From NCBI GenBank assembly GCA_035084275.1, contig CM068771.1, positions 4,278,001 to 4,342,000 of the forward strand: DNA of 64,000 nucleotides, written 5' to 3'. Position 1 is the first letter of the stretch. Each line of letters starts with the position of its first letter. This document shows positions 1 to 64,000 of this stretch, one piece after another. A program made the position numbers and the translations under genes. The notes under the pieces are model-generated. The model was not told where the DNA came from, searched no databases, and saw nothing but the letters and a program-made list of their open reading frames with translations. The DNA comes from Hydrolagus colliei. Lineage: Eukaryota.

Positions 1-257
1 CTCTAGACGTCTCAAAGCGCTTCACAGAATATACTGTAAAGTGAATTGACTGTATATTTGTGGGTGAAACGTGGCAGCCAATTGCGCACAACAGCGACCC
101 CCATAAACAGTCGTGGATTAAAATGACCAATTTTATTATTGTTTTTTTTGGAGGGATTATTATTATGCGTGTGTGTGTGTGTGTGTGTGTGTAGAGCAAG
201 AAAACTTGCCCAAGGTTTCGCCCTGACCTGCCAAGATTCGAACGTAGGTTCAATTCC

Positions 258-650
258 CTCGTCCTCACTTTCAAGGCCATTCACGGCCTTGCCCCAGCCT
301 ATCTCTCTGACCTGCTGTCTCCCTATCAGCCTGCCCGCACCCTCCGTTCAGCATACTCAGGCCTGCTCCGCGTCCAACCATCGGTGGCCTGGCTTTCAGC
401 CTCTCTGCTCCCACACTGTGGAACTCCATCCCGCAGCCCCTCCGCCCTCGCTTCCTCCCTTTCCTCCTTCAAAGCCGATCTCAAGACCTTCCTCTCGACC
501 GCACCTTTGGCTCCCCTACTAACTCTCCTTCCCCTACCCCGACCCTCCCCCACCCCCCACTCGGGTTCCTACCTGACTGTTCAGCGCTTTGGGACATCCT
601 CCCAATGTGAAACGTACTCTATAAGTGCAATTTTATTGTTGTTGTTGTAG
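258..650 (+). mobile_element. L2 LINE 3' end; similar fragments at about 10165-10560 (-), 14130-14370 (-), 23945-24375 (+) and their paralogs
   Basis: GGRAFS..AP.LWNS.P-type decayed coding, followed by the tail GGGACATCCTCCCAATGTGAAA...(GTT)n. Confidence 0.7.
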
Positions 651-1548
651 GTCTCACGCTTGTAAGGCAAGTGCTCTAACAGGACTTCCCAATAACCATC
701 TTAAGCAAGATTAAGCATCTGAACCAAATCAGTCAGGTAATGCAGCATGTAAAATTTTAACTGAAACACTGGACGCTGATAGGAAAGTGCACAGGAGGGA
801 GGGAGGGAGGGATGCATGCATGCATATTAGGAAGGGCGATTTCGTAAGAAAAAAAGCATTTTAAAGATCCCAGATCACTATTCCAACAGAGAAGCCAGTT
901 TGTTCTGCTGTGTGTAAATGCAAAGTACAGTAAAAGCCCGTTTATCCATGACCCGATCAACCATAACTTCCGCATAACCGGCACCGAAAAAAAAAGGTCC
1001 CCATTCAAATAACTAGATCTCGTCCGGTACAATCACGGTAGGGCATCTTTTTCCCTCATATCGGTATTTTGGAATGCTGCTAATAGTGCCTGAAGGTGGT
1101 GCTGTCATTTTTTCCCCTCGCATCGGTATTTCGGTTTTGCTGCCGTTTTGTTCCCTCACATCAGTCATTGTAGAAGATAGACTGTACACCTCTACTCCAG
1201 CATCATGGCTTCAAACCAGGCATCTACCAGCAAAGATGATTTTTAGCTGAATAATAAAGGTCTGTTATTACCTGTCTTTATTTAGTCTATCATTAATATG
1301 GTATGTGTTAAAATAAGTTAATTTTGGGGGAGTTGGGTTTTCGGTGTCGAATCCGCCCGAATATCCGGCATGTCGTTTAACCAGCATTGGCCAGGTTCCG
1401 AGGGTGCCAGATACATGTTGTAAGATCACAGAATTATTCATTATGTTTTATAGTTTGCTAATTATGTCCAAACACAAATCTCTGTGTGTAATTATCTGAT
1501 TTGCTGTTGTAACCACAGATGTGATCTCCATGTGAAGACCCAAAGAAG

Positions 1549-1699
1549 ATGATCTGGAAACACTGTATTCAGGTCCTATGGCTTGTGCTCCCCCTCTCAC
1601 TGGCTGGTAAGGAAACACGTTGTATCTGTTTGATTTCTGTTGGTGTTAAATTGATGAAGGCAAAGGGAGAAACTCTTCAATCTGGGTTGTGACCTGATA

Positions 1700-1730
<31 letters not shown>

Positions 1731-4700
1731 CCTTGCATTTAATATAGTGCTTTTCACATCTTATCGACATCTCAAAGCGCTTCACAGACTATACTGTAGA
1801 GTGAATTGACTGTATATTTGTGGACGAATCACGGCAGCCAATTGTGCACCGCAGGGTCCCACAAACAGTCATGGATTGAAATGACCAATTTTATTATTGA
1901 TATACAGATATATCTTAACATTATAACCTGCTTAACATTGCCTCATCTCAAAGCGCTTCACAGAATATACTGTAAAGTTAATTGACTGTATAATTGACTG
2001 GAAGCCATACTCTTTGGCTCTCGACATCGTCTTCAATCACATGGGATCTCACCTACTCCACCTACCCAACCTGCCCCTAAAACTCTCCGAACTGGTACAC
2101 AACCTTGACGTCGGGTTCGATCCCCAACTGTCCTTCCTCCCCCACATCCGGTCCCTCACCAGCACCACTTTTTTCCACCTCCGACATATAGCCCGTCTCC
2201 GGCAATACCTCACCCCAAAAGCCGCTGAAACCCTGCTCCTTTGCCTTTGGCAACTCTTGGCTGGACTACGCAAATGCACTCCTCGCTGGTCTCCCCACCA
2301 CCACAATCCATAAAATCCAGTTCATTCAGAACCGCCCAAGTTCTCACCCGCACCAAACTTCGCTCCCCTATTACCCCAGTCCTTGCCAGACTTCACTGGC
2401 TCCCTGTCCCGGAGAGGATCGATTTCAAGATCCTCACTCTTGTCTTCAAATCTCTCCACTCCTCTGCAACACCCTACCTCTCTGACCTCTCTCCCCAAAA
2501 CAGCAGCCATTGTCTTCACTCCACCAGGTCTGGCCTTCTCCAGGTCTGGCTTCCTCCTTGTACCCCGATCCCTCCGCTCCACTAATGTCAGCCATGCCTT
2601 CAGTCACTACACCTTGAAGATCTGGAACTCCCTTTCTCACTCCCTTCGCCTCGTCCCCTCCCCTTATGGCTCGGCCTGGGATCCGTTATTGTGAAGCGCT
2701 CTGAGATGCTGTCTGGCATGGAGCACGCTATATAAATCAAAGTTGTTGTTCTTATATTAGTGGGTGAAACACATAGCAGTGTCCCACAAACAGTCGTGGA
2801 TTGCAATGGCCAGTTTTATTATCGGTTTTTTGAGGGATTATTATTAGGCGTGTGGAGTAAGGAAACTTGCCCAAGGTTTTACCCAGACCAGCCTGGATTT
2901 GAACACAGGTCTCACATTTGTAAAGCGAGTGCTCTAACCACTGAACTGCAGGAATCCAAATGCTGGTCATCAATAATAAAATCAGCAATATCAGTATTTG
3001 GTTCTAATTACAGCAGAAGCCCGTTTATCCGTTTTCTCGATGAACCGGCACTTATCCGGAACAATAGCAGTGGACCATTTGTAAACGCATCAATAATAAC
3101 ATAACAACAGAATATTGTATTGGTACTTATTGATAAAATTACTCTCTTGCACTTCTCACCTTCACTAGTAGATGCTGCGCTTGAAGCCACGATGCTGCGG
3201 TTGAGGTTTATAGTCCAGCGATAATGGAGCATGCCAAGCGGGTGAAAAAAACGGAGCGATTTTAAAGCCATAATATTGGCAAGCCAATAATGCTTGCCGA
3301 TAACCCACATTGTCGTGCATGTGCAGTATTTTGGTTTGCCGCTAGTAGAGTCTAGGGCTCTAGAAAGTGAAAAGAGTCTTGGGCTATTGGTTTGCCGCTA
3401 GTAAAGTTGCACGACTTTAAAATTGTGGTACAGTTTTTTTGGCTGCATGTTGCCCGAATATCCAGGAGGCACTTTAACCGGCATTGGCCAGGTCCCACGG
3501 GTGCTGGATAAACAGGATTTTACTGTATTTGATAAACTTGCCATAAATTTCTGTTGGAATTCAGAGCAAGGGTATCATTTACAAATCTTTTATCTTTTCT
3601 TGTGTCTTCCATCTATTTCGCACTAGGCTGCAGATAATCTAGAACTCTAGGGCCTGTGACCTCTACCATTCCAAACTCCGCGACCCCCATCTCCCCCATC
3701 CTCACCCGACTCCATTGGCTCCCCATCATCCAGAGGATCCAATTGAAGATCCTGGTCCTCACATTTAAAGCCCTCCACCACCTCGCCCACCCCCACCCAC
3801 CCTACATCCGTGACCTCCTATCCCCTAATCAACCTGCCCCCCACCCACCATTCCATTCAGCAGGCTCTGGCCTGCTCCACGTCCCCCAACCCACCCACCC
3901 AACCATTGGTGGGCGAGCCTTCAGTCACATTGCCCCAAACTTATGGAACTCCATCCCAAAGTCCCTCCACCTCGTACCCACCCTGGCCTCCTTCAAGTCT
4001 CACCTGAAGAATATCCTCTTCGTTGGACCCATCGGCAACTCCCTCCCACCCCCTGTCCTCAGCTCGGGTCTGAAGCAGTAATTTTCCAGCACCTCGAGAC
4101 GTCCTTCTGATGTGAAAGGCACTATACAAGTGTAATTTTATTGTTGTTGTATTCTTGAACACAATGACACCTCCTCTTCACTTTGAAGCTTGACTGGCCC
4201 ATGAAGTTCAGCAAGATGTTGCCACTTAGAATATTTTCCATTCTGATTCTTTCTTCTTTAGCCTTCTGTTCATGTGTAACAGTATTGTCATCATCATCAT
4301 CATTGCTACTACTGTCTTTGTCAGAATCCTCCTCCTCTTCTTCAACTATCACTGGATCATCAGCATCTAGGTTCACTGCTGGAATGTGATCCAGACGTGC
4401 CCTCCTTGAAGTGGATGCTGTGTGCTGTCTTGGTGATTTGCCTCTGGTCTTTTCATTTGCTATGACTCATTCCCTCTTTTCATGTTCCCAACAAAAATCA
4501 TGGCTATGCAGTTCTTGTGGAACATCCTAGGTCGGTTGTCTAAATTAAATGTTAGTTTGGGATGAAAGATCTCGACTTCAATATTGCTAATCCACACTTT
4601 CATTACACCAATGACTAACAGTGGGTCAATGCTGTGTGCAAAAATGAATACCACCTTTCGCTCACAATATACATTCACAGCATTTTACAGTACAGGTAGA

Positions 4701-7700
4701 CCCAGCTTATGTCGTAGTTTGGTTCTTACAAAGTGCTACTTTAAGCAAAACAATGTGAAGCAAATACATGGGAATGAATGTAACATATAAGATTCTTAAA
4801 GGGCTAGATAAAGTAGGCACTGTTTCCCTGGTAGGAGAATCTATAACCAGGGATCACAGTCTTAAAATGAAGGGTCAGCCTTTTAGAACAGAGTTGAGGA
4901 AACATTTCTTCACTCATAGGGTAATGAATTTATGGAATTCACTCCCCCAGAAGGCTGTAGATGCTCAGTCCTTGAACATTTTCAAGGCTGAGACTGATAG
5001 ATTTTTGAAAAATAGAGGGATTAGGAGATATGGGAATAGGGCAGGTAATCAGAGTTAGGTCAGAAGATCAGCCATGATCTTATTGAATGGCGGAGCAGGC
5101 TCGAGGGCTGAATGGCCTACTCCTGCTCCTAATTCTTATGTACTTATGTAAAAACTGGAGTTAGGAACTTTTGGACATTTTTCGTCAAAATTTTCTTTTA
5201 TAAAAAAATTATACTCACTCCCTGACAGCCTGCCTGGCTCACTCACTCACTGCTGGTCTCACTCGCTGCCGACTGCCTCCCGCTTTCGCTGCCGGCCTGG
5301 CTCTCTAATAGGTCCTAGCTCTATTGTGCCCCCTTTCCACCTGCTGGCGAACAACATAATAGCAAACATCACAACATTAAATGAATATATGTTCCCAATG
5401 TATAAGCAATTTAATAACGAAAAAAACGAGGCAACGTTAAGTGGGATCTATCTGTATATCCTTTGAAGCTCTTTGAGACATCTGTGCAACATGATAATCA
5501 CAAACAATCAGCACAGAATTATACAACAGCAACAAAATTACATTTATAGAGCACCTTTCATGTCTGGAGGAAATCCCAAAGTGCTGAACAGACAGGGGCC
5601 AGGACCTGAGCATAGGGGAATGGTAGGGTGGCGGTATGTATCACAGATCAAAGCCATTCAGGCCATCATGTCTGTGCTAGCTCTTTTAAAAACATTTCCA
5701 AATCAATCTCACTCCTGCGCGCTCTCCCCATCGCCCAACAAACTTGTCCTCCCTAAATAATTATCTATAATGCACTATATGAAACGCAAGGATTATTATG
5801 ATAGGTTCGATTGAGGCTGTAAAAGGGCAACTGCTACTTTATGTCAGAAATAATTAGTATCTCATTGGCTGTCTATTCATAAGAGTTTGCCTGAGTGAGT
5901 GCGGCTGAAAATCCTAACTACTGGTATGTCCATTGTTTGTTATTGAACAGAGAGTTTCACAGTCAGTGGCCCTGGCCATTCTGTCTCAGCCACTGCTGGT
6001 TCCGATGTTGTCCTGGACTGTAAGTGTTCCACAGGCCTGCCTCTAGAGGACGTGGAGGTGAGATGGTTCAGGACAAGATTCAACTTCCCTGTGCACCTAT
6101 ACAGGGAGGGACTTGATCAACTGAGGAGTCAGGATGAAGCCTACAGACACAGAACACAAATGTTTGCAGAGGAATTTATCAATGGCAATGTGTCTCTCAG
6201 ACTGGCAGATGTGCGAGTATCAGATAATGGAAAGTACACATGTTTTGTTTTGTACGCCGGATCATATCAAGATGCACTGGTTGAGTTGAAAGTTATAGGT
6301 CAGTAATGGTTACAAATCATTTTATTTCACGTAATCTGTGTGTACAGATTATTATTTTATTACAAATTCATTATTTGTTAATGCTAAGTTCAAAATTCAA
6401 CTTAATTGAATTAAGTTGCAATTAATGTCATATTTCATTAATGTCATAATATTCCGAATGTTGTAAATGTATCTTTAGTAACGTTACTGCACTGTAATGT
6501 CCTCAGTATAAATGTTATCCAAATCATGTCTCCTGTCTCTTCCAGGCCTTGGCAGTCAGCCTTGGATTCATGTTGAAGGACAACACAATGGTGGTGTGAT
6601 GCTATTGTGTGAATCCAGTGGATGGTTCCCAGCACCAGAGGTTCTGTGGGTTGATGATCAGGGAAACAAATTATCAACACTCAGTAACTGGACAGTCAAA
6701 CAGGATTCTAAAGGTCTCTTCAGTGTTAAAAGCCAAATAGAAATAATCCATTCAACCAACAAGATCAAGTGTCTGATTCATATTTCAGAAAATGAACAAG
6801 AAGGAAAACTCCAAATCTTGGGTTGGTAAACACAGTAAATATTAATGTTGGTCTGAAAAATATGATGTAGATTTATTATAATAACTCTTGCATTTGAAAT
6901 AACACTTTTCACGTTTTCTATGCATCTCAAATTGCTTCACAGAATATACTGTAAAATATATTGGCTGTGTATACATGGGCGAAACGTGGCAGAAAGTTGC
7001 GCACAGCAGTGTCCCTCAAAAAGTTGCGTATTACAATAACCAAGTGTGTCTTTTGGAGGGACTATTATTAGCTGTGCAGAGTAAGGAAACTTGCCCAAAG
7101 TTTCACCCCACCGGGAATCAAACTCACATCTCGCGCTTGTAAGGGGAGTGCTCTAATCACTGAGCTACAGGACTCCATAAAGTATTGTACAGGACTTCAC
7201 TTGATGTGTTGTACAACACATGAAGTGAATATGCATCGGTCTGGATGATACGGTGTATCTAATTTCATCCTTTCAAAATATGAAACTCGTAAGAATTAGG
7301 AGCAGGAGTAGGCCACTCGGTCGCTCGAGCCTGTCCCACCATTCAATAAGATCATGGCTGATCTATTCTAACTCCATCTACCCGCGTTATCCCCATATCC
7401 ATTCATCATCTCCTTTATCTCTCTATTATCCCTCTCATCATCTTTAATAACAACTATTTACATTTGTAAATTGCCTTTCACATCGAGACAACGTCCCAAT
7501 GTGGAAGATGCTATAAAAAGTCAAAGATTTGGTCATGAGCTGGGGGATAGGGTCAGGAGGGATGAAAGGCAGGTGGGTGACCGAATGTATGGTCAAAGTG
7601 GTGGGTGTTGAAGGTGAGAAGGGACAGCCCGAGGTGGAGGGACTGTGGATGGGGTTCCAAAAATACCTCCGTACTCCAGCCCACCCAACCTTCCTGTTAA

Positions 7701-10700
7701 TTATTCAAGCTGCTTATTACGTTAGGAATGAATAAATACTGAATGTCAACGAGACTGAAGCCCTCCCGATTAGCTCCAGTCAGCGCCTTCACACCTCAGG
7801 TACTGGCAGCATCAACCTCCATGGTTGTACATTCCATATCAACAAACCAGTCAGGAACCTAGATGTCTTGTTCTATCCTCAACTGTCTTTCCTCCCCCAC
7901 TTACAAGCCGTGACTCATTCTGCCTTCAATCACCTCCGCAACATTGCCCAACTCCGCCACTAGGTCACCCCTCAGGCCGCTGAAACTGTATCCAATACGA
8001 TACCAGGCTTCACTTTGATTGAAGCCTGTGGTAGCGACTGAGCTATTGTGTGTAATACAGTAACATGGGGGTAAATGGAGGCATTTAGTGTTTGATATCA
8101 GAATAGATGTTTGAATGTATATTTACATTTCTTGACAGATGAGTTCTTCCCCAAAGTGCCAGTGGGTTTGGTGGTCTCCTCACTGCTCTTAGGACTTGCC
8201 ATAATAGTGCTGAGTGTTCTTGTCGTCTACAGTGTAAAACAGCACCGAGAGATCAAAGGTACGTTTCCGTCAGTAACATCCCTCAACTTAACACTGTGTT
8301 ACTGTTTGTGTGAGAATATGCAAGTTCTATAAATCAATTGCTTTCTCCCTTCACTCAGTAACCACCTGGCCTGTTTCATGTCACTGCCCTATTCTTCCCC
8401 CCATCAGCAAGTTAGGCTTTCAACCTATCTGTCCCCACTCTCTGGAACTCAATCCAACTGTCTTTTCGAATCAGTCTTTCCAAATCACTGCCACATCATC
8501 CCATTCTGAAAGATGCTCTATAAATGTCATTTTGTTGTTGTTGTTTAATAGGCCCCCTCTCCCCACTCTCACTGACTCACTGGAGACAATAAAACAGCAT
8601 CTTAGACTACCACAGCTTGGCTAAATTATTAATTATTGCAGTATTATCTCATCGCTCGCTCCTCTCTCCCTTCTCTCGTCGAACGCTCCACTCTTCTCTT
8701 ATCGCTCGCTCCACTCTCCCTTCTCCGCCTAAGGGTGCATCGCGCGAGGGCGGTGAACTCCCATATGCAGACCAACCAGCCAGCGCATATACGCACGTTA
8801 CTCAATAAAGTCACGCATTTTTTCCTTCGCGCATATTTGAGTTCACAATTGAGAAAGTTGCGATCGACGAGTGCCTACTGTAACTGAGTTGAGCTTTATT
8901 CTGTGTAGTTTATCGCTTGTTATTGTTGTAAACAGGTAGTTTGACCACTAAATAATACTGTATTCAATATTGGTTTCTAACAGTTTTGCTTTGTATCCTC
9001 CAGATCTTGAGAAGACAGTTGGTAAGTCATCAAAGTAAAATAACAATCTCATATTATGATTACTCTCACTCACAAGGTTCACACAAATCAGACGTAAGGT
9101 GGTGTTACAACACTTCTGTTTGCCAACAAAAGGCAAAGTTGCTACACTCTCCTGTCAACCTGGGGAAATGCTCATGGGGAGCCAAATCAAATTCAAGGAT
9201 TATTATTGTGGTATAAGGTTAACTTGCAATTCTTTAGCGCTCTCCACGCATGGTAGCATCTCAAAGCACTTAAGAATGGCGGAGCCTGACTGTGGTCTGG
9301 TGGGGCGGTTGGGCCGTAAGCATGTAGGAAAAGGAATGTTTTAAGGCAGGTCTTAAGGGGAGATGGGGAGCAAGGCAGAGGGATTGAAGGAGAGAATCCA
9401 TTGTTTCGGGGGTCGGTCGCTGAATGTATAAAGGTGGAGAGGAGGGAAAGTTCGCTGGGAAGTTGACATGTATATGAGATACATGATAAGAGACTTGAAG
9501 GAGTATATGGATAGGGCAGAACAGCTGCTGTAAGAAAAGATTGCTTTAATAACTCTTACAAACTAGATATTTCACATCATTAACTGTTCATTTTCTTCGC
9601 TTAGACAACAGTGGCTTGTCAATATACACACATTTCAGGGAGGGGGTGGGGTGGATAGAATGAGCAAGTTTGTCAGTAACACAGGGAGTGAGCCAATGAT
9701 GGAGGGATGGAGGAAATGAAAGAAGAAGGTATTGAGAGAGAACAACAACAATATTGCACTTATATAGCGCTTTTCACGTCGGGAGGACGTCCCAAAGTGT
9801 CTCCCAAAACAAGGGAGTGATTTGGGAGCTACATAAGGTTTGATCACTTCTCTCTTGGTTCTAGGGTGGAAGAGGATTTGTAGGTGTGCAGGTAAGAGTC
9901 TAACTGCTAAAGGAACCTGACTCCCCCCCAACCACCCCGCCACACACTTACATGCCCTCCCCACCCCCCACCCACCCCCCACACACATGAACTCAATCCC
10001 CACCCAGACACATACTCCCGCTGAGGGTGGTGTGGGAGTATGTGATGGTATCTCACACACCATCACATACCCCCACACCACTCACACACACTCACATCTC
10101 TCTCCCACACACACCATCAAATCCCCCCGACACACACATCACCTCACACCACACCCCCCACACAACAACAAATATTACATTGATAGAGCGCCTTTCACAT
10201 TGGGAAGATGTCCCAAGGCGCTGAACAGTCGGGTCAGGACCCGAGCAAGGGGGAGGGGCAAGGTGGGTGGGGGGAGGGGAGGGAGAGAGTTGGGAGGGCA
10301 GCTGGAGGCACTGACCAAGAGGAGAGTCTTGAGACTGGCCTTGAAGGAGGTGAAGGGGAAGTGAGGTGAAGGGACTATGGGATGGAGTTTCAGAGTGTGG
10401 GGGCAGAGGCTGAAAGCCCGGCCACCGATGGGAGGGCAGATCAAGCGGAGAACATGGAGCAGACTGGAGCCCGGGGTAGGCAGGTTGATAGGATGTCAGC
10501 TGGTCAGAGAGATAGGAGGGGGCAAGGTAGTGAATCATCTTGAAAGTGAGGACAACACAAACACCCCCCCCACAATGCACATAACCTCACAAGCCTCCAA
10601 CACAACTCTCCCTCCTCCCCCCGCCCCCCCCACAAACACACACACACACACACCCACAAACACCCTCGCATTCCCTCCCAACACACGCCCTCACATCTTC

Positions 10701-12614
10701 CCTCTGGCCCCCCCACCGCTGCACACATCCTCACTTCCCCTCACCTCCACACACCCTCATGTCTCCCCCCACAACACACATAGTCACATCTCCCGCACAC
10801 ACCCTCAAACAACACTCCTCACACAAACCTCCACATAACCCACAAACACCCTTACAGCTCTCCCCCCCACACCTGCAAATTGCTCAGCCAAACACACCCT
10901 CATATTCCCCCCACCAAACACACTCACACCCGAACCCTACACACCCTCAGTCACAACTCCCCCACCACACACATCCTTGCATTCCTCACCCACACATATA
11001 CACATATCCCCCCATACACACCCTCATATCCCCTCCACACACATCAAACTCCACCCACTAAACCCTCACATAACCCTCACATCCCCACACACACAGCCTC
11101 ACATCCCCCTCACCCACACACCCTCACATCCCCCCTACACACACACACCCTCACATCCCCCCTACACACACAGCCTCACATTCCCCCTCACCCATAAACC
11201 TTCACATCCCCCCTACACACACACACCCTCACACCCCCCCTACACACACACACCCTCACATCCCCCTCACCCACACACCCTCACATCCCCCTCACCCACA
11301 CACCCTCACATCCCCCCTACACACACACACCCTCACACCCCCCCTACACACACACACCCTCACATCCCCCTCACCCACACACCCTCACATCCCCCTCACC
11401 CACACACCCTCACATCCCCCCTACACACACACACCCTCACATTCCCCCCAACACACACCCTCACATCCCCCCTACACACACACACCCTCACATCCCCCCT
11501 CCACACTGACACACCCCAGTCCACACACACCCTCACATTCCCCCCTCCTCCCCCCCCCAACACACACCCTCACATTCCCCCCTCCTCCCCCCCCCAACAC
11601 ACACCCTCACATCCCATCACACACTCACCCCCAACACACACCCTCACATTCCCCCCTCCTCCCCCCCCCAACACACACCCTCACATTCCCCCCTCCTCCC
11701 CCCCCCAACACACACCCTCACATCCCATCACACACTCACCCCCAACACAAACATTTCCCACCCCCACACATGCTCATAATCCCCTCCAGACTTACATCAT
11801 CCCCACACACCCTCACATCCCACCCCTCACACACACCCTCACATCCCACCCCTCACACACATGCACATCACCCCCTCTTCCTCTCCCCTCCACACACACC
11901 CCCCACATCACCGCCCAACTCGTCCCCCTACCCCCCCCCCCCCCCCCACACCCACAGACTCTGAGCCTTTGTGTTGGATTCTGTTCCCAGGAGATGTCAG
12001 TGTTTGACACAAAGGCTTCTCTCCCGAAGCTGAAGATCATCTTATTGATAATTGTCAATGTGTCCGACATTAATGGTCTGGTTCTCACTCTAGTTACAGT
12101 CACTCTGGATCCTGACACAGCCCATCCCCGGCTCATCCTGTCTGAGGACCTGACCAGTGTGAGACTCGGAGACACATGGCAGCCGCTCCCTGACACCCCA
12201 AAGAGGTTTAGTGTCTATGCCATTGTCCTGGGGTCTGAGGGCTTCACATCAGGGAGACATTACTGGGAGGTGCAGGTGGGGAACAAGACAAGGTGGATTG
12301 TGGGATTGGCCAGAGAGTCTGTCAACAGGAAACAACCAATCACATGGTCACCAGAGGGCGGGGTCTGGGGGGTGGAGCTGAGGGGCGGGGCCTATGAGGC
12401 TCTGACGTCACCCCCCACCCCCCTGCCCCTGACAGTGAGACCCGGGAAGGTCGGAGTTCACCTGGACTATGAGGGGGGACAGGTGTCAGTTTACGACGCT
12501 GATCACATGTCTCATCTCCACACCTTCACCCAAACTTTCACTGAGAAACTCTATCCTCTCTTCAGTGTCTGGAGTGGTTCTGAGCCTCTGACAATCTGCC
12601 CAGTGACTGGTTAA
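1549..12614 (+). CDS. Butyrophilin-like receptor, copy 1, complete, 455 aa; exons 1549-1606, 5951-6298, 6546-6821, 8139-8258, 9004-9021, 9865-9891, 12094-12614
   Basis: Signal [19 protein letters not shown]; IgV (LDC...VRWFR...DNGKYTC); IgC ([16 protein letters not shown]); [21 protein letters not shown]; micro-exons DLEKTV and GWKRICRCA; B30.2 [10 protein letters not shown]...GRHYWEV...[10 protein letters not shown]. All introns GT-AG and phase 1. Joined CDS is 1368 nt and open. Confidence 0.9.
2014..2750 (+). mobile_element. L2 LINE 3' fragment
   Basis: [14 protein letters not shown]...[15 protein letters not shown]; (GTT)n tail. Confidence 0.8.
3011..3525. mobile_element. Tigger-like MITE, second family; truncated relative at 928-1413
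   Basis: TA-CAGCAGAAGCCCGTTTATCC ... GGATAAACAGGATTTTACTG-TA. Confidence 0.75.
3656..4150 (+). mobile_element. L2 LINE 3' fragment
   Basis: [22 protein letters not shown]...[16 protein letters not shown]. Confidence 0.8.
4150..4600 (-). pseudogene. cwc15: Processed pseudogene of spliceosome factor CWC15, inside the signal-IgV intron of BTN copy 1
   Basis: Minus-strand translation Q Y*SRDL...[15 protein letters not shown]...[21 protein letters not shown]...FKVKRR matches CWC15 as I recall it. No introns; several in-frame stops. Confidence 0.88.
4693..5454. mobile_element. Older inverted member of the same MITE family, with nested CR1
   Basis: TA-CAGGTAGACCC ... GATCTATCTG-TA; interior matches the reverse complement of 13609-14124. 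Confidence 0.75.
4787..5149 (+). mobile_element. CR1 LINE 3' fragment
   Basis: ORF2 C-terminus YKILKGLD...[14 protein letters not shown]...FKAETDRFL; tail CCTACTCCTGCTCCTAATTCTTATG. Confidence 0.85.
8639..8880. mobile_element. Degenerate CpG-rich MITE (paralogs 31248-31494, 58185-58431)
   Basis: Imperfect TIR CAGTATTATCTCATCGCTCGC vs reverse complement CAGTAGGCACTCGTCGATCGC. Confidence 0.45.
10560..11960. repeat. C/A-rich low-complexity satellite (CACACACCCTCACATCCCCC-like) in the last BTN intron; paralogs about 33370-34405 and 60105-61170
   Basis: Almost G-free on the + strand; length differs between copies. Confidence 0.9.
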
Positions 12615-13608
12615 TCAGGAGGAAAACACTGAGTCACTGACTAGGTTCACAGGTTGGTGGAGTGGGGCTGGGGTGGGGGGGGAGGGAGTTGAGTGGCCAT
12701 TTTAAGATGAGAGTTGGCTTTGGGTCAGTATCAATGGGGGGGGGGGGGAATCCATCGCCTTGGCAACCAACCGCTGACAGGGTGTTAGAGCGGCAAGAGG
12801 GCCCCATGTGTTGCGGTTGCTGGGAGGACTGACTGAGGTCCTCCTCATGGCTTTCCCTCCCATCTCTCATTAAATGGGGGGCGAGATAGGGACTGAGCCC
12901 CCACCAGCCCTCACCACCCACCGTCTATTTGACTGTTGTAACCACGAGGTTTGGATGGAGCCGAGTGTTTGATTCTGGGCTTTTCCCCCAGTTTTGAGCT
13001 GAGTCTGAGACAGGAATCAATTACAATGAAAACTTCATCACCAGCTGGTCTCTGGGCTTGTGCTGAGAGAATCTGAGCTTCCATCAGTGTGTGAGCTCAC
13101 ACGGTCTGAGACAGGGATATCGGCTGATATCTTCCTCTCCAGCAATGCCCAGTCTCACAGTCGGGGGCTGGGCTCAGAATCTCACTGAAATCTCCCAAAT
13201 CACTTTAGTGTCTATAAACAAGGTGACACATTCTACTCTAGCGTCAGCCTCGTCTCACTGTGTATAAACAATGTGTAATGTGTATTTTCAGTGACTACTT
13301 TTATAATCTGTGTAACATTTCTCATTGTAACAATCAGTCAAGAAGCTTCACCTTCAACCCTCATTAAACCAATGTCCCGTGTGTGTCAAGTCAACTTGAT
13401 ATTATTATAGAAAATATTTTGCAAAATACAAGATCAATTAACACTAAATCATGTTATGTCATTATTTTATGCCCAATGATTGTACACAATCTACACACAC
13501 TCCTCCCCCTCCCTCTCCCTCTCCCATCCCCACCACCCCCGAAACACTCAGACACTGATACACACACCACTGACCATCAACCCCTGATACAAGAACACCA
13601 ACAAGTTA

Positions 13609-14124
13609 CAGGTAGACCCCACTTAACATCGCCTCGGTTAACATACTTTCGTTATTACATTGCTGATACATTGGAAACACACAAATATCCCTCCCCGACC
13701 GTGGAGGATACGTTCCTGAACCCCCCCCCCCAAGTGATTAGTAAAACCGTGGTTGGCAAATACAAGGCCAACCGCGTGTCTGGTTGATGTAACTGGGTCA
13801 TCGCACCAAACTCTAGTGTTAGTGTTGAAACCCATGGATGCGCAAAATTCACTGCCGCGGTTGGCAAAGGTTGTCGCAGAGAGGAAACCACGGATACGGA
13901 GTGGGCAGCGAGAGAGATCATCAGTGAGTGAGTGAGCCAGGAAGGCAGTCAGGGAGTGAGTGTAATGGGTTTGTTTTTAGAAATTTTTGACGAAAAATGT
14001 CCAAAAGAACCTAAATCCAGTTTTAACATTCATTCTTATGGGAAACATGTAATCACTTAACGTTGTTTCGCTTAAAGTCGCACTTTTCAAGAACCAAACT
14101 ACGATGTTAAGCGGGGTCTACCTG
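13609..14124. mobile_element. Tc1/pogo (Tigger-like) MITE (paralog 62853-63377)
   Basis: TIR CAGGTAGACCCCACTTAACATCG / CGATGTTAAGCGGGGTCTACCTG flanked by TA. Confidence 0.88.
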
Positions 14125-14534
14125 TACATTTTCACAGCATCTTTCATGTCAGGAGGACGTCCCTAGGCGCTGACAATCAGGGATCCCCACCTGATCTGGT
14201 GTTTGGGATCAGGAGGGGTGGAGGACAGGGAGGGGAGGGTAAGAGGTTTACCAATGGCACGGTTGAATAGGGGGGTCTTCAGATGCGGCTTGAAGGAAGC
14301 AATGGAGGGCGTGAGGTGGAGAGACTGAGGGTGCGTGCAGAGAGGTTGATAGTTCACCTGCCAATGAGAGGGCGGAGCAGTTGATCGAGTTGTTATTACT
14401 GTATCATTGTCTTCAAGCCACTTGTGCACTTCTTATGAAGCTTTGCCTGATTTTCTGCTGTTTCCCACCCTTTTCCCCCCAAATGTCAGTTCACATTACA
14501 AACCGTTTGATTTGTATTTCTAACTAACCCCGGC

Positions 14535-16115
14535 ACTTTCTGGAAGTTTATTTGATTTTTTAAGCTTTTTTCCAGCACTTTCTAGAAGTTGATCACCAGT
14601 AGGCACCTTCACGTGAACGTTTGGCTAATTTCCATCCGCACTTCCATCTTGAAACATCCGTTGATTTGCATAAATTTCACACATGTTCACATTGAAATAA
14701 TAATAACTTCACATTAACTTACGTTCAACGTCAAGGTGTTTTGGACAATTTTAATGAAGATTTGGCTGATTTCCAGCTGTGTCTAAAAACGTTCCCAAAA
14801 TTTCAACAAATATTCAGAACAATTTGATCTGAATTTCCAGTTTATTAGAGCACTTTCCAGGAGTTTCAGCGAATTTTCAGCTGTTTTTCCAGCACTTTCT
14901 AGAAGTTACAGTAGTCATCAGTAGTGCCCAGCCCACTTTCATGTGAACTTTTGGCTCATTTCCAGCTGCATATTTTTTAAATATGTGTTGATTTCCATCA
15001 ATTTAGCACATTTCAATTCATTTTACAGTATATTCTGTGAAGCGCTTTGTTACGTCGATAAGACATGAAAAAGCGCTGTATCAAATGCAAGGATTATTAT
15101 TATTATTTTTATATTAAACTTACATTCGACTTCAAGATGTTTGTTACCCATTTATATTACCCATTTCTGACGCATAATGAATATCTGTCTGATTTCCCAA
15201 AGTGTCTTAACACTTTCTCCAAGTTTCAACAAAAGTTCCAAGCAATTTCCCTCTTTTCCCCCCTTTCTCCCTTGACCCCACTTCCGTGACTGTTTGTCGG
15301 ACGCTGCCGTGCGCAGTTTGGCTGCCACGTTTCGCCCACAAATATAGTCAATTCTCCTCTCCTTCATCCTACCCCAACCCCTCCCCGCCTTCTCTTGTCC
15401 CTACCTGACTGTACAGCGCCTTGGGATGTCCTCTCAATGTGAAAGGCGCCACGTAAATGTAAGTTTTGATTGATTGATTGATTGTTTGTTTGATTGATTG
15501 ATTGATTGATGGATCAATCAATCAATCGAATGAATGAATGAATGTCCAATGGTTTCCAGAACTTTCTAGAAGCTTTAACACATTTTCAGCTGTTTTTCCA
15601 TCACTTTCTAGAAGTTACAGTAGTCACCAGTAGTGCCCAGCCCACTTTCACATGAACTTTTGGCTCATTTCCAGCTGTACATTCTTGAAATATCTGCTGA
15701 TTTCCATTAATTTAGCACATTTCAATTCACTTTACAGTACATTCTGTGAAGCGCTTTGTGACGTCGATAAGATGTGAAAAAGCACCAGATCAAATGCGAG
15801 GATTATTATTATTATTTTCATATTAAGATAATAATTACAACTTCACGCAAACTTACATTCGACTTCAAGATGTTTTTGACACATTTACACATTTACATTG
15901 CACATAATGAATCTCTGGCTGATTTCCCAAAGTGTCTTAACTCTTTCCCCAGTTTCAACAAAAGTTCCAAGCAATTTTATCTGAACGCCCGATGGTTTCC
16001 AGAACTCTCCGGAAGCTTTCGCACACATCCAGCACTTTCCAGAAGCTACCGGCCGCGCCTGGTAATTTCGCATGAACCTCTGGCACGTGGCCAGCTGATC
16101 GTTCTGGAAGTTTAA
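14535..16115 (+). promoter_or_regulatory. Distal array of heat-shock elements upstream of hsp70 copy 1
   Basis: About 9 nTTCnnGAAn sites. Best are TTCcaGAActTTCtaGAAgcTTT (15553-15577) and TTCcaGAActCTCcgGAAgcTTT (15996-16020). Confidence 0.8.
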
Positions 16116-16316
16116 CCCGATTCCCGTTGATCCCGGACGTCTCCGCACAATCACAACAACAACAACAATAATAATTCCACACGAATTCGCGGTTGATTCC
16201 GGCTGTTTTTCCCGCTAATTTTCAGCAGATTGCCAGCAGTTTGGAGGCATTGTTTTTTTACTGAAGCTTGGGGCTGATTTTGAGGCGTTTGAGCCCCTTT
16301 TCCCTGTTGACCCCCA

Positions 16317-16438
16317 CAGGTCTGAGCCCCTCCCCCAGTTCTGAGCCCCTCCCCCAGGTCTGAGCCCCTCCCCCAGGTCTGAGCCCCTCCCCCAGGTCTG
16401 AGCCCCTCCCCCAGGTCTGAGCCCCGCCCCCAGGTCAG
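16317..16438. repeat. 19-bp tandem repeat (CAGGTCTGAGCCCCTCCCC)x6 in the hsp70 promoter (paralog 40160-40281)
   Basis: Six units in each copy. Confidence 0.9.
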
Positions 16439-16496
16439 ATCTCCCAGAGCTGGGAATGAAGTTCCTCTGATTTCCAGCTGTTTCTGGACTGGGTTC

Positions 16497-16690
16497 CTTC
16501 CTGAAGTCTCCACAACGTTCCACGCGCTCCGATTGGCGGCCGACCAGGAAGCGGCCCGGGGCGTCCTCTTTGTGACATCACCTTGACGCCCTCTGATTGG
16601 CCCCCCTCCACCCCCCCGAGGCCGCTAGGCCCCGCCCACAACCAAGAAACCAGCCTTTATATACAGGGCGAGGAGTGAAGCCAGGCTCAG
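16497..16690 (+). promoter_or_regulatory. hsp70 core promoter (paralog about 40340-40540)
   Basis: HSE-like TTCctGAAgtCTC 16498-16510; inverted CCAAT boxes (ATTGG about 16532 and 16596); GC box CCCCGCCC about 16630; TATATA 16658-16663 (40508-40513 in copy 2). Confidence 0.8.
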
Positions 16691-16915
16691 ACACTGAGAC
16701 AGACTGAGAGTCAGACTGACACTGAGACAGACTGACACTGAGACAGACTGACACTGAGACAGGCTGACACTGAGACAGACTGACACTGAGACAGACTGAC
16801 ACTGAGACAGACTGACACTGAGACAGACTGACACTGAGACAGACTGACACTGAGACAGACTGACACTGAGACAGACTGAGAGTCAGACTGACACTGAGAC
16901 AGACTGACACTGAGA
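16689..16915 (+). repeat. 16-bp tandem repeat (AGACTGACACTGAGAC)n at the start of the hsp70 5' UTR, about 14 units
   Basis: Directly visible. Copy 2 (about 40539-40685) is 80 bp, or 5 units, shorter. Confidence 0.9.
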
Positions 16916-17124
16916 GGGGCTGAGAGACTGAAAGCCTGAGAAACAAGAAGGGAGAGCGAGAGAAAGAAGAGAGAGAGCGAAGGACGGAGCTACAAGAAGA
17001 AGACATAAAGAGGAAAACACCTTCGCGGCGACTTCAGTCCAAGACTCACTGACATTGGGACAGCGATTCGGAGCCAAAGGATCTAAGTCACGTACAGACG
17101 CGCTCACGTACAGACGGCAGGACA

Positions 17125-18978
17125 ATGGCCCCAGCGATTGGCATCGACCTGGGCACCACCTACTCGTGTGTGGGTGTGTTCCAGCACGGCAAGGTGGAGA
17201 TCATCGCCAACGACCAGGGCAACCGCACCACACCCAGCTACGTGGCCTTCAACGACACCGAGAGGCTGATCGGCGAAGCCGCCAAGAACCAAGCAGCCCT
17301 CAACCCCCCCAACACCGTCTTCGATGCCAAGAGGCTGATCGGGAGGAAGTTCGATGACCCTGTGGTGCAGGCGGACATGAAGCACTGGCCTTTCCAGGTG
17401 GTGAGCCAGGGGGGCAAGCCCAAGGTGCAGGTTGAGTACAAGGGAGAGTCCAAGACGTTCAACCCCGAAGAGATCTCGTCCATGGTTCTGACCAAGATGA
17501 AGGAGATCGCCGAGGCTTATCTGGGCTCCAGAGTCACCAACGCTGTCATCACGGTGCCCGCTTACTTCAACGACTCCCAGCGCCAGGCCACCAAAGACGC
17601 CGGGATGATCGCGGGGCTCAACGTCCTTCGCATCATTAATGAACCCACGGCAGCCGCCATCGCCTACGGTCTGGACAAGAAGGGCCAGGGGGAGAAGAAC
17701 GTCCTGATCTTTGACCTGGGTGGAGGCACCTTCGACGTGTCCATCCTCGCCATCGACGGCGGGATCTTTGAGGTCAAATCCACAGCCGGTGACACCCACC
17801 TGGGGGGCGAGGACTTTGACAGCCGTATGGTCGACCACTTCATCCAGGAGTTCAAGAGGAAAAACAAGAGGGACATCAGCCAGAACAAGAGAGCAGTCAG
17901 GAGGCTGAGGACAGCCTGCGAGAGAGCAAAGAGGACTCTGTCTTCAAGCACCCAAGCCAGCATTGAGATCGACTCACTGTTTGAGGGAATTGACTTCTAC
18001 ACCTCCATCACCAGGGCACGGTTTGAGGAGCTCAATGGAGACCTGTTCAGAGGAACCCTGGAGCCAGTGGAGAAAGCGTTGACAGACGCCAAGCTGGACA
18101 AGTCTCAGATCCACGAAGTTGTCCTCGTCGGTGGCTCCACTCGCATCCCGAAGATCCAGAAGCTTCTACAGGATTTCTTCAACGGCCGAGAGCTGAACAA
18201 GAGCATCAACCCGGATGAGGCAGTGGCCTACGGGGCAGCTGTGCAAGCCGCCATCTTGATGGGCGACAAGTCTGAGAATGTGCAGGATCTGCTCCTGCTG
18301 GACGTGACTCCTCTGTCCCTGGGTCTGGAGACAGCGGGAGGCGTCATGACCTCCCTCATCAAGAGAAACTCAACCATACCCTCCAAACAGACCCAGGTCT
18401 TCACCACCTACTCCGACAACCAGTCCGGTGTCTTGGTGCAAGTCTACGAGGGCGAGAGAGCCATGACCAAGGACAACAACCTCCTGGGCAAGTTTGAGCT
18501 GAGTGGAATCCCCCCGGCTCCCCGCGGGGTCCCGCAGATCCAGGTTACCTTCGACATCGATGCCAACGGCATCCTTAGTGTCTCGGCCGCTGACAAGAGC
18601 ACTGGTAATGAGAACAAGATCACCATCACCAACGAGAAGGGCCGGCTGAGCAAGGAGGAGATCGAGAGGATGGTGCAGGAGGCTGAGAGGTACAAGGCGG
18701 ATGATGAGACGCAGCGGGAGAGGGTGATGGCCAAGAACAAGCTGGAGTCATTCGTCTACACAGCCAAATGTGCGATGGAGGACAAGAGCATGGAGGGCAA
18801 GGTGGGAGAGGAGGACAGGCGGCAGGTGCTGGACAAGTGCAAACAGGTCATCAACTGGCTGGATGGAAACCAGACAGCGGAGAAGGAAGAGTTTGAGCAC
18901 CAGCTGAAGGAGCTGGAGAGGGTGTGCAGTCCTGTCATGGCCAGGCTGAGGCAGGGAGGGGCAGAGGGCGGTCAGTGA
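17125..18978 (+). CDS. hsp70: Intronless heat-inducible cytosolic Hsp70, copy 1; 617 aa to TGA, 634 aa if read through to TAA at 19029
   Basis: Signatures [22 protein letters not shown] and [14 protein letters not shown]; no introns; upstream TATA, CCAAT and HSEs. Confidence 0.97.
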
Positions 18979-19326
18979 TCAGGCAAGAGCTGCCCATCTA
19001 CCGGCCCAACCGTGGAGGAAGTCGATTAAACGTCAGCCGATGGACTTCCTGCCCCTTTGGCTTTTCTGTACCTGCTCAGGTGTTAACCTTTCCCACCTTC
19101 AGACACTTTGGGATATATGTATAAATGATAAACGTATAGGGCTATGGGTTAAGAGTAAGGGTGTGGGACTGATTGGGTAGATCTTTCAAACAGCCAGCGC
19201 AGATACAATGGGCCTAATGGTCTACTTATTTGCGGTAAGATTGAATGATTCTATGTATATTTTGAACTAATGATCTGCTATGAATGTATGTCACAGCGAC
19301 AGCAGCTGGACTCCGAATTTTATTTT

Positions 19327-19332
19327 ATTAAA
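19327..19332 (+). terminator. Probable hsp70 polyadenylation signal (paralog 43097-43102)
   Basis: ATTAAA preceded by a U-rich tract and followed by a GT-rich stretch. Confidence 0.55.
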
Positions 19333-20353
19333 CTGTTTGTACCCGATGTACTTCTGTGTGTGTGTGTGTGTGAGATTCATACTGGCTCAAACACTGGGGC
19401 CCTCAACTCTGAGTCAGAAGGTTGTGGGTGGAAGCCACACACTGGGCCGTGGAACCACAGTCTACCATGACACTTGAATGCAGGCGCTGGGTGGGGAGGG
19501 GGGCGTTGGGTGGGGGAGGGGGAGGGTGGAGTGTGGGGTTTGCGACATCGTCAGAACTGGCATCCTTCAAACGAAACATTAAAGTGAGCTCCCGTCAGCG
19601 CAGTGTTTCACAAACAGTTGTGGATTTCGTGAGCAAATGTTATTATTGTTAAGGGATTGTGACCCCAGTAAAGTGATCGGAAATCGCCCTAGAACTGTGG
19701 TCCTTTTCCCTGCTGGATAAACAGAGGCTTGTGGAATGGCGGTGTTGATGGGGAAACTTCACCCTATTGTTCACAGTAAAACATTAATAATAATCCTGAC
19801 GTTTGAGAAGCACCTTTCGTGTCAGGTGGACATCTCAAAGAGGTTACACCATAAACATAAGAGCTGAGAACTTCTAGGACATGGTTATACAGTAAAATTC
19901 ACATCAGTATTATTGCTAACATCACACCTGGACCCGAGTAAATTTACCTTTCCCTCGTGTCTCCCGATGTAGGTAAGTTAGAGTGCGATATCAGAAACAG
20001 AATCATTTACTGAGGGTTAAATTGACCGGCTGGGTGGATACAATGGACGCCAGTTAAATCGGACACGAAAGGGCCGAGCATTTAATCTGAAATAAGCAGC
20101 TTCTGAGGCTGACCGCTATCGATGTATTAAATCTCATCCTTTGTTTTAACCCAATTACTGACAACATAGTAACGCCAATTACTACAACATATAGCGCCTC
20201 TGACGTCAGGAGGAAGTCCCGAGGCACTGTCACCAATTGCTGATGTGTAAAGCCCTGAACACAATGCTCACTGTCATTTACAAACTAAGAAGGTGATTGA
20301 TACCTTGATAAATAGTGTTCACAGAAAACGGGTAAAAAAAAAGTGACAGAAAT

Positions 20354-21883
20354 TTAAACTTTTTTATTGAAAAGTTCTCTCAAGTCGGACTGTACGAGAT
20401 CAGCGTGGCGTCGCTCTCTGATGCTCGCAACGATGTCGTTAAGTGCGTTCGAAAACTTGTTGTAGAGTCCGCTCTTTAGTAAGAAGCGTTCAGCCTCTCG
20501 CAGGCCAGTCAGAGCTGTGCTGGCTGTCACAGGCGAGGCCCCATTGTCCTCAGAGTCGCTGTCGCTGCTGTTCTCGACTAGTAGGCGCTCGGCGGCAACA
20601 GCTTCGGCCACGATATTCTCCTGACCTTGCGGATCACGGCAAGGTAGATCAGAGTCAATGTCCAGGAACTGGTCAGCGATCTGCCTCTCGCCCTCGGCCT
20701 CTGTGCTTGTCTTCTCGTCAGCCTCAGCACGGGGAGCAGCGTCACCAGACGCAAACCCTGCCTTTGCGAAGCAATTGGATATCATCGCAGGCTCCATGCT
20801 CTCCCAGGCCCTGGCAGCCATGCCGATGGCATCCAGCAGGCTGATGTGTCTGGCCATCTTTCCCACCGAGGCCTGGGGGATGATGGTGTTGCTGTCAATG
20901 GCGTCGAGGAGGCGATTCCGTAGCTCCTCGCGGTAGGAAAGCTTCAGGTGTCGGATGATTCCTTGACCCATGGGTTGGATCATGGTGGTGTCCGGGGGAA
21001 TCAGCTCCAGGCAGATGTTCTTAAGCGTTGGGACGGTCAGATGACACGGTGCGCTGTCCATGAGAAGAAGAACTTTACGCCCCAGGTTGACCAGCTCTGT
21101 GTCCCACTGCACCAGCCACTCCTTAAATATCGTTCCTGTCATCCACGCCATTTTGTTGGCCTTATAGGTGACAGGCAGAACGGCGCAGTCGACTCCCTGC
21201 ATACAGCGAGGGCGCTGGCTCTTCCCGATGACCAGCAGTTTGCGCCGGTCGCAGCCGGTCATGTGGGCGCAGACCATCAGCGTGACACTGTCCGTCGCTC
21301 CCTTTACACCACTCGGCTCAGTCGGGTGCAAATACGAGCCGTTGGGCACCGCGCGATAGCGCAGCCCCGTTTGCTCCGCGTTGTAGATGGCATCTGGGGC
21401 ATAGGAAGAGAGCAGCACGGTGCGGGAGTTAGCGCCCTCTAGGCCAGCGCTCCTCAGCTTTCCGGGAAACAGCCTGTACACTATGTTGTTACGTGCCTTC
21501 CAGCGGCTAAACCAGCCGTCGGTCACGGTGAACCCCGGCTTCCCGAGCTCGTGCGCCAGGCTCTGCGCCTTGGCTTTGAGGATGGGCCCATTGAGCGGCT
21601 GCCCCTCGGTGGACGCCCTTTGGAACCACAGGAGGAGAGCGAGCTCCACCTGGGGATCTTTGCCTTTGCGATCCCTCTTCTTACGCAGACCCACGTCGCC
21701 CTCGGCCAAGGTGGCCGCTGTCCGGCGTAGCTTCGTCTCACTGGCGACGAGGTCACCCAGCGTCGACTTCTTGACCCCGAGCCTCCTGGCCAGTTCTCGC
21801 AGGGGAGTCCCCCGCGGCTCCAACTTGACCCTGTCTAACACTTCTATCTTCTCCAAAAGTGTCCGGGACATTTTCTTCGACAT
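20354..21883 (-). CDS. Tigger/pogo transposase-derived protein (TIGD-like), copy 1, 509 aa
   Basis: N-terminal HTH, CENP-B/Tc5 HTH (LLLWFQ...GPILKAKA...GWFSRWK) and DDE_1-type core (IYNAEQTGL, KANKMAWMT, LLMDSAPCH, QPMGQG). Single open, CpG-rich exon; Kozak-like GCCATAATG. Confidence 0.88.
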   Translation of the reverse strand: MSKKMSRTLLEKIEVLDRVKLEPRGTPLRELARRLGVKKSTLGDLVASETKLRRTAATLAEGDVGLRKKRDRKGKDPQVELALLLWFQRASTEGQPLNGPILKAKAQSLAHELGKPGFTVTDGWFSRWKARNNIVYRLFPGKLRSAGLEGANSRTVLLSSYAPDAIYNAEQTGLRYRAVPNGSYLHPTEPSGVKGATDSVTLMVCAHMTGCDRRKLLVIGKSQRPRCMQGVDCAVLPVTYKANKMAWMTGTIFKEWLVQWDTELVNLGRKVLLLMDSAPCHLTVPTLKNICLELIPPDTTMIQPMGQGIIRHLKLSYREELRNRLLDAIDSNTIIPQASVGKMARHISLLDAIGMAARAWESMEPAMISNCFAKAGFASGDAAPRAEADEKTSTEAEGERQIADQFLDIDSDLPCRDPQGQENIVAEAVAAERLLVENSSDSDSEDNGASPVTASTALTGLREAERFLLKSGLYNKFSNALNDIVASIRERRHADLVQSDLRELFNKKV

Positions 21884-22580
21884 TATGGCTTCTTATGTGT
21901 TGAGAGGATGACACAAGTTTAACAATAGAAAATAATACTTCCGATGTCTCAAATGGCTTCACAGGTCTTTTTTTTTGGGGGGGGTGGGGTGGGGGGGCGG
22001 GAAGGGAGGAAATGTCTGGTTCATTTCCGTCCGCCGGGAAATGTCCGGGAAGTGTCTGGTTCCTTCCCGAAGCGGTCGATGTCCCGCCCCCTTTCCCCCC
22101 CTCCCGCTGGCTGCTGATTGGCCGCCCCCAGGGAGCTTCAGCGAGTGGCTTAATGGAACAGACCAGGTTTGAGGCAGGAGGAAACACACACACACTTTAT
22201 CTGCCGTGTTAGTATTAGTGCCCAGTCCCTCTTCACAAGTACCACTTTACCCTCTTTTCCCCCTTTCTCCCCCGGCCCCGATTTGGCTGCCGCGTTTCGC
22301 CCACAAACGTACAGTCAATTCTCCTACCCTCCTTCATCCCACCCCGACCCCTCCCCATCACCCCTGCTCTTGTCCCTACCTGTCTGTACAGCTCCTCGGG
22401 ACGTCCCCTCGACGCGAAAGGCGATATATAAACGTACGTTTTGATTGATTTAGTGGATGAAACGTGGCAGCCATTTGCACACGGCAGTGTCCCACAAACA
22501 GCCGTTGATTGGGTGACCCACAATCGAGTAACACGGGCATTCCTACTTACCGCTAGTTAAACAGAGGCATGCGAAGGTAC

Positions 22581-22652
22581 TTCCCTGCCCAGGAATCGAC
22601 TCTGGGTCCTCTCGCTCGAGAGGCGAGAGAGCTAACCACTGAACTGCAAGAC
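22581..22652 (-). pseudogene. tRNA-Glu(CTC)-like pseudogene or isolated SINE head (paralog 46388-46459)
   Basis: Perfect anticodon arm CTCGC-CTCTCGA-GCGAG. D-stem and acceptor stem mispaired; T-loop canonical only in copy 2. Confidence 0.45.
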
Positions 22653-22799
22653 TCCACAAACTCAACGGTGCTCGATTGCCTTTGCAATCTGCACACCAAC
22701 TGATTCACTGGGACTATTTAAGCTGTTGTTGGCTGAATGAGAATATTGGTCATGTATTGCAGAATGCACAGCTTTGAATATACATCTTGAAATACAATA

Positions 22800-23150
22800 A
22801 TAATAATAATAATCCTTGCATTTGACGCAGCGCTTTTCACACTTCATCGTCTTAGAGATTTTTCAAAGCGCTTCACGGAATATACTGTGAAGTGAAGCGA
22901 CTGTATATATTTGTGGGCGAAACGCAGCAGCCAATTGCGCACAGCAGCGTCCCCCACACACAGTCGTGGATTGAAATGACAAATTTCTTTATTGTGTTTA
23001 TTTGGAGGGATTATTATTGTGTGTGTGTGTGTGTCTGTGTGTATGTGTGGAGTAAGGAAACTTGCCCAAGGTTTCGCCCTGACCTGCCTGGATTTGAACA
23101 CAGGTCTCACGCTCGTGAAGGCGAGTGCTCTAACCACTGAGCTACAGGAG
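22800..23150 (-). mobile_element. tRNA-derived DeuSINE-type SINE; others at about 1-250, 1718-1910, 2755-2955, 6890-7178, 29395-29698, 46608-46972, 56335-56637 (all -)
   Basis: A box TAGCTCAGTGG, B box GTTCAAATCC, Deu-like core GCTGTGCGCAATTGGCTGC.GCGTTTC, L2-type tail with (TAT)n. Confidence 0.8.
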
Positions 23151-24472
23151 CTACAGAATATAATATATTATGTTATAACGAGGGCTGGTTTAAAGCAAAA
23201 TCTCAGAAGTATCCAATACCAATGCCATTTTAGAAACTAAATTTAAAAATTTTGTTTAATTAAATTTAAAATATCTCCCCGAGAGCCAACCCCCTCCCGC
23301 CCGATCTAAGCCTGCTCTTCCCTTGTGGAGAGGTGCAGCCATGTGGTCGGTGACTGAGAGTGAAACTCGTCTCTTCGCTTCTCACACGATTGCAAACAGT
23401 GGCTCCAACGCGCCCCTCACTGGCCAGCCTTAACACACAGCTTCCAATTGTGTGTGTGTGTGCACAGTCAGTATGTGTGTGTGCGTGTGTGTGTGTGTGT
23501 ATGTAAAGTCTATGTGTATGTATCTGTGTGTATGCAGACTGTGTGTTTGTAGTCTGTGTGTACAGTATGTGTGTGGGCGTATATACATTCTGTGTGTGTA
23601 CAGTATATTGACTACAAACACTGACTACACACATACACTACAGTGTGTGAAGTATACAGTTGTTTACGGTGTGTGAGTGTATGTACGATCAGTGGATATA
23701 CACAGTCACTGTGGGTCTAAATAAATGCAAACTAAGAATAAGAATAATCCTCGCATTTGGTACAGCACCTCATTAGGTCTTTGAGACGTCTCAAAGCCAG
23801 AGTACACTGTAACAGACTGTACATTTTGTGGGCAAAATGCTGTAGCCAACTGCGCACAGCAGCGTCCCCCCAAAAGGTAGTGGATCGAGGGACCAAATTC
23901 TTATAGTTTTTTATTTTTTAAGGGATTATTACTCCCGAAAATGGCAACTCGCCAATCGACAGGTTTCTACTTGCTGCTAGGCATATAGAGGCCCCATCCT
24001 ACTTAACCAATCTACTCTCCCCCTACACGCCCACCCGGACCCTCCGTTCAACAGGACTTGTCCTGCTCCAAGCCCCCCGCCCGAACCGCCCCACCATCGG
24101 AGGCCGGGCCTTCAGTTTCTCCGCTCCCACCCTATGGAATGCCATCCCTCAATCCCTCCGTTTCGTCTCTTCCCTTTCCTCTTTCAAGGCCGGTTTGAAG
24201 ACTTTCCTCTTCGATCGTGCCTTTTGTTCCACCCCGAACTCTTTTACCTCCCCTTCGTGTTTCACCCCTTCCCAAACACTCCCCTCCCAGCTCGGGTCAC
24301 ACGCCTCCTGTTCAGCGCCTTGGGACGTCCTCCCAACGTGAAAGGCGCTCTATAAATGTAATTTGTTGTTGTTGTTGAGTGAGGAAACTTGCCTCACTTT
24401 TCGCCCTGTGTGTGTACAGTCAGCGTATGACTGCCCCTGACTGTTTCTCTCTCTCGTGTCTTCTCCCCACAG

Positions 24473-24607
24473 CTGCCTCACTCCCTGCGCAGCCTCGACG
24501 AAGTCACATACGCAGAGATCAACTGGACCCCGATGAGGAGACCCAGCCCACAGCCCAGGGCTCTGTGTGCACACACTGACTACATACACACTGAGTACAG
24601 CAGCATC
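24473..24607 (+). other. Orphan cytoplasmic-tail exon with ITIM (VTYAEI) and ITSM-like (TEYSSI) motifs; runs into a gap
   Basis: Strong acceptor TTTCTCTCTCTCGTGTCTTCTCCCCACAG. Phase-0 translation LPHSLRSLDEVTYAEINWTPMRRPSPQPRALCAHTDYIHTEYSSI. Confidence 0.6.
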
Positions 24608-25107
24608 NNNNNNNNNNNNNNNNNNNNNNNNNNNNNNNNNNNNNNNNNNNNNNNNNNNNNNNNNNNNNNNNNNNNNNNNNNNNNNNNNNNNNNNNNNNNN
24701 NNNNNNNNNNNNNNNNNNNNNNNNNNNNNNNNNNNNNNNNNNNNNNNNNNNNNNNNNNNNNNNNNNNNNNNNNNNNNNNNNNNNNNNNNNNNNNNNNNNN
24801 NNNNNNNNNNNNNNNNNNNNNNNNNNNNNNNNNNNNNNNNNNNNNNNNNNNNNNNNNNNNNNNNNNNNNNNNNNNNNNNNNNNNNNNNNNNNNNNNNNNN
24901 NNNNNNNNNNNNNNNNNNNNNNNNNNNNNNNNNNNNNNNNNNNNNNNNNNNNNNNNNNNNNNNNNNNNNNNNNNNNNNNNNNNNNNNNNNNNNNNNNNNN
25001 NNNNNNNNNNNNNNNNNNNNNNNNNNNNNNNNNNNNNNNNNNNNNNNNNNNNNNNNNNNNNNNNNNNNNNNNNNNNNNNNNNNNNNNNNNNNNNNNNNNN
25101 NNNNNNN
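24608..25107. other. Assembly gap (500 N); other gaps 34456-35210, 50741-51035, 51155-51585, 51644-52048
   Basis: N runs. ORFs spanning them are artefacts. Confidence 1.
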
Positions 25108-25191
25108 AATTTAATGTAATTTAATTAACAGTAATTTAAAAAATGAAAAATAAAATTTTAATTGAAAAAAACTTTTGGTGCAATGTATGAG

Positions 25192-25515
25192 CTCCTGTGG
25201 CTCAGTGATTAGAGCACTTGTCTTGCAAGGCTGGGGAGACCTGTGTTCGAATCCAGGCAGGTCAGGGCAAAACGTCAGGCAAGTTTCCTTACGCCACATG
25301 CCTAATAATAATCCCTGCAACAAAAAAAACACAACAATAAAGTTGGTCATTTCAATCCACGACTGTGTGTGGGGGGGACGCCGCTGTGCGCAATTGGCTG
25401 CCGTGTTTCGCCCACAAATATATGCAGTCACTTCACTTTACAGTGTAGTCTGTGAAGCGCTTTGGGACGTCGATAAGATGTGAAAAGCGCCGTATCAAAT
25501 GCAAGGATTATTATT
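25192..25515 (+). mobile_element. Full-length DeuSINE-type SINE (paralog about 52133-52455)
   Basis: TGGCTCAGTGA A box, GTTCGAATCC B box, Deu core, AATGCAAGGATTATTAT tail. Confidence 0.8.
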
Positions 25516-25859
25516 ATATATATATGACCGAGTGAGACACCATTGTCCACGCAATTTAATAAATAATAATCCCTGTCTGACACACATACCTTCTCGTGTC
25601 TGGGGGACGTCTCAAAGCGCTTCACAGGATTCATCCCCCCTACCTCGTCTCTCCTCACAGCAGTACTGCTGCTTCCGCTCTACTGGGTCTGGCCTCCTCC
25701 TTGTCCCCCCGAATCCTATGCTCTACCATCGGCAGCCGTGCTTTCCACCACTGTGCCCTGAAACTTTGGAGTTTGGAACTCCCTCCCTCAACCCCTTCAC
25801 CTCAAACCCTCCTTTCCACCATCTTCAGGTGGCACCTGAGACCTTTCTCATTGACTTGA

Positions 25860-26420
25860 GCCATACGGACATGGAGGTGCAGAGGGACTGAACGTCCAGT
25901 GTGAAAAGGAGACGTTCAGGACCGTGCAACTGGAAATTGTCGAAATGTCGGAGCGCGTCCGACGAGTCACGGATATAGTTGGGTAGGGATTGGACGAGGG
26001 GAGAAAAAATGTAGTCTAAATATGATGAAATGAATTCAGTGGGACAGGAGCAGGCTGAGACAACGGGTCTGCCAGGACAGTCCTGTTTAGGAATCTTGGG
26101 GAGAAAGTGTAGGCGGGCTGTGCGGGGTTGGGTGACTATGAGGTTGGACGCAGTAGGAGGAAGGTCACCAGCGGAGATGAGGTTATTAACTACCTCAGTG
26201 ACGGAGGCTTGGTGTTGAGCTGTGGGGTCATGGTTGAGTGGAAGGTAGGCGGAGTTGTCGGAGAGCTGGCGTTTGGCCTCTGCCAGATACGGCTCCTTAC
26301 GCCAGACAACGACAGCAGCACCCTGGTCAGCTGGTTTGATGATGAAATCAGGGTTGGCCCTGAGGGAGTGGAGTGCAGTGCGTTCAGAGGGAGAGAGGCT
26401 GTTGTTTGCTGTTGGACTGA
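25860..26420 (-). mobile_element. Penelope-like retroelement RT fragment (paralog about 52798-53358)
   Basis: IIKPADQGAAVVVW...LPKIPK...GRPVVS...YIRDSSDAL...LFTLDVQSL. Confidence 0.85.
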
Positions 26421-26668
26421 AGGTGAGGCTCTGACCAGACTCAGACAACAATATGTGAGGAGCTACCGTCAACACTCGCAGTGAACATCACAGGACTGTT
26501 GCCCACTCTATGATGTAGGGAATATTTGAACTGTTTGTGTGTGTTTTCATGTGATTCCCACAAACCAGGAAATCAGCAGGAAACCAAAACCAGAAATAGT
26601 CTCTGAACATTGCCATCTTGGGACACAAGTTCAATTCACTTCTAACAGTGAAGATTCTTCTCTTTCAG

Positions 26669-26684
26669 GACCGAACCCAAACAG
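26669..26684 (+). other. Probable non-coding 5' exon or exon end of BTN copy 2 (paralog 53607-53621)
   Basis: TTCTTCTCTTTCAG|GACCGAACCCAAACAG|GTCAGT. The ATG exon has its own acceptor, so an upstream exon is expected. Length is 16 vs 15 nt between copies, consistent with UTR. Confidence 0.4.
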
Positions 26685-26776
26685 GTCAGTGTCAGAAATT
26701 GTTTCCTGAAATAAAATTAGACAGTGATATAAAAACAATCATACTTTTACATTATATCGCAGTTACAGGATTGACT

Positions 26777-26789
26777 GGTTTCACTTTCG
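26777..26789 (+). promoter_or_regulatory. ISRE/IRF element near the 5' end of BTN copy 2
   Basis: GGTTTCACTTTCG (reverse complement CGAAAGTGAAACC) matches the IRF consensus GAAANNGAAA, about 500 bp before the ATG. Confidence 0.55.
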
Positions 26790-27292
26790 CACCCTGTGAT
26801 GTTGAGTTTAACTGTGAAATAAATGTTCTCCATTGTCAGGTTTGTGTAAATAGTAAAGCGGGAGCGGCTGCAGTGAGTTTATTCCCAGTTTGTTGTTTAA
26901 ACGCTGAGAATTGGAGGCCAGTGAGGAGTGAGGGGAATGGGAGCCTCGTCTCTGACCTGCACCTTGTTGGGGGTGAATAAGGAGCAGCTCTGAGGAGAGG
27001 GAGGGGAGGAGCACATAGAGCAGTCACACACAACATGTTTCTTCCCCAAAACTACCTCATGGAGACCCCCCAGTGTGGGGCTGGGGGGAGCCTCACTGTC
27101 ACAGTTAAACTTCCCAAATCATTATTCCGACAGAGATGGCAGTTTGTTCTGCTGTGTGTGTAAATGTTGTAAGATCGCAGAATTATTCATTAGGTTTTTT
27201 ATTTTGACCAATTATGTACAAACACAAATCTCTGTAATTATCTGATTTGCTGTTGCAACCAGATGTGATCTCAATGTGAAGGCCCGAAGAAG

Positions 27293-30200
27293 ATGATCTG
27301 GAAACGCTGTATTCAGGTCCTGTGGCTTGTGCTCCCCCTCTCTCTGGCTGGTAAGGAAACACGTTGAATCTGTTTGGTTTCTGCTGATGGTAAAGGGAGG
27401 ACCTCTCCATTCTGGTTCGTGTCCATAGGAAAGTGTAAAAGTTCCAAATGACATTTGTGTCTATTTGCGGCCAGGGCTCACTATGTCTCCTCATCCTTCT
27501 TGATCTTCCCACGGCCACTAACATGGTTGACCACTTTATCCTTCTCCACTCCCTTTCCTCTCAGCTCCACGTTCGTGGCTCTGTCCTTTCCTGGTTCTGT
27601 TCTTACCTTTCCCATCGTCTCCACTTTGTTTCCACCAATGACTTCTCCTGTATCCCACGCTCCATCACATGTGATGATATCCAGGGTTCTTTACCTGGTC
27701 CTACCCTTTTTAATATTTACATTCTCTCGCTTCCGGATGTGGGTGACAATCAACTCTGTCTCTCTGCCTATACCCCCAACTCCAGGAACAATGCTGTCCT
27801 GATAGATTGTCGGTCAGACAAGGCTTGGATGAGACCCAATTTCCTAACTATAAATGTACAAGACTAAGGCTCTCCATCACCATCCTTTCCTTCCATCAGC
27901 ATCTCTGCACCCCGGGCACTGACGGCATCAATATTCGTGGATGTACTCTCCACCACCAATACATAAGAACTTAAGTATTAGGCGCAGGACTAGGCCATTT
28001 GGCCCCTCAAGCCTGCCCCGCCATTCAATAATACCATGGCTGATCTTCAAATCTAACTCCACCTATGCGCCTCATTTCCATATCCCATAATCCCTTTGTC
28101 CAAAGAAATCTATCAATTTCAGTCTTGAATATGCTAAAGGATTGAACATCTACAGTTTTTTGGGTTAGAAAATTCCATAAATTCACTAGCCTCTGAGTGC
28201 AGAAGTTTTCCCTCAACTCATTGTGAAAAGGCTGACACCTATTCTTAAGACTATAACCCCAACCAGGATCACCAACCAGGGGAAACAGTCTCCCACTGTC
28301 TACTCTGTCATGGCCCTTAATAATCTTATAGGTTTCTTTCATGTCACCTCTCATTCTTCAAATGCAAGGATTATTATTATAGTTCAATTGCGGCTGCCAA
28401 AGGGAACTTCTACTTTATGTTAGTATGTCACTAACTTTCTGTTGATAGTTATTCTGAGACAATGTGACTGAAAATCCTAACTATTGTCGATTGTTTGTTA
28501 CTGAACAGAGAGATTCACAGTCAATGTTCCCAGTCACCCTGCCCTAGCCATTGCTGGTTCAGACGTTGTCCTGGACTGTAAGTGTTCCACAAAGCTGCCA
28601 TTAGAGGGTGTGGAGGTGAGATGGTTCAGGGTGAGATTCGACTCCCCTGTGCACTTATTTAAAGAGGGACATCATCAACTGGATATACAGGATGAAGCCT
28701 ATAGACACAGAACACAACTGTTTGAAGAGAAGTTTATCAATGGTGATGTGTCTCTCAGACTGGAAGATGTACGGGTGACAGATCATGGAGAGTACACATG
28801 TTTCGTCGAGTACGACGGATCGTATGAACAGGGAGTGATAGAGTTGAAAGTTATAGGTCAGTAATGTTTCCAATTCATTTTATTACATGTAATCTGTGTG
28901 TGCAAGAATTCACTCATCTTTAATAAGTTCAAAGTACAATAATTTCTATGAACAAGAATGTCCGTTTATTCAGAATGTTGTAGATGTGTTTTTGTTAAGT
29001 TACTGCACTGTAATGTCCCGGGTAAAATATTGTCTGATTCATGTCTCCTGTCTCTTCCAGGCCTTGGCAGTCAGCCTTGGATTCATGTTGATGGACAACA
29101 CAATGATGGTGTGATGCTATTGTGTGAATCCAGTGGATGGTTCCCAGCACCAGAGGTTCTGTGGTTTGATGATCAGGGAAACAAATTATCAACACTCAGT
29201 AACTGGACAGTCAAACAGGATTCTAAAGGTCTCTTCAGTGTTCAAAGCCAAATAGAAATAATCCATTCAACCAACAAGATCAAGTGTCTGATTCATAATT
29301 CAGAAAATGAACAAGAAGGAAAACTCCAAATCTTGGGTTGGTAAACACAGTAAATATTAATGTTGGTCTGAAAAATATGATGTAGATTTATTATAATAAC
29401 TCTTGCATTTGAAATAACACTTTTCACGTTTTCTATGCATCTCAAATTGCTTCACAGAATATACTGTAAAATATATTGGCTGTGTATACATGGGCGAAAC
29501 GTGGCAGAAAGTTGCGCACAGCAGTGTCCCTCAAACAGCTGTGTATTAAAATAACCAATTATTATTGTGTCTTTTTGAGGGACTATTATTAGCTGTGCAG
29601 AGTAAGGAAACTTGCCCAAAGTTTCAACCCCACCGGGAATCAAACTCACGTCTCGCGCTTGTCAGGGGAGTGCTCTAATCACTGAGCTACAGGACTCCAT
29701 AAAGTATTGTACAGGACTTCACTTGATGTGTTGTACAACACATGAAGTGAATATGCATCGGTCTGGATGATACGGTGTATCTAATTTCATCCTTTCAAAA
29801 TATGAAACTCGTAAGAATTAGGAGCAGGAGTAGGCCACTCGGTCGCTCGAGCCTGCCCCACCATTCAATAAGATCATGGCTGATCTATTCTAACTCCATC
29901 TACCCGCGTTATCCCCATATCCATTCATCATCTCCTTTATCTCTCTATTATCCCTCTCATCATCTTTAATAACAACTATTTACATTTGTAAATTGCCTTT
30001 CACATCGAGACAACGTCCCAATGTGGAAGATGCTATAAAACGTCAAAGATTTGGTCATGAGCTGGGGGATAGGGTCAAGAAGGATGGAAGGCAGGTGGGT
30101 GGGAGTAGGTGGGTGACCGAATGTATGGTCAAAGTGGTGGGTGTTGAAGGTGAGAAGGGACAGCCCGAGGTGGAGGGACTGTGGATGGGGTTCCAAAAAT

Positions 30201-32706
30201 ACCTCCGTACTCCAGCCCACCCAACCTTCCTGTTAATTATTCAAGCTGCTTATTATGTTAGGAATGAATCAATACTGAATGTCAACGTGACTGAAGCTCT
30301 CCTGATTAGCTCCAGTCAGCGCCTTCACATCTCAGGTACTGGCAGCATCAACAACAACAACAAATTACATTTATAGAGCGCCTTTCACGTCGGGAGGACG
30401 TCCCAAGGCGCTGAATGTACAACCTCCATGGTTGTACATTCCATATCAACAAACCAGTCAGGAACCTAGATGTCTTGTTCTATCCTCAACTGTCTTTCCT
30501 CCCCCACTTACAAGCCGTGACTCATTCTGCCTTCAATCACCTCCGCAACATTGCCCAACTCCGCCACTAGGTCACCCCTCAGGCCGCTGAAACTGTATCC
30601 AATATGATACCAGGCTTCACTTTGATTGAAGCCTGTGGTAGCGACTGAGCTATTGTGTGTAATACAGTAACATGGGGGTAAATGTAGGCATTTAGTGTTT
30701 GATATCAGAATAGATGTTTGAATGTATATTTACATTTCTTGACAGATGAGTTCTTCCCCAAAGTGCCAGTGGGTTTGGTGGTCTCCTCACTGCTCTTAGG
30801 ACTTGCCATAATAGTGCTGAGTGTTCTTGTCGTCTACAGTGTAAAACAGCACCGAGAGATCAAAGGTACGTTTCCGTCAGTAACATCCCTCAACTTAACA
30901 CTGTGTTACTGTTTGTGTGAGAATATGCAAGTTCTATAAATCAATTGCTTTCTCCCTTCACTCAGTAACCACCTGGCCTGTTTCATGTCACTGCCCTATT
31001 CTTCCCCCCCCATCAGCAAGTTAGGCTTTCAACCTATCTGTCCCCACTCTCTGGAACTCAATCCAACTTTCTTTTCGAATCAGTCTTTCCAAATCACTGC
31101 CACATCATCCCATTCTGAAAGATGCTCTATAAATGTCATTTTGTTGTTGTTGTTTAATAGGCCCCCTCTCCCCACTCTCACTGACTCACTGGAGACAATA
31201 AAACAGCATCTTAGACTACCACAGCTTGGCTAAATTATTAATTATTGCAGTATTATCTCATCGCTCGCTCCTCTCTCCCTTCTCTCGTTGAACGCTCCAC
31301 TCCACTCTTCTCTTATCACTCGCTCCACTCTCCCTTCTCCGCCTAAGGGTGCATCGCGCGAGGGCGGTGAACTCCCATATGCAGACCAGCCAGCCAGCGC
31401 ATATACGCACGTTATTCAATAAAGTCACGCATTTTTTTCTTCGCGCATGTTTGAGTTCACAATTGAGAAAGATGCGATCGACGAGTGCCTACTGTAACTG
31501 AGTTGAGCTTTATTCTGTGTAGTTTATCGCTTGTTATTGTTGTAAACAGGTAGTTTGACCACTAAATAATACTGTATTCAATATTGGTTTCTAACAGTTT
31601 TGCTTTGTATCCTCCAGATCTTGAGAAGACAGTTGGTAAGTCATCAAAGTAAAATAACAATCTCATATTATGATTACTCTCACTCACAAGGTTCACACAA
31701 ATCAGACGTAAGGTGGTGTTACAACACTTCTGTTTGCCAACAAAAGGCAAAGTTACTACACTCTCCTGTCAACCTGGGGAAATGCTCATGGGGAGCCAAA
31801 TCAAATTCAAGGATTATTATTGTGGTATAAGGTTAACTTGCAATTCTTTAGCGCTCTCCACGCAGGGTAGCATCTCAAAGCACTTAAGAATGGCGGAGCC
31901 TGACTGTGGTCTGGGGGGGAGGTTGGGCCGTAAGCATGTAGGAAAAGGAATGTTTTAAGGCAGGTCTTAAGGGGAGATGGGGAGCAAGGCAGAGGGATTG
32001 AAGGAGAGAATCCATTGTTTCGGGGGTCGGTCGCTGAATGTATAAAGGTGGAGAGGAGGGAAAGTTCGCTGGGAAGTTGACATGTATATGAGATACATGA
32101 TAAGAGACTTGAAGGAGTATATGGATAGGGCAGAACAGCTGCTGTAAGAAAAGATTGCTTTAATAACTCTTGCAAACTAGATATTTCACATCATTAACTG
32201 TTCATTTTCTTCGCTGAGACAACAGTGGCTTGTCAATATACACACATTTCAGGGAGGGGGTGGGTTGGATAGAATGAGCAAGTTGTCAGTAACACAGGGA
32301 GTGAGCCAATGATGGAGGGATGGAGGAAATGAAAGAAGAAGGTATTGAGAGAGAACAACAACAATATTGCACTTATATAGCGCTTTTCACGTCGGGAGGA
32401 CGTCCCAAAGCGTCTCCCAAAACATTGCCTGAAAAGGTGGTGGAGGCTGATTCGATAACAACTTTTATAAGGGAATTAGATCTTTATTTAGGGAGAACGG
32501 GTCTATTAGGCTATGGGGAGCGGGCAGGGCAGTGGGATTGAATCGCTCTTTTCAAAGAGCCGGCACAGACTAGATGGCCGAATGGCCTCCTTTTGTGCCG
32601 TAAAATTCTATGATTCTATGATTCTAAGGGAGTGATTTGGGAGCTACATAAGGTTTGATCACTTCTCTCTTGGTTCTAGGGTGGAAGAGGATTTGTAGGT
32701 GTGCAG
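27293..32706 (+). CDS. Butyrophilin-like receptor, copy 2, 3'-incomplete; exons 27293-27350, 28509-28856, 29061-29336, 30746-30865, 31618-31635, 32680-32706
   Basis: Same exon set and splice sites as copy 1. The sequence breaks into the gap at 34456 about 90 nt before the expected B30.2 acceptor. Confidence 0.85.
27450..27870 (+). mobile_element. Decayed L2 RT fragment (paralog about 54390-54810)
   Basis: LLDL...MVDHFILL...[14 protein letters not shown]...[13 protein letters not shown]. Confidence 0.7.
27961..28356 (-). mobile_element. CR1 LINE 3' fragment (paralog about 54900-55295)
   Basis: [13 protein letters not shown]...QRLVNLWN...FKTEIDRFL. Confidence 0.85.
32424..32625 (+). mobile_element. 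Young 5'-truncated CR1 insertion private to BTN copy 2
   Basis: LPEKVVEADSITTF...YGERAGQW with (ATTCTATG)n tail. Empty site CTCCCAAAAC|AAGGGAG in copies 1 and 3. Confidence 0.85.
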
Positions 32707-35700
32707 GTAAGAGTCTGACTGCTAAAGGAACCTGACTCCCCCCCAACCACCCCGCCACACACTCACATTCCCTCCCCACCCCCCACCCCACACACATGGA
32801 CTCAATCCCCACCCACACACATACTCCCGCTGAGGATGGTGTGGGGGTATGTGATGGTATCTCACACACCATCACATACCCCCACACCACTCACACACAC
32901 TCACATCTCTCTCCCACACACACCATCAAATCCCCCGACACACACATCACCTCACTCCACACCCCCCACACAACAACAAATATTACATTTCAAGATCGCC
33001 TTTCACATTGGGAAGATGTCCCAAGGCGTTGAACAGTCGGGTCAGGACCCGAGCAAGGGGGAGGGGCAAGGTGGGTGGGGGGAGGGGATGAGAGAGTTGG
33101 GAGGGCAGCTGAAGGCACTGACCAAGAGGAGAGTCTTGAGACTGGCCTTGAAGGAGGTGAAGGGGAAGTGAGGTGAAGGGACTATGGGATGGAGTTTCAG
33201 AGTGTGGGGGCAGAGGCTGAAAGCCCCGCCACCGATGGGAGGGCAGATCAAGCGGAGAAGATGGAGCAGACTGGAGCCCGGGGTAGGCAGGTTGATAGGA
33301 TGTCAGCCGGTCAGAGAGATAGGAGGGGGCAAGGTAGTGAATCATCTTGAAAGTGAGGACAACGACAAACAACCCCCCACAATGCACATAACCTCACAAG
33401 CCTCCAACACAACTCTCCCTCCTCCCCCCCCCCCCCCTCCCCCACAAACACACACAGACACACACACACAAACACACGCCCTCACATCTTCCCTCTGGCC
33501 CCCCCACCGCCGCACACATCCTCACTTCCCCTCACCTCCACACACCCTCATGTCTCCCCCCACAACACACATAGTCACATCTCCCGCACACACCCTCAAA
33601 CAACACTCCTCACACAAACCTCCACATAACCACAAACACCCTTACAACTCTCCCCCACAACACCTGCAAATTGCTCAGCCAAACACACCCTCATATTCCC
33701 CCCACCAAAACACACTCACACCCGAACCCTACACACCCTCAGTCACAACTCCCCCACCACACACATCCTTGCATTCCTCACCCACACATATCCCCCCATA
33801 CACACCCTCATATCCCCCTCCACACACGTCAAACTCCACCCACATAAACCCTCACATAACCCTCACATCCCCACACACACAGCCTCACATCCCCATACAC
33901 ACAGCCTCACATCCCCCCTACACACACACACCCTCACATCCCCCCTACACACACACACCCTCACATCCCCCCTACACACACACACCCTCACATCCCCCCT
34001 ACGCACACACACCCTCACATCCCCCTCCACAAACACACCCTCATATTCCCCCTCCACACTGACACCCTCACACACACCCCAGTCCACACACACCCTCACT
34101 TCCCCCCTCCTCCCACCCCCCCCAACACACATCCTCACATCCCCACCGCACACTCACCCCCAACACACACAAACATTTCCCACCCCCACACACACTCATA
34201 ATCCCCTCCAGACTTACATCATCCCCACACACCCTCACATCTCACCCCTCACACACACCCTCACATCCCACCCCTCACACACACCCTCACAAACTCCCAT
34301 CCCACCCCACCCCCCACACACATGCACATCACCCCTTCTTCCTCTCCCCTCCACACACACACTCCCGCCCTCCTCGTCCCGTCCCCCCCCCCCCCCCCCC
34401 CCACAGACTCTGAGCCTTTGTGTTGGATTCTGTTCCCAGGAGATGTCAGTGTTTANNNNNNNNNNNNNNNNNNNNNNNNNNNNNNNNNNNNNNNNNNNNN
34501 NNNNNNNNNNNNNNNNNNNNNNNNNNNNNNNNNNNNNNNNNNNNNNNNNNNNNNNNNNNNNNNNNNNNNNNNNNNNNNNNNNNNNNNNNNNNNNNNNNNN
34601 NNNNNNNNNNNNNNNNNNNNNNNNNNNNNNNNNNNNNNNNNNNNNNNNNNNNNNNNNNNNNNNNNNNNNNNNNNNNNNNNNNNNNNNNNNNNNNNNNNNN
34701 NNNNNNNNNNNNNNNNNNNNNNNNNNNNNNNNNNNNNNNNNNNNNNNNNNNNNNNNNNNNNNNNNNNNNNNNNNNNNNNNNNNNNNNNNNNNNNNNNNNN
34801 NNNNNNNNNNNNNNNNNNNNNNNNNNNNNNNNNNNNNNNNNNNNNNNNNNNNNNNNNNNNNNNNNNNNNNNNNNNNNNNNNNNNNNNNNNNNNNNNNNNN
34901 NNNNNNNNNNNNNNNNNNNNNNNNNNNNNNNNNNNNNNNNNNNNNNNNNNNNNNNNNNNNNNNNNNNNNNNNNNNNNNNNNNNNNNNNNNNNNNNNNNNN
35001 NNNNNNNNNNNNNNNNNNNNNNNNNNNNNNNNNNNNNNNNNNNNNNNNNNNNNNNNNNNNNNNNNNNNNNNNNNNNNNNNNNNNNNNNNNNNNNNNNNNN
35101 NNNNNNNNNNNNNNNNNNNNNNNNNNNNNNNNNNNNNNNNNNNNNNNNNNNNNNNNNNNNNNNNNNNNNNNNNNNNNNNNNNNNNNNNNNNNNNNNNNNN
35201 NNNNNNNNNNTCCCAGGCGGTGGAGATCAACTTCTAGAAAGTGCTGGAAAAAAGCTTTAAAAATCAAATAAACTTCCAGAAAGTGCTGGGGTTAGTTAGA
35301 AATACATATCAAACGGTTTGTAATGCGAACTGACATTTTGGGGGGAAAAGGGTGGGAAACAGCAGAAAATCAGGCAAAGCTTCATAAGAAGTGCTCAAGT
35401 AGCTCGAAGACAATGATACAGTAATGACAACTCGATCAGCCACGCATTTGATATAGTGGCTCATTACATTGTTGAGACAACAACAACAACAACCCTGACA
35501 TTGATAGAGTGGCTTTCATGTCGCGAGGACGCCTACAAACTGCTTTGGTGGAGGCCGATTCGATAACAACTTTAAAAGGGAGGTCATTTGGTTGAGGACG
35601 GTTTGCAAGGTTTTGGGAGGGGGATTAAATTGCTTTTTTTAAAGAGCCGGCAACAGACTCGATGGGCCGAATGGCCTCCTTTTGTGTTGTAAGATTCTGT

Positions 35701-35932
35701 GATTCTATGGTTCCTTCACATAATGATGCAAAGTGAATTTAGATATACTTTGTGGGCGAAACCCACCTGCACACAGCAGTGTTCCATAAACAGTCCTGGA
35801 ATGGGTGACTCATTACTATGAATATCATTACCTTATTTATCCATTTATTGGACTATTTATATATTTATTTTTTGAAGGGATTATTACCCCCTCATATAAC
35901 CCTCCAGCAAAGTTGGTTTTGTTATTCTATTA

Positions 35933-38027
35933 CAAGGCCGTACGCAGGGGGGGTGCGACGGGTGCGTACGCACCCCCCCAAATTATAAAAGGTCCACATT
36001 TTCCGGGGTAGAGAACTGTATTTTTTATCAAATTTAAAACCAAGTAAATTTATTGAGCATTTGTGTAACAATCAATTCTTCAAAACGATGTATAAATTAT
36101 AAACTCACATCTTTGAATGATTTAGCATTAATATAAAATTATCGAGTCGCACACCAGAATCGGCGTCTACCCCAAAATATACCGCGTCGATAGACCAGTC
36201 CATGACGCGGCGAGTCTGTGACTCGTGATTGGATAAACATAGGCGCCAAGACTCAAACCCATCCTCGTTTGGAAATCATCCCGTAAACAGCCACAAGGGT
36301 AGCACCACTACTAGAAGTTAAATCATCTTTTAATCTGATCACCGTAAGTAAAAATTACTCAAGTTTTGAGAGGTGTGACTGTAATGCTAGCAAACAATGA
36401 CGACATATTTACAAGCTTCTGAGAACTTAAAGCTTTTGAGAACCCAACAAAAAAGTTATATGTGTCTGGACGGGAATGCCTATCTTTAAAAAAAATACTC
36501 ATGGACGTAGGCCTAGGCTTTAGCGCCTATTCCACGTGTTGTGTCAATCGGAAATCATCCCGTATACAGTCACTACATAAAAAGGTAGCACCACTTTGTG
36601 GAAGCTGAAATCGTATTTTAATCTGATAAATGTAAGTAAAAATGACTTAAGTTTTGATAGGCGTGTTTCTGAAATATCACGTTTCTTGTTTTGTCTTGAT
36701 TATCACATTTGATTTATATTATTAAAAATGTATTCCGGTAATTAAAAATTGCTTTTAGAGACGTCCACTGGCATGCAAATAAATATGACCGCAAAGATAA
36801 ACAGTGCTACTTTATTTCACTTTCAGTTTTGTACCCAGAGTGAAAAAACATCAATGTCGCACGAATTTGGCATAAAAATAGTTTCACCATCATCTGATCG
36901 AGCGAACTCTGGCATTGTCCATAGGACTATGGACAGTTTCCTCCCGGCTTCTCCAGCTATGTCCACTAAACCTAAGACGCCTCTGCAGTAATGTCTGTGA
37001 TACCAGTGTGGTAGTGTACCATATAGCTCACTATGTCAGATGCTGTCGCCAGTAAACGTTCAGGGCGTCTCTTAGAAGCCTGGTATGTACCTCACGAGTC
37101 ACCTAATCTCCTGGGTTTGCCTAAGTGTCCAGCATTCTGCTCCATATAGGAGCGACTTTCAGCACTCGCGTTAATGCACATTCATTATAATATGGAAATC
37201 GATATTGGTAGAGCGGTTGACGTATTGGCTTAAAAGCGACCGAGGCGTCTCGAATACGGAACGCTATTAAAGAATTTATTTCCCCTCCATTATTTTTTCA
37301 AGTATTTTTTCGTCAGATCAGTATTGCTTGATGGGTCACTTCCTTTAATTTTGATTCTAAATAAATAAATAAAAACTAACTACACTATTGCTCACAGTTC
37401 AACGATATTTTCAGGATAATGCTGATAACAGGCTGATAACACGTGTGAATTAACTGTTTGACACTGATTTTCAGTTTCTGTATATTTTCTTGTCTTTTAT
37501 AAAATTTGCTTTGCTGGAATATCTGCGCACATCATTCATACTTTACTCTTACATTATTGTTCATTACAGTCCGAAAGAAATTGAGTCTTAGGATAACAAT
37601 GCAGAACAACTTATTAATTACCGTCAATCTGTAGTTTATGATCATTTTCTCTTATACGCATACATTTATCAAGCATTCGTCATTGTACTGTGTTAATTGG
37701 ATTGTAATTTACTTTATCGTTCGCATTCCTTACATCATCGAGTCAACAATCGTGTTGGCTTTTATCGGCGAACACATTCGACCTTCCCAATTAGACACGG
37801 ACTACCGGGGAAAATAAAAACACTGAATAAATAATTATGCTCTTAAACACCAAGGGCATAAATACAGTTCATATTGGATCTTCTGAATCGATTAAATAAG
37901 ACCTCAAACTGTGTAAAACGTCGGAGCCTCGAGGGGGCCTCAGGGGCAGCCCGCAAGCCCCCGGCCATTGTTGGTCCCATCACTAGCAATTCGCACCCCC
38001 CCATTAAACATCCTGCGTACGGCCCTG
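35933..38027 (+). mobile_element. Non-autonomous hAT element with 5-bp TSD (hAT5-like)
   Basis: 16-bp TIR CAAGGCCGTACGCAGG / CCTGCGTACGGCCCTG; TSD TATTA on both sides; decayed transposase C-terminus RLSALALMHIHYNMEID at about 37153-37260. Confidence 0.85.
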
Positions 38028-39404
38028 TATTATTACATGAAGGTGTCCTCAACTACTGAAAATTACATGTAAAATCATATAAAATAATAATATTTTAATT
38101 TAAGATTTTAATTTAAGATAAAATAATAATAATTTAAATTTATGACCCAGCCACATTCGAAGAGGAAATTGCACTACGCCCCGAGGCTCTGGAACTCCCT
38201 CCCTCACTTCCTTCGCCTCTCCCCCCTCTCTTCCCAGTTTCACGTCCCAGCTCAAGCCCTTTCTCTTCGACCGTGCCTTTGGTCACCTTTCTCCCCCCCC
38301 CCCCCCACCACCTGCTCCTGGCTCGGGACCGGAATCCGTTACGGGGAGAGAGAAGGATTAAGGTAAACAGTGATAGAGGATTTCTAGTCAGGGCGAAATC
38401 TTAGGCAAATTTCCTTACTCTGCCAGACCTCTGTTTGTCCAGCAAACACAGCATCAACATGGGGTGAATTCTCCCTGTTCCAAAAAGGTGGAAACTCAAA
38501 CTCAACTCTCCTGTGTCTGTGTGTAACTCACGGTGTTTGTGAATGTTTCTGACTGACTCCGGTGGTTTGGGGGAAATCCCCAAAGAATGTACAGATTTAC
38601 ACAGAATGTACAGCAACGATACAGATTCAAACTTGTCTGTGCTGGTGTGTAATACTGCACATCGGTCTCCACCCATTCCTTACTCCCTCTCCTTCCATCC
38701 AATCCTCCTCCCTCCACCTCAGTCTCTTGACGGTGAGGTGGAGGGTCGCCAAAATGTGTGCCCGTCCTCTGTGTTGTTAAATTGGCTGCAGTCACTATAA
38801 AGGTTGGGGGTGGGGAGGGGTGGGGGTGGGGAGACAAGACCCAGTCTGCAGTCCGTGTCCTCTGCCTCTTCCAGCTCATGTCACTCACATCCAGGCCTGG
38901 CTCCACTGGCTCCCCAGCACTCAGAGAATGCAGTTGAAAATCCTGGTACTTGGCCACCGTCTATGACTCTATCAATTGCAAGGATTATTATTATTATTTT
39001 TATATTAAACTTACATTCGACTTCAAGATGTTTTTGACCCATTTATATTACCCATTTCTGACACATAATGAATATCTGGCTGATTTCCCAAAGTGTCTTA
39101 ACACTTTCTCCAAGTTTCAACAAACGTTCCAAGCAATTTCCCTCTTTTCCCCCCTTTCTCCCCTGACCCCACTTCCGTGACTGTCTGTGGGACGCTGCCG
39201 TGCGCAGTTTGGCTGCTGCGTTTCGCCCACAAATATACAGTCAATTCTCCTGCTCTCCTTCATCCTGCCCCTCCCTCCCCCACCCCCCCCACCCCTGCTC
39301 TGGACCCTACCTGACTGTACATCGCCTTGGGACGTCCTCTCAATGTGAAAGGCGCCACATAAATGTAAGTTTTGCTTGCTGGCTGGATGGCTGGATGACC
39401 GACC

Positions 39405-39960
39405 AATGGTTTCCAGAACTTTCTAGAAGCTTTAACACATTTTCAGCTGTTTGTCCAGCACTTTCTAGAAGTTACAGTAGTCACCAGTAGTGCCCAGCCC
39501 ACTTTCACGTGAATTTTTGGCTCATTTCCAGCTGCACATTCTTGAAATATCTGCTGATTTCCATCAATTTAGCACATTTCAATTCACTTTACAGTACATT
39601 CTGTGAAGCGCTTTGTGACGTTGATAAAACGTGAAAAGCGCCAGATCAAATGCGAGGATTATTATTATTATTTTCATCTTAAGATAATAATTACAACTTC
39701 ACGCAAACTTACATTCGACTTCAAGATGTTTTTGACACATTCACACATTTCCATTGCACATAATGAATCTCTGGCTGATTTCCCAAAGTGTCTTAACTCT
39801 TTCCCCAGTTTCAACAAAAGTTCCAAGCAATTGTATGGTTTCCAGAACTCTCCGGAAGCTTTCGCACACATCCAGCACTTTCCAGAAGCTACCGGCCGCG
39901 CCTGGTAATTTTGCATGAACCTCTGGCACGTGGCCAGCTGATCGTTCTGGAAGTTTAACC
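39405..39960 (+). promoter_or_regulatory. Distal HSEs upstream of hsp70 copy 2
   Basis: TTCcaGAActTTCtaGAAgcTTT 39410-39434, TTCcaGAActCTCcgGAAgcTTT 39839-39863, plus shorter sites. Confidence 0.78.
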
Positions 39961-40894
39961 CGATTCCCGTTGATCCCGGACGTCTCCGCACAATCACAAC
40001 AACAACAACAATAATAATTCCACACGAATTCGCGGTTGATTCCGGCTGTTTTTCCCGCTAATTTTCAGCAGATTGCCAGCAGTTTGGAGGCATTGTTTTT
40101 TTACTGAAGTTTGGGGCTGATTTTGAGGCGTTTGAGCCCCTTTTCCCTGTTGACCCCCCCAGGTCTGAGCCCCTCCCCCAGGTCTGAGCCCCTCCCCCAG
40201 GTCTGAGCCCCTCCCCCAGGTCTGAGCCCCTCCCCCAGGTCTGAGCCCCTCCCCCAGGTCTGAGCCCCTCCCCCAGGTCAGATCTCCCAGAGCTGGGAAT
40301 GAAGTTCCTCTGATTTCCAGCTGTTTCTGGACTGGGTTCCTTCCTGAAGTCTCCACAACGTTCCACGCGCTCCGATTGGCCGCCGACCAGGAAGCGGCCG
40401 GGGGCGTCCTCTTTGTGACATCACCTTGACGCCCTCTGATTGGCCCCCCTCCACCCCCCCCCCCCCCGAGGCCGCCAAGCCCCGCCCACAACCAAGAAAC
40501 CAGCCTTTATATACAGGGCGAGGAGTGAAGCCAGGCTCAGACACTGAGACAGACTGAGAGTCAGACTGACACTGAGACAGACTGACACTGAGACAGACTG
40601 ACACTGAGACAGACTGACACTGAGACAGACTGACATTGAGACAGACTGAGAGTCAGACTGACACTGAGACAGACTGACACTGAGAGGGGCTGAGAGACTG
40701 AAAGCCTGAGAAACAAGAAGGGAGAGCGAGAGAAAGAAGAGAGAGAGCGAAGGACGGAGCTACAAGAAGAAGACATAAAGAGGAAAACACCTTCGCGGCG
40801 ACTTCAGTCCAAGACTCACTGACATTGGGACAGCGATTCGGAGCCAAAGGATCTAAGTCACGTACAGACGCGCTCACGTACAGACGGCAGGACA

Positions 40895-42748
40895 ATGGCC
40901 CCAGCGATTGGCATCGACCTGGGCACCACCTACTCGTGTGTGGGTGTGTTCCAGCACGGCAAGGTGGAGATCATCGCCAACGACCAGGGCAACCGCACCA
41001 CACCCAGCTACGTGGCCTTCAACGACACCGAGAGGCTGATCGGCGAAGCCGCCAAGAACCAAGCGGCCCTCAACCCCCCCAACACCGTCTTCGATGCCAA
41101 GAGGCTGATCGGGAGGAAGTTCGATGACCCTGTGGTGCAGGCGGACATGAAGCACTGGCCTTTCCAGGTGGTGAGCCAGGGGGGCAAGCCCAAGGTGCAG
41201 GTTGAGTACAAGGGAGAGTCCAAGACGTTCAACCCCGAAGAGATCTCGTCCATGGTTCTGACCAAGATGAAGGAGATCGCCGAGGCTTATCTGGGCTCCA
41301 GAGTCACCAACGCTGTCATCACGGTGCCCGCTTACTTCAACGACTCCCAGCGCCAGGCCACCAAAGACGCCGGGATGATCGCGGGGCTCAACGTCCTTCG
41401 CATCATTAATGAGCCCACGGCAGCCGCCATCGCCTACGGTCTGGACAAGAAGGGCCAGGGGGAGAAGAACGTCCTGATCTTTGACCTGGGTGGAGGCACC
41501 TTCGACGTGTCCATCCTCGCCATCGACGGCGGGATCTTTGAGGTCAAATCCACAGCCGGTGACACCCACCTGGGGGGCGAGGACTTTGACAGCCGTATGG
41601 TCGACCACTTCATCCAGGAGTTCAAGAGGAAAAACAAGAGGGACATCAGCCAGAACAAGAGAGCAGTCAGGAGGCTGAGGACAGCCTGCGAGAGAGCAAA
41701 GAGGACTCTGTCTTCAAGCACCCAAGCCAGCATTGAGATCGACTCACTGTTTGAGGGAATTGACTTCTACACCTCCATCACCAGGGCACGGTTTGAGGAG
41801 CTCAATGGAGACCTGTTCAGAGGAACCCTGGAGCCAGTGGAGAAAGCGTTGACAGACGCCAAGCTGGACAAGTCTCAGATCCACGAAGTTGTCCTCGTCG
41901 GTGGCTCCACTCGCATCCCGAAGATCCAGAAGCTTCTACAGGATTTCTTCAACGGCCGAGAGCTGAACAAGAGCATCAACCCGGATGAGGCAGTGGCCTA
42001 CGGGGCAGCTGTGCAAGCCGCCATCTTGATGGGCGACAAGTCTGAGAATGTGCAGGATCTGCTCCTGCTGGACGTGACTCCTCTGTCCCTGGGTCTGGAG
42101 ACAGCGGGAGGCGTCATGACCTCCCTCATCAAGAGAAACTCAACCATACCCTCCAAACAGACCCAGGTCTTCACCACCTACTCCGACAACCAGTCCGGTG
42201 TCTTGGTGCAAGTCTACGAGGGCGAGAGAGCCATGACCAAGGACAACAACCTCCTGGGCAAGTTTGAGCTGAGTGGAATCCCCCCGGCTCCCCGCGGGGT
42301 CCCGCAGATCCAGGTTACCTTCGACATCGATGCCAACGGCATCCTTAGTGTCTCGGCCGCTGACAAGAGCACTGGTAATGAGAACAAGATCACCATCACC
42401 AACGAGAAGGGCCGGCTGAGCAAGGAGGAGATCGAGAGGATGGTGCAGGAGGCTGAGAGGTACAAGGCGGATGATGAGACGCAGCGGGAGAGGGTGATGG
42501 CCAAGAACAAGCTGGAGTCGTTCGTCTACACAGCCAAAAGCGCGATGGAGGACAAGAGCATGGAGGGCAAGGTGGGAGAGGAGGACAGGCGGCAGGTGCT
42601 GGACAAGTGCAAACAGGTCATCAACTGGCTGGATGGAAACCAGACAGCGGAGAAGGAAGAGTTTGAGCACCAGCTGAAGGAGCTGGAGAGGGTGTGCAGT
42701 CCTGTCATGGCCAGGCTGAGGCAGGGAGGGGCAGAGGGCGGTCAGTGA
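40895..42748 (+). CDS. hsp70: Intronless heat-inducible cytosolic Hsp70, copy 2; readthrough end would be 42799
   Basis: Near-identical to copy 1: about 5 nt differences by eye, one amino-acid change (AKCAM vs AKSAM). Confidence 0.97.
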
Positions 42749-43121
42749 TCAGGCAAGAGCTGCCCATCTACCGGCCCAACCGTGGAGGAAGTCGATTAAA
42801 CGTCAGCCGATGGACTTCCTGCCCCTTTGGCTTTTCTGTACCTGCTCAGGTGTTAACCTTTCCCACCTTCAGACACTTTGGGATATATGTATAAATGATA
42901 AACGTATAGGGCTATGGGTTAAGAGTAAGGGTGTGGGACTGATTAGGTAGATCTTTCAAACAGCCAGCGCAGATACAATGGGCCTAATGGTCTACTTATT
43001 TGCAGTAAGATTGAATGATTCTATGTATATTTTGAACTAATGATCTGCTATGAATGTATGTCACAGCGACAGCAGCTGGACTCCGAATTTTATTTTATTA
43101 AACTGTTTGTACCCGATGTAC

Positions 43122-43156
<35 letters not shown>

Positions 43157-44100
43157 ATTCATACTGGCTCAAACACTGGGGCCCTCAACTCTGAGTCAGA
43201 CGGTTGTGGGTGGAAGCCACACACTGGGCCGTGGAACCACAGTCTACCATGACACTTGAATGCAGGCGCTGGGTGGGGAGGGGGGCGTTGGGTGGGGGAG
43301 GGGGAGGGTGGAGTGTGGGGTTTGCGACATCGTCAGAACTGGCATTCATCAAACGAAACATTAAAGTGAGCTCCCGTCAGCGCAGTGTTTCACAAACAGT
43401 TGTGGATTTTGTGAGCAAATGTTATTATTGTTAAGGGATTGTGACCCCAGTAAAGTGATCGGAAATCGCCCTAGAACTGTGGTCCTTTTCCCTGCTGGAT
43501 AAACAGAGGCTTGTGGAATGGCGGTGTTGATGGGGAAACTTCACCCTATTATTCACAGTAAAACATCAATAATAATCCTGACGTTTGAGAAGCGCCTTTC
43601 GTGTCAGGTGGACATCTCAAAGAGGTTACACCATAAACATAAGAGCTGAGAACTTCTAGGACATGGTTATACAGTAAAATTCACATCAGTATTATTGCTA
43701 ACATCAGACCTGGACCCGAGTAAATTTACCTTTCCTTCGTGTCTCCCGATGTAGGTAAGTTAGAGTGCGATATCAGAAACAGAATCATTTACTGAGGGTT
43801 AAATTGACTGGCTGGGTGGATACAGTGGACGCCGGTTAAATCGGACATGAAAGGGCCGAGCATTTAATCTGAAATAAGCAGCTTCTGAGGCTGACCGCTA
43901 TCGATGTATTAAATCTCATCCTTTGTTTTAACCCAATTACTGACAACATAGTAACGCCAATTACTACAACATATAGCGCCTCTGATGTCAGGAGGAAGTC
44001 CCGAGGCACTGTCACCAATTGCTGATGTGTAAAGCCCTGAACACAATGCTCACTGTCATTTACAAACTAAGAAGGTGATTGATACCTTGATAAATAGTGT

Positions 44101-45666
44101 TCACAGAAAACGGGTAAAAAAAAAGTGACAGAAATTTAAACTTTTTTTATTGAAAAGTTCTCTCAAGTCGGACTGTACGAGATCAGCGTGGCGTCGCTCT
44201 CTGATGCTCGCAACGATGTTGTTAAGTGCGTTCGAAAACTTGTTGTAGAGTCCGCTCTTTAGTAAGAAGCGTTCAGCCTCTCGCAGGCCAGTCAGAGCTG
44301 TGCTGGCTGTCACAGGCGAGGCCCCATTGTCCTCAGAGTCGCTGTCGCTGCTGTTCTCGACTAGTAGGCGCTCGGCGGCAACAGCTTCGGCCACGATATT
44401 CTCCTGACCTTGGGGATCACGGCAAGGTAGATCAGAGTCAATGTCCAGGAACTGGTCAGCGATCTGCCTCTCGCCCTCGGCCTCTGTGCTTGTCTTCTCG
44501 TCAGCCTCAGCACAGGGAGCAGCGTCACCAGACGCAAACCCTGCCTTTGCGAAGCAATTGGATATCATCGCAGGCTCCATGCTCTCCCAGGCCCTGGCAG
44601 CCATGCCGATGGCATCCAGCAGGCTGATGTGTCTGGCCATCTTTCCCACCGAGGCCTGTGGGCTGATGGTGTTGCTGTCAATGGCGTCGAGGAGGCGATT
44701 CCGTAGCTCCTCGCGGTAGGAAAGCTTCAGGTGTCGGATGATTCCTTGACCCATGGGTTGGATCATGGTGGTGTCCGGGGGAATCAGCTCCAGGCAGATG
44801 TTCTTAAGCATTGGGACGGTCAGATGACACGGTGCGCTGTCCATGAGAAGAAGAATTTTACGCCCCAGGTTGACCAGCTCTGTGTCCCACTGCACCAGCC
44901 ACTCCTTAAATATCGTTCCTGTCATCCACGCCATTTTGTTGGCCTTATAGGTGACAGGCAGAACGGCGCAGTCGACTCCCTGCATACAGCGAGGGCGCTG
45001 GCTCTTCCCGATGACCAGCAGTTTGCGCCGGTCGCAGCCGGTCATGTTGGCGCAGACCATCAGCGTGACACTGTCCGTCGCTCCCTTTACACCACTCGGC
45101 TCCGTCGGGTGCAAATACGAGCCGTTGGACACCGTGCGATAGCGCAGCCCCGTTTCCTCCGCGTTGTAGATGGCATCTGGGGCATAGGAAGAGAGCAGCA
45201 CGGTGCGGGAGTTAGCGCCCTCTAGGCCAGCGCTCCTCAGCTTTCCGGGAAACAGCCTGTACACTATGTTGTTACGTGCCTTCCAGCGGCTAAACCAGCC
45301 GTCGGTCACGGTGAACCCCGGCTTCCCGAGCTCGTGCGCCAGGCTCTGCGCCTTGGCTTTGAGGATGGGCCCATTGAGCGGCTGCCCCTCGGTGGACGCC
45401 CTTTGGAACCACAGGAGGAGAGCGAGCTCCACCTGGGGATCTTTGCCTTTGCGATCCCTCTTCTTACGCAGACCCACGTCGCCCTCGGCCAAGGTGGCCG
45501 CTGTCCGGCGCAGCTTCGTCTCACTGGCGACGAGGTCACCCAGCGTCGACTTCTTGACCCCGAGCCTCCTGGCCAGTTCGCGCAGGGGATTCCCCCGCGG
45601 CTCCAACCTGACCCTGTCTAACACTTCTATCTTCTCCAAAAGCGTCCGGGACATTTTCTTCGACAT
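44101..45666 (-). CDS. TIGD-like protein, copy 2, 521 aa with C-terminal frameshift extension
   Basis: Paralog of 20354-21883. A 7-T versus 6-T run near 44142 changes the ending NKKV* to NKKSLNFCHFFFTRFL*. Confidence 0.85.
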   Translation of the reverse strand: MSKKMSRTLLEKIEVLDRVRLEPRGNPLRELARRLGVKKSTLGDLVASETKLRRTAATLAEGDVGLRKKRDRKGKDPQVELALLLWFQRASTEGQPLNGPILKAKAQSLAHELGKPGFTVTDGWFSRWKARNNIVYRLFPGKLRSAGLEGANSRTVLLSSYAPDAIYNAEETGLRYRTVSNGSYLHPTEPSGVKGATDSVTLMVCANMTGCDRRKLLVIGKSQRPRCMQGVDCAVLPVTYKANKMAWMTGTIFKEWLVQWDTELVNLGRKILLLMDSAPCHLTVPMLKNICLELIPPDTTMIQPMGQGIIRHLKLSYREELRNRLLDAIDSNTISPQASVGKMARHISLLDAIGMAARAWESMEPAMISNCFAKAGFASGDAAPCAEADEKTSTEAEGERQIADQFLDIDSDLPCRDPQGQENIVAEAVAAERLLVENSSDSDSEDNGASPVTASTALTGLREAERFLLKSGLYNKFSNALNNIVASIRERRHADLVQSDLRELFNKKSLNFCHFFFTRFL

Positions 45667-45752
45667 TATGGCTTCTTATGTGTTGAGAGGATGACACAAG
45701 TTTAACAATAGAAAATAATACTTCCGATGTCTCAAATGGCTTCACAGGTCTT

Positions 45753-45783
<31 letters not shown>

Positions 45784-47480
45784 GAAGGGAGGAAATGTCT
45801 GGTTCATTCCCGTCCGCCGGGAAATGTCCGGGAAGCGTCTGGTTCCTTCCCGAAGCGGTCGATGTCCCGCCCCCTTTCCCTCCCTCCCGCTGGCTGCTGA
45901 TTGGCCGCCCCCACGGAGCTTCAGCGAACAGACCAGGTTTGAGGCAGGAGGAAACACACACACACTTTATCTGCCGTGTTAGTGTTAGTGCCCAGTCCCT
46001 CTTCACAACTACCCCTTTACCCTCTTTTCCCCCTTTCTCCCCCGGCCCCGTTTCCGCGACTGTTTGCGGGGGACGCTGCTGCGCGCGATTTGGCTGCCGC
46101 GTTTCACCCACAAATGTACAGTCAATTCTCCTACCCTCCTTCATCCCGCCCCAACCCCTCCCCATCGCCCCTGGTCTTGTCCCTACCTGTCTGTACAGCT
46201 CCTCGGGACGTCCCCTCGACGCGAAAGGCGATATATAAACGTAAGTTTTGATTGATTTCGTGGATGAAACGTGGCAGCCGTTTGCACACGGCAGTGTCCC
46301 ACAAACAGCCGTTGATTGGGTGACCCACAATCGAGTAACACGGGCATTCCTACTTACCGCTAGTTAAACAGAGGCATGCGAAGGTACTTCCCTGCCCAGG
46401 AATCGAATCTGGGTCCTCTCGCTCGAGAGGCGAGAGAGCTAACCACTGAACTGCAAGACTCCACAAACTCAACGGTGCTCGAGTACCTTTGCAATCTGCA
46501 CACCAACTGATTCTCTGGGACTATTTAAGCTGTCGTTGGCTGAATGAGAATATTGGTCATGTATTGCAGAATGCACAGCTTTGAATATACATCTTGAAAT
46601 ACAATAATAATAATAATAATCCTTGCATTTGACGCAGCGCTTTTCACACTTCATCGTCTTAGAGATTTTTCAAAGCGCTTCACGGAATATACTGTGAAGT
46701 GAAGCGACTGTATATATTTGTGGGCGAAACGCAGCAGCCAATTGCGCACAGCAGCGTCCCCCACACACAGTCGTGGATTGAAATGACAAATTTCTTTATT
46801 GTGTTTATTTGGAGGGATTATTATTGTGTGTGTGTGTGTGTCTGTGTGTGTGTGTGTGTCTGTGTGTATGTGTGGAGTAAGGAAACTTGCCCAAGGTTTC
46901 GCCCTGACCTGCCTGGATTTGAACACAGGTCTCACGCTCGTGAAGGCGAGTGCTCTAACCACTGAGCTACAGGAGCTACAGAATATAATATATTATGTTA
47001 TAACGAGGGCTGGTTTAAAGCAAAATCTCAGAAGTATCCAATACCAATGCCATTTTAGAAACTAAATTTAAAAAATTTTAGTAATTAAATTTAAAATATC
47101 TCCCCGAGAGCCAACCCCCTCCCGCCTGATCTAAGCCTGCTCTTCCCTTGTGGAGAGGTGCAGCCATGTGGTCGGTGACTGAGAGTGAAACTCGTCTCTT
47201 CGCTTCTCACACGATTGCAAACAGTGGCTCCAACGCGCCCCTCACTGGCCAGCCTTAACACACAGCTTCCAATTGTGTGTGTGTGTGTGTGCACAGTCAG
47301 TATGTGTGTGTGTGTGTGTGCACAGTCAGTATGTGTGTGTGTGTGCACAGTCAGTATGTGTGTGTGTGTGTGTATGTAAAGTCTATGTGTATGTATCTGT
47401 GTGTATGCAGACTGTGTGTTTGTATTCTGTGTGTACAGTATGTGTGTGGGCGTATATACATTCTGTGTGTGTACAGTATA

Positions 47481-50115
47481 CAGGGCCGTACGCAGGATGT
47501 TTAATGGGGGGGTGCGAATTGCTAGTGAAGGGACCAACAATGGCCGGGGGCTTGGGGGCTGCCCCCGGGGCCCCCTCGAGGCTCCGACGTTTTACACAGT
47601 TTGAGGTCTTATTTAATCGGTTCAGAAGATCCAATATGAACGGTATTTATGCCCTTGGTGTTTAAGAGCATCATTATTTATTCAGTGTTTATATTTTCCC
47701 CGGTAGTCCATGTCTAATTGGGAAGGTCGAATGTGTTCGCCGATAAAAGCCAACACGATTGTTGACTCGATGATGTAAGGAATGCGAACGATAAAGTAAA
47801 TTACAATCCAATTAACACAGTACAATGACGAATGCTTGATAAATGTATGCGTATAAGAGAAAATGATCATAAACTACAGATTGACGGTAACTAATAAGTT
47901 GTTCTGCATTGTTATCCTAAGACTAAACTTCTTTCGGACTGTAATGAACAATAATGTAAGAATAAAGTATGAATGATGTGCTCAGATATTCCAGCAAAGC
48001 AAATTTTATAAAAGACAAGAAAATATACAGAAACTGAAAATCAGTGTCAAACAGTTAATTCACACGTGTTACAAGCCTGTTATCAGCATTATCCTGAAAA
48101 TATCGTTGAACTGTGAGCAATAGTGTAGTTAGTTTTTATTTATTTAGAATCAAAATGAAAGGCAGTGACCCATCAAGCAATACTGACCTGACGAAAAAAT
48201 ACTTGAAAAAATAATGGAGGGGAAATTAATTCTTTAATAGCGTTCCGTATTCGAGACGCCTCGGTCGCTTTTAAGCGAATACGTCAACCGCTCTACCAAT
48301 ATCGATTTCCATATTATAATGAATGTGCATTAACGCGAGGGCTGAAAGTCGCTCCTATACGGAGCAGAATGCTGGACACTTAGGCAAACCCAGGAGATTA
48401 GGTGACTCATGAGGTATATACCAGGCTTCTCAAAGACGCCCTGAACGTTTACTGGCGACAGCATCTGACAAATTGTGAGCTATATGGTACACTACCACAC
48501 TGGTATCACAGACATTACCGCAGAGGCGTCTTAGGTTTAGCGGACATAGCTGGAGAAGCCGGGAGGAAACTGTCCATAGTGCTACTATCCTATGGGAACC
48601 ATTGCACGGTCACAGAACACGAGGTAGACCGACCCTAACCTACCTCGCTACATGAAATGCACGGATTATATTATTATTCAAAGAGAGAAAGAGTGACTTT
48701 CAGAGGAGTCACGTTGAAGAGATTTGTGTAGGAAGAGCTGTTGCTTTGCAGACTCGACTGCACCTGTCCTTTATATCCCGCTGGTGTGAGGAAGCAGTTC
48801 TGGGGACCTCAACTCTAACAGGTGCAGGTTAACAATCCTTTAAGTTATAGCCAATTACGTGACACTGCCCACAAACCCTGAAAATAAATCTCAGTTGTCA
48901 ATCAGTCAGATATGCAACCTCGACCTTGGGAATGTCTTCAGATTCAGAGGCACTGAGTAGGAGGGAAAGAAAGTTTCCCACAGGTGATAGAAGACAGCAG
49001 CATCACCTGGCGAGTCGCCTGGCACAGTGAATAGCACTCTGGCCTCTGAGTCAGAAAGTTGTGGGTTCAAACCCCACGTCGGCACTCGGTATCACACAGA
49101 GGAAGCTGACACTTCAATGTGGTGCTGGGGGGGGGGGGGGTGTCCCATTGTTAGAGGCTGTTCTTTTGGTTGAGATGCTGAACCGAGGTCTGATCCGTCT
49201 GTTTAGATGGATGTGAAAAGATCCTCTGACACTACTCGAAAAGCGGAGGGAAGTCTCTCTGCTGTTGTCCTGGCCAACAAACGCCCCCAAATAAAATCGG
49301 TGACTCACTCCATCGGTGTTTGTGGGACAATCCTGGGCAAAAACTGGCCACTTTACAGTACGTTTTGTGAAGCGCTCTGAGCTGTCTGACAATGTACTAA
49401 GGCACTATTATCAATTGCTAACATTATCAGATTAAAATACGATTTCAGCTTCCACAAAGTGGTGCTACCTTTTTATGTAGTGACTGTATACGGGATGATT
49501 TCCGATTGACACACCACGTAGAATAGGCGCTAAAGCCTAGGTCTATGTCCATGCGTATTTTTGTTAAAGATAGGCATTCCCGTCCAGCATATAACTTTTT
49601 GTTGGGTTCTCAAAAGCTTTAATTTCTCAGAAGCTTGTAAATATGTTGTCATTGTTTGCTAGCATTACAGTCACACCTCTCAAAACTTGAGTCATTTTTA
49701 CTTACGGTGATCAGATGAAAAGATGATTTTAACTCCAGAATTGGTGCTGCCCCTTGTGGCTGTTTACGGGATGATTTCCAAACGAGGATTTGAGTCTTGG
49801 CGCCTATGTTTATCCAATCACGAGTCACAGACTCGCCGCGTCATGGACTGGTCTATCGACGCGGTATGTTTTGGGGTAGACGCCGATTCTGGTGCGCGAC
49901 TCGATAATTTTATATTAATACTAAATCATTCAAAGATGTGAGTTTATAATTTATACATAGTTTTGAAGAACTGATTGTTACTCAAATGTTCAATAAATTT
50001 ACTTGGTATTTAAATTTGATAAAAAAATACAATTCTCTACCCCGGAAAATGTGGACCTTTTATAATTTGGGGGGGTGCGTACGCACCCGTCGCACCCCCC
50101 CTGCGTACGGCCTTG
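47481..50115 (-). mobile_element. Second hAT5-like insertion, opposite orientation, with a replaced internal segment containing a SINE (about 48590-49410)
   Basis: Same TIRs; TSD GTATA; paralogous empty site GTACAGTATATTGAC at about 23598-23612. Confidence 0.88.
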
Positions 50116-50605
50116 GTATATTGACTACAAACACTGACTACACACACACACACACTACAGTGTGTGAAGTATACAGTAGTTTACGGTGTGTGAGTGTGTG
50201 TACGATCAGTGGATATACACAGTCACTGTGGGTCTAAATAAATGCAAACTAAGAATAAGAATAATCCTCGCATTTGGTACAGCACCTCATTAGGTCTTTG
50301 AGACGTCTCAAAGCCAGAGTGTAACAGACTGTACATTTTGTGGGCGAAATGCTGTAGCCAACTGCGCACAGCAGCGTCCCCCCAAAAGGTAGTGGATCGA
50401 GGGACCAAATTCTTATAGTTTTTTATTTTTTAAGGGATTATTACTCCCGAAAATGGCAACTCGCCAATCGACAGGTTTCTACTTGCTGCTAGGCATATAG
50501 AGGCTTGTTGAGTGAGGAAACTTGCCTCACTTTTCGCCCTGTGTGTGTACAGTCAGCGTATGACTGCCCCTGACTGTTTCTCTCTCTCGTGTCTTCTCCC
50601 CACAG

Positions 50606-50740
50606 CTGCCTCACTCCCTGCGCAGCCTCGACGAAGTCACATACGCAGAGATCAACTGGACCCCGATGAGGAGACCCAGCCCACAGCCCGGGGCTCTGTG
50701 TGCACACACTGACTACATACACACTGAGTACAGCAGCATC
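50606..50740 (+). other. Second copy of the orphan ITIM/ITSM exon
   Basis: Same acceptor and motifs (one R to G change); again ends at a gap after AGCAGCATC. Confidence 0.6.
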
Positions 50741-53713
50741 NNNNNNNNNNNNNNNNNNNNNNNNNNNNNNNNNNNNNNNNNNNNNNNNNNNNNNNNNNNN
50801 NNNNNNNNNNNNNNNNNNNNNNNNNNNNNNNNNNNNNNNNNNNNNNNNNNNNNNNNNNNNNNNNNNNNNNNNNNNNNNNNNNNNNNNNNNNNNNNNNNNN
50901 NNNNNNNNNNNNNNNNNNNNNNNNNNNNNNNNNNNNNNNNNNNNNNNNNNNNNNNNNNNNNNNNNNNNNNNNNNNNNNNNNNNNNNNNNNNNNNNNNNNN
51001 NNNNNNNNNNNNNNNNNNNNNNNNNNNNNNNNNNNCGAACTGACACACTGACACACACACTGACACACACACACTGACACACACTGACACACACACACAC
51101 TGACACACACACACTGACACACACACACTGACTACATACACACTGAGTACAGCANNNNNNNNNNNNNNNNNNNNNNNNNNNNNNNNNNNNNNNNNNNNNN
51201 NNNNNNNNNNNNNNNNNNNNNNNNNNNNNNNNNNNNNNNNNNNNNNNNNNNNNNNNNNNNNNNNNNNNNNNNNNNNNNNNNNNNNNNNNNNNNNNNNNNN
51301 NNNNNNNNNNNNNNNNNNNNNNNNNNNNNNNNNNNNNNNNNNNNNNNNNNNNNNNNNNNNNNNNNNNNNNNNNNNNNNNNNNNNNNNNNNNNNNNNNNNN
51401 NNNNNNNNNNNNNNNNNNNNNNNNNNNNNNNNNNNNNNNNNNNNNNNNNNNNNNNNNNNNNNNNNNNNNNNNNNNNNNNNNNNNNNNNNNNNNNNNNNNN
51501 NNNNNNNNNNNNNNNNNNNNNNNNNNNNNNNNNNNNNNNNNNNNNNNNNNNNNNNNNNNNNNNNNNNNNNNNNNNNNNNNNNNNNCACACAATCTAAGTA
51601 CACCAGCATCCAAACTGACACACATGTGGAAACACACACATTANNNNNNNNNNNNNNNNNNNNNNNNNNNNNNNNNNNNNNNNNNNNNNNNNNNNNNNNN
51701 NNNNNNNNNNNNNNNNNNNNNNNNNNNNNNNNNNNNNNNNNNNNNNNNNNNNNNNNNNNNNNNNNNNNNNNNNNNNNNNNNNNNNNNNNNNNNNNNNNNN
51801 NNNNNNNNNNNNNNNNNNNNNNNNNNNNNNNNNNNNNNNNNNNNNNNNNNNNNNNNNNNNNNNNNNNNNNNNNNNNNNNNNNNNNNNNNNNNNNNNNNNN
51901 NNNNNNNNNNNNNNNNNNNNNNNNNNNNNNNNNNNNNNNNNNNNNNNNNNNNNNNNNNNNNNNNNNNNNNNNNNNNNNNNNNNNNNNNNNNNNNNNNNNN
52001 NNNNNNNNNNNNNNNNNNNNNNNNNNNNNNNNNNNNNNNNNNNNNNNNAATTTAATGTTATTTAATTAACAGTAATTTAAAAAATGAAAAATAAAATTTT
52101 AATTGAAAAAAACGTTTGGTGCAATGTATGAGCTCCTGTGGCTCAGTGATTAGAGCACTTGTCTTGCAAGGCTGGGGAGACCTGTGTTCGAATCCAGGCA
52201 GGTCAGGGCAAAACGTCAGGCAAGTTTCCTTACGCCACACGCCTAATAATAATCCCTCCAACAAAAAAAACACAACAATAAAGTTGGTCATTTCAATCCA
52301 CGACTGTGTGTGGGGGGGACGCCGCTGTGCGCAATTGGCTGCCGCGTTTCACCCACAAATATATGCAGTCACTTCACTTTACAGTGTATTCTGTGAAGCG
52401 CTTTGGGACGTCGATAAGATGTGAAAAGCGCCGTATCAAATGCAAGGATTATTATATATATATGACCGAGTGAGACACCATTGTCCACGCAATTTAATAA
52501 ATAATAATCCCTGTCTGACACACATACCTTCTCGTGTCTGGGGGACGTCTCAAAGCGCTTCACAGGATTCATCCCCCCTACCTCGTCTCTCCTCACAGCA
52601 GTACTGCTGCTTCCGCTCTACTGGGTCTGGCCTCCTCCTTGTCCCCCTGAATCCTATGCTCTACCATTGGCAGCCGTGCTTTCCACCACTGTGCCCTGAA
52701 ACTTTGGAGTTTGGAACTCCCTCCCTCAACCCCTTCACCTCAAACCCTCCTTTCCACCATCTTCAGGTGGCACCTGAGACCTTTCTCATTGACTTGAGCC
52801 ATACGGACATGGAGGTGCAGAGGGACTGAACGTCCAGTGTGAAAAGGAGACGTTCAGGACCGTGCAACTGGAAATTGTCGAAATGTCGGAGCGCGTCCGA
52901 CGAGTCACGGATATAGTTGGGTAGGGATTGGACGAGGGGAGAAAAAATGTAGTCTAAATATGATGAAATGAATTCAGTGGGACAGGAGCAGGCTGAGACA
53001 ACGGGTCTGCCAGGACAGTCCTGTTTAGGAATCTTGGGGAGAAAGTGTAGGCGGGCTGTGCGGGGTTGGGTGACTATGAGGTTGGACGCAGTAGGAGGAA
53101 GGTCACCAGCGGAGATGAGGTTATTAACTACCTCAGTGACGGAGGCTTGGTGTTGAGCTGTGGGGTCATGGTTGAGTGGAAGGTAGGCGGAGTTGTCGGA
53201 GAGCTGGCGTTTGGCCTCTGCCAGATACGGCTCCTTACGCCAGACAACGACAGCAGCACCCTGGTCAGCTGGTTTGATGATGAAATCAGGGTTGGTCCTG
53301 AGGGAGTGGAGTGCAGTGCGTTCAGAGGGAGAGAGGCTGTTGTTTGCTGTTGGACTGAAGGTGAGGCTCTGACCAGACTCAGACAACAATATGTGAGGAG
53401 CTACCGTCAACACTCGCAGTGAACATCACAGGACTGTTGCCCACTCTATGATGTAGGGAATATTTGAACTGTTTGTGTGTGTTTTCATGTGATTCCCACA
53501 AACCAGGAAATCAGCAGGAAACCAAAACCAGAAATAGTCTCTGAACATTGCCATCTTGGGACACAAGTTCAATTCACTTCTAACAGTGAAGATTCTTCTC
53601 TTTCAGGACAAACCCAAACAGGTCAGTGTCAGAAATTGTTTCCTGAAATAAAATTAGACAGTGATATAAAAACAATCATACTTTTACATTATATCGCAGT
53701 TACAGGATTGACT

Positions 53714-53726
53714 GGTTTCACTTTCG
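53714..53726 (+). promoter_or_regulatory. ISRE/IRF element near the 5' end of BTN copy 3
   Basis: Identical GGTTTCACTTTCG. Confidence 0.55.
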
Positions 53727-54231
53727 CACCCTGTGATGTTGAGTTTAACTGTGAAATAAATGTTCTCCATTGTCAGGTTTGTGTAAATAGTAAAGCGGGA
53801 GCGGCTGCTGTGAGTTTATTCCCAGTTTGTTGTTTAAACGCTGAGAATTGGAGGCCAGTGAGGAGTGAGGGGAATGGGAGCCTCGTCTCTGACCTGCACC
53901 TTGTTGGGGGTGAATAAGGAGCAGCTCTGAGGAGAGGGAGGGGAGGAGCACATAGAGCAGTCACACACAACATGTTTCTTCCCCAAAACTACCTCATGGA
54001 GACCCCCCAGTGTGGGGCTGGGGGGGGCCTCACTGTCACAGTTAAACTTCCCAAATCATTATTCCGACAGAGATGGCAGTTTGTTCTGCTGTGTGTGTGT
54101 AAATGTTGTAAGATCGCAGAATTATTCATTAGGTTTTTTATTTTGACCAATTATGTACAAACACAAATCTCTGTAATTATCTGATTTGCTGTTGCAACCA
54201 GATGTGATCTCAATGTGAAGGCCCGAAGAAG

Positions 54232-57200
54232 ATGATCTGGAAACGCTGTATTCAGGTCCTGTGGCTTGTGCTCCCCCTCTCTCTGGCTGGTAAGGAAACA
54301 CGTTGAATCTGTTTGGTTTCTGCTGATGGTAAAGGGAGGACCTCTCCATTCTGGTTCGTGTCCATAGGAAAGTGTAAAAGTTCCAAATGACATTTGTGTT
54401 TATTTGCGGCCAGGGCTCACTATGTCTCCTCATCCTTCTTGATCTTCCCACGGCCACTAACATGGTTGACCACTTTATCCTTCTCCACTCCCTTTCCTCT
54501 CAGCTCCACGTTCGTGGCTCTGTCCTTTCCTGGTTCTGTTCTTACCTTTCCCATCGTCTCCACTTTGTTTCCACCAATGACTTCTCCTGTATCCCACGCT
54601 CCATCACATGTGATGATATCCAGGGTTCTTTACCTGGTCCTACCCTTTTTAATATTTACATTCTCTCGCTTCCGGATGTGGGTGACAATCAACTCTGTCT
54701 CTCTGCCTATACCCCCAACTCCAGGAACAATGCTGTCCTGATAGATTGTCGGTCAGACAAGGCTTGGATGAGACCCAATTTCCTAACTATAAATGTACAA
54801 GACTAAGGCTCTCCATCACCATCCTTTCCTTCCATCAGCATCTCTGCACCCCGGGCACTGACGGCATCAATATTCGTGGATGTACTCTCCACCACCAATA
54901 CATAAGAACTTAAGTATTAGGCGCAGGACTAGGCCATTTGGCCCCTCAAGCCTGCCCCGCCATTCAATAATACCATGGCTGATCTTCAAATCTAACTCCA
55001 CCTATGCGCCTCATTTCCATATCCCATAATCCCTTTGTCCAAAGAAATCTATCAATTTCAGTCTTGAATATGCTAAAGGATTGAACATCTACAGTTTTTT
55101 GGGTTAGAAAATTCCATAAATTCACTAGCCTCTGAGTGCAGAAGTTTTCCCTCAACTCATTGTGAAAAGGCTGACACCTATTCTTAAGACTATAACCCCA
55201 ACCAGGATCACCAACCAGGGGAAACAGTCTCCCACTGTCTACTCTGTCATGGCCCTTAATAATCTTATAGGTTTCTTTCATGTCACCTCTCATTCTTCAA
55301 ATGCAAGGATTATTATTATAGTTCAATTGCGGCTGCCAAAGGGAACTTCTACTTTATGTTAGTATGTCACTAACTTTCTGTTGATAGTTATTCTGAGACA
55401 ATGTGACTGAAAATCCTAACTATTGTCGATTGTTTGTTACTGAACAGAGAGATTCACAGTCAATGTTCCCAGTCACCCTGCCCTAGCCATTGCTGGTTCA
55501 GATGTTGTCCTGGACTGTAAGTGTTCCACAAAGCTGCCATTAGAGGGTGTGGAGGTGAGATGGTTCAGGGTGAGATTCGACTCCCCTGTGCACTTATTTA
55601 AAGAGGGACATCATCAACTGGATATACAGGATGAAGCCTATAGACACAGAACACAACTGTTTGAAGAGAAGTTTATCAATGGTGATGTGTCTCTCATTCT
55701 GGAAGATGTACGGGGGACAGATCATGGAGAGTACACTTGTTTCGTCGAGTACGACGGATCGTATGAACAGGGAGTGATAGAGTTGAAAGTTATAGGTCAG
55801 TAATGTTTCCAATTCATTTTATTACATGTAATCTGTGTGTGCAAGAATTCACTCATCTTTAATAAGTTCAAAGTACAATAATTTCTATGAACAAGAATGT
55901 CCGTTTATTCAGAATGTTGTAGATGTGTTTTTGTTAAGTTACTGCACTGTAATGTCCCGGGTAAAATATTGTCTGATTCATGTCTCCTGTCTCTTCCAGG
56001 CCTTGGCAGTCAGCCTTGGATTCATGTTGATGGACAACACAATGGTGGTGTGATGCTATTGTGTGAATCCAGTGGATGGTTCCCAGCACCAGAGGTTCTG
56101 TGGTTTGATGATCAGGGAAACAAATTATCAACACTCAGTAACTGGACAGTCAAACAGGATTCTAAAGGTCTCTTCAGTGTTCAAAGCCAAATAGAAATAA
56201 TCCATTCAACCAACAAGATCAAGTGTCTGATTCATAATTCAGAAAATGAACAAGAAGGAAAACTCCAAATCTTGGGTTGGTAAACACAGTAAATATTAAT
56301 GTTGGTCTGAAAAATATGATGTAGATTTATTATAATAACTCTTGCATTTGAAATAACACTTTTCACGTTTTCTATGCATCTCAAATTGCTTCACAGAATA
56401 TACTGTAAAATATATTGGCTGTGTATACATGGGCGAAACGTGGCAGAAAGTTGCGCACAGCAGTGTCCCTCAAACAGCTGTGTATTAAAATAACCAATTA
56501 TTATTGTGTCTTTTTGAGGGACTATTATTAGCTGTGCAGAGTAAGGAAACTTGCCCAAAGTTTCACCCCACCGGGAATCAAACTCACGTCTCGCGCTTGT
56601 CAGGGGAGTGCTCTAATCACTGAGCTACAGGACTCCATAAAGTATTGTACAGGACTTCACTTGATGTGTTGTACAACACATGAAGTGAATACATATCGGT
56701 CTGGATGATACGGTCTATCTAATTTCATCCTTTCAAAATATGAAACTCGTAAGAATTAGGAGCAGGAGTAGGCCACTCGGTCGCTCGAGCCTGCCCCACC
56801 ATTCAATAAGATCATGGCTGATCTATTCTAACTCCATCTACCCGCGTTATCCCCATATCCATTCATCATCTCCTTTATCTCTCTATTATCCCTCTCATCA
56901 TCTTTAATAACAACTATTTACATTTGTAAATTGCCTTTCACATCGAGACAACGTCCCAATGTGGAAGATGCTATAAAACGTCAAAGATTTGGTCATCAGC
57001 TGGGGGATAGGGTCAAGAAGGATGGAAGGCAGGTGGGTGGGAGTAGGTGGGTGACCGAATGTATGGTCAAAGTGGTGGGTGTTGAAGGTGAGAAGGGACA
57101 GCCCGAGGTGGAGGGACTGTGGATGGGGTTCCAAAAATACCTCCGTACTCCAGCCCACCCAACCTTCCTGTTAATTATTCAAGCTGCTTATTATGTTAGG

Positions 57201-60200
57201 AATGAATCAATACTGAATGTCAACGTGACTGAAGCTCTCCTGATTAGCTCCAGTCAGCGCCTTCACATCTCAGGTACTGGCAGCATCAACAACAACAACA
57301 AATTACATTTATAGAGCGCCTTTCACGTCGGGAGGACGTCCCAAGGCGCTGAATGTACAACCTCCATGGTTGTACATTCCATATCAACAAACCAGTCAGG
57401 AACCTAGATGTCTTGTTCTATCCTCAACTGTCTTTCCTCCCCCACTTACAAGCCGTGACTCATTCTGCCTTCAATCACCTCCGCAACATTGCCCAACTCC
57501 GCCACTAGGTCACCCCTCAGGCCGCTGAAACTGTATCCAATATGATACCAGGCTTCACTTTGATTGAAGCCTGTGGTAGCGACTGAGCTATTGTGTGTAA
57601 TACAGTAACATGGGGGTAAATGTAGGCATTTAGTGTTTGATATCAGAATAGATGTTTGAATGTATATTTACATTTCTTGACAGATGAGTTCTTCCCCAAA
57701 GTGCCAGTGGGTTTGGTGGTCTCCTCACTGCTCTTAGGACTTGCCATAATAGTGCTGAGTGTTCTTGTCGTCTACAGTGTAAAACAGCACCGAGAGATCA
57801 AAGGTACGTTTCCGTCAGTAACATCCCTCAACTTAACACTGTGTTACTGTTTGTGTGAGAATATGCAAGTTCTATAAATCAATTGCTTTCTCCCTTCACT
57901 CAGTAACCACCTGGCCTGTTTCATGTCACTGCCCTATTCTTCCCCCCCATCAGCAAGTTAGGCTTTCAACCTATCTGTCCCCACTCTCTGGAACTCAATC
58001 CAACTGTCTTTTCGAATCAGTCTTTCCAAATCACTGCCACATCATCCCATTCTGAAAGATGCTCTATAAATGTCATTTTGTTGTTGTTGTTTAATAGGCC
58101 CCCTCTCCCCACTCTCACTGACTCACTGGAGACAATAAAACAGCATCTTAGACTACCACAGCTTGGCTAAATTATTAATTATTGCAGTATTATCTCATCG
58201 CTCGCTCCTCTCTCCCTTCTCTCGTTGAACGCTCCACTCCACTCTTCTCTTATCACTCGCTCCACTCTCCCTTCTCCGCCTAAGGGTGCATCGCGCGAGG
58301 GCGGTGAACTCCCATATGCAGACCAGCCAGCCAGCGCATATACGCACGTTATTCAATAAAGTCACGCATTTTTTTCTTCGCGCATGTTTGAGTTCACAAT
58401 TGAGAAAGATGCGATCGACGAGTGCCTACTGTAACTGAGTTGAGCTTTATTCTGTGTAGTTTATCGCTTGTTATTGTTGTAAACAGGTAGTTTGACCACT
58501 AAATAATACTGTATTCAATATTGGTTTCTAACAGTTTTGCTTTGTATCCTCCAGATCTTGAGAAGACAGTTGGTAAGTCATCAAAGTAAAATAACAATCT
58601 CATATTATGATTACTCTCACTCACAAGGTTCACACAAATCAGACGTAAGGTGGTGTTACAACACTTCTGTTTGCCAACAAAAGGCAAAGTTACTACACTC
58701 TCCTGTCAACCTGGGGAAATGCTCATGGGGAGCCAAATCAAATTCAAGGATTATTATTGTGGTATAAGGTTAACTTGCAATTCTTTAGCGCTCTCCACGC
58801 AGGGCAGCATCTCAAAGCACTTAAGAATGGCGGAGCCTGACTGTGGTCTGGGGGGGTGGTTGGGCCGTAAGCATGTAGGAAAAGGAATGTTTTAAGGCAG
58901 GTCTTAAGGGGAGATGGGGAGCAAGGCAGAGGGATTGAAGGAGAGAATCCATTGTTTCGGGGGTCGGTCGCTGAATGTATCAAGGTGGAGAGGAGGGAAA
59001 GTTCGCTGGGAAGTTGACATGTATATGAGATACATGATAAGAGACTTGAAGGAGTATATGGATAGGGCAGAACAGCTGCTGTAAGAAAAGATTGCTTTAA
59101 TAACTCTTACAAACTAGATATTTCACGTCATTAACTGTTCATTTTCTTCGCTTAGACAACAGTGGCTTGTCAATATACACACATTTCAGGGAGGGGGTGG
59201 GGTGGATAGAATGAGCAAGCTTGTCAGTAACACAGGGAGTGAGTCAATGATGGAGGGATGGAGGAAATGAAAGAAGAAGGTATTGAGAGAGAACAACAAC
59301 AATATTGCACTTATATAGCGCTTTTCACGTCGGGAGGACGTCCCAAAGCGTCTCCCAAAACAAGGGAGTGATTTGGGAGCTACATAAGGTTTGATCACTT
59401 CTCTCTTGGTTCTAGGGTGGAAGAGGATTTGTAGGTGTGCAGGTAAGAGTCTAACTGCTAAAGGAACCTGACTCCCCCCCAACCACCCCGCCACACACTT
59501 ACATTCCCTCCCCACCCCCCACCCACCCCCCACACACATGAACTCAATCCCCACCCACACACATACTCCCGCTGAGGGTGGTGTGGGAGTATGTGATGGT
59601 ATCTCACACACCATCACATACCCCCACACCACTCACACACACTCATATCTCTCTCCCACACACACCATCAAATCCCCCCGACACACACATCACCTTACAC
59701 CACACCCCCCACACAACAACAAATATTACATTGATAGAGCGCCTTTCACATTGGGAAGATGTCCCAAGGCGCTGAACAGTCGGGTCAGGACCCGAGCAAG
59801 GGGGAGGGGCAAGGTGGGTGGGGGGAGGGGAGGGAGAGAGTTGGGAGGGCAGCTGATGGCACTGACCAAGAGGAGAGTCTTGAGACTGGCCTTGAAGGAG
59901 GTGAAGGGGAAGTGAGGTGAAGGGACTATGGGATGGAGTTTCAGAGTGTGGGGGCAGAGGCTGAAAGCCCGGCCACCAATGGGAGGGCAGATCAAGCGGA
60001 GAACATGGAGCAGCCTGCAGCCTGGGGTGGGCAGGTTGATAGGATGTCAGCCGGTCAGAGAGATAGGAGGGGGCAAGGTAGTGAAACGTCTTGAAAGTGA
60101 GGACAACCCCAAACACCCCCTCCCCACAATGCACATAACCTCACAAGCCTCCAACACAACTCTCCCTCCTCCCCCCGCCCCCCCCCCCCCACACACACAC

Positions 60201-61829
60201 CCCCACAAACACCCTGGCATTCCCTCCCAACACACGCCCTCACATCTTCCCTCTGGCCCCCCCACCCCCCACCGCCGCACACATCCTCACTTCCCCTCAC
60301 CTCCACACACCCTCATATCTCCCCCCACAACACACATAGTCACATCTCCCGCACACACCCTCAAACAACACTCCTCACACAAACCTCCACATAACCCACA
60401 AACACCCTTACAGCTCTCCCCCCCACACCTGCAAATTGCTCAGCCAAACACACCCTCATATTCCCCCCACCAAACACACTCACACCCGAACCCTACACAC
60501 CCTCAGTCACAACTCCCCCACCACACACATCCTTGCATTCCTCACCCACACATATACACATATCCCCCCATACACACCCTCATATCCCCTCCACACACAT
60601 CAAACTCCACCCACTAAACCCTCACATAACCCTCACATCCCCACACACACAGCCTCACATCCCCCTCACCCACACACCCTCACATCCCCCCTACACACAC
60701 ACCCTCACATCCCCCCTACACACACACACCCTCACACCCCCCCTACACACACACCCTCACATCCCCCCTCCACACTGACACACCCCAGTCCACACACCCT
60801 CACATTCCCCCCTCCTCCCCCCCCAACACACACCCTCACATCCCCCCCCAACACACACCCTCACATCCCATCACACACTCACCCCCAACACAAACATTTC
60901 CCACCCCCACACATGCTCATAATCCCCTCCAGACTTACATCATCCCCACACACCCTCACATCCCACCCCTCACACACACCCTCACATCCCACCCCTCACA
61001 CACACCCTCCCACCCCTCACACACACCCTCACATCCCACCCCTCACACACACCCTCACATCCCACCCCTCACACACACCCTCACATCCCCCCTCTTCCTC
61101 TCCCCTCCACACACACCCCCACATCACCGCCCAACTCGTCCCCCTACCCCCCCCCCCCCCACACCCACAGACTCTCTGAGCCTTTGTGTTGGATTCTGTT
61201 CCCAGGAGATGTCAGTGTTTGACACAAAGGCTTCTCTCCCGAAGCTGAAGATCATCTTATTTACAATTGTCAATGTGTCCGACATTAATGGTCTGGTTCT
61301 CACTCTAGTTACAGTCACTCTGGATCCTGACACAGCCCATCCCCGGCTCATCCTGTCTGAGGACCTGACCAGTGTGAGACGCGGAGACACATGGCAGCCG
61401 CTCCCTGACACCCCAAAGAGGTTTAGTGTCTATGCCATTGTCCTGGGGTCTGAGGGCTTCACATCAGGGAGACATTACTGGGAGGTGCAGGTGGGGAACA
61501 AGACAAGGTGGATTGTGGGATTGGCCAGAGAGTCTGTCAACAGGAAACAACCGATCACATGGTCACCAGAGGGCGGGGTCTGGGGGGTGTGGCTGTGGGG
61601 CGGGGCCTATGAGGCTCTGACGTCACCCCCCACCCCCCTGCCCCTGACAGTGAGACCCGGGAAGGTCGGAGTTCACCTGGACTATGAGGGGGGACAGGTG
61701 TCAGTTTACGACGCTGATCACATGTCTCATCTCCACACCTTCACCCAAACTTTCACTGAGAGACTCTATCCTCTCTTCTATCCCGGGTTTGATTCTGAGC
61801 CTCTGACAATCTGCCCAGTGACTGGTTAA
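54232..61829 (+). CDS. Butyrophilin-like receptor, copy 3, complete, 455 aa; exons 54232-54289, 55448-55795, 56000-56275, 57684-57803, 58555-58572, 59416-59442, 61309-61829
   Basis: Same domain and exon architecture, GT-AG phase-1 introns, open joined frame. Confidence 0.9.
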
Positions 61830-64000
61830 CGAGGAGGAAAACGCTGAGACATTGACTAGGTTCACAGGTTGGTGGGGGGGGGGGGGGGGGGGGGGGGGGC
61901 TGGGGTGGGGGTGGAGGGGGTTGAGTGGCCATTTTAAGATGAGAGTTGGCTTTGGGTCAGTATCAATGGGGGGGGGGGGGGAATCAATCGCCTTGGCAAC
62001 CAACCGCTGACAAGGTGTGAGAGCGGCAAGAGGGGCCCATGTGTTGCGGTTGCTGGGAGGACTGACTGAGGTCCTCCTCATGGCTTTCCCTCCCATCTCT
62101 CATTAAATGGTGAGGGGGCGGGGGGAGATAGGGACTGAGCCCCCACCAGCCCTCACCACCCACCGTCTATTTGACTGTTGTAACCGCGAGGTTTGGATGG
62201 AGCCGAGTGTTTGATTCTGGGCTTTTCCCCCAGTTTTGAGCTGAGTCTGAGACAGGAATCAATTACAATGAAAACTTCATCACCAGCTGGTCTCTGGGCT
62301 TGTGCTGAGAGAATCTGAGCTTCCATCAGTGTGTGAGCTCACACGGTCTGAGACAGGGATATCGGCTGATATCTTCCTCTCCAGCAATGCCCAGTCTCAC
62401 AGTCGGGGGCTGGGCTCAGAATCTCACTGAAATCTCCCAAATCACTTTAGTGTCTATAAACAAGGTGACACATTCTACTCTAGCGTCAGCCTCGTCTCAC
62501 TGTGTATAAACAATGTGTAATGTGTATTTTCAGTGACTACTTTTATAATCTGTGTAACATTTCTCATTCACTGTAACAATCACTCAAGACATTTAACCCT
62601 CATTAAATCAATGTCCCGTTGTCTAGTCAAGTTGATATTATTATAGAAAATATTGTCATTGATTTGCAAAATACAAGAGCAATTAACAATAAATCATGTT
62701 ATGTCATTATTTTATGCCCAATGATTATACACACTCTACACACTCTCCTCGCCCTCCCCCTCCCTCTCCCACCCCCACCACCCCGAAACACTCAGACACT
62801 GATACACACACCACTGACCATCAACCCCTGATACAAGAACACAAACAAGTTACAGGTAGACCCCACTTAACGTCGCCTCGGTTAACGTACTTTCGTTATT
62901 ACATTGCTGATACATTGGAAACACACAAATATCCCTCCCCGACCGTGGAGGATACGTTCCTGAATCCCCCGCCCCCCCCCCCCCAAGTGATTAGTAAAAC
63001 CATGGTTGGCAAATACAAGGCCAACCGCGTGTCTGGTTGATGTAACTGGGTCATCGCACCAAACTCTAGTGTTAGTGTTGAAACCCATGGATGCGCAAAA
63101 TTCACTGCCGCGGTTGGCAAAGGTTGTCGCAGAGAGGAAACCACGGATACGGAGTGGGCAGCGAGAGAGATCGTCAGTGAGTGAGTGAGCCAGGAAGGCA
63201 GTCAGGGAGTGAGTGTAATGGGTTTGTTTTTGGAAATTTTTGACGAAAAATGTCCAAAAGAACCTAAATCCAGTTTTAACATTCATTCTTATGGGAAACA
63301 TGTAATCACTTAACGTTGTTTCGCTTAAAGTCGCACTTTTCAAGAACCAAACTACGATGTTAAGCGGGGTCTACCTGTACATTTTCACAGCATCTTTCAT
63401 GTCAGGAGGACGTCCCTAGGCGCTGACAATCAGGGATCCCCACCTGATCTGGTGTTTGGGATCAGGAGGGGTGGAGGACAGGGAGGGGAGGGTAAGAGGT
63501 TTACCAATGGCACGGTTGAATAGGGGGGTCTTCAGATGCGGCTTGAAGGAAGCAATGGAGGGCGTGAGGTGGAGAGACTGAGGGTGCGTGCAGAGAGGTT
63601 GATAGTTCACCTGCCAATGAGAGGGCGGAGCAGTTGATCGAGTTGTTATTACTGCATCATTGTCTTCAAGCTACTTGTGCACTTCTTATGAAGCTTTGCC
63701 TGATTTTCTGCTGTTTCCCACCCTTTTCCCCAAAAATGTCAGTTCACATTACAAACCGTTTGATTTGTATTTCTAACTAACCCCAGCACTTTCCGGAAGT
63801 TTATTTGATGTTTTAAGCTTTTTTCCAGCACTTTCTAGAAGTTGATCACCAGTAGGCACCTTCACGTGAACGTTTGGCTAATTTCCATCTGCACTTCCAT
63901 CTTGAAACATCCGTTGATTTGTATAAATTTCACACATGTTCACATTGAAATAATAATAACTTCACATTAACTTACGTTCAACGTCAAGGTGTTTTGAACA

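What the first reader, a model, noticed from the sequence alone, without database searches (positions are those of the whole stretch)
18976..19029. Both Hsp70 copies stop at an in-frame TGA just before an intact GPTVEEVD tail
Seen: ...GGC GGT CAG TGA TCA GGC AAG AGC TGC CCA TCT ACC GGC CCA ACC GTG GAG GAA GTC GAT TAA, i.e. GGQ*SGKSCPSTGPTVEEVD*, identical at 42746-42799. A small GGCA-AGAGC-TGCC hairpin follows the TGA, and an 8-bp inverted repeat (AGGAAGTC 19016-19023 / GACTTCCT 19043-19050) encloses the TAA. Known: EEVD docks TPR co-chaperones (HOP, CHIP) and class B J-proteins. Inference: either an EEVD-less inducible Hsp70 uncoupled from those partners, or a recoded UGA giving EEVD-minus and EEVD-plus isoforms from one mRNA. 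Limits: the context UGA-U is not the classic UGA-CUAG, I see no obvious SECIS, and the copies are too similar for the intact tail to prove selection.
Basis: partly seen in the sequence, partly recalled or inferred. Interest (0 to 1): 0.82.

Follow-up and report, generated by a model that had tools for sequence, protein, structure and literature searches.

The report
Hsp70 genes truncated before EEVD
Two neighbouring heat-shock protein 70 genes in a chimaera-like fish genome carry a real, evolutionarily derived stop codon that removes the last 17 amino acids, including the EEVD docking motif; the likely product is a working chaperone uncoupled from some partners, not a recoded stop.

Summary
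Two intronless Hsp70 genes (17125-18978 and 40895-42748, + strand) each end at an in-frame TGA after 617 codons. Sixteen intact codons (SGKSCPSTGPTVEEVD) and a TAA follow. The copies differ at 5 coding positions, so the TGA was assembled twice independently. The only close relative, the syntenic Callorhinchus milii gene (94% aa, collinear, 634 aa), has CAA (Gln) at that codon. Two sharks have CAG, so the stop is derived. The genes are not decaying: omega is 0.10 against C. milii, and the two copies show 1 non-synonymous against 4 synonymous differences. Promoter, heat-shock elements and polyA signal are intact.

Nothing supports recoding. There is no SECIS. The context is UGA-UCA, not UGA-CUA(G). 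No significant RNA structure follows the TGA. The tail is no better conserved than the adjacent 3'UTR, and its intactness fits a fairly recent stop.

The best reading is a genuine nonsense substitution giving an EEVD-less inducible Hsp70 that keeps its ATPase, substrate-binding and lid domains. The C. milii orthologue ends in EEVH in three records, one a cDNA, so both holocephalan orthologues lack canonical EEVD. A tsetse Hsp68 has the same layout. Interest is moderate.

The parts
15553..16115 (+). Cluster of heat-shock-element-like sites upstream of copy 1, including a perfect 4-unit HSE TTCCAGAACTTTCTAGAA at 15554-15571
   Evidence: 4 perfect matches in the window against 0.55-0.73 expected, all upstream of the two Hsp70 genes; matches of 8/9 or better
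16497..16663 (+). Proximal promoter of copy 1: HSE-like CTTCCTGAAGTCTCC (16497-16511), inverted CCAAT boxes (16532, 16596), GC box (16630-16638), TATA (16658-16663)
   Evidence: The block 16467-16605 is about 75% identical to C. milii L001:8978-9114
17125..18975 (+). Hsp70 copy 1 coding sequence, 617 codons, intronless: NBD, SBD-beta and helical lid complete
   Evidence: Collinear with the C. milii CDS, dS 0.31, omega 0.10
18976..18978 (+). Derived in-frame TGA stop (codon 618); Gln in the orthologue and in outgroups
   Evidence: CAA in C. milii; CAG in Heptranchias and Carcharodon
18979..19029 (+). Stranded ancestral tail, 16 codons SGKSCPSTGPTVEEVD plus the ancestral TAA stop; now most likely 3'UTR
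   Evidence: 4 synonymous and 1 non-synonymous difference from C. milii; nucleotide identity 89.6%, against 89.0% for the next 82 aligned 3'UTR bases
19014..19053 (+). Hairpin enclosing the ancestral stop (5' arm is the E-E-V codons, 3' arm lies in the 3'UTR); holocephalan-specific
   Evidence: window z -1.83; C. milii z -4.91. Absent in the sharks
19327..19332 (+). ATTAAA polyadenylation signal of copy 1, about 300 nt after the TAA
39410..40513 (+). HSE cluster and proximal promoter of copy 2 (perfect HSE 39411-39428; HSE-like 40340-40354; CCAAT 40375 and 40439; TATA 40508)
40895..42745 (+). Hsp70 copy 2 coding sequence, 617 codons; differs from copy 1 at 5 nucleotides and 1 amino acid (Cys549Ser)
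42746..42748 (+). The same derived TGA stop in copy 2
42749..42799 (+). Stranded tail plus TAA of copy 2, identical to copy 1
43097..43102 (+). ATTAAA polyadenylation signal of copy 2

Best explanation
A genuine nonsense substitution in this lineage converted an ancestral Gln codon into TGA. The codon lies in the disordered Gly-rich linker of a heat-inducible, intronless, HSPA1-type Hsp70. Both tandem paralogues carry the TGA, either because it predates the duplication or because gene conversion spread it. Ribosomes terminate there and release a 617-residue Hsp70 with a complete ATPase domain, substrate-binding domain and helical lid, but without the last 17 residues including EEVD. The 51 nt that once encoded the tail are now 3'UTR and have not yet had time to decay. 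Inferred steps: the gene has no introns and the new stop lies only 51 nt upstream of the old one, so no EJC-dependent nonsense-mediated decay is expected and the mRNA should be stable. The protein should still cycle with class A J-proteins and nucleotide-exchange factors. It should no longer dock on the TPR clamps of HOP and CHIP, and it should not release class B J-protein autoinhibition by itself. Constitutive EEVD-bearing Hsp70s are assumed to cover those functions.
For: Shown: the TGA is present in two copies that differ at 5 CDS positions and 51 positions over 5.4 kb. The orthologous, syntenic C. milii gene is collinear (1905 nt, no indels) and has CAA there; two sharks have CAG in the conserved Q-[A/S]-G-K motif, so the stop is derived. 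The gene is under purifying selection: omega 0.10 overall, 0.06 for the NBD and 0.07 for SBD-beta. Between the two truncated copies there is 1 non-synonymous change against about 27 expected at the intergenic rate (P about 3e-11), and 4 synonymous changes against about 8 expected. One non-synonymous among five differences gives binomial P about 0.011 (my arithmetic site counts). Pfam HSP70 positions 1-598 of 599 are retained. The alignment to human HSPA1A runs to residue 615 of 641, so only the disordered tail is lost. HSEs, CCAAT, GC box, TATA and polyA signal are intact in both copies. No recoding signal was found: no SECIS, context UGA-UCA-G against the UGA-CUA(G) consensus, UGA_U terminating better than UGA_C, and no significant structure after the TGA (z -0.58 and +0.15). 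The intact tail needs no selection: its nucleotide identity to C. milii equals that of the adjacent 3'UTR, and zero non-synonymous changes has probability 0.25 if the stop arose in the last quarter of the branch. Precedent for tolerated departures: the C. milii orthologue ends in EEVH in three records, one of them a cDNA, whereas 135 of 142 full-length Hsp70 hits end in EEVD. Tsetse Hsp68 has the same stop-then-tail layout (PMC5597180). The consequences of deleting EEVD come from the literature (PMC10687569).
Against: No reads, transcripts, peptides or second individual could be examined, so fixation and expression of the TGA allele are unproven. The 617-aa products are not on record in the protein collection. 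The transcribed regions of the two copies are more alike than synonymous sites (UTR plus tail 2/580, and a 403-nt stretch without differences around the TGA). That pattern allows gene conversion, or mis-polishing between copies. The codon needs at least 2 substitutions from CAA, which is somewhat unusual. If the stop were as old as the split from C. milii, the perfectly preserved tail would be unexpected under neutrality (P 0.004), so an old stop would favour a translated tail. Basal readthrough of any UGA is not zero.
Confidence: 0.72

Rival explanations
1. Programmed (functional) UGA readthrough: most ribosomes stop at the TGA, but a regulated fraction inserts an amino acid and continues to the TAA. 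One mRNA then gives EEVD-minus and EEVD-plus Hsp70.
For: The tail is in frame, free of stops and intact at the amino-acid level, with 4 synonymous and 1 non-synonymous difference from C. milii. UGA is the leakiest stop codon (established knowledge). An independent insect Hsp68 has the same stop-then-EE[V/I]D layout. A hairpin lies downstream.
Against: The context UGA-UCA-G lacks the UGA-CUA(G) motif; even UGA-CUU-G gave only 0.27% readthrough, and UGA_U terminates better than UGA_C. No significant structure lies within reach of the ribosome. The hairpin begins about 35 nt downstream and encloses the old stop instead. The stop is not conserved, since the orthologue has Gln. Tail conservation equals 3'UTR conservation, and the two paralogues carry no informative differences.
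Confidence: 0.07
2. Sequence artefact or unfixed allele: the TGA is an assembly or polishing error propagated between near-identical copies, or the two 'copies' are haplotypes falsely placed in tandem next to assembly gaps, or the allele is a rare variant of the sequenced individual.
For: Five N gaps lie in the window, two of them between the copies. A 403-nt stretch around the TGA has no differences. The products are absent from the protein collection.
Against: The change is a substitution, not a homopolymer indel, and it needs 2 differences from the orthologous codon. The copies differ at 51 sites and 4 indels over 5.4 kb, with 1.4-1.9% intergenic divergence, so they were resolved separately. 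That divergence looks high for allelic haplotypes (inference). Even under false duplication the TGA would be seen on both haplotypes.
Confidence: 0.08
3. Decaying pseudogenes: both copies are non-functional relics, and the TGA is the first visible lesion.
For: There is a premature stop. The lid evolves faster than the other domains (omega 0.42). The genes sit in a repeat-rich, duplicated region.
Against: Both 1851-nt ORFs lack any other stop or frameshift. Non-synonymous divergence between copies is about 27-fold below the intergenic expectation. All Hsp70 signature motifs and the promoter elements are intact. The stop removes only a disordered tail.
Confidence: 0.06
4. Selenocysteine insertion at UGA.
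For: Only the presence of an in-frame UGA followed by an open frame.
Against: No SECIS match even at E<=10 in 18700-20500, and none at gathering score anywhere in the window. The single loose ATGA..AA..GA match in the 3'UTR does not fold like a SECIS (z about 0). Orthologues have Gln, not Cys or Sec. The position lies in a disordered linker with no redox role.
Confidence: 0.01
5. A-to-I editing of UGA to UGG (Trp), restoring the full-length protein at the RNA level.
For: The final A of UGA is formally editable, and a weak stem flanks the codon in one predicted fold (121-nt fold).
Against: That fold is not better than shuffles (z -0.99) and the TGA sits in a loop. The 5' neighbour G is the least favoured for ADAR (established knowledge). 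No long duplex is present.
Confidence: 0.01

Closest known systems
Callorhinchus milii 'heat shock 70 kDa protein 1B-like' (XP_007909996 / cDNA-derived AFK10521.1), the syntenic orthologue
   Same: 94% amino-acid identity, collinear intronless 1905-nt gene, the same SGKSCPSTGPTVEEV tail, the same neighbours (PRY/SPRY exon upstream, pogo-like block downstream), conserved proximal promoter and 3'UTR hairpin.
   Different: It has Gln (CAA) where the window has TGA, so its tail is translated (634 aa). It ends in EEVH instead of EEVD. It is single-copy in the 22-kb locus fetched.
Glossina morsitans GmmHsp68 (PMC5597180)
   Same: An inducible-type cytosolic Hsp70 cut to 619 aa by a premature stop, with 15 further in-frame codons ending in an EE[I]D motif immediately downstream. 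This is the same layout.
   Different: It is an insect gene of independent origin. The authors treated it as a possible annotation or sequencing problem, and no functional or evolutionary test was done.
Naturally EEVD-less cytosolic Hsp70s: plant Hsp70T T1/T2 lineages, yeast Ssb1/2, Trypanosoma brucei Hsp70.c (PMC10687569, PMC8269394, PMC3953656)
   Same: Cytosolic Hsp70s with intact ATPase and substrate-binding domains that lack the C-terminal EEVD. They are retained in genomes, and some expand as tandem clusters and are heat-induced.
   Different: Those are old, diverged lineages, often with lid or CTD deletions and specialised partners such as the ribosome-associated complex. Here the loss is a single recent stop in an otherwise canonical HSPA1-type gene, with the old tail still readable.
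Vertebrate programmed readthrough genes (LDHB, MDH1, AQP4, OPRL1, VDR; PMC4359377, PMC4132726, PMC5133446)
   Same: A UGA followed by a short in-frame extension carrying a C-terminal functional motif; in LDHBx and MDH1x this is a peroxisomal PTS1 signal.
   Different: Those genes have the UGA-CUA(G) context, a stop conserved across species, and a coding signature downstream. Here the context is UGA-UCA-G and the stop is not conserved.
Engineered Hsp70/Hsc70/Ssa1 delta-EEVD variants
   Same: The predicted biochemical phenotype: inactive with class B J-proteins alone and unable to bind TPR clamps, yet recruited in trans and stimulating disaggregation when mixed with wild-type Hsp70 (bioRxiv 10.64898/2026.02.06.704373).
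   Different: The laboratory deletions remove 4 residues. The natural allele removes 17, and its activity has not been measured.

Membership tests
Hsp70 (cytosolic, HSPA1-type, heat-inducible) | Full-length Hsp70 domain architecture (NBD, interdomain linker, SBD-beta, helical lid) | tested here: met
   Pfam PF00012 E 9.5e-261, model positions 1-598 of 599. Best solved-structure match is human HSPA1A at 1169 bits, query 2-613 to chain 4-615. The motifs [27 protein letters not shown] and DLLLLD are visible in the translation.
Hsp70 (cytosolic, HSPA1-type, heat-inducible) | Intronless coding sequence | tested here: met
   A single uninterrupted ORF, collinear with the single-exon C. milii gene.
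Hsp70 (cytosolic, HSPA1-type, heat-inducible) | Heat-shock elements and a core promoter upstream | tested here: met
   All perfect HSE matches in the window lie upstream of the two genes, 4 observed against about 0.6 expected. HSE-like site, CCAAT, GC box and TATA are present. These are consensus matches only; inducibility itself was not tested.
Hsp70 (cytosolic, HSPA1-type, heat-inducible) | C-terminal EEVD on the translated product | tested here: not met
   The ORF stops 17 codons before the ancestral end. EEVD is encoded only after the TGA.
Programmed stop-codon readthrough gene | Leaky stop context (UGA-CUA(G) or similar) | tested here: not met
   The context is CAG-UGA-UCA-G. Consensus and measured values come from PMC4359377 and PMC9841425.
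Programmed stop-codon readthrough gene | Stimulatory RNA structure shortly 3' of the stop | tested here: not met
   z -0.58 for the 100 nt starting at the TGA. The 4-bp hairpin gives z +0.15. The only notable hairpin starts about 35 nt downstream.
Programmed stop-codon readthrough gene | Stop codon conserved among species, with a protein-coding substitution pattern downstream after the stop arose | tested here: not met
   The orthologue and two outgroups have Gln. The paralogues have zero differences in the tail, which is uninformative. No other close relative exists in the collections searched.
Programmed stop-codon readthrough gene | Extended protein or ribosome footprints detected | not testable with these tools
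   No expression, Ribo-seq or proteomic data are available.
Selenoprotein | SECIS element in the 3'UTR | tested here: not met
   Rfam at E<=10 on 18700-20500 and at gathering score on the whole window found nothing. The candidate core match does not fold as a SECIS.
Selenoprotein | Cys or Sec at the homologous position in relatives | tested here: not met
   Gln in C. milii, Heptranchias and Carcharodon.
Naturally truncated EEVD-less cytosolic Hsp70 (functional class) | Lacks EEVD while keeping NBD and SBD, and is maintained by purifying selection | tested here: met
   (omega 0.10); 1 non-synonymous change against about 27 expected between the truncated copies. Caveat: this assumes the TGA predates the divergence of the copies.
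Naturally truncated EEVD-less cytosolic Hsp70 (plant Hsp70T / yeast Ssb / TbHsp70.c lineages) | Descent from one of those lineages | tested here: not met
   The nearest relatives are canonical vertebrate EEVD-bearing HSP70s at 84-94% identity. This is an independent, recent origin.
Processed or unitary pseudogene | Multiple disabling lesions or neutral substitution pattern | tested here: not met
   A single stop near the end, no frameshifts, and omega well below 1.

The most novel reading that the evidence does not exclude
The UGA is a regulated switch. Under some conditions, such as heat stress or particular tissues, a meaningful fraction of ribosomes read through it. One hsp70 mRNA would then yield an abundant EEVD-less chaperone and a minor EEVD-bearing one, tuning how much induced Hsp70 is coupled to HOP, CHIP and class B J-proteins. 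The same stop-then-EE[V/I]D layout in tsetse Hsp68 would then reflect a recurrent strategy rather than two accidents. A milder version has no readthrough: the EEVD-less form itself is selected as a second-wave Hsp70 that joins aggregate-bound Hsc70/J-protein complexes in trans and escapes CHIP.
Probability: 0.07. Interest if true: 0.8.

Novelty: new variant of a known kind. Interest (0 to 1): 0.35.

Why it matters
EEVD is one of the most conserved short motifs in eukaryotic proteostasis; 135 of the 142 full-length Hsp70s retrieved here end with it. A vertebrate whose stress-inducible Hsp70 genes are kept under selection without the motif would be a natural delta-EEVD experiment, and its sister lineage carries EEVH. 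The case asks whether an induced Hsp70 needs direct coupling to HOP/Hsp90, CHIP and class B J-proteins, or whether constitutive Hsc70 supplies that coupling and the induced pool only adds capacity, as recent in-vitro mixing experiments suggest. On the practical side, it warns annotators that this gene should be called as a 617-aa protein. It should not be marked 'low quality' or silently extended through the stop.

Tried and rejected
1. I looked up the exact 617-aa products of both copies in public assemblies to find independent reads or transcripts. Neither is on record.
2. I made three protein searches for other holocephalan orthologues to date the TGA: the lid region, the whole protein, and a stand-alone C-terminal fragment that lets short partial gene calls compete. 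Only C. milii is close; everything else is at or below 86% (whole protein) or 76% (fragment).
3. I scanned metagenome contigs for the conserved tail DNA. There were no matches.
4. For SECIS I ran Rfam at permissive and gathering thresholds, a loose core pattern, and folding of the single 3'UTR match. All were negative.
5. For readthrough-stimulating structure I folded 36-, 51-, 100- and 121-nt segments. None near the TGA is significant.
6. I considered a micro-intron removing the TGA. The only in-frame GT..AG option is 15 nt (18975-18989), far below any vertebrate intron, so I rejected it from the sequence itself.
7. I considered a +1 frameshift at CAG-UGA-U by analogy with antizyme. The +1 frame does not lead to EEVD, so I rejected it.
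8. I tried polarising the tail substitutions with shark outgroups. Only D>H and TAA>TGA could be assigned, both to the C. milii lineage. The synonymous sites are too diverged to use.
9. Literature searches for Hsp70 plus EEVD plus readthrough, and for C. milii or holocephalan Hsp70 tails, returned nothing relevant.
Full report
OBSERVATION. At 18967-19029, and again at 42737-42799, the + strand reads GGC GGT CAG TGA TCA GGC AAG AGC TGC CCA TCT ACC GGC CCA ACC GTG GAG GAA GTC GAT TAA. Each TGA closes an ATG-initiated ORF of 617 codons (17125-18978 and 40895-42748). tblastn with the product finds only these two loci in the window. The product matches Pfam HSP70 over model positions 1-598 of 599 (E 9.5e-261). 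It aligns to human HSPA1A (641 aa) from residue 4 to residue 615. The stop therefore falls just after the helical lid, in the disordered Gly-rich linker, and removes 17 residues including EEVD.

TWO INDEPENDENT COPIES. The genes lie in a duplicated block (16757-22284 against 40529-46053, 98.4% identical). They differ at five coding positions: three third-position changes, plus TGT/AGC at codon 549 giving Cys/Ser. Over 5.4 kb they differ at 51 substitutions and 4 indels. The TGA was therefore assembled twice. Two N gaps lie between the copies, so I cannot fully exclude a falsely duplicated haplotype. Even in that case the TGA would be seen on both haplotypes.

WHAT THE GENE IS. The only close relative in 5.8 billion clustered proteins is Callorhinchus milii 'heat shock 70 kDa protein 1B-like'. 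It is 634 aa, which equals 617 + 1 + 16, and it is 94% identical. All other hits, including shark and ray HSP70s, are at or below 86%. Its locus (L001) is syntenic with the window. A PRY/SPRY exon lies upstream, a conserved proximal promoter block follows, then the Hsp70 gene, then a conserved pogo-like block downstream. The two coding sequences are collinear over 1905 nt with no indel. dS is 0.31 and omega is 0.10; by domain omega is 0.06 for the NBD, 0.07 for SBD-beta and 0.42 for the lid. The window therefore comes from a holocephalan-like genome that is not C. milii. The gene is the orthologue of an expressed C. milii gene, since one cluster member is cDNA-derived. Both window copies keep HSE clusters; all perfect HSEs in the window lie upstream of the two genes. 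They also keep an HSE-like site, CCAAT, GC box and TATA in the core promoter, and an ATTAAA signal about 300 nt after the TAA.

THE STOP IS DERIVED. Codon for codon, the window has GAG GGC GGT CAG TGA TCA GGC where C. milii has GCG GGG AGC GAG CAA TCG GGC. Heptranchias and Carcharodon have CAG at the same place in the conserved Q-[A/S]-G-K motif. Gln is therefore ancestral, and the window lineage changed this codon at two or more positions. The route was either CAA>TAA>TGA or CAA>CGA>TGA; in the second route the last step is a CpG transition (inference). The four codons before the stop are the most diverged part of the 3' end of the gene. That fits an unconstrained linker in which the only effect of a stop is to cut off what follows.

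THE TRUNCATED GENES ARE MAINTAINED, NOT DECAYING. Between the two copies, intergenic sequence differs by 1.4-1.9%. Synonymous sites differ by 4/421 and non-synonymous sites by 1/1430. At the intergenic rate about 27 non-synonymous changes would be expected (Poisson P about 3e-11). Independently of any rate, one non-synonymous change among five has binomial P about 0.011 (my arithmetic from the site counts). Amino-acid-level purifying selection has thus acted since the copies last shared sequence. If the TGA predates that point, which is the parsimonious reading, then selection has been acting on an EEVD-less protein. There is a caveat. The UTRs and tail are even more alike than synonymous sites (2/580), and a 403-nt stretch around the TGA has no differences. 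Gene conversion across the transcription unit, which could also have copied the TGA from one gene to the other, is therefore not excluded.

IS THE UGA RECODED? For selenocysteine the answer is no. Rfam finds no SECIS at E<=10 in 18700-20500, nor anything at gathering score in the whole window. A loose ATGA..AA..GA pattern is not enriched (136 matches against 159 expected), and its single 3'UTR match does not fold like a SECIS. Relatives have Gln, not Cys.

For readthrough there is no positive evidence either. The context is CAG-UGA-UCA-G. The vertebrate high-readthrough consensus is UGA-CUA(G), and even UGA-CUU-G gave only 0.27% (PMC4359377). UGA_U terminates better than UGA_C (PMC9841425). 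The stop is not conserved.

The intact tail does not require translation. Its nucleotide identity to C. milii (43/48, 89.6%) equals that of the next 82 aligned 3'UTR bases (89.0%). The split of 4 synonymous to 1 non-synonymous differences integrates over the whole time since the two lineages separated, during most of which the tail was ordinary coding sequence. The one non-synonymous change (D>H) is on the C. milii side. Assuming neutrality after the stop arose, zero non-synonymous changes in 36 sites has P 0.004 if the stop is as old as the split. The probability rises to 0.06 at half the branch and 0.25 at a quarter. The data thus say the stop is younger than roughly half the branch or the tail is still constrained, and they cannot separate these two. 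I also rejected a micro-intron, because the only in-frame GT..AG option is 15 nt. I rejected a +1 shift, because that frame does not lead to EEVD. I rejected A-to-I editing, because the 5' neighbour is G, the site lies in a loop, and no duplex is significant.

MECHANISM (inferred). Termination at the TGA yields a 617-aa Hsp70. The gene is intronless and the new stop lies 51 nt before the old one, so EJC-dependent NMD should not apply (established knowledge). Without EEVD the protein should not bind the two-carboxylate clamps of HOP and CHIP. It also should not relieve class B J-protein autoinhibition; deletion of EEVD abolishes Hsp70 activity with class B JDPs (bioRxiv 10.64898/2026.02.06.704373). 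The same study reports that delta-EEVD Hsp70 added to wild-type Hsp70 plus a class B JDP stimulates disaggregation. An induced EEVD-less pool working alongside constitutive EEVD-bearing Hsc70 could therefore be tolerated or even useful. That step is speculation.

A SECOND DEPARTURE IN THE SISTER LINEAGE, AND A PRECEDENT. C. milii ends in EEVH in two RefSeq versions and in a cDNA-derived protein that differs from them elsewhere. Of 142 full-length Hsp70 hits, 135 end in EEVD, and EEVH occurs only in C. milii. With a background of roughly 3% non-EEVD termini, finding that the flagged gene's nearest orthologue also lacks canonical EEVD is suggestive (about P 0.03). It hints at altered constraint on the terminal residue in this holocephalan gene, although the rest of the tail has been conserved. 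[quoted passage not shown] That is the same layout, and it was left unexplained. EEVD-less cytosolic Hsp70s are otherwise known as old lineages: plant Hsp70T, yeast Ssb and TbHsp70.c.

VERDICT. The best explanation is a real, derived nonsense substitution producing an EEVD-less but otherwise canonical, selectively maintained inducible Hsp70 in both tandem copies (confidence about 0.72). Functional readthrough is about 0.07, artefact or unfixed allele about 0.08, pseudogene about 0.06, and selenocysteine or editing about 0.01 each. It is a new variant of a known kind, namely a naturally truncated cytosolic Hsp70. It has moderate interest as a natural delta-EEVD experiment in a vertebrate. It is not evidence for recoding.

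Noticed in passing
L001:11900-11905 (C. milii orthologue); proteins P0011, P0208, P0209: The C. milii orthologue ends in EEVH (GAT>CAT) and uses TGA instead of the ancestral TAA. This is seen in two RefSeq versions and in a cDNA-derived record. Among 142 full-length Hsp70 hits, EEVH occurs only here. Whether EEVH still binds TPR clamps or class B J-proteins is unknown.
   Followed up: partly
window 19014-19053 (and 42784-42823); L001:11888-11930: A hairpin encloses the ancestral stop codon; its 5' arm is the E-E-V codons and its 3' arm lies in the 3'UTR. It is modest in the window (-15.6 kcal/mol, z -1.83) but strong in C. milii (-21.3 kcal/mol, z -4.91, 0 of 200 shuffles). In C. milii the two lineage-specific changes (GAU>CAU and UAA>UGA) each add a pair to an inner stem CAUUG/CGAUG. 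The hairpin is absent in two sharks. It may be a holocephalan-specific hsp70 3'UTR element. Only two species are available, so no covariation test was possible.
   Followed up: partly
window 20354-21883 (-) and 44101-45666 (-): Intact 509- and 521-aa ORFs with CENP-B_N, HTH_Tnp_Tc5 and DDE_1 domains (pogo/Tigger-type transposase) lie about 1.3 kb downstream of each Hsp70. The DNA is about 81.6% identical to the syntenic, unannotated C. milii block L001:13551-14578. This suggests an old shared insertion or a domesticated pogo-derived gene.
   Followed up: partly
window 16690-16915 and 40540-40685: A 16-nt tandem repeat (GACACTGAGACAGACT, about 14.6 copies in copy 1) sits between the TATA box and the ATG, so presumably in the 5' leader. 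Copy 2 is 80 nt shorter. The repeat is not alignable with C. milii.
   Followed up: no
window 10977-12614, 61209-61829 (+); repeated blocks 6450-14747, 28967-34454, 55906-64000: PRY/SPRY (B30.2) exons of butyrophilin/TRIM-like genes flank the Hsp70 genes. They belong to a block present three times in the window at 90-99% identity. Their neighbours in C. milii are V-set/PRY/SPRY and RING-B-box-PRY/SPRY genes. The region looks like an MHC-type Hsp70/TRIM/butyrophilin neighbourhood undergoing segmental duplication.
   Followed up: partly
window 24608-25107, 34456-35210, 50741-51035, 51155-51585, 51644-52048: Five N runs (assembly gaps or masked sequence) lie in the window, two of them between the Hsp70 copies. 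They were not filled or looked up. They mean the exact duplication structure of the locus is uncertain.
   Followed up: no
window 19350-19375 against 43120-43157: A (GT)n microsatellite just after the polyA signal differs by 12 nt between the two copies. This is further evidence that the copies are distinct sequences.
   Followed up: no
window 18769-18771 against 42539-42541 (codon 549): The only amino-acid difference between the paralogues is Cys (TGT) against Ser (AGC) in the lid, which takes two nucleotide changes in one codon. C. milii has Ser. The lid is the fastest-evolving domain (omega 0.42).
   Followed up: no
window 17104-17838 (-) and 40874-41608 (-): Long antisense ORFs of 244 aa overlap the Hsp70 coding sequence. 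They are most likely a by-product of the high GC3 (0.80) of the sense strand, not genes.
   Followed up: no
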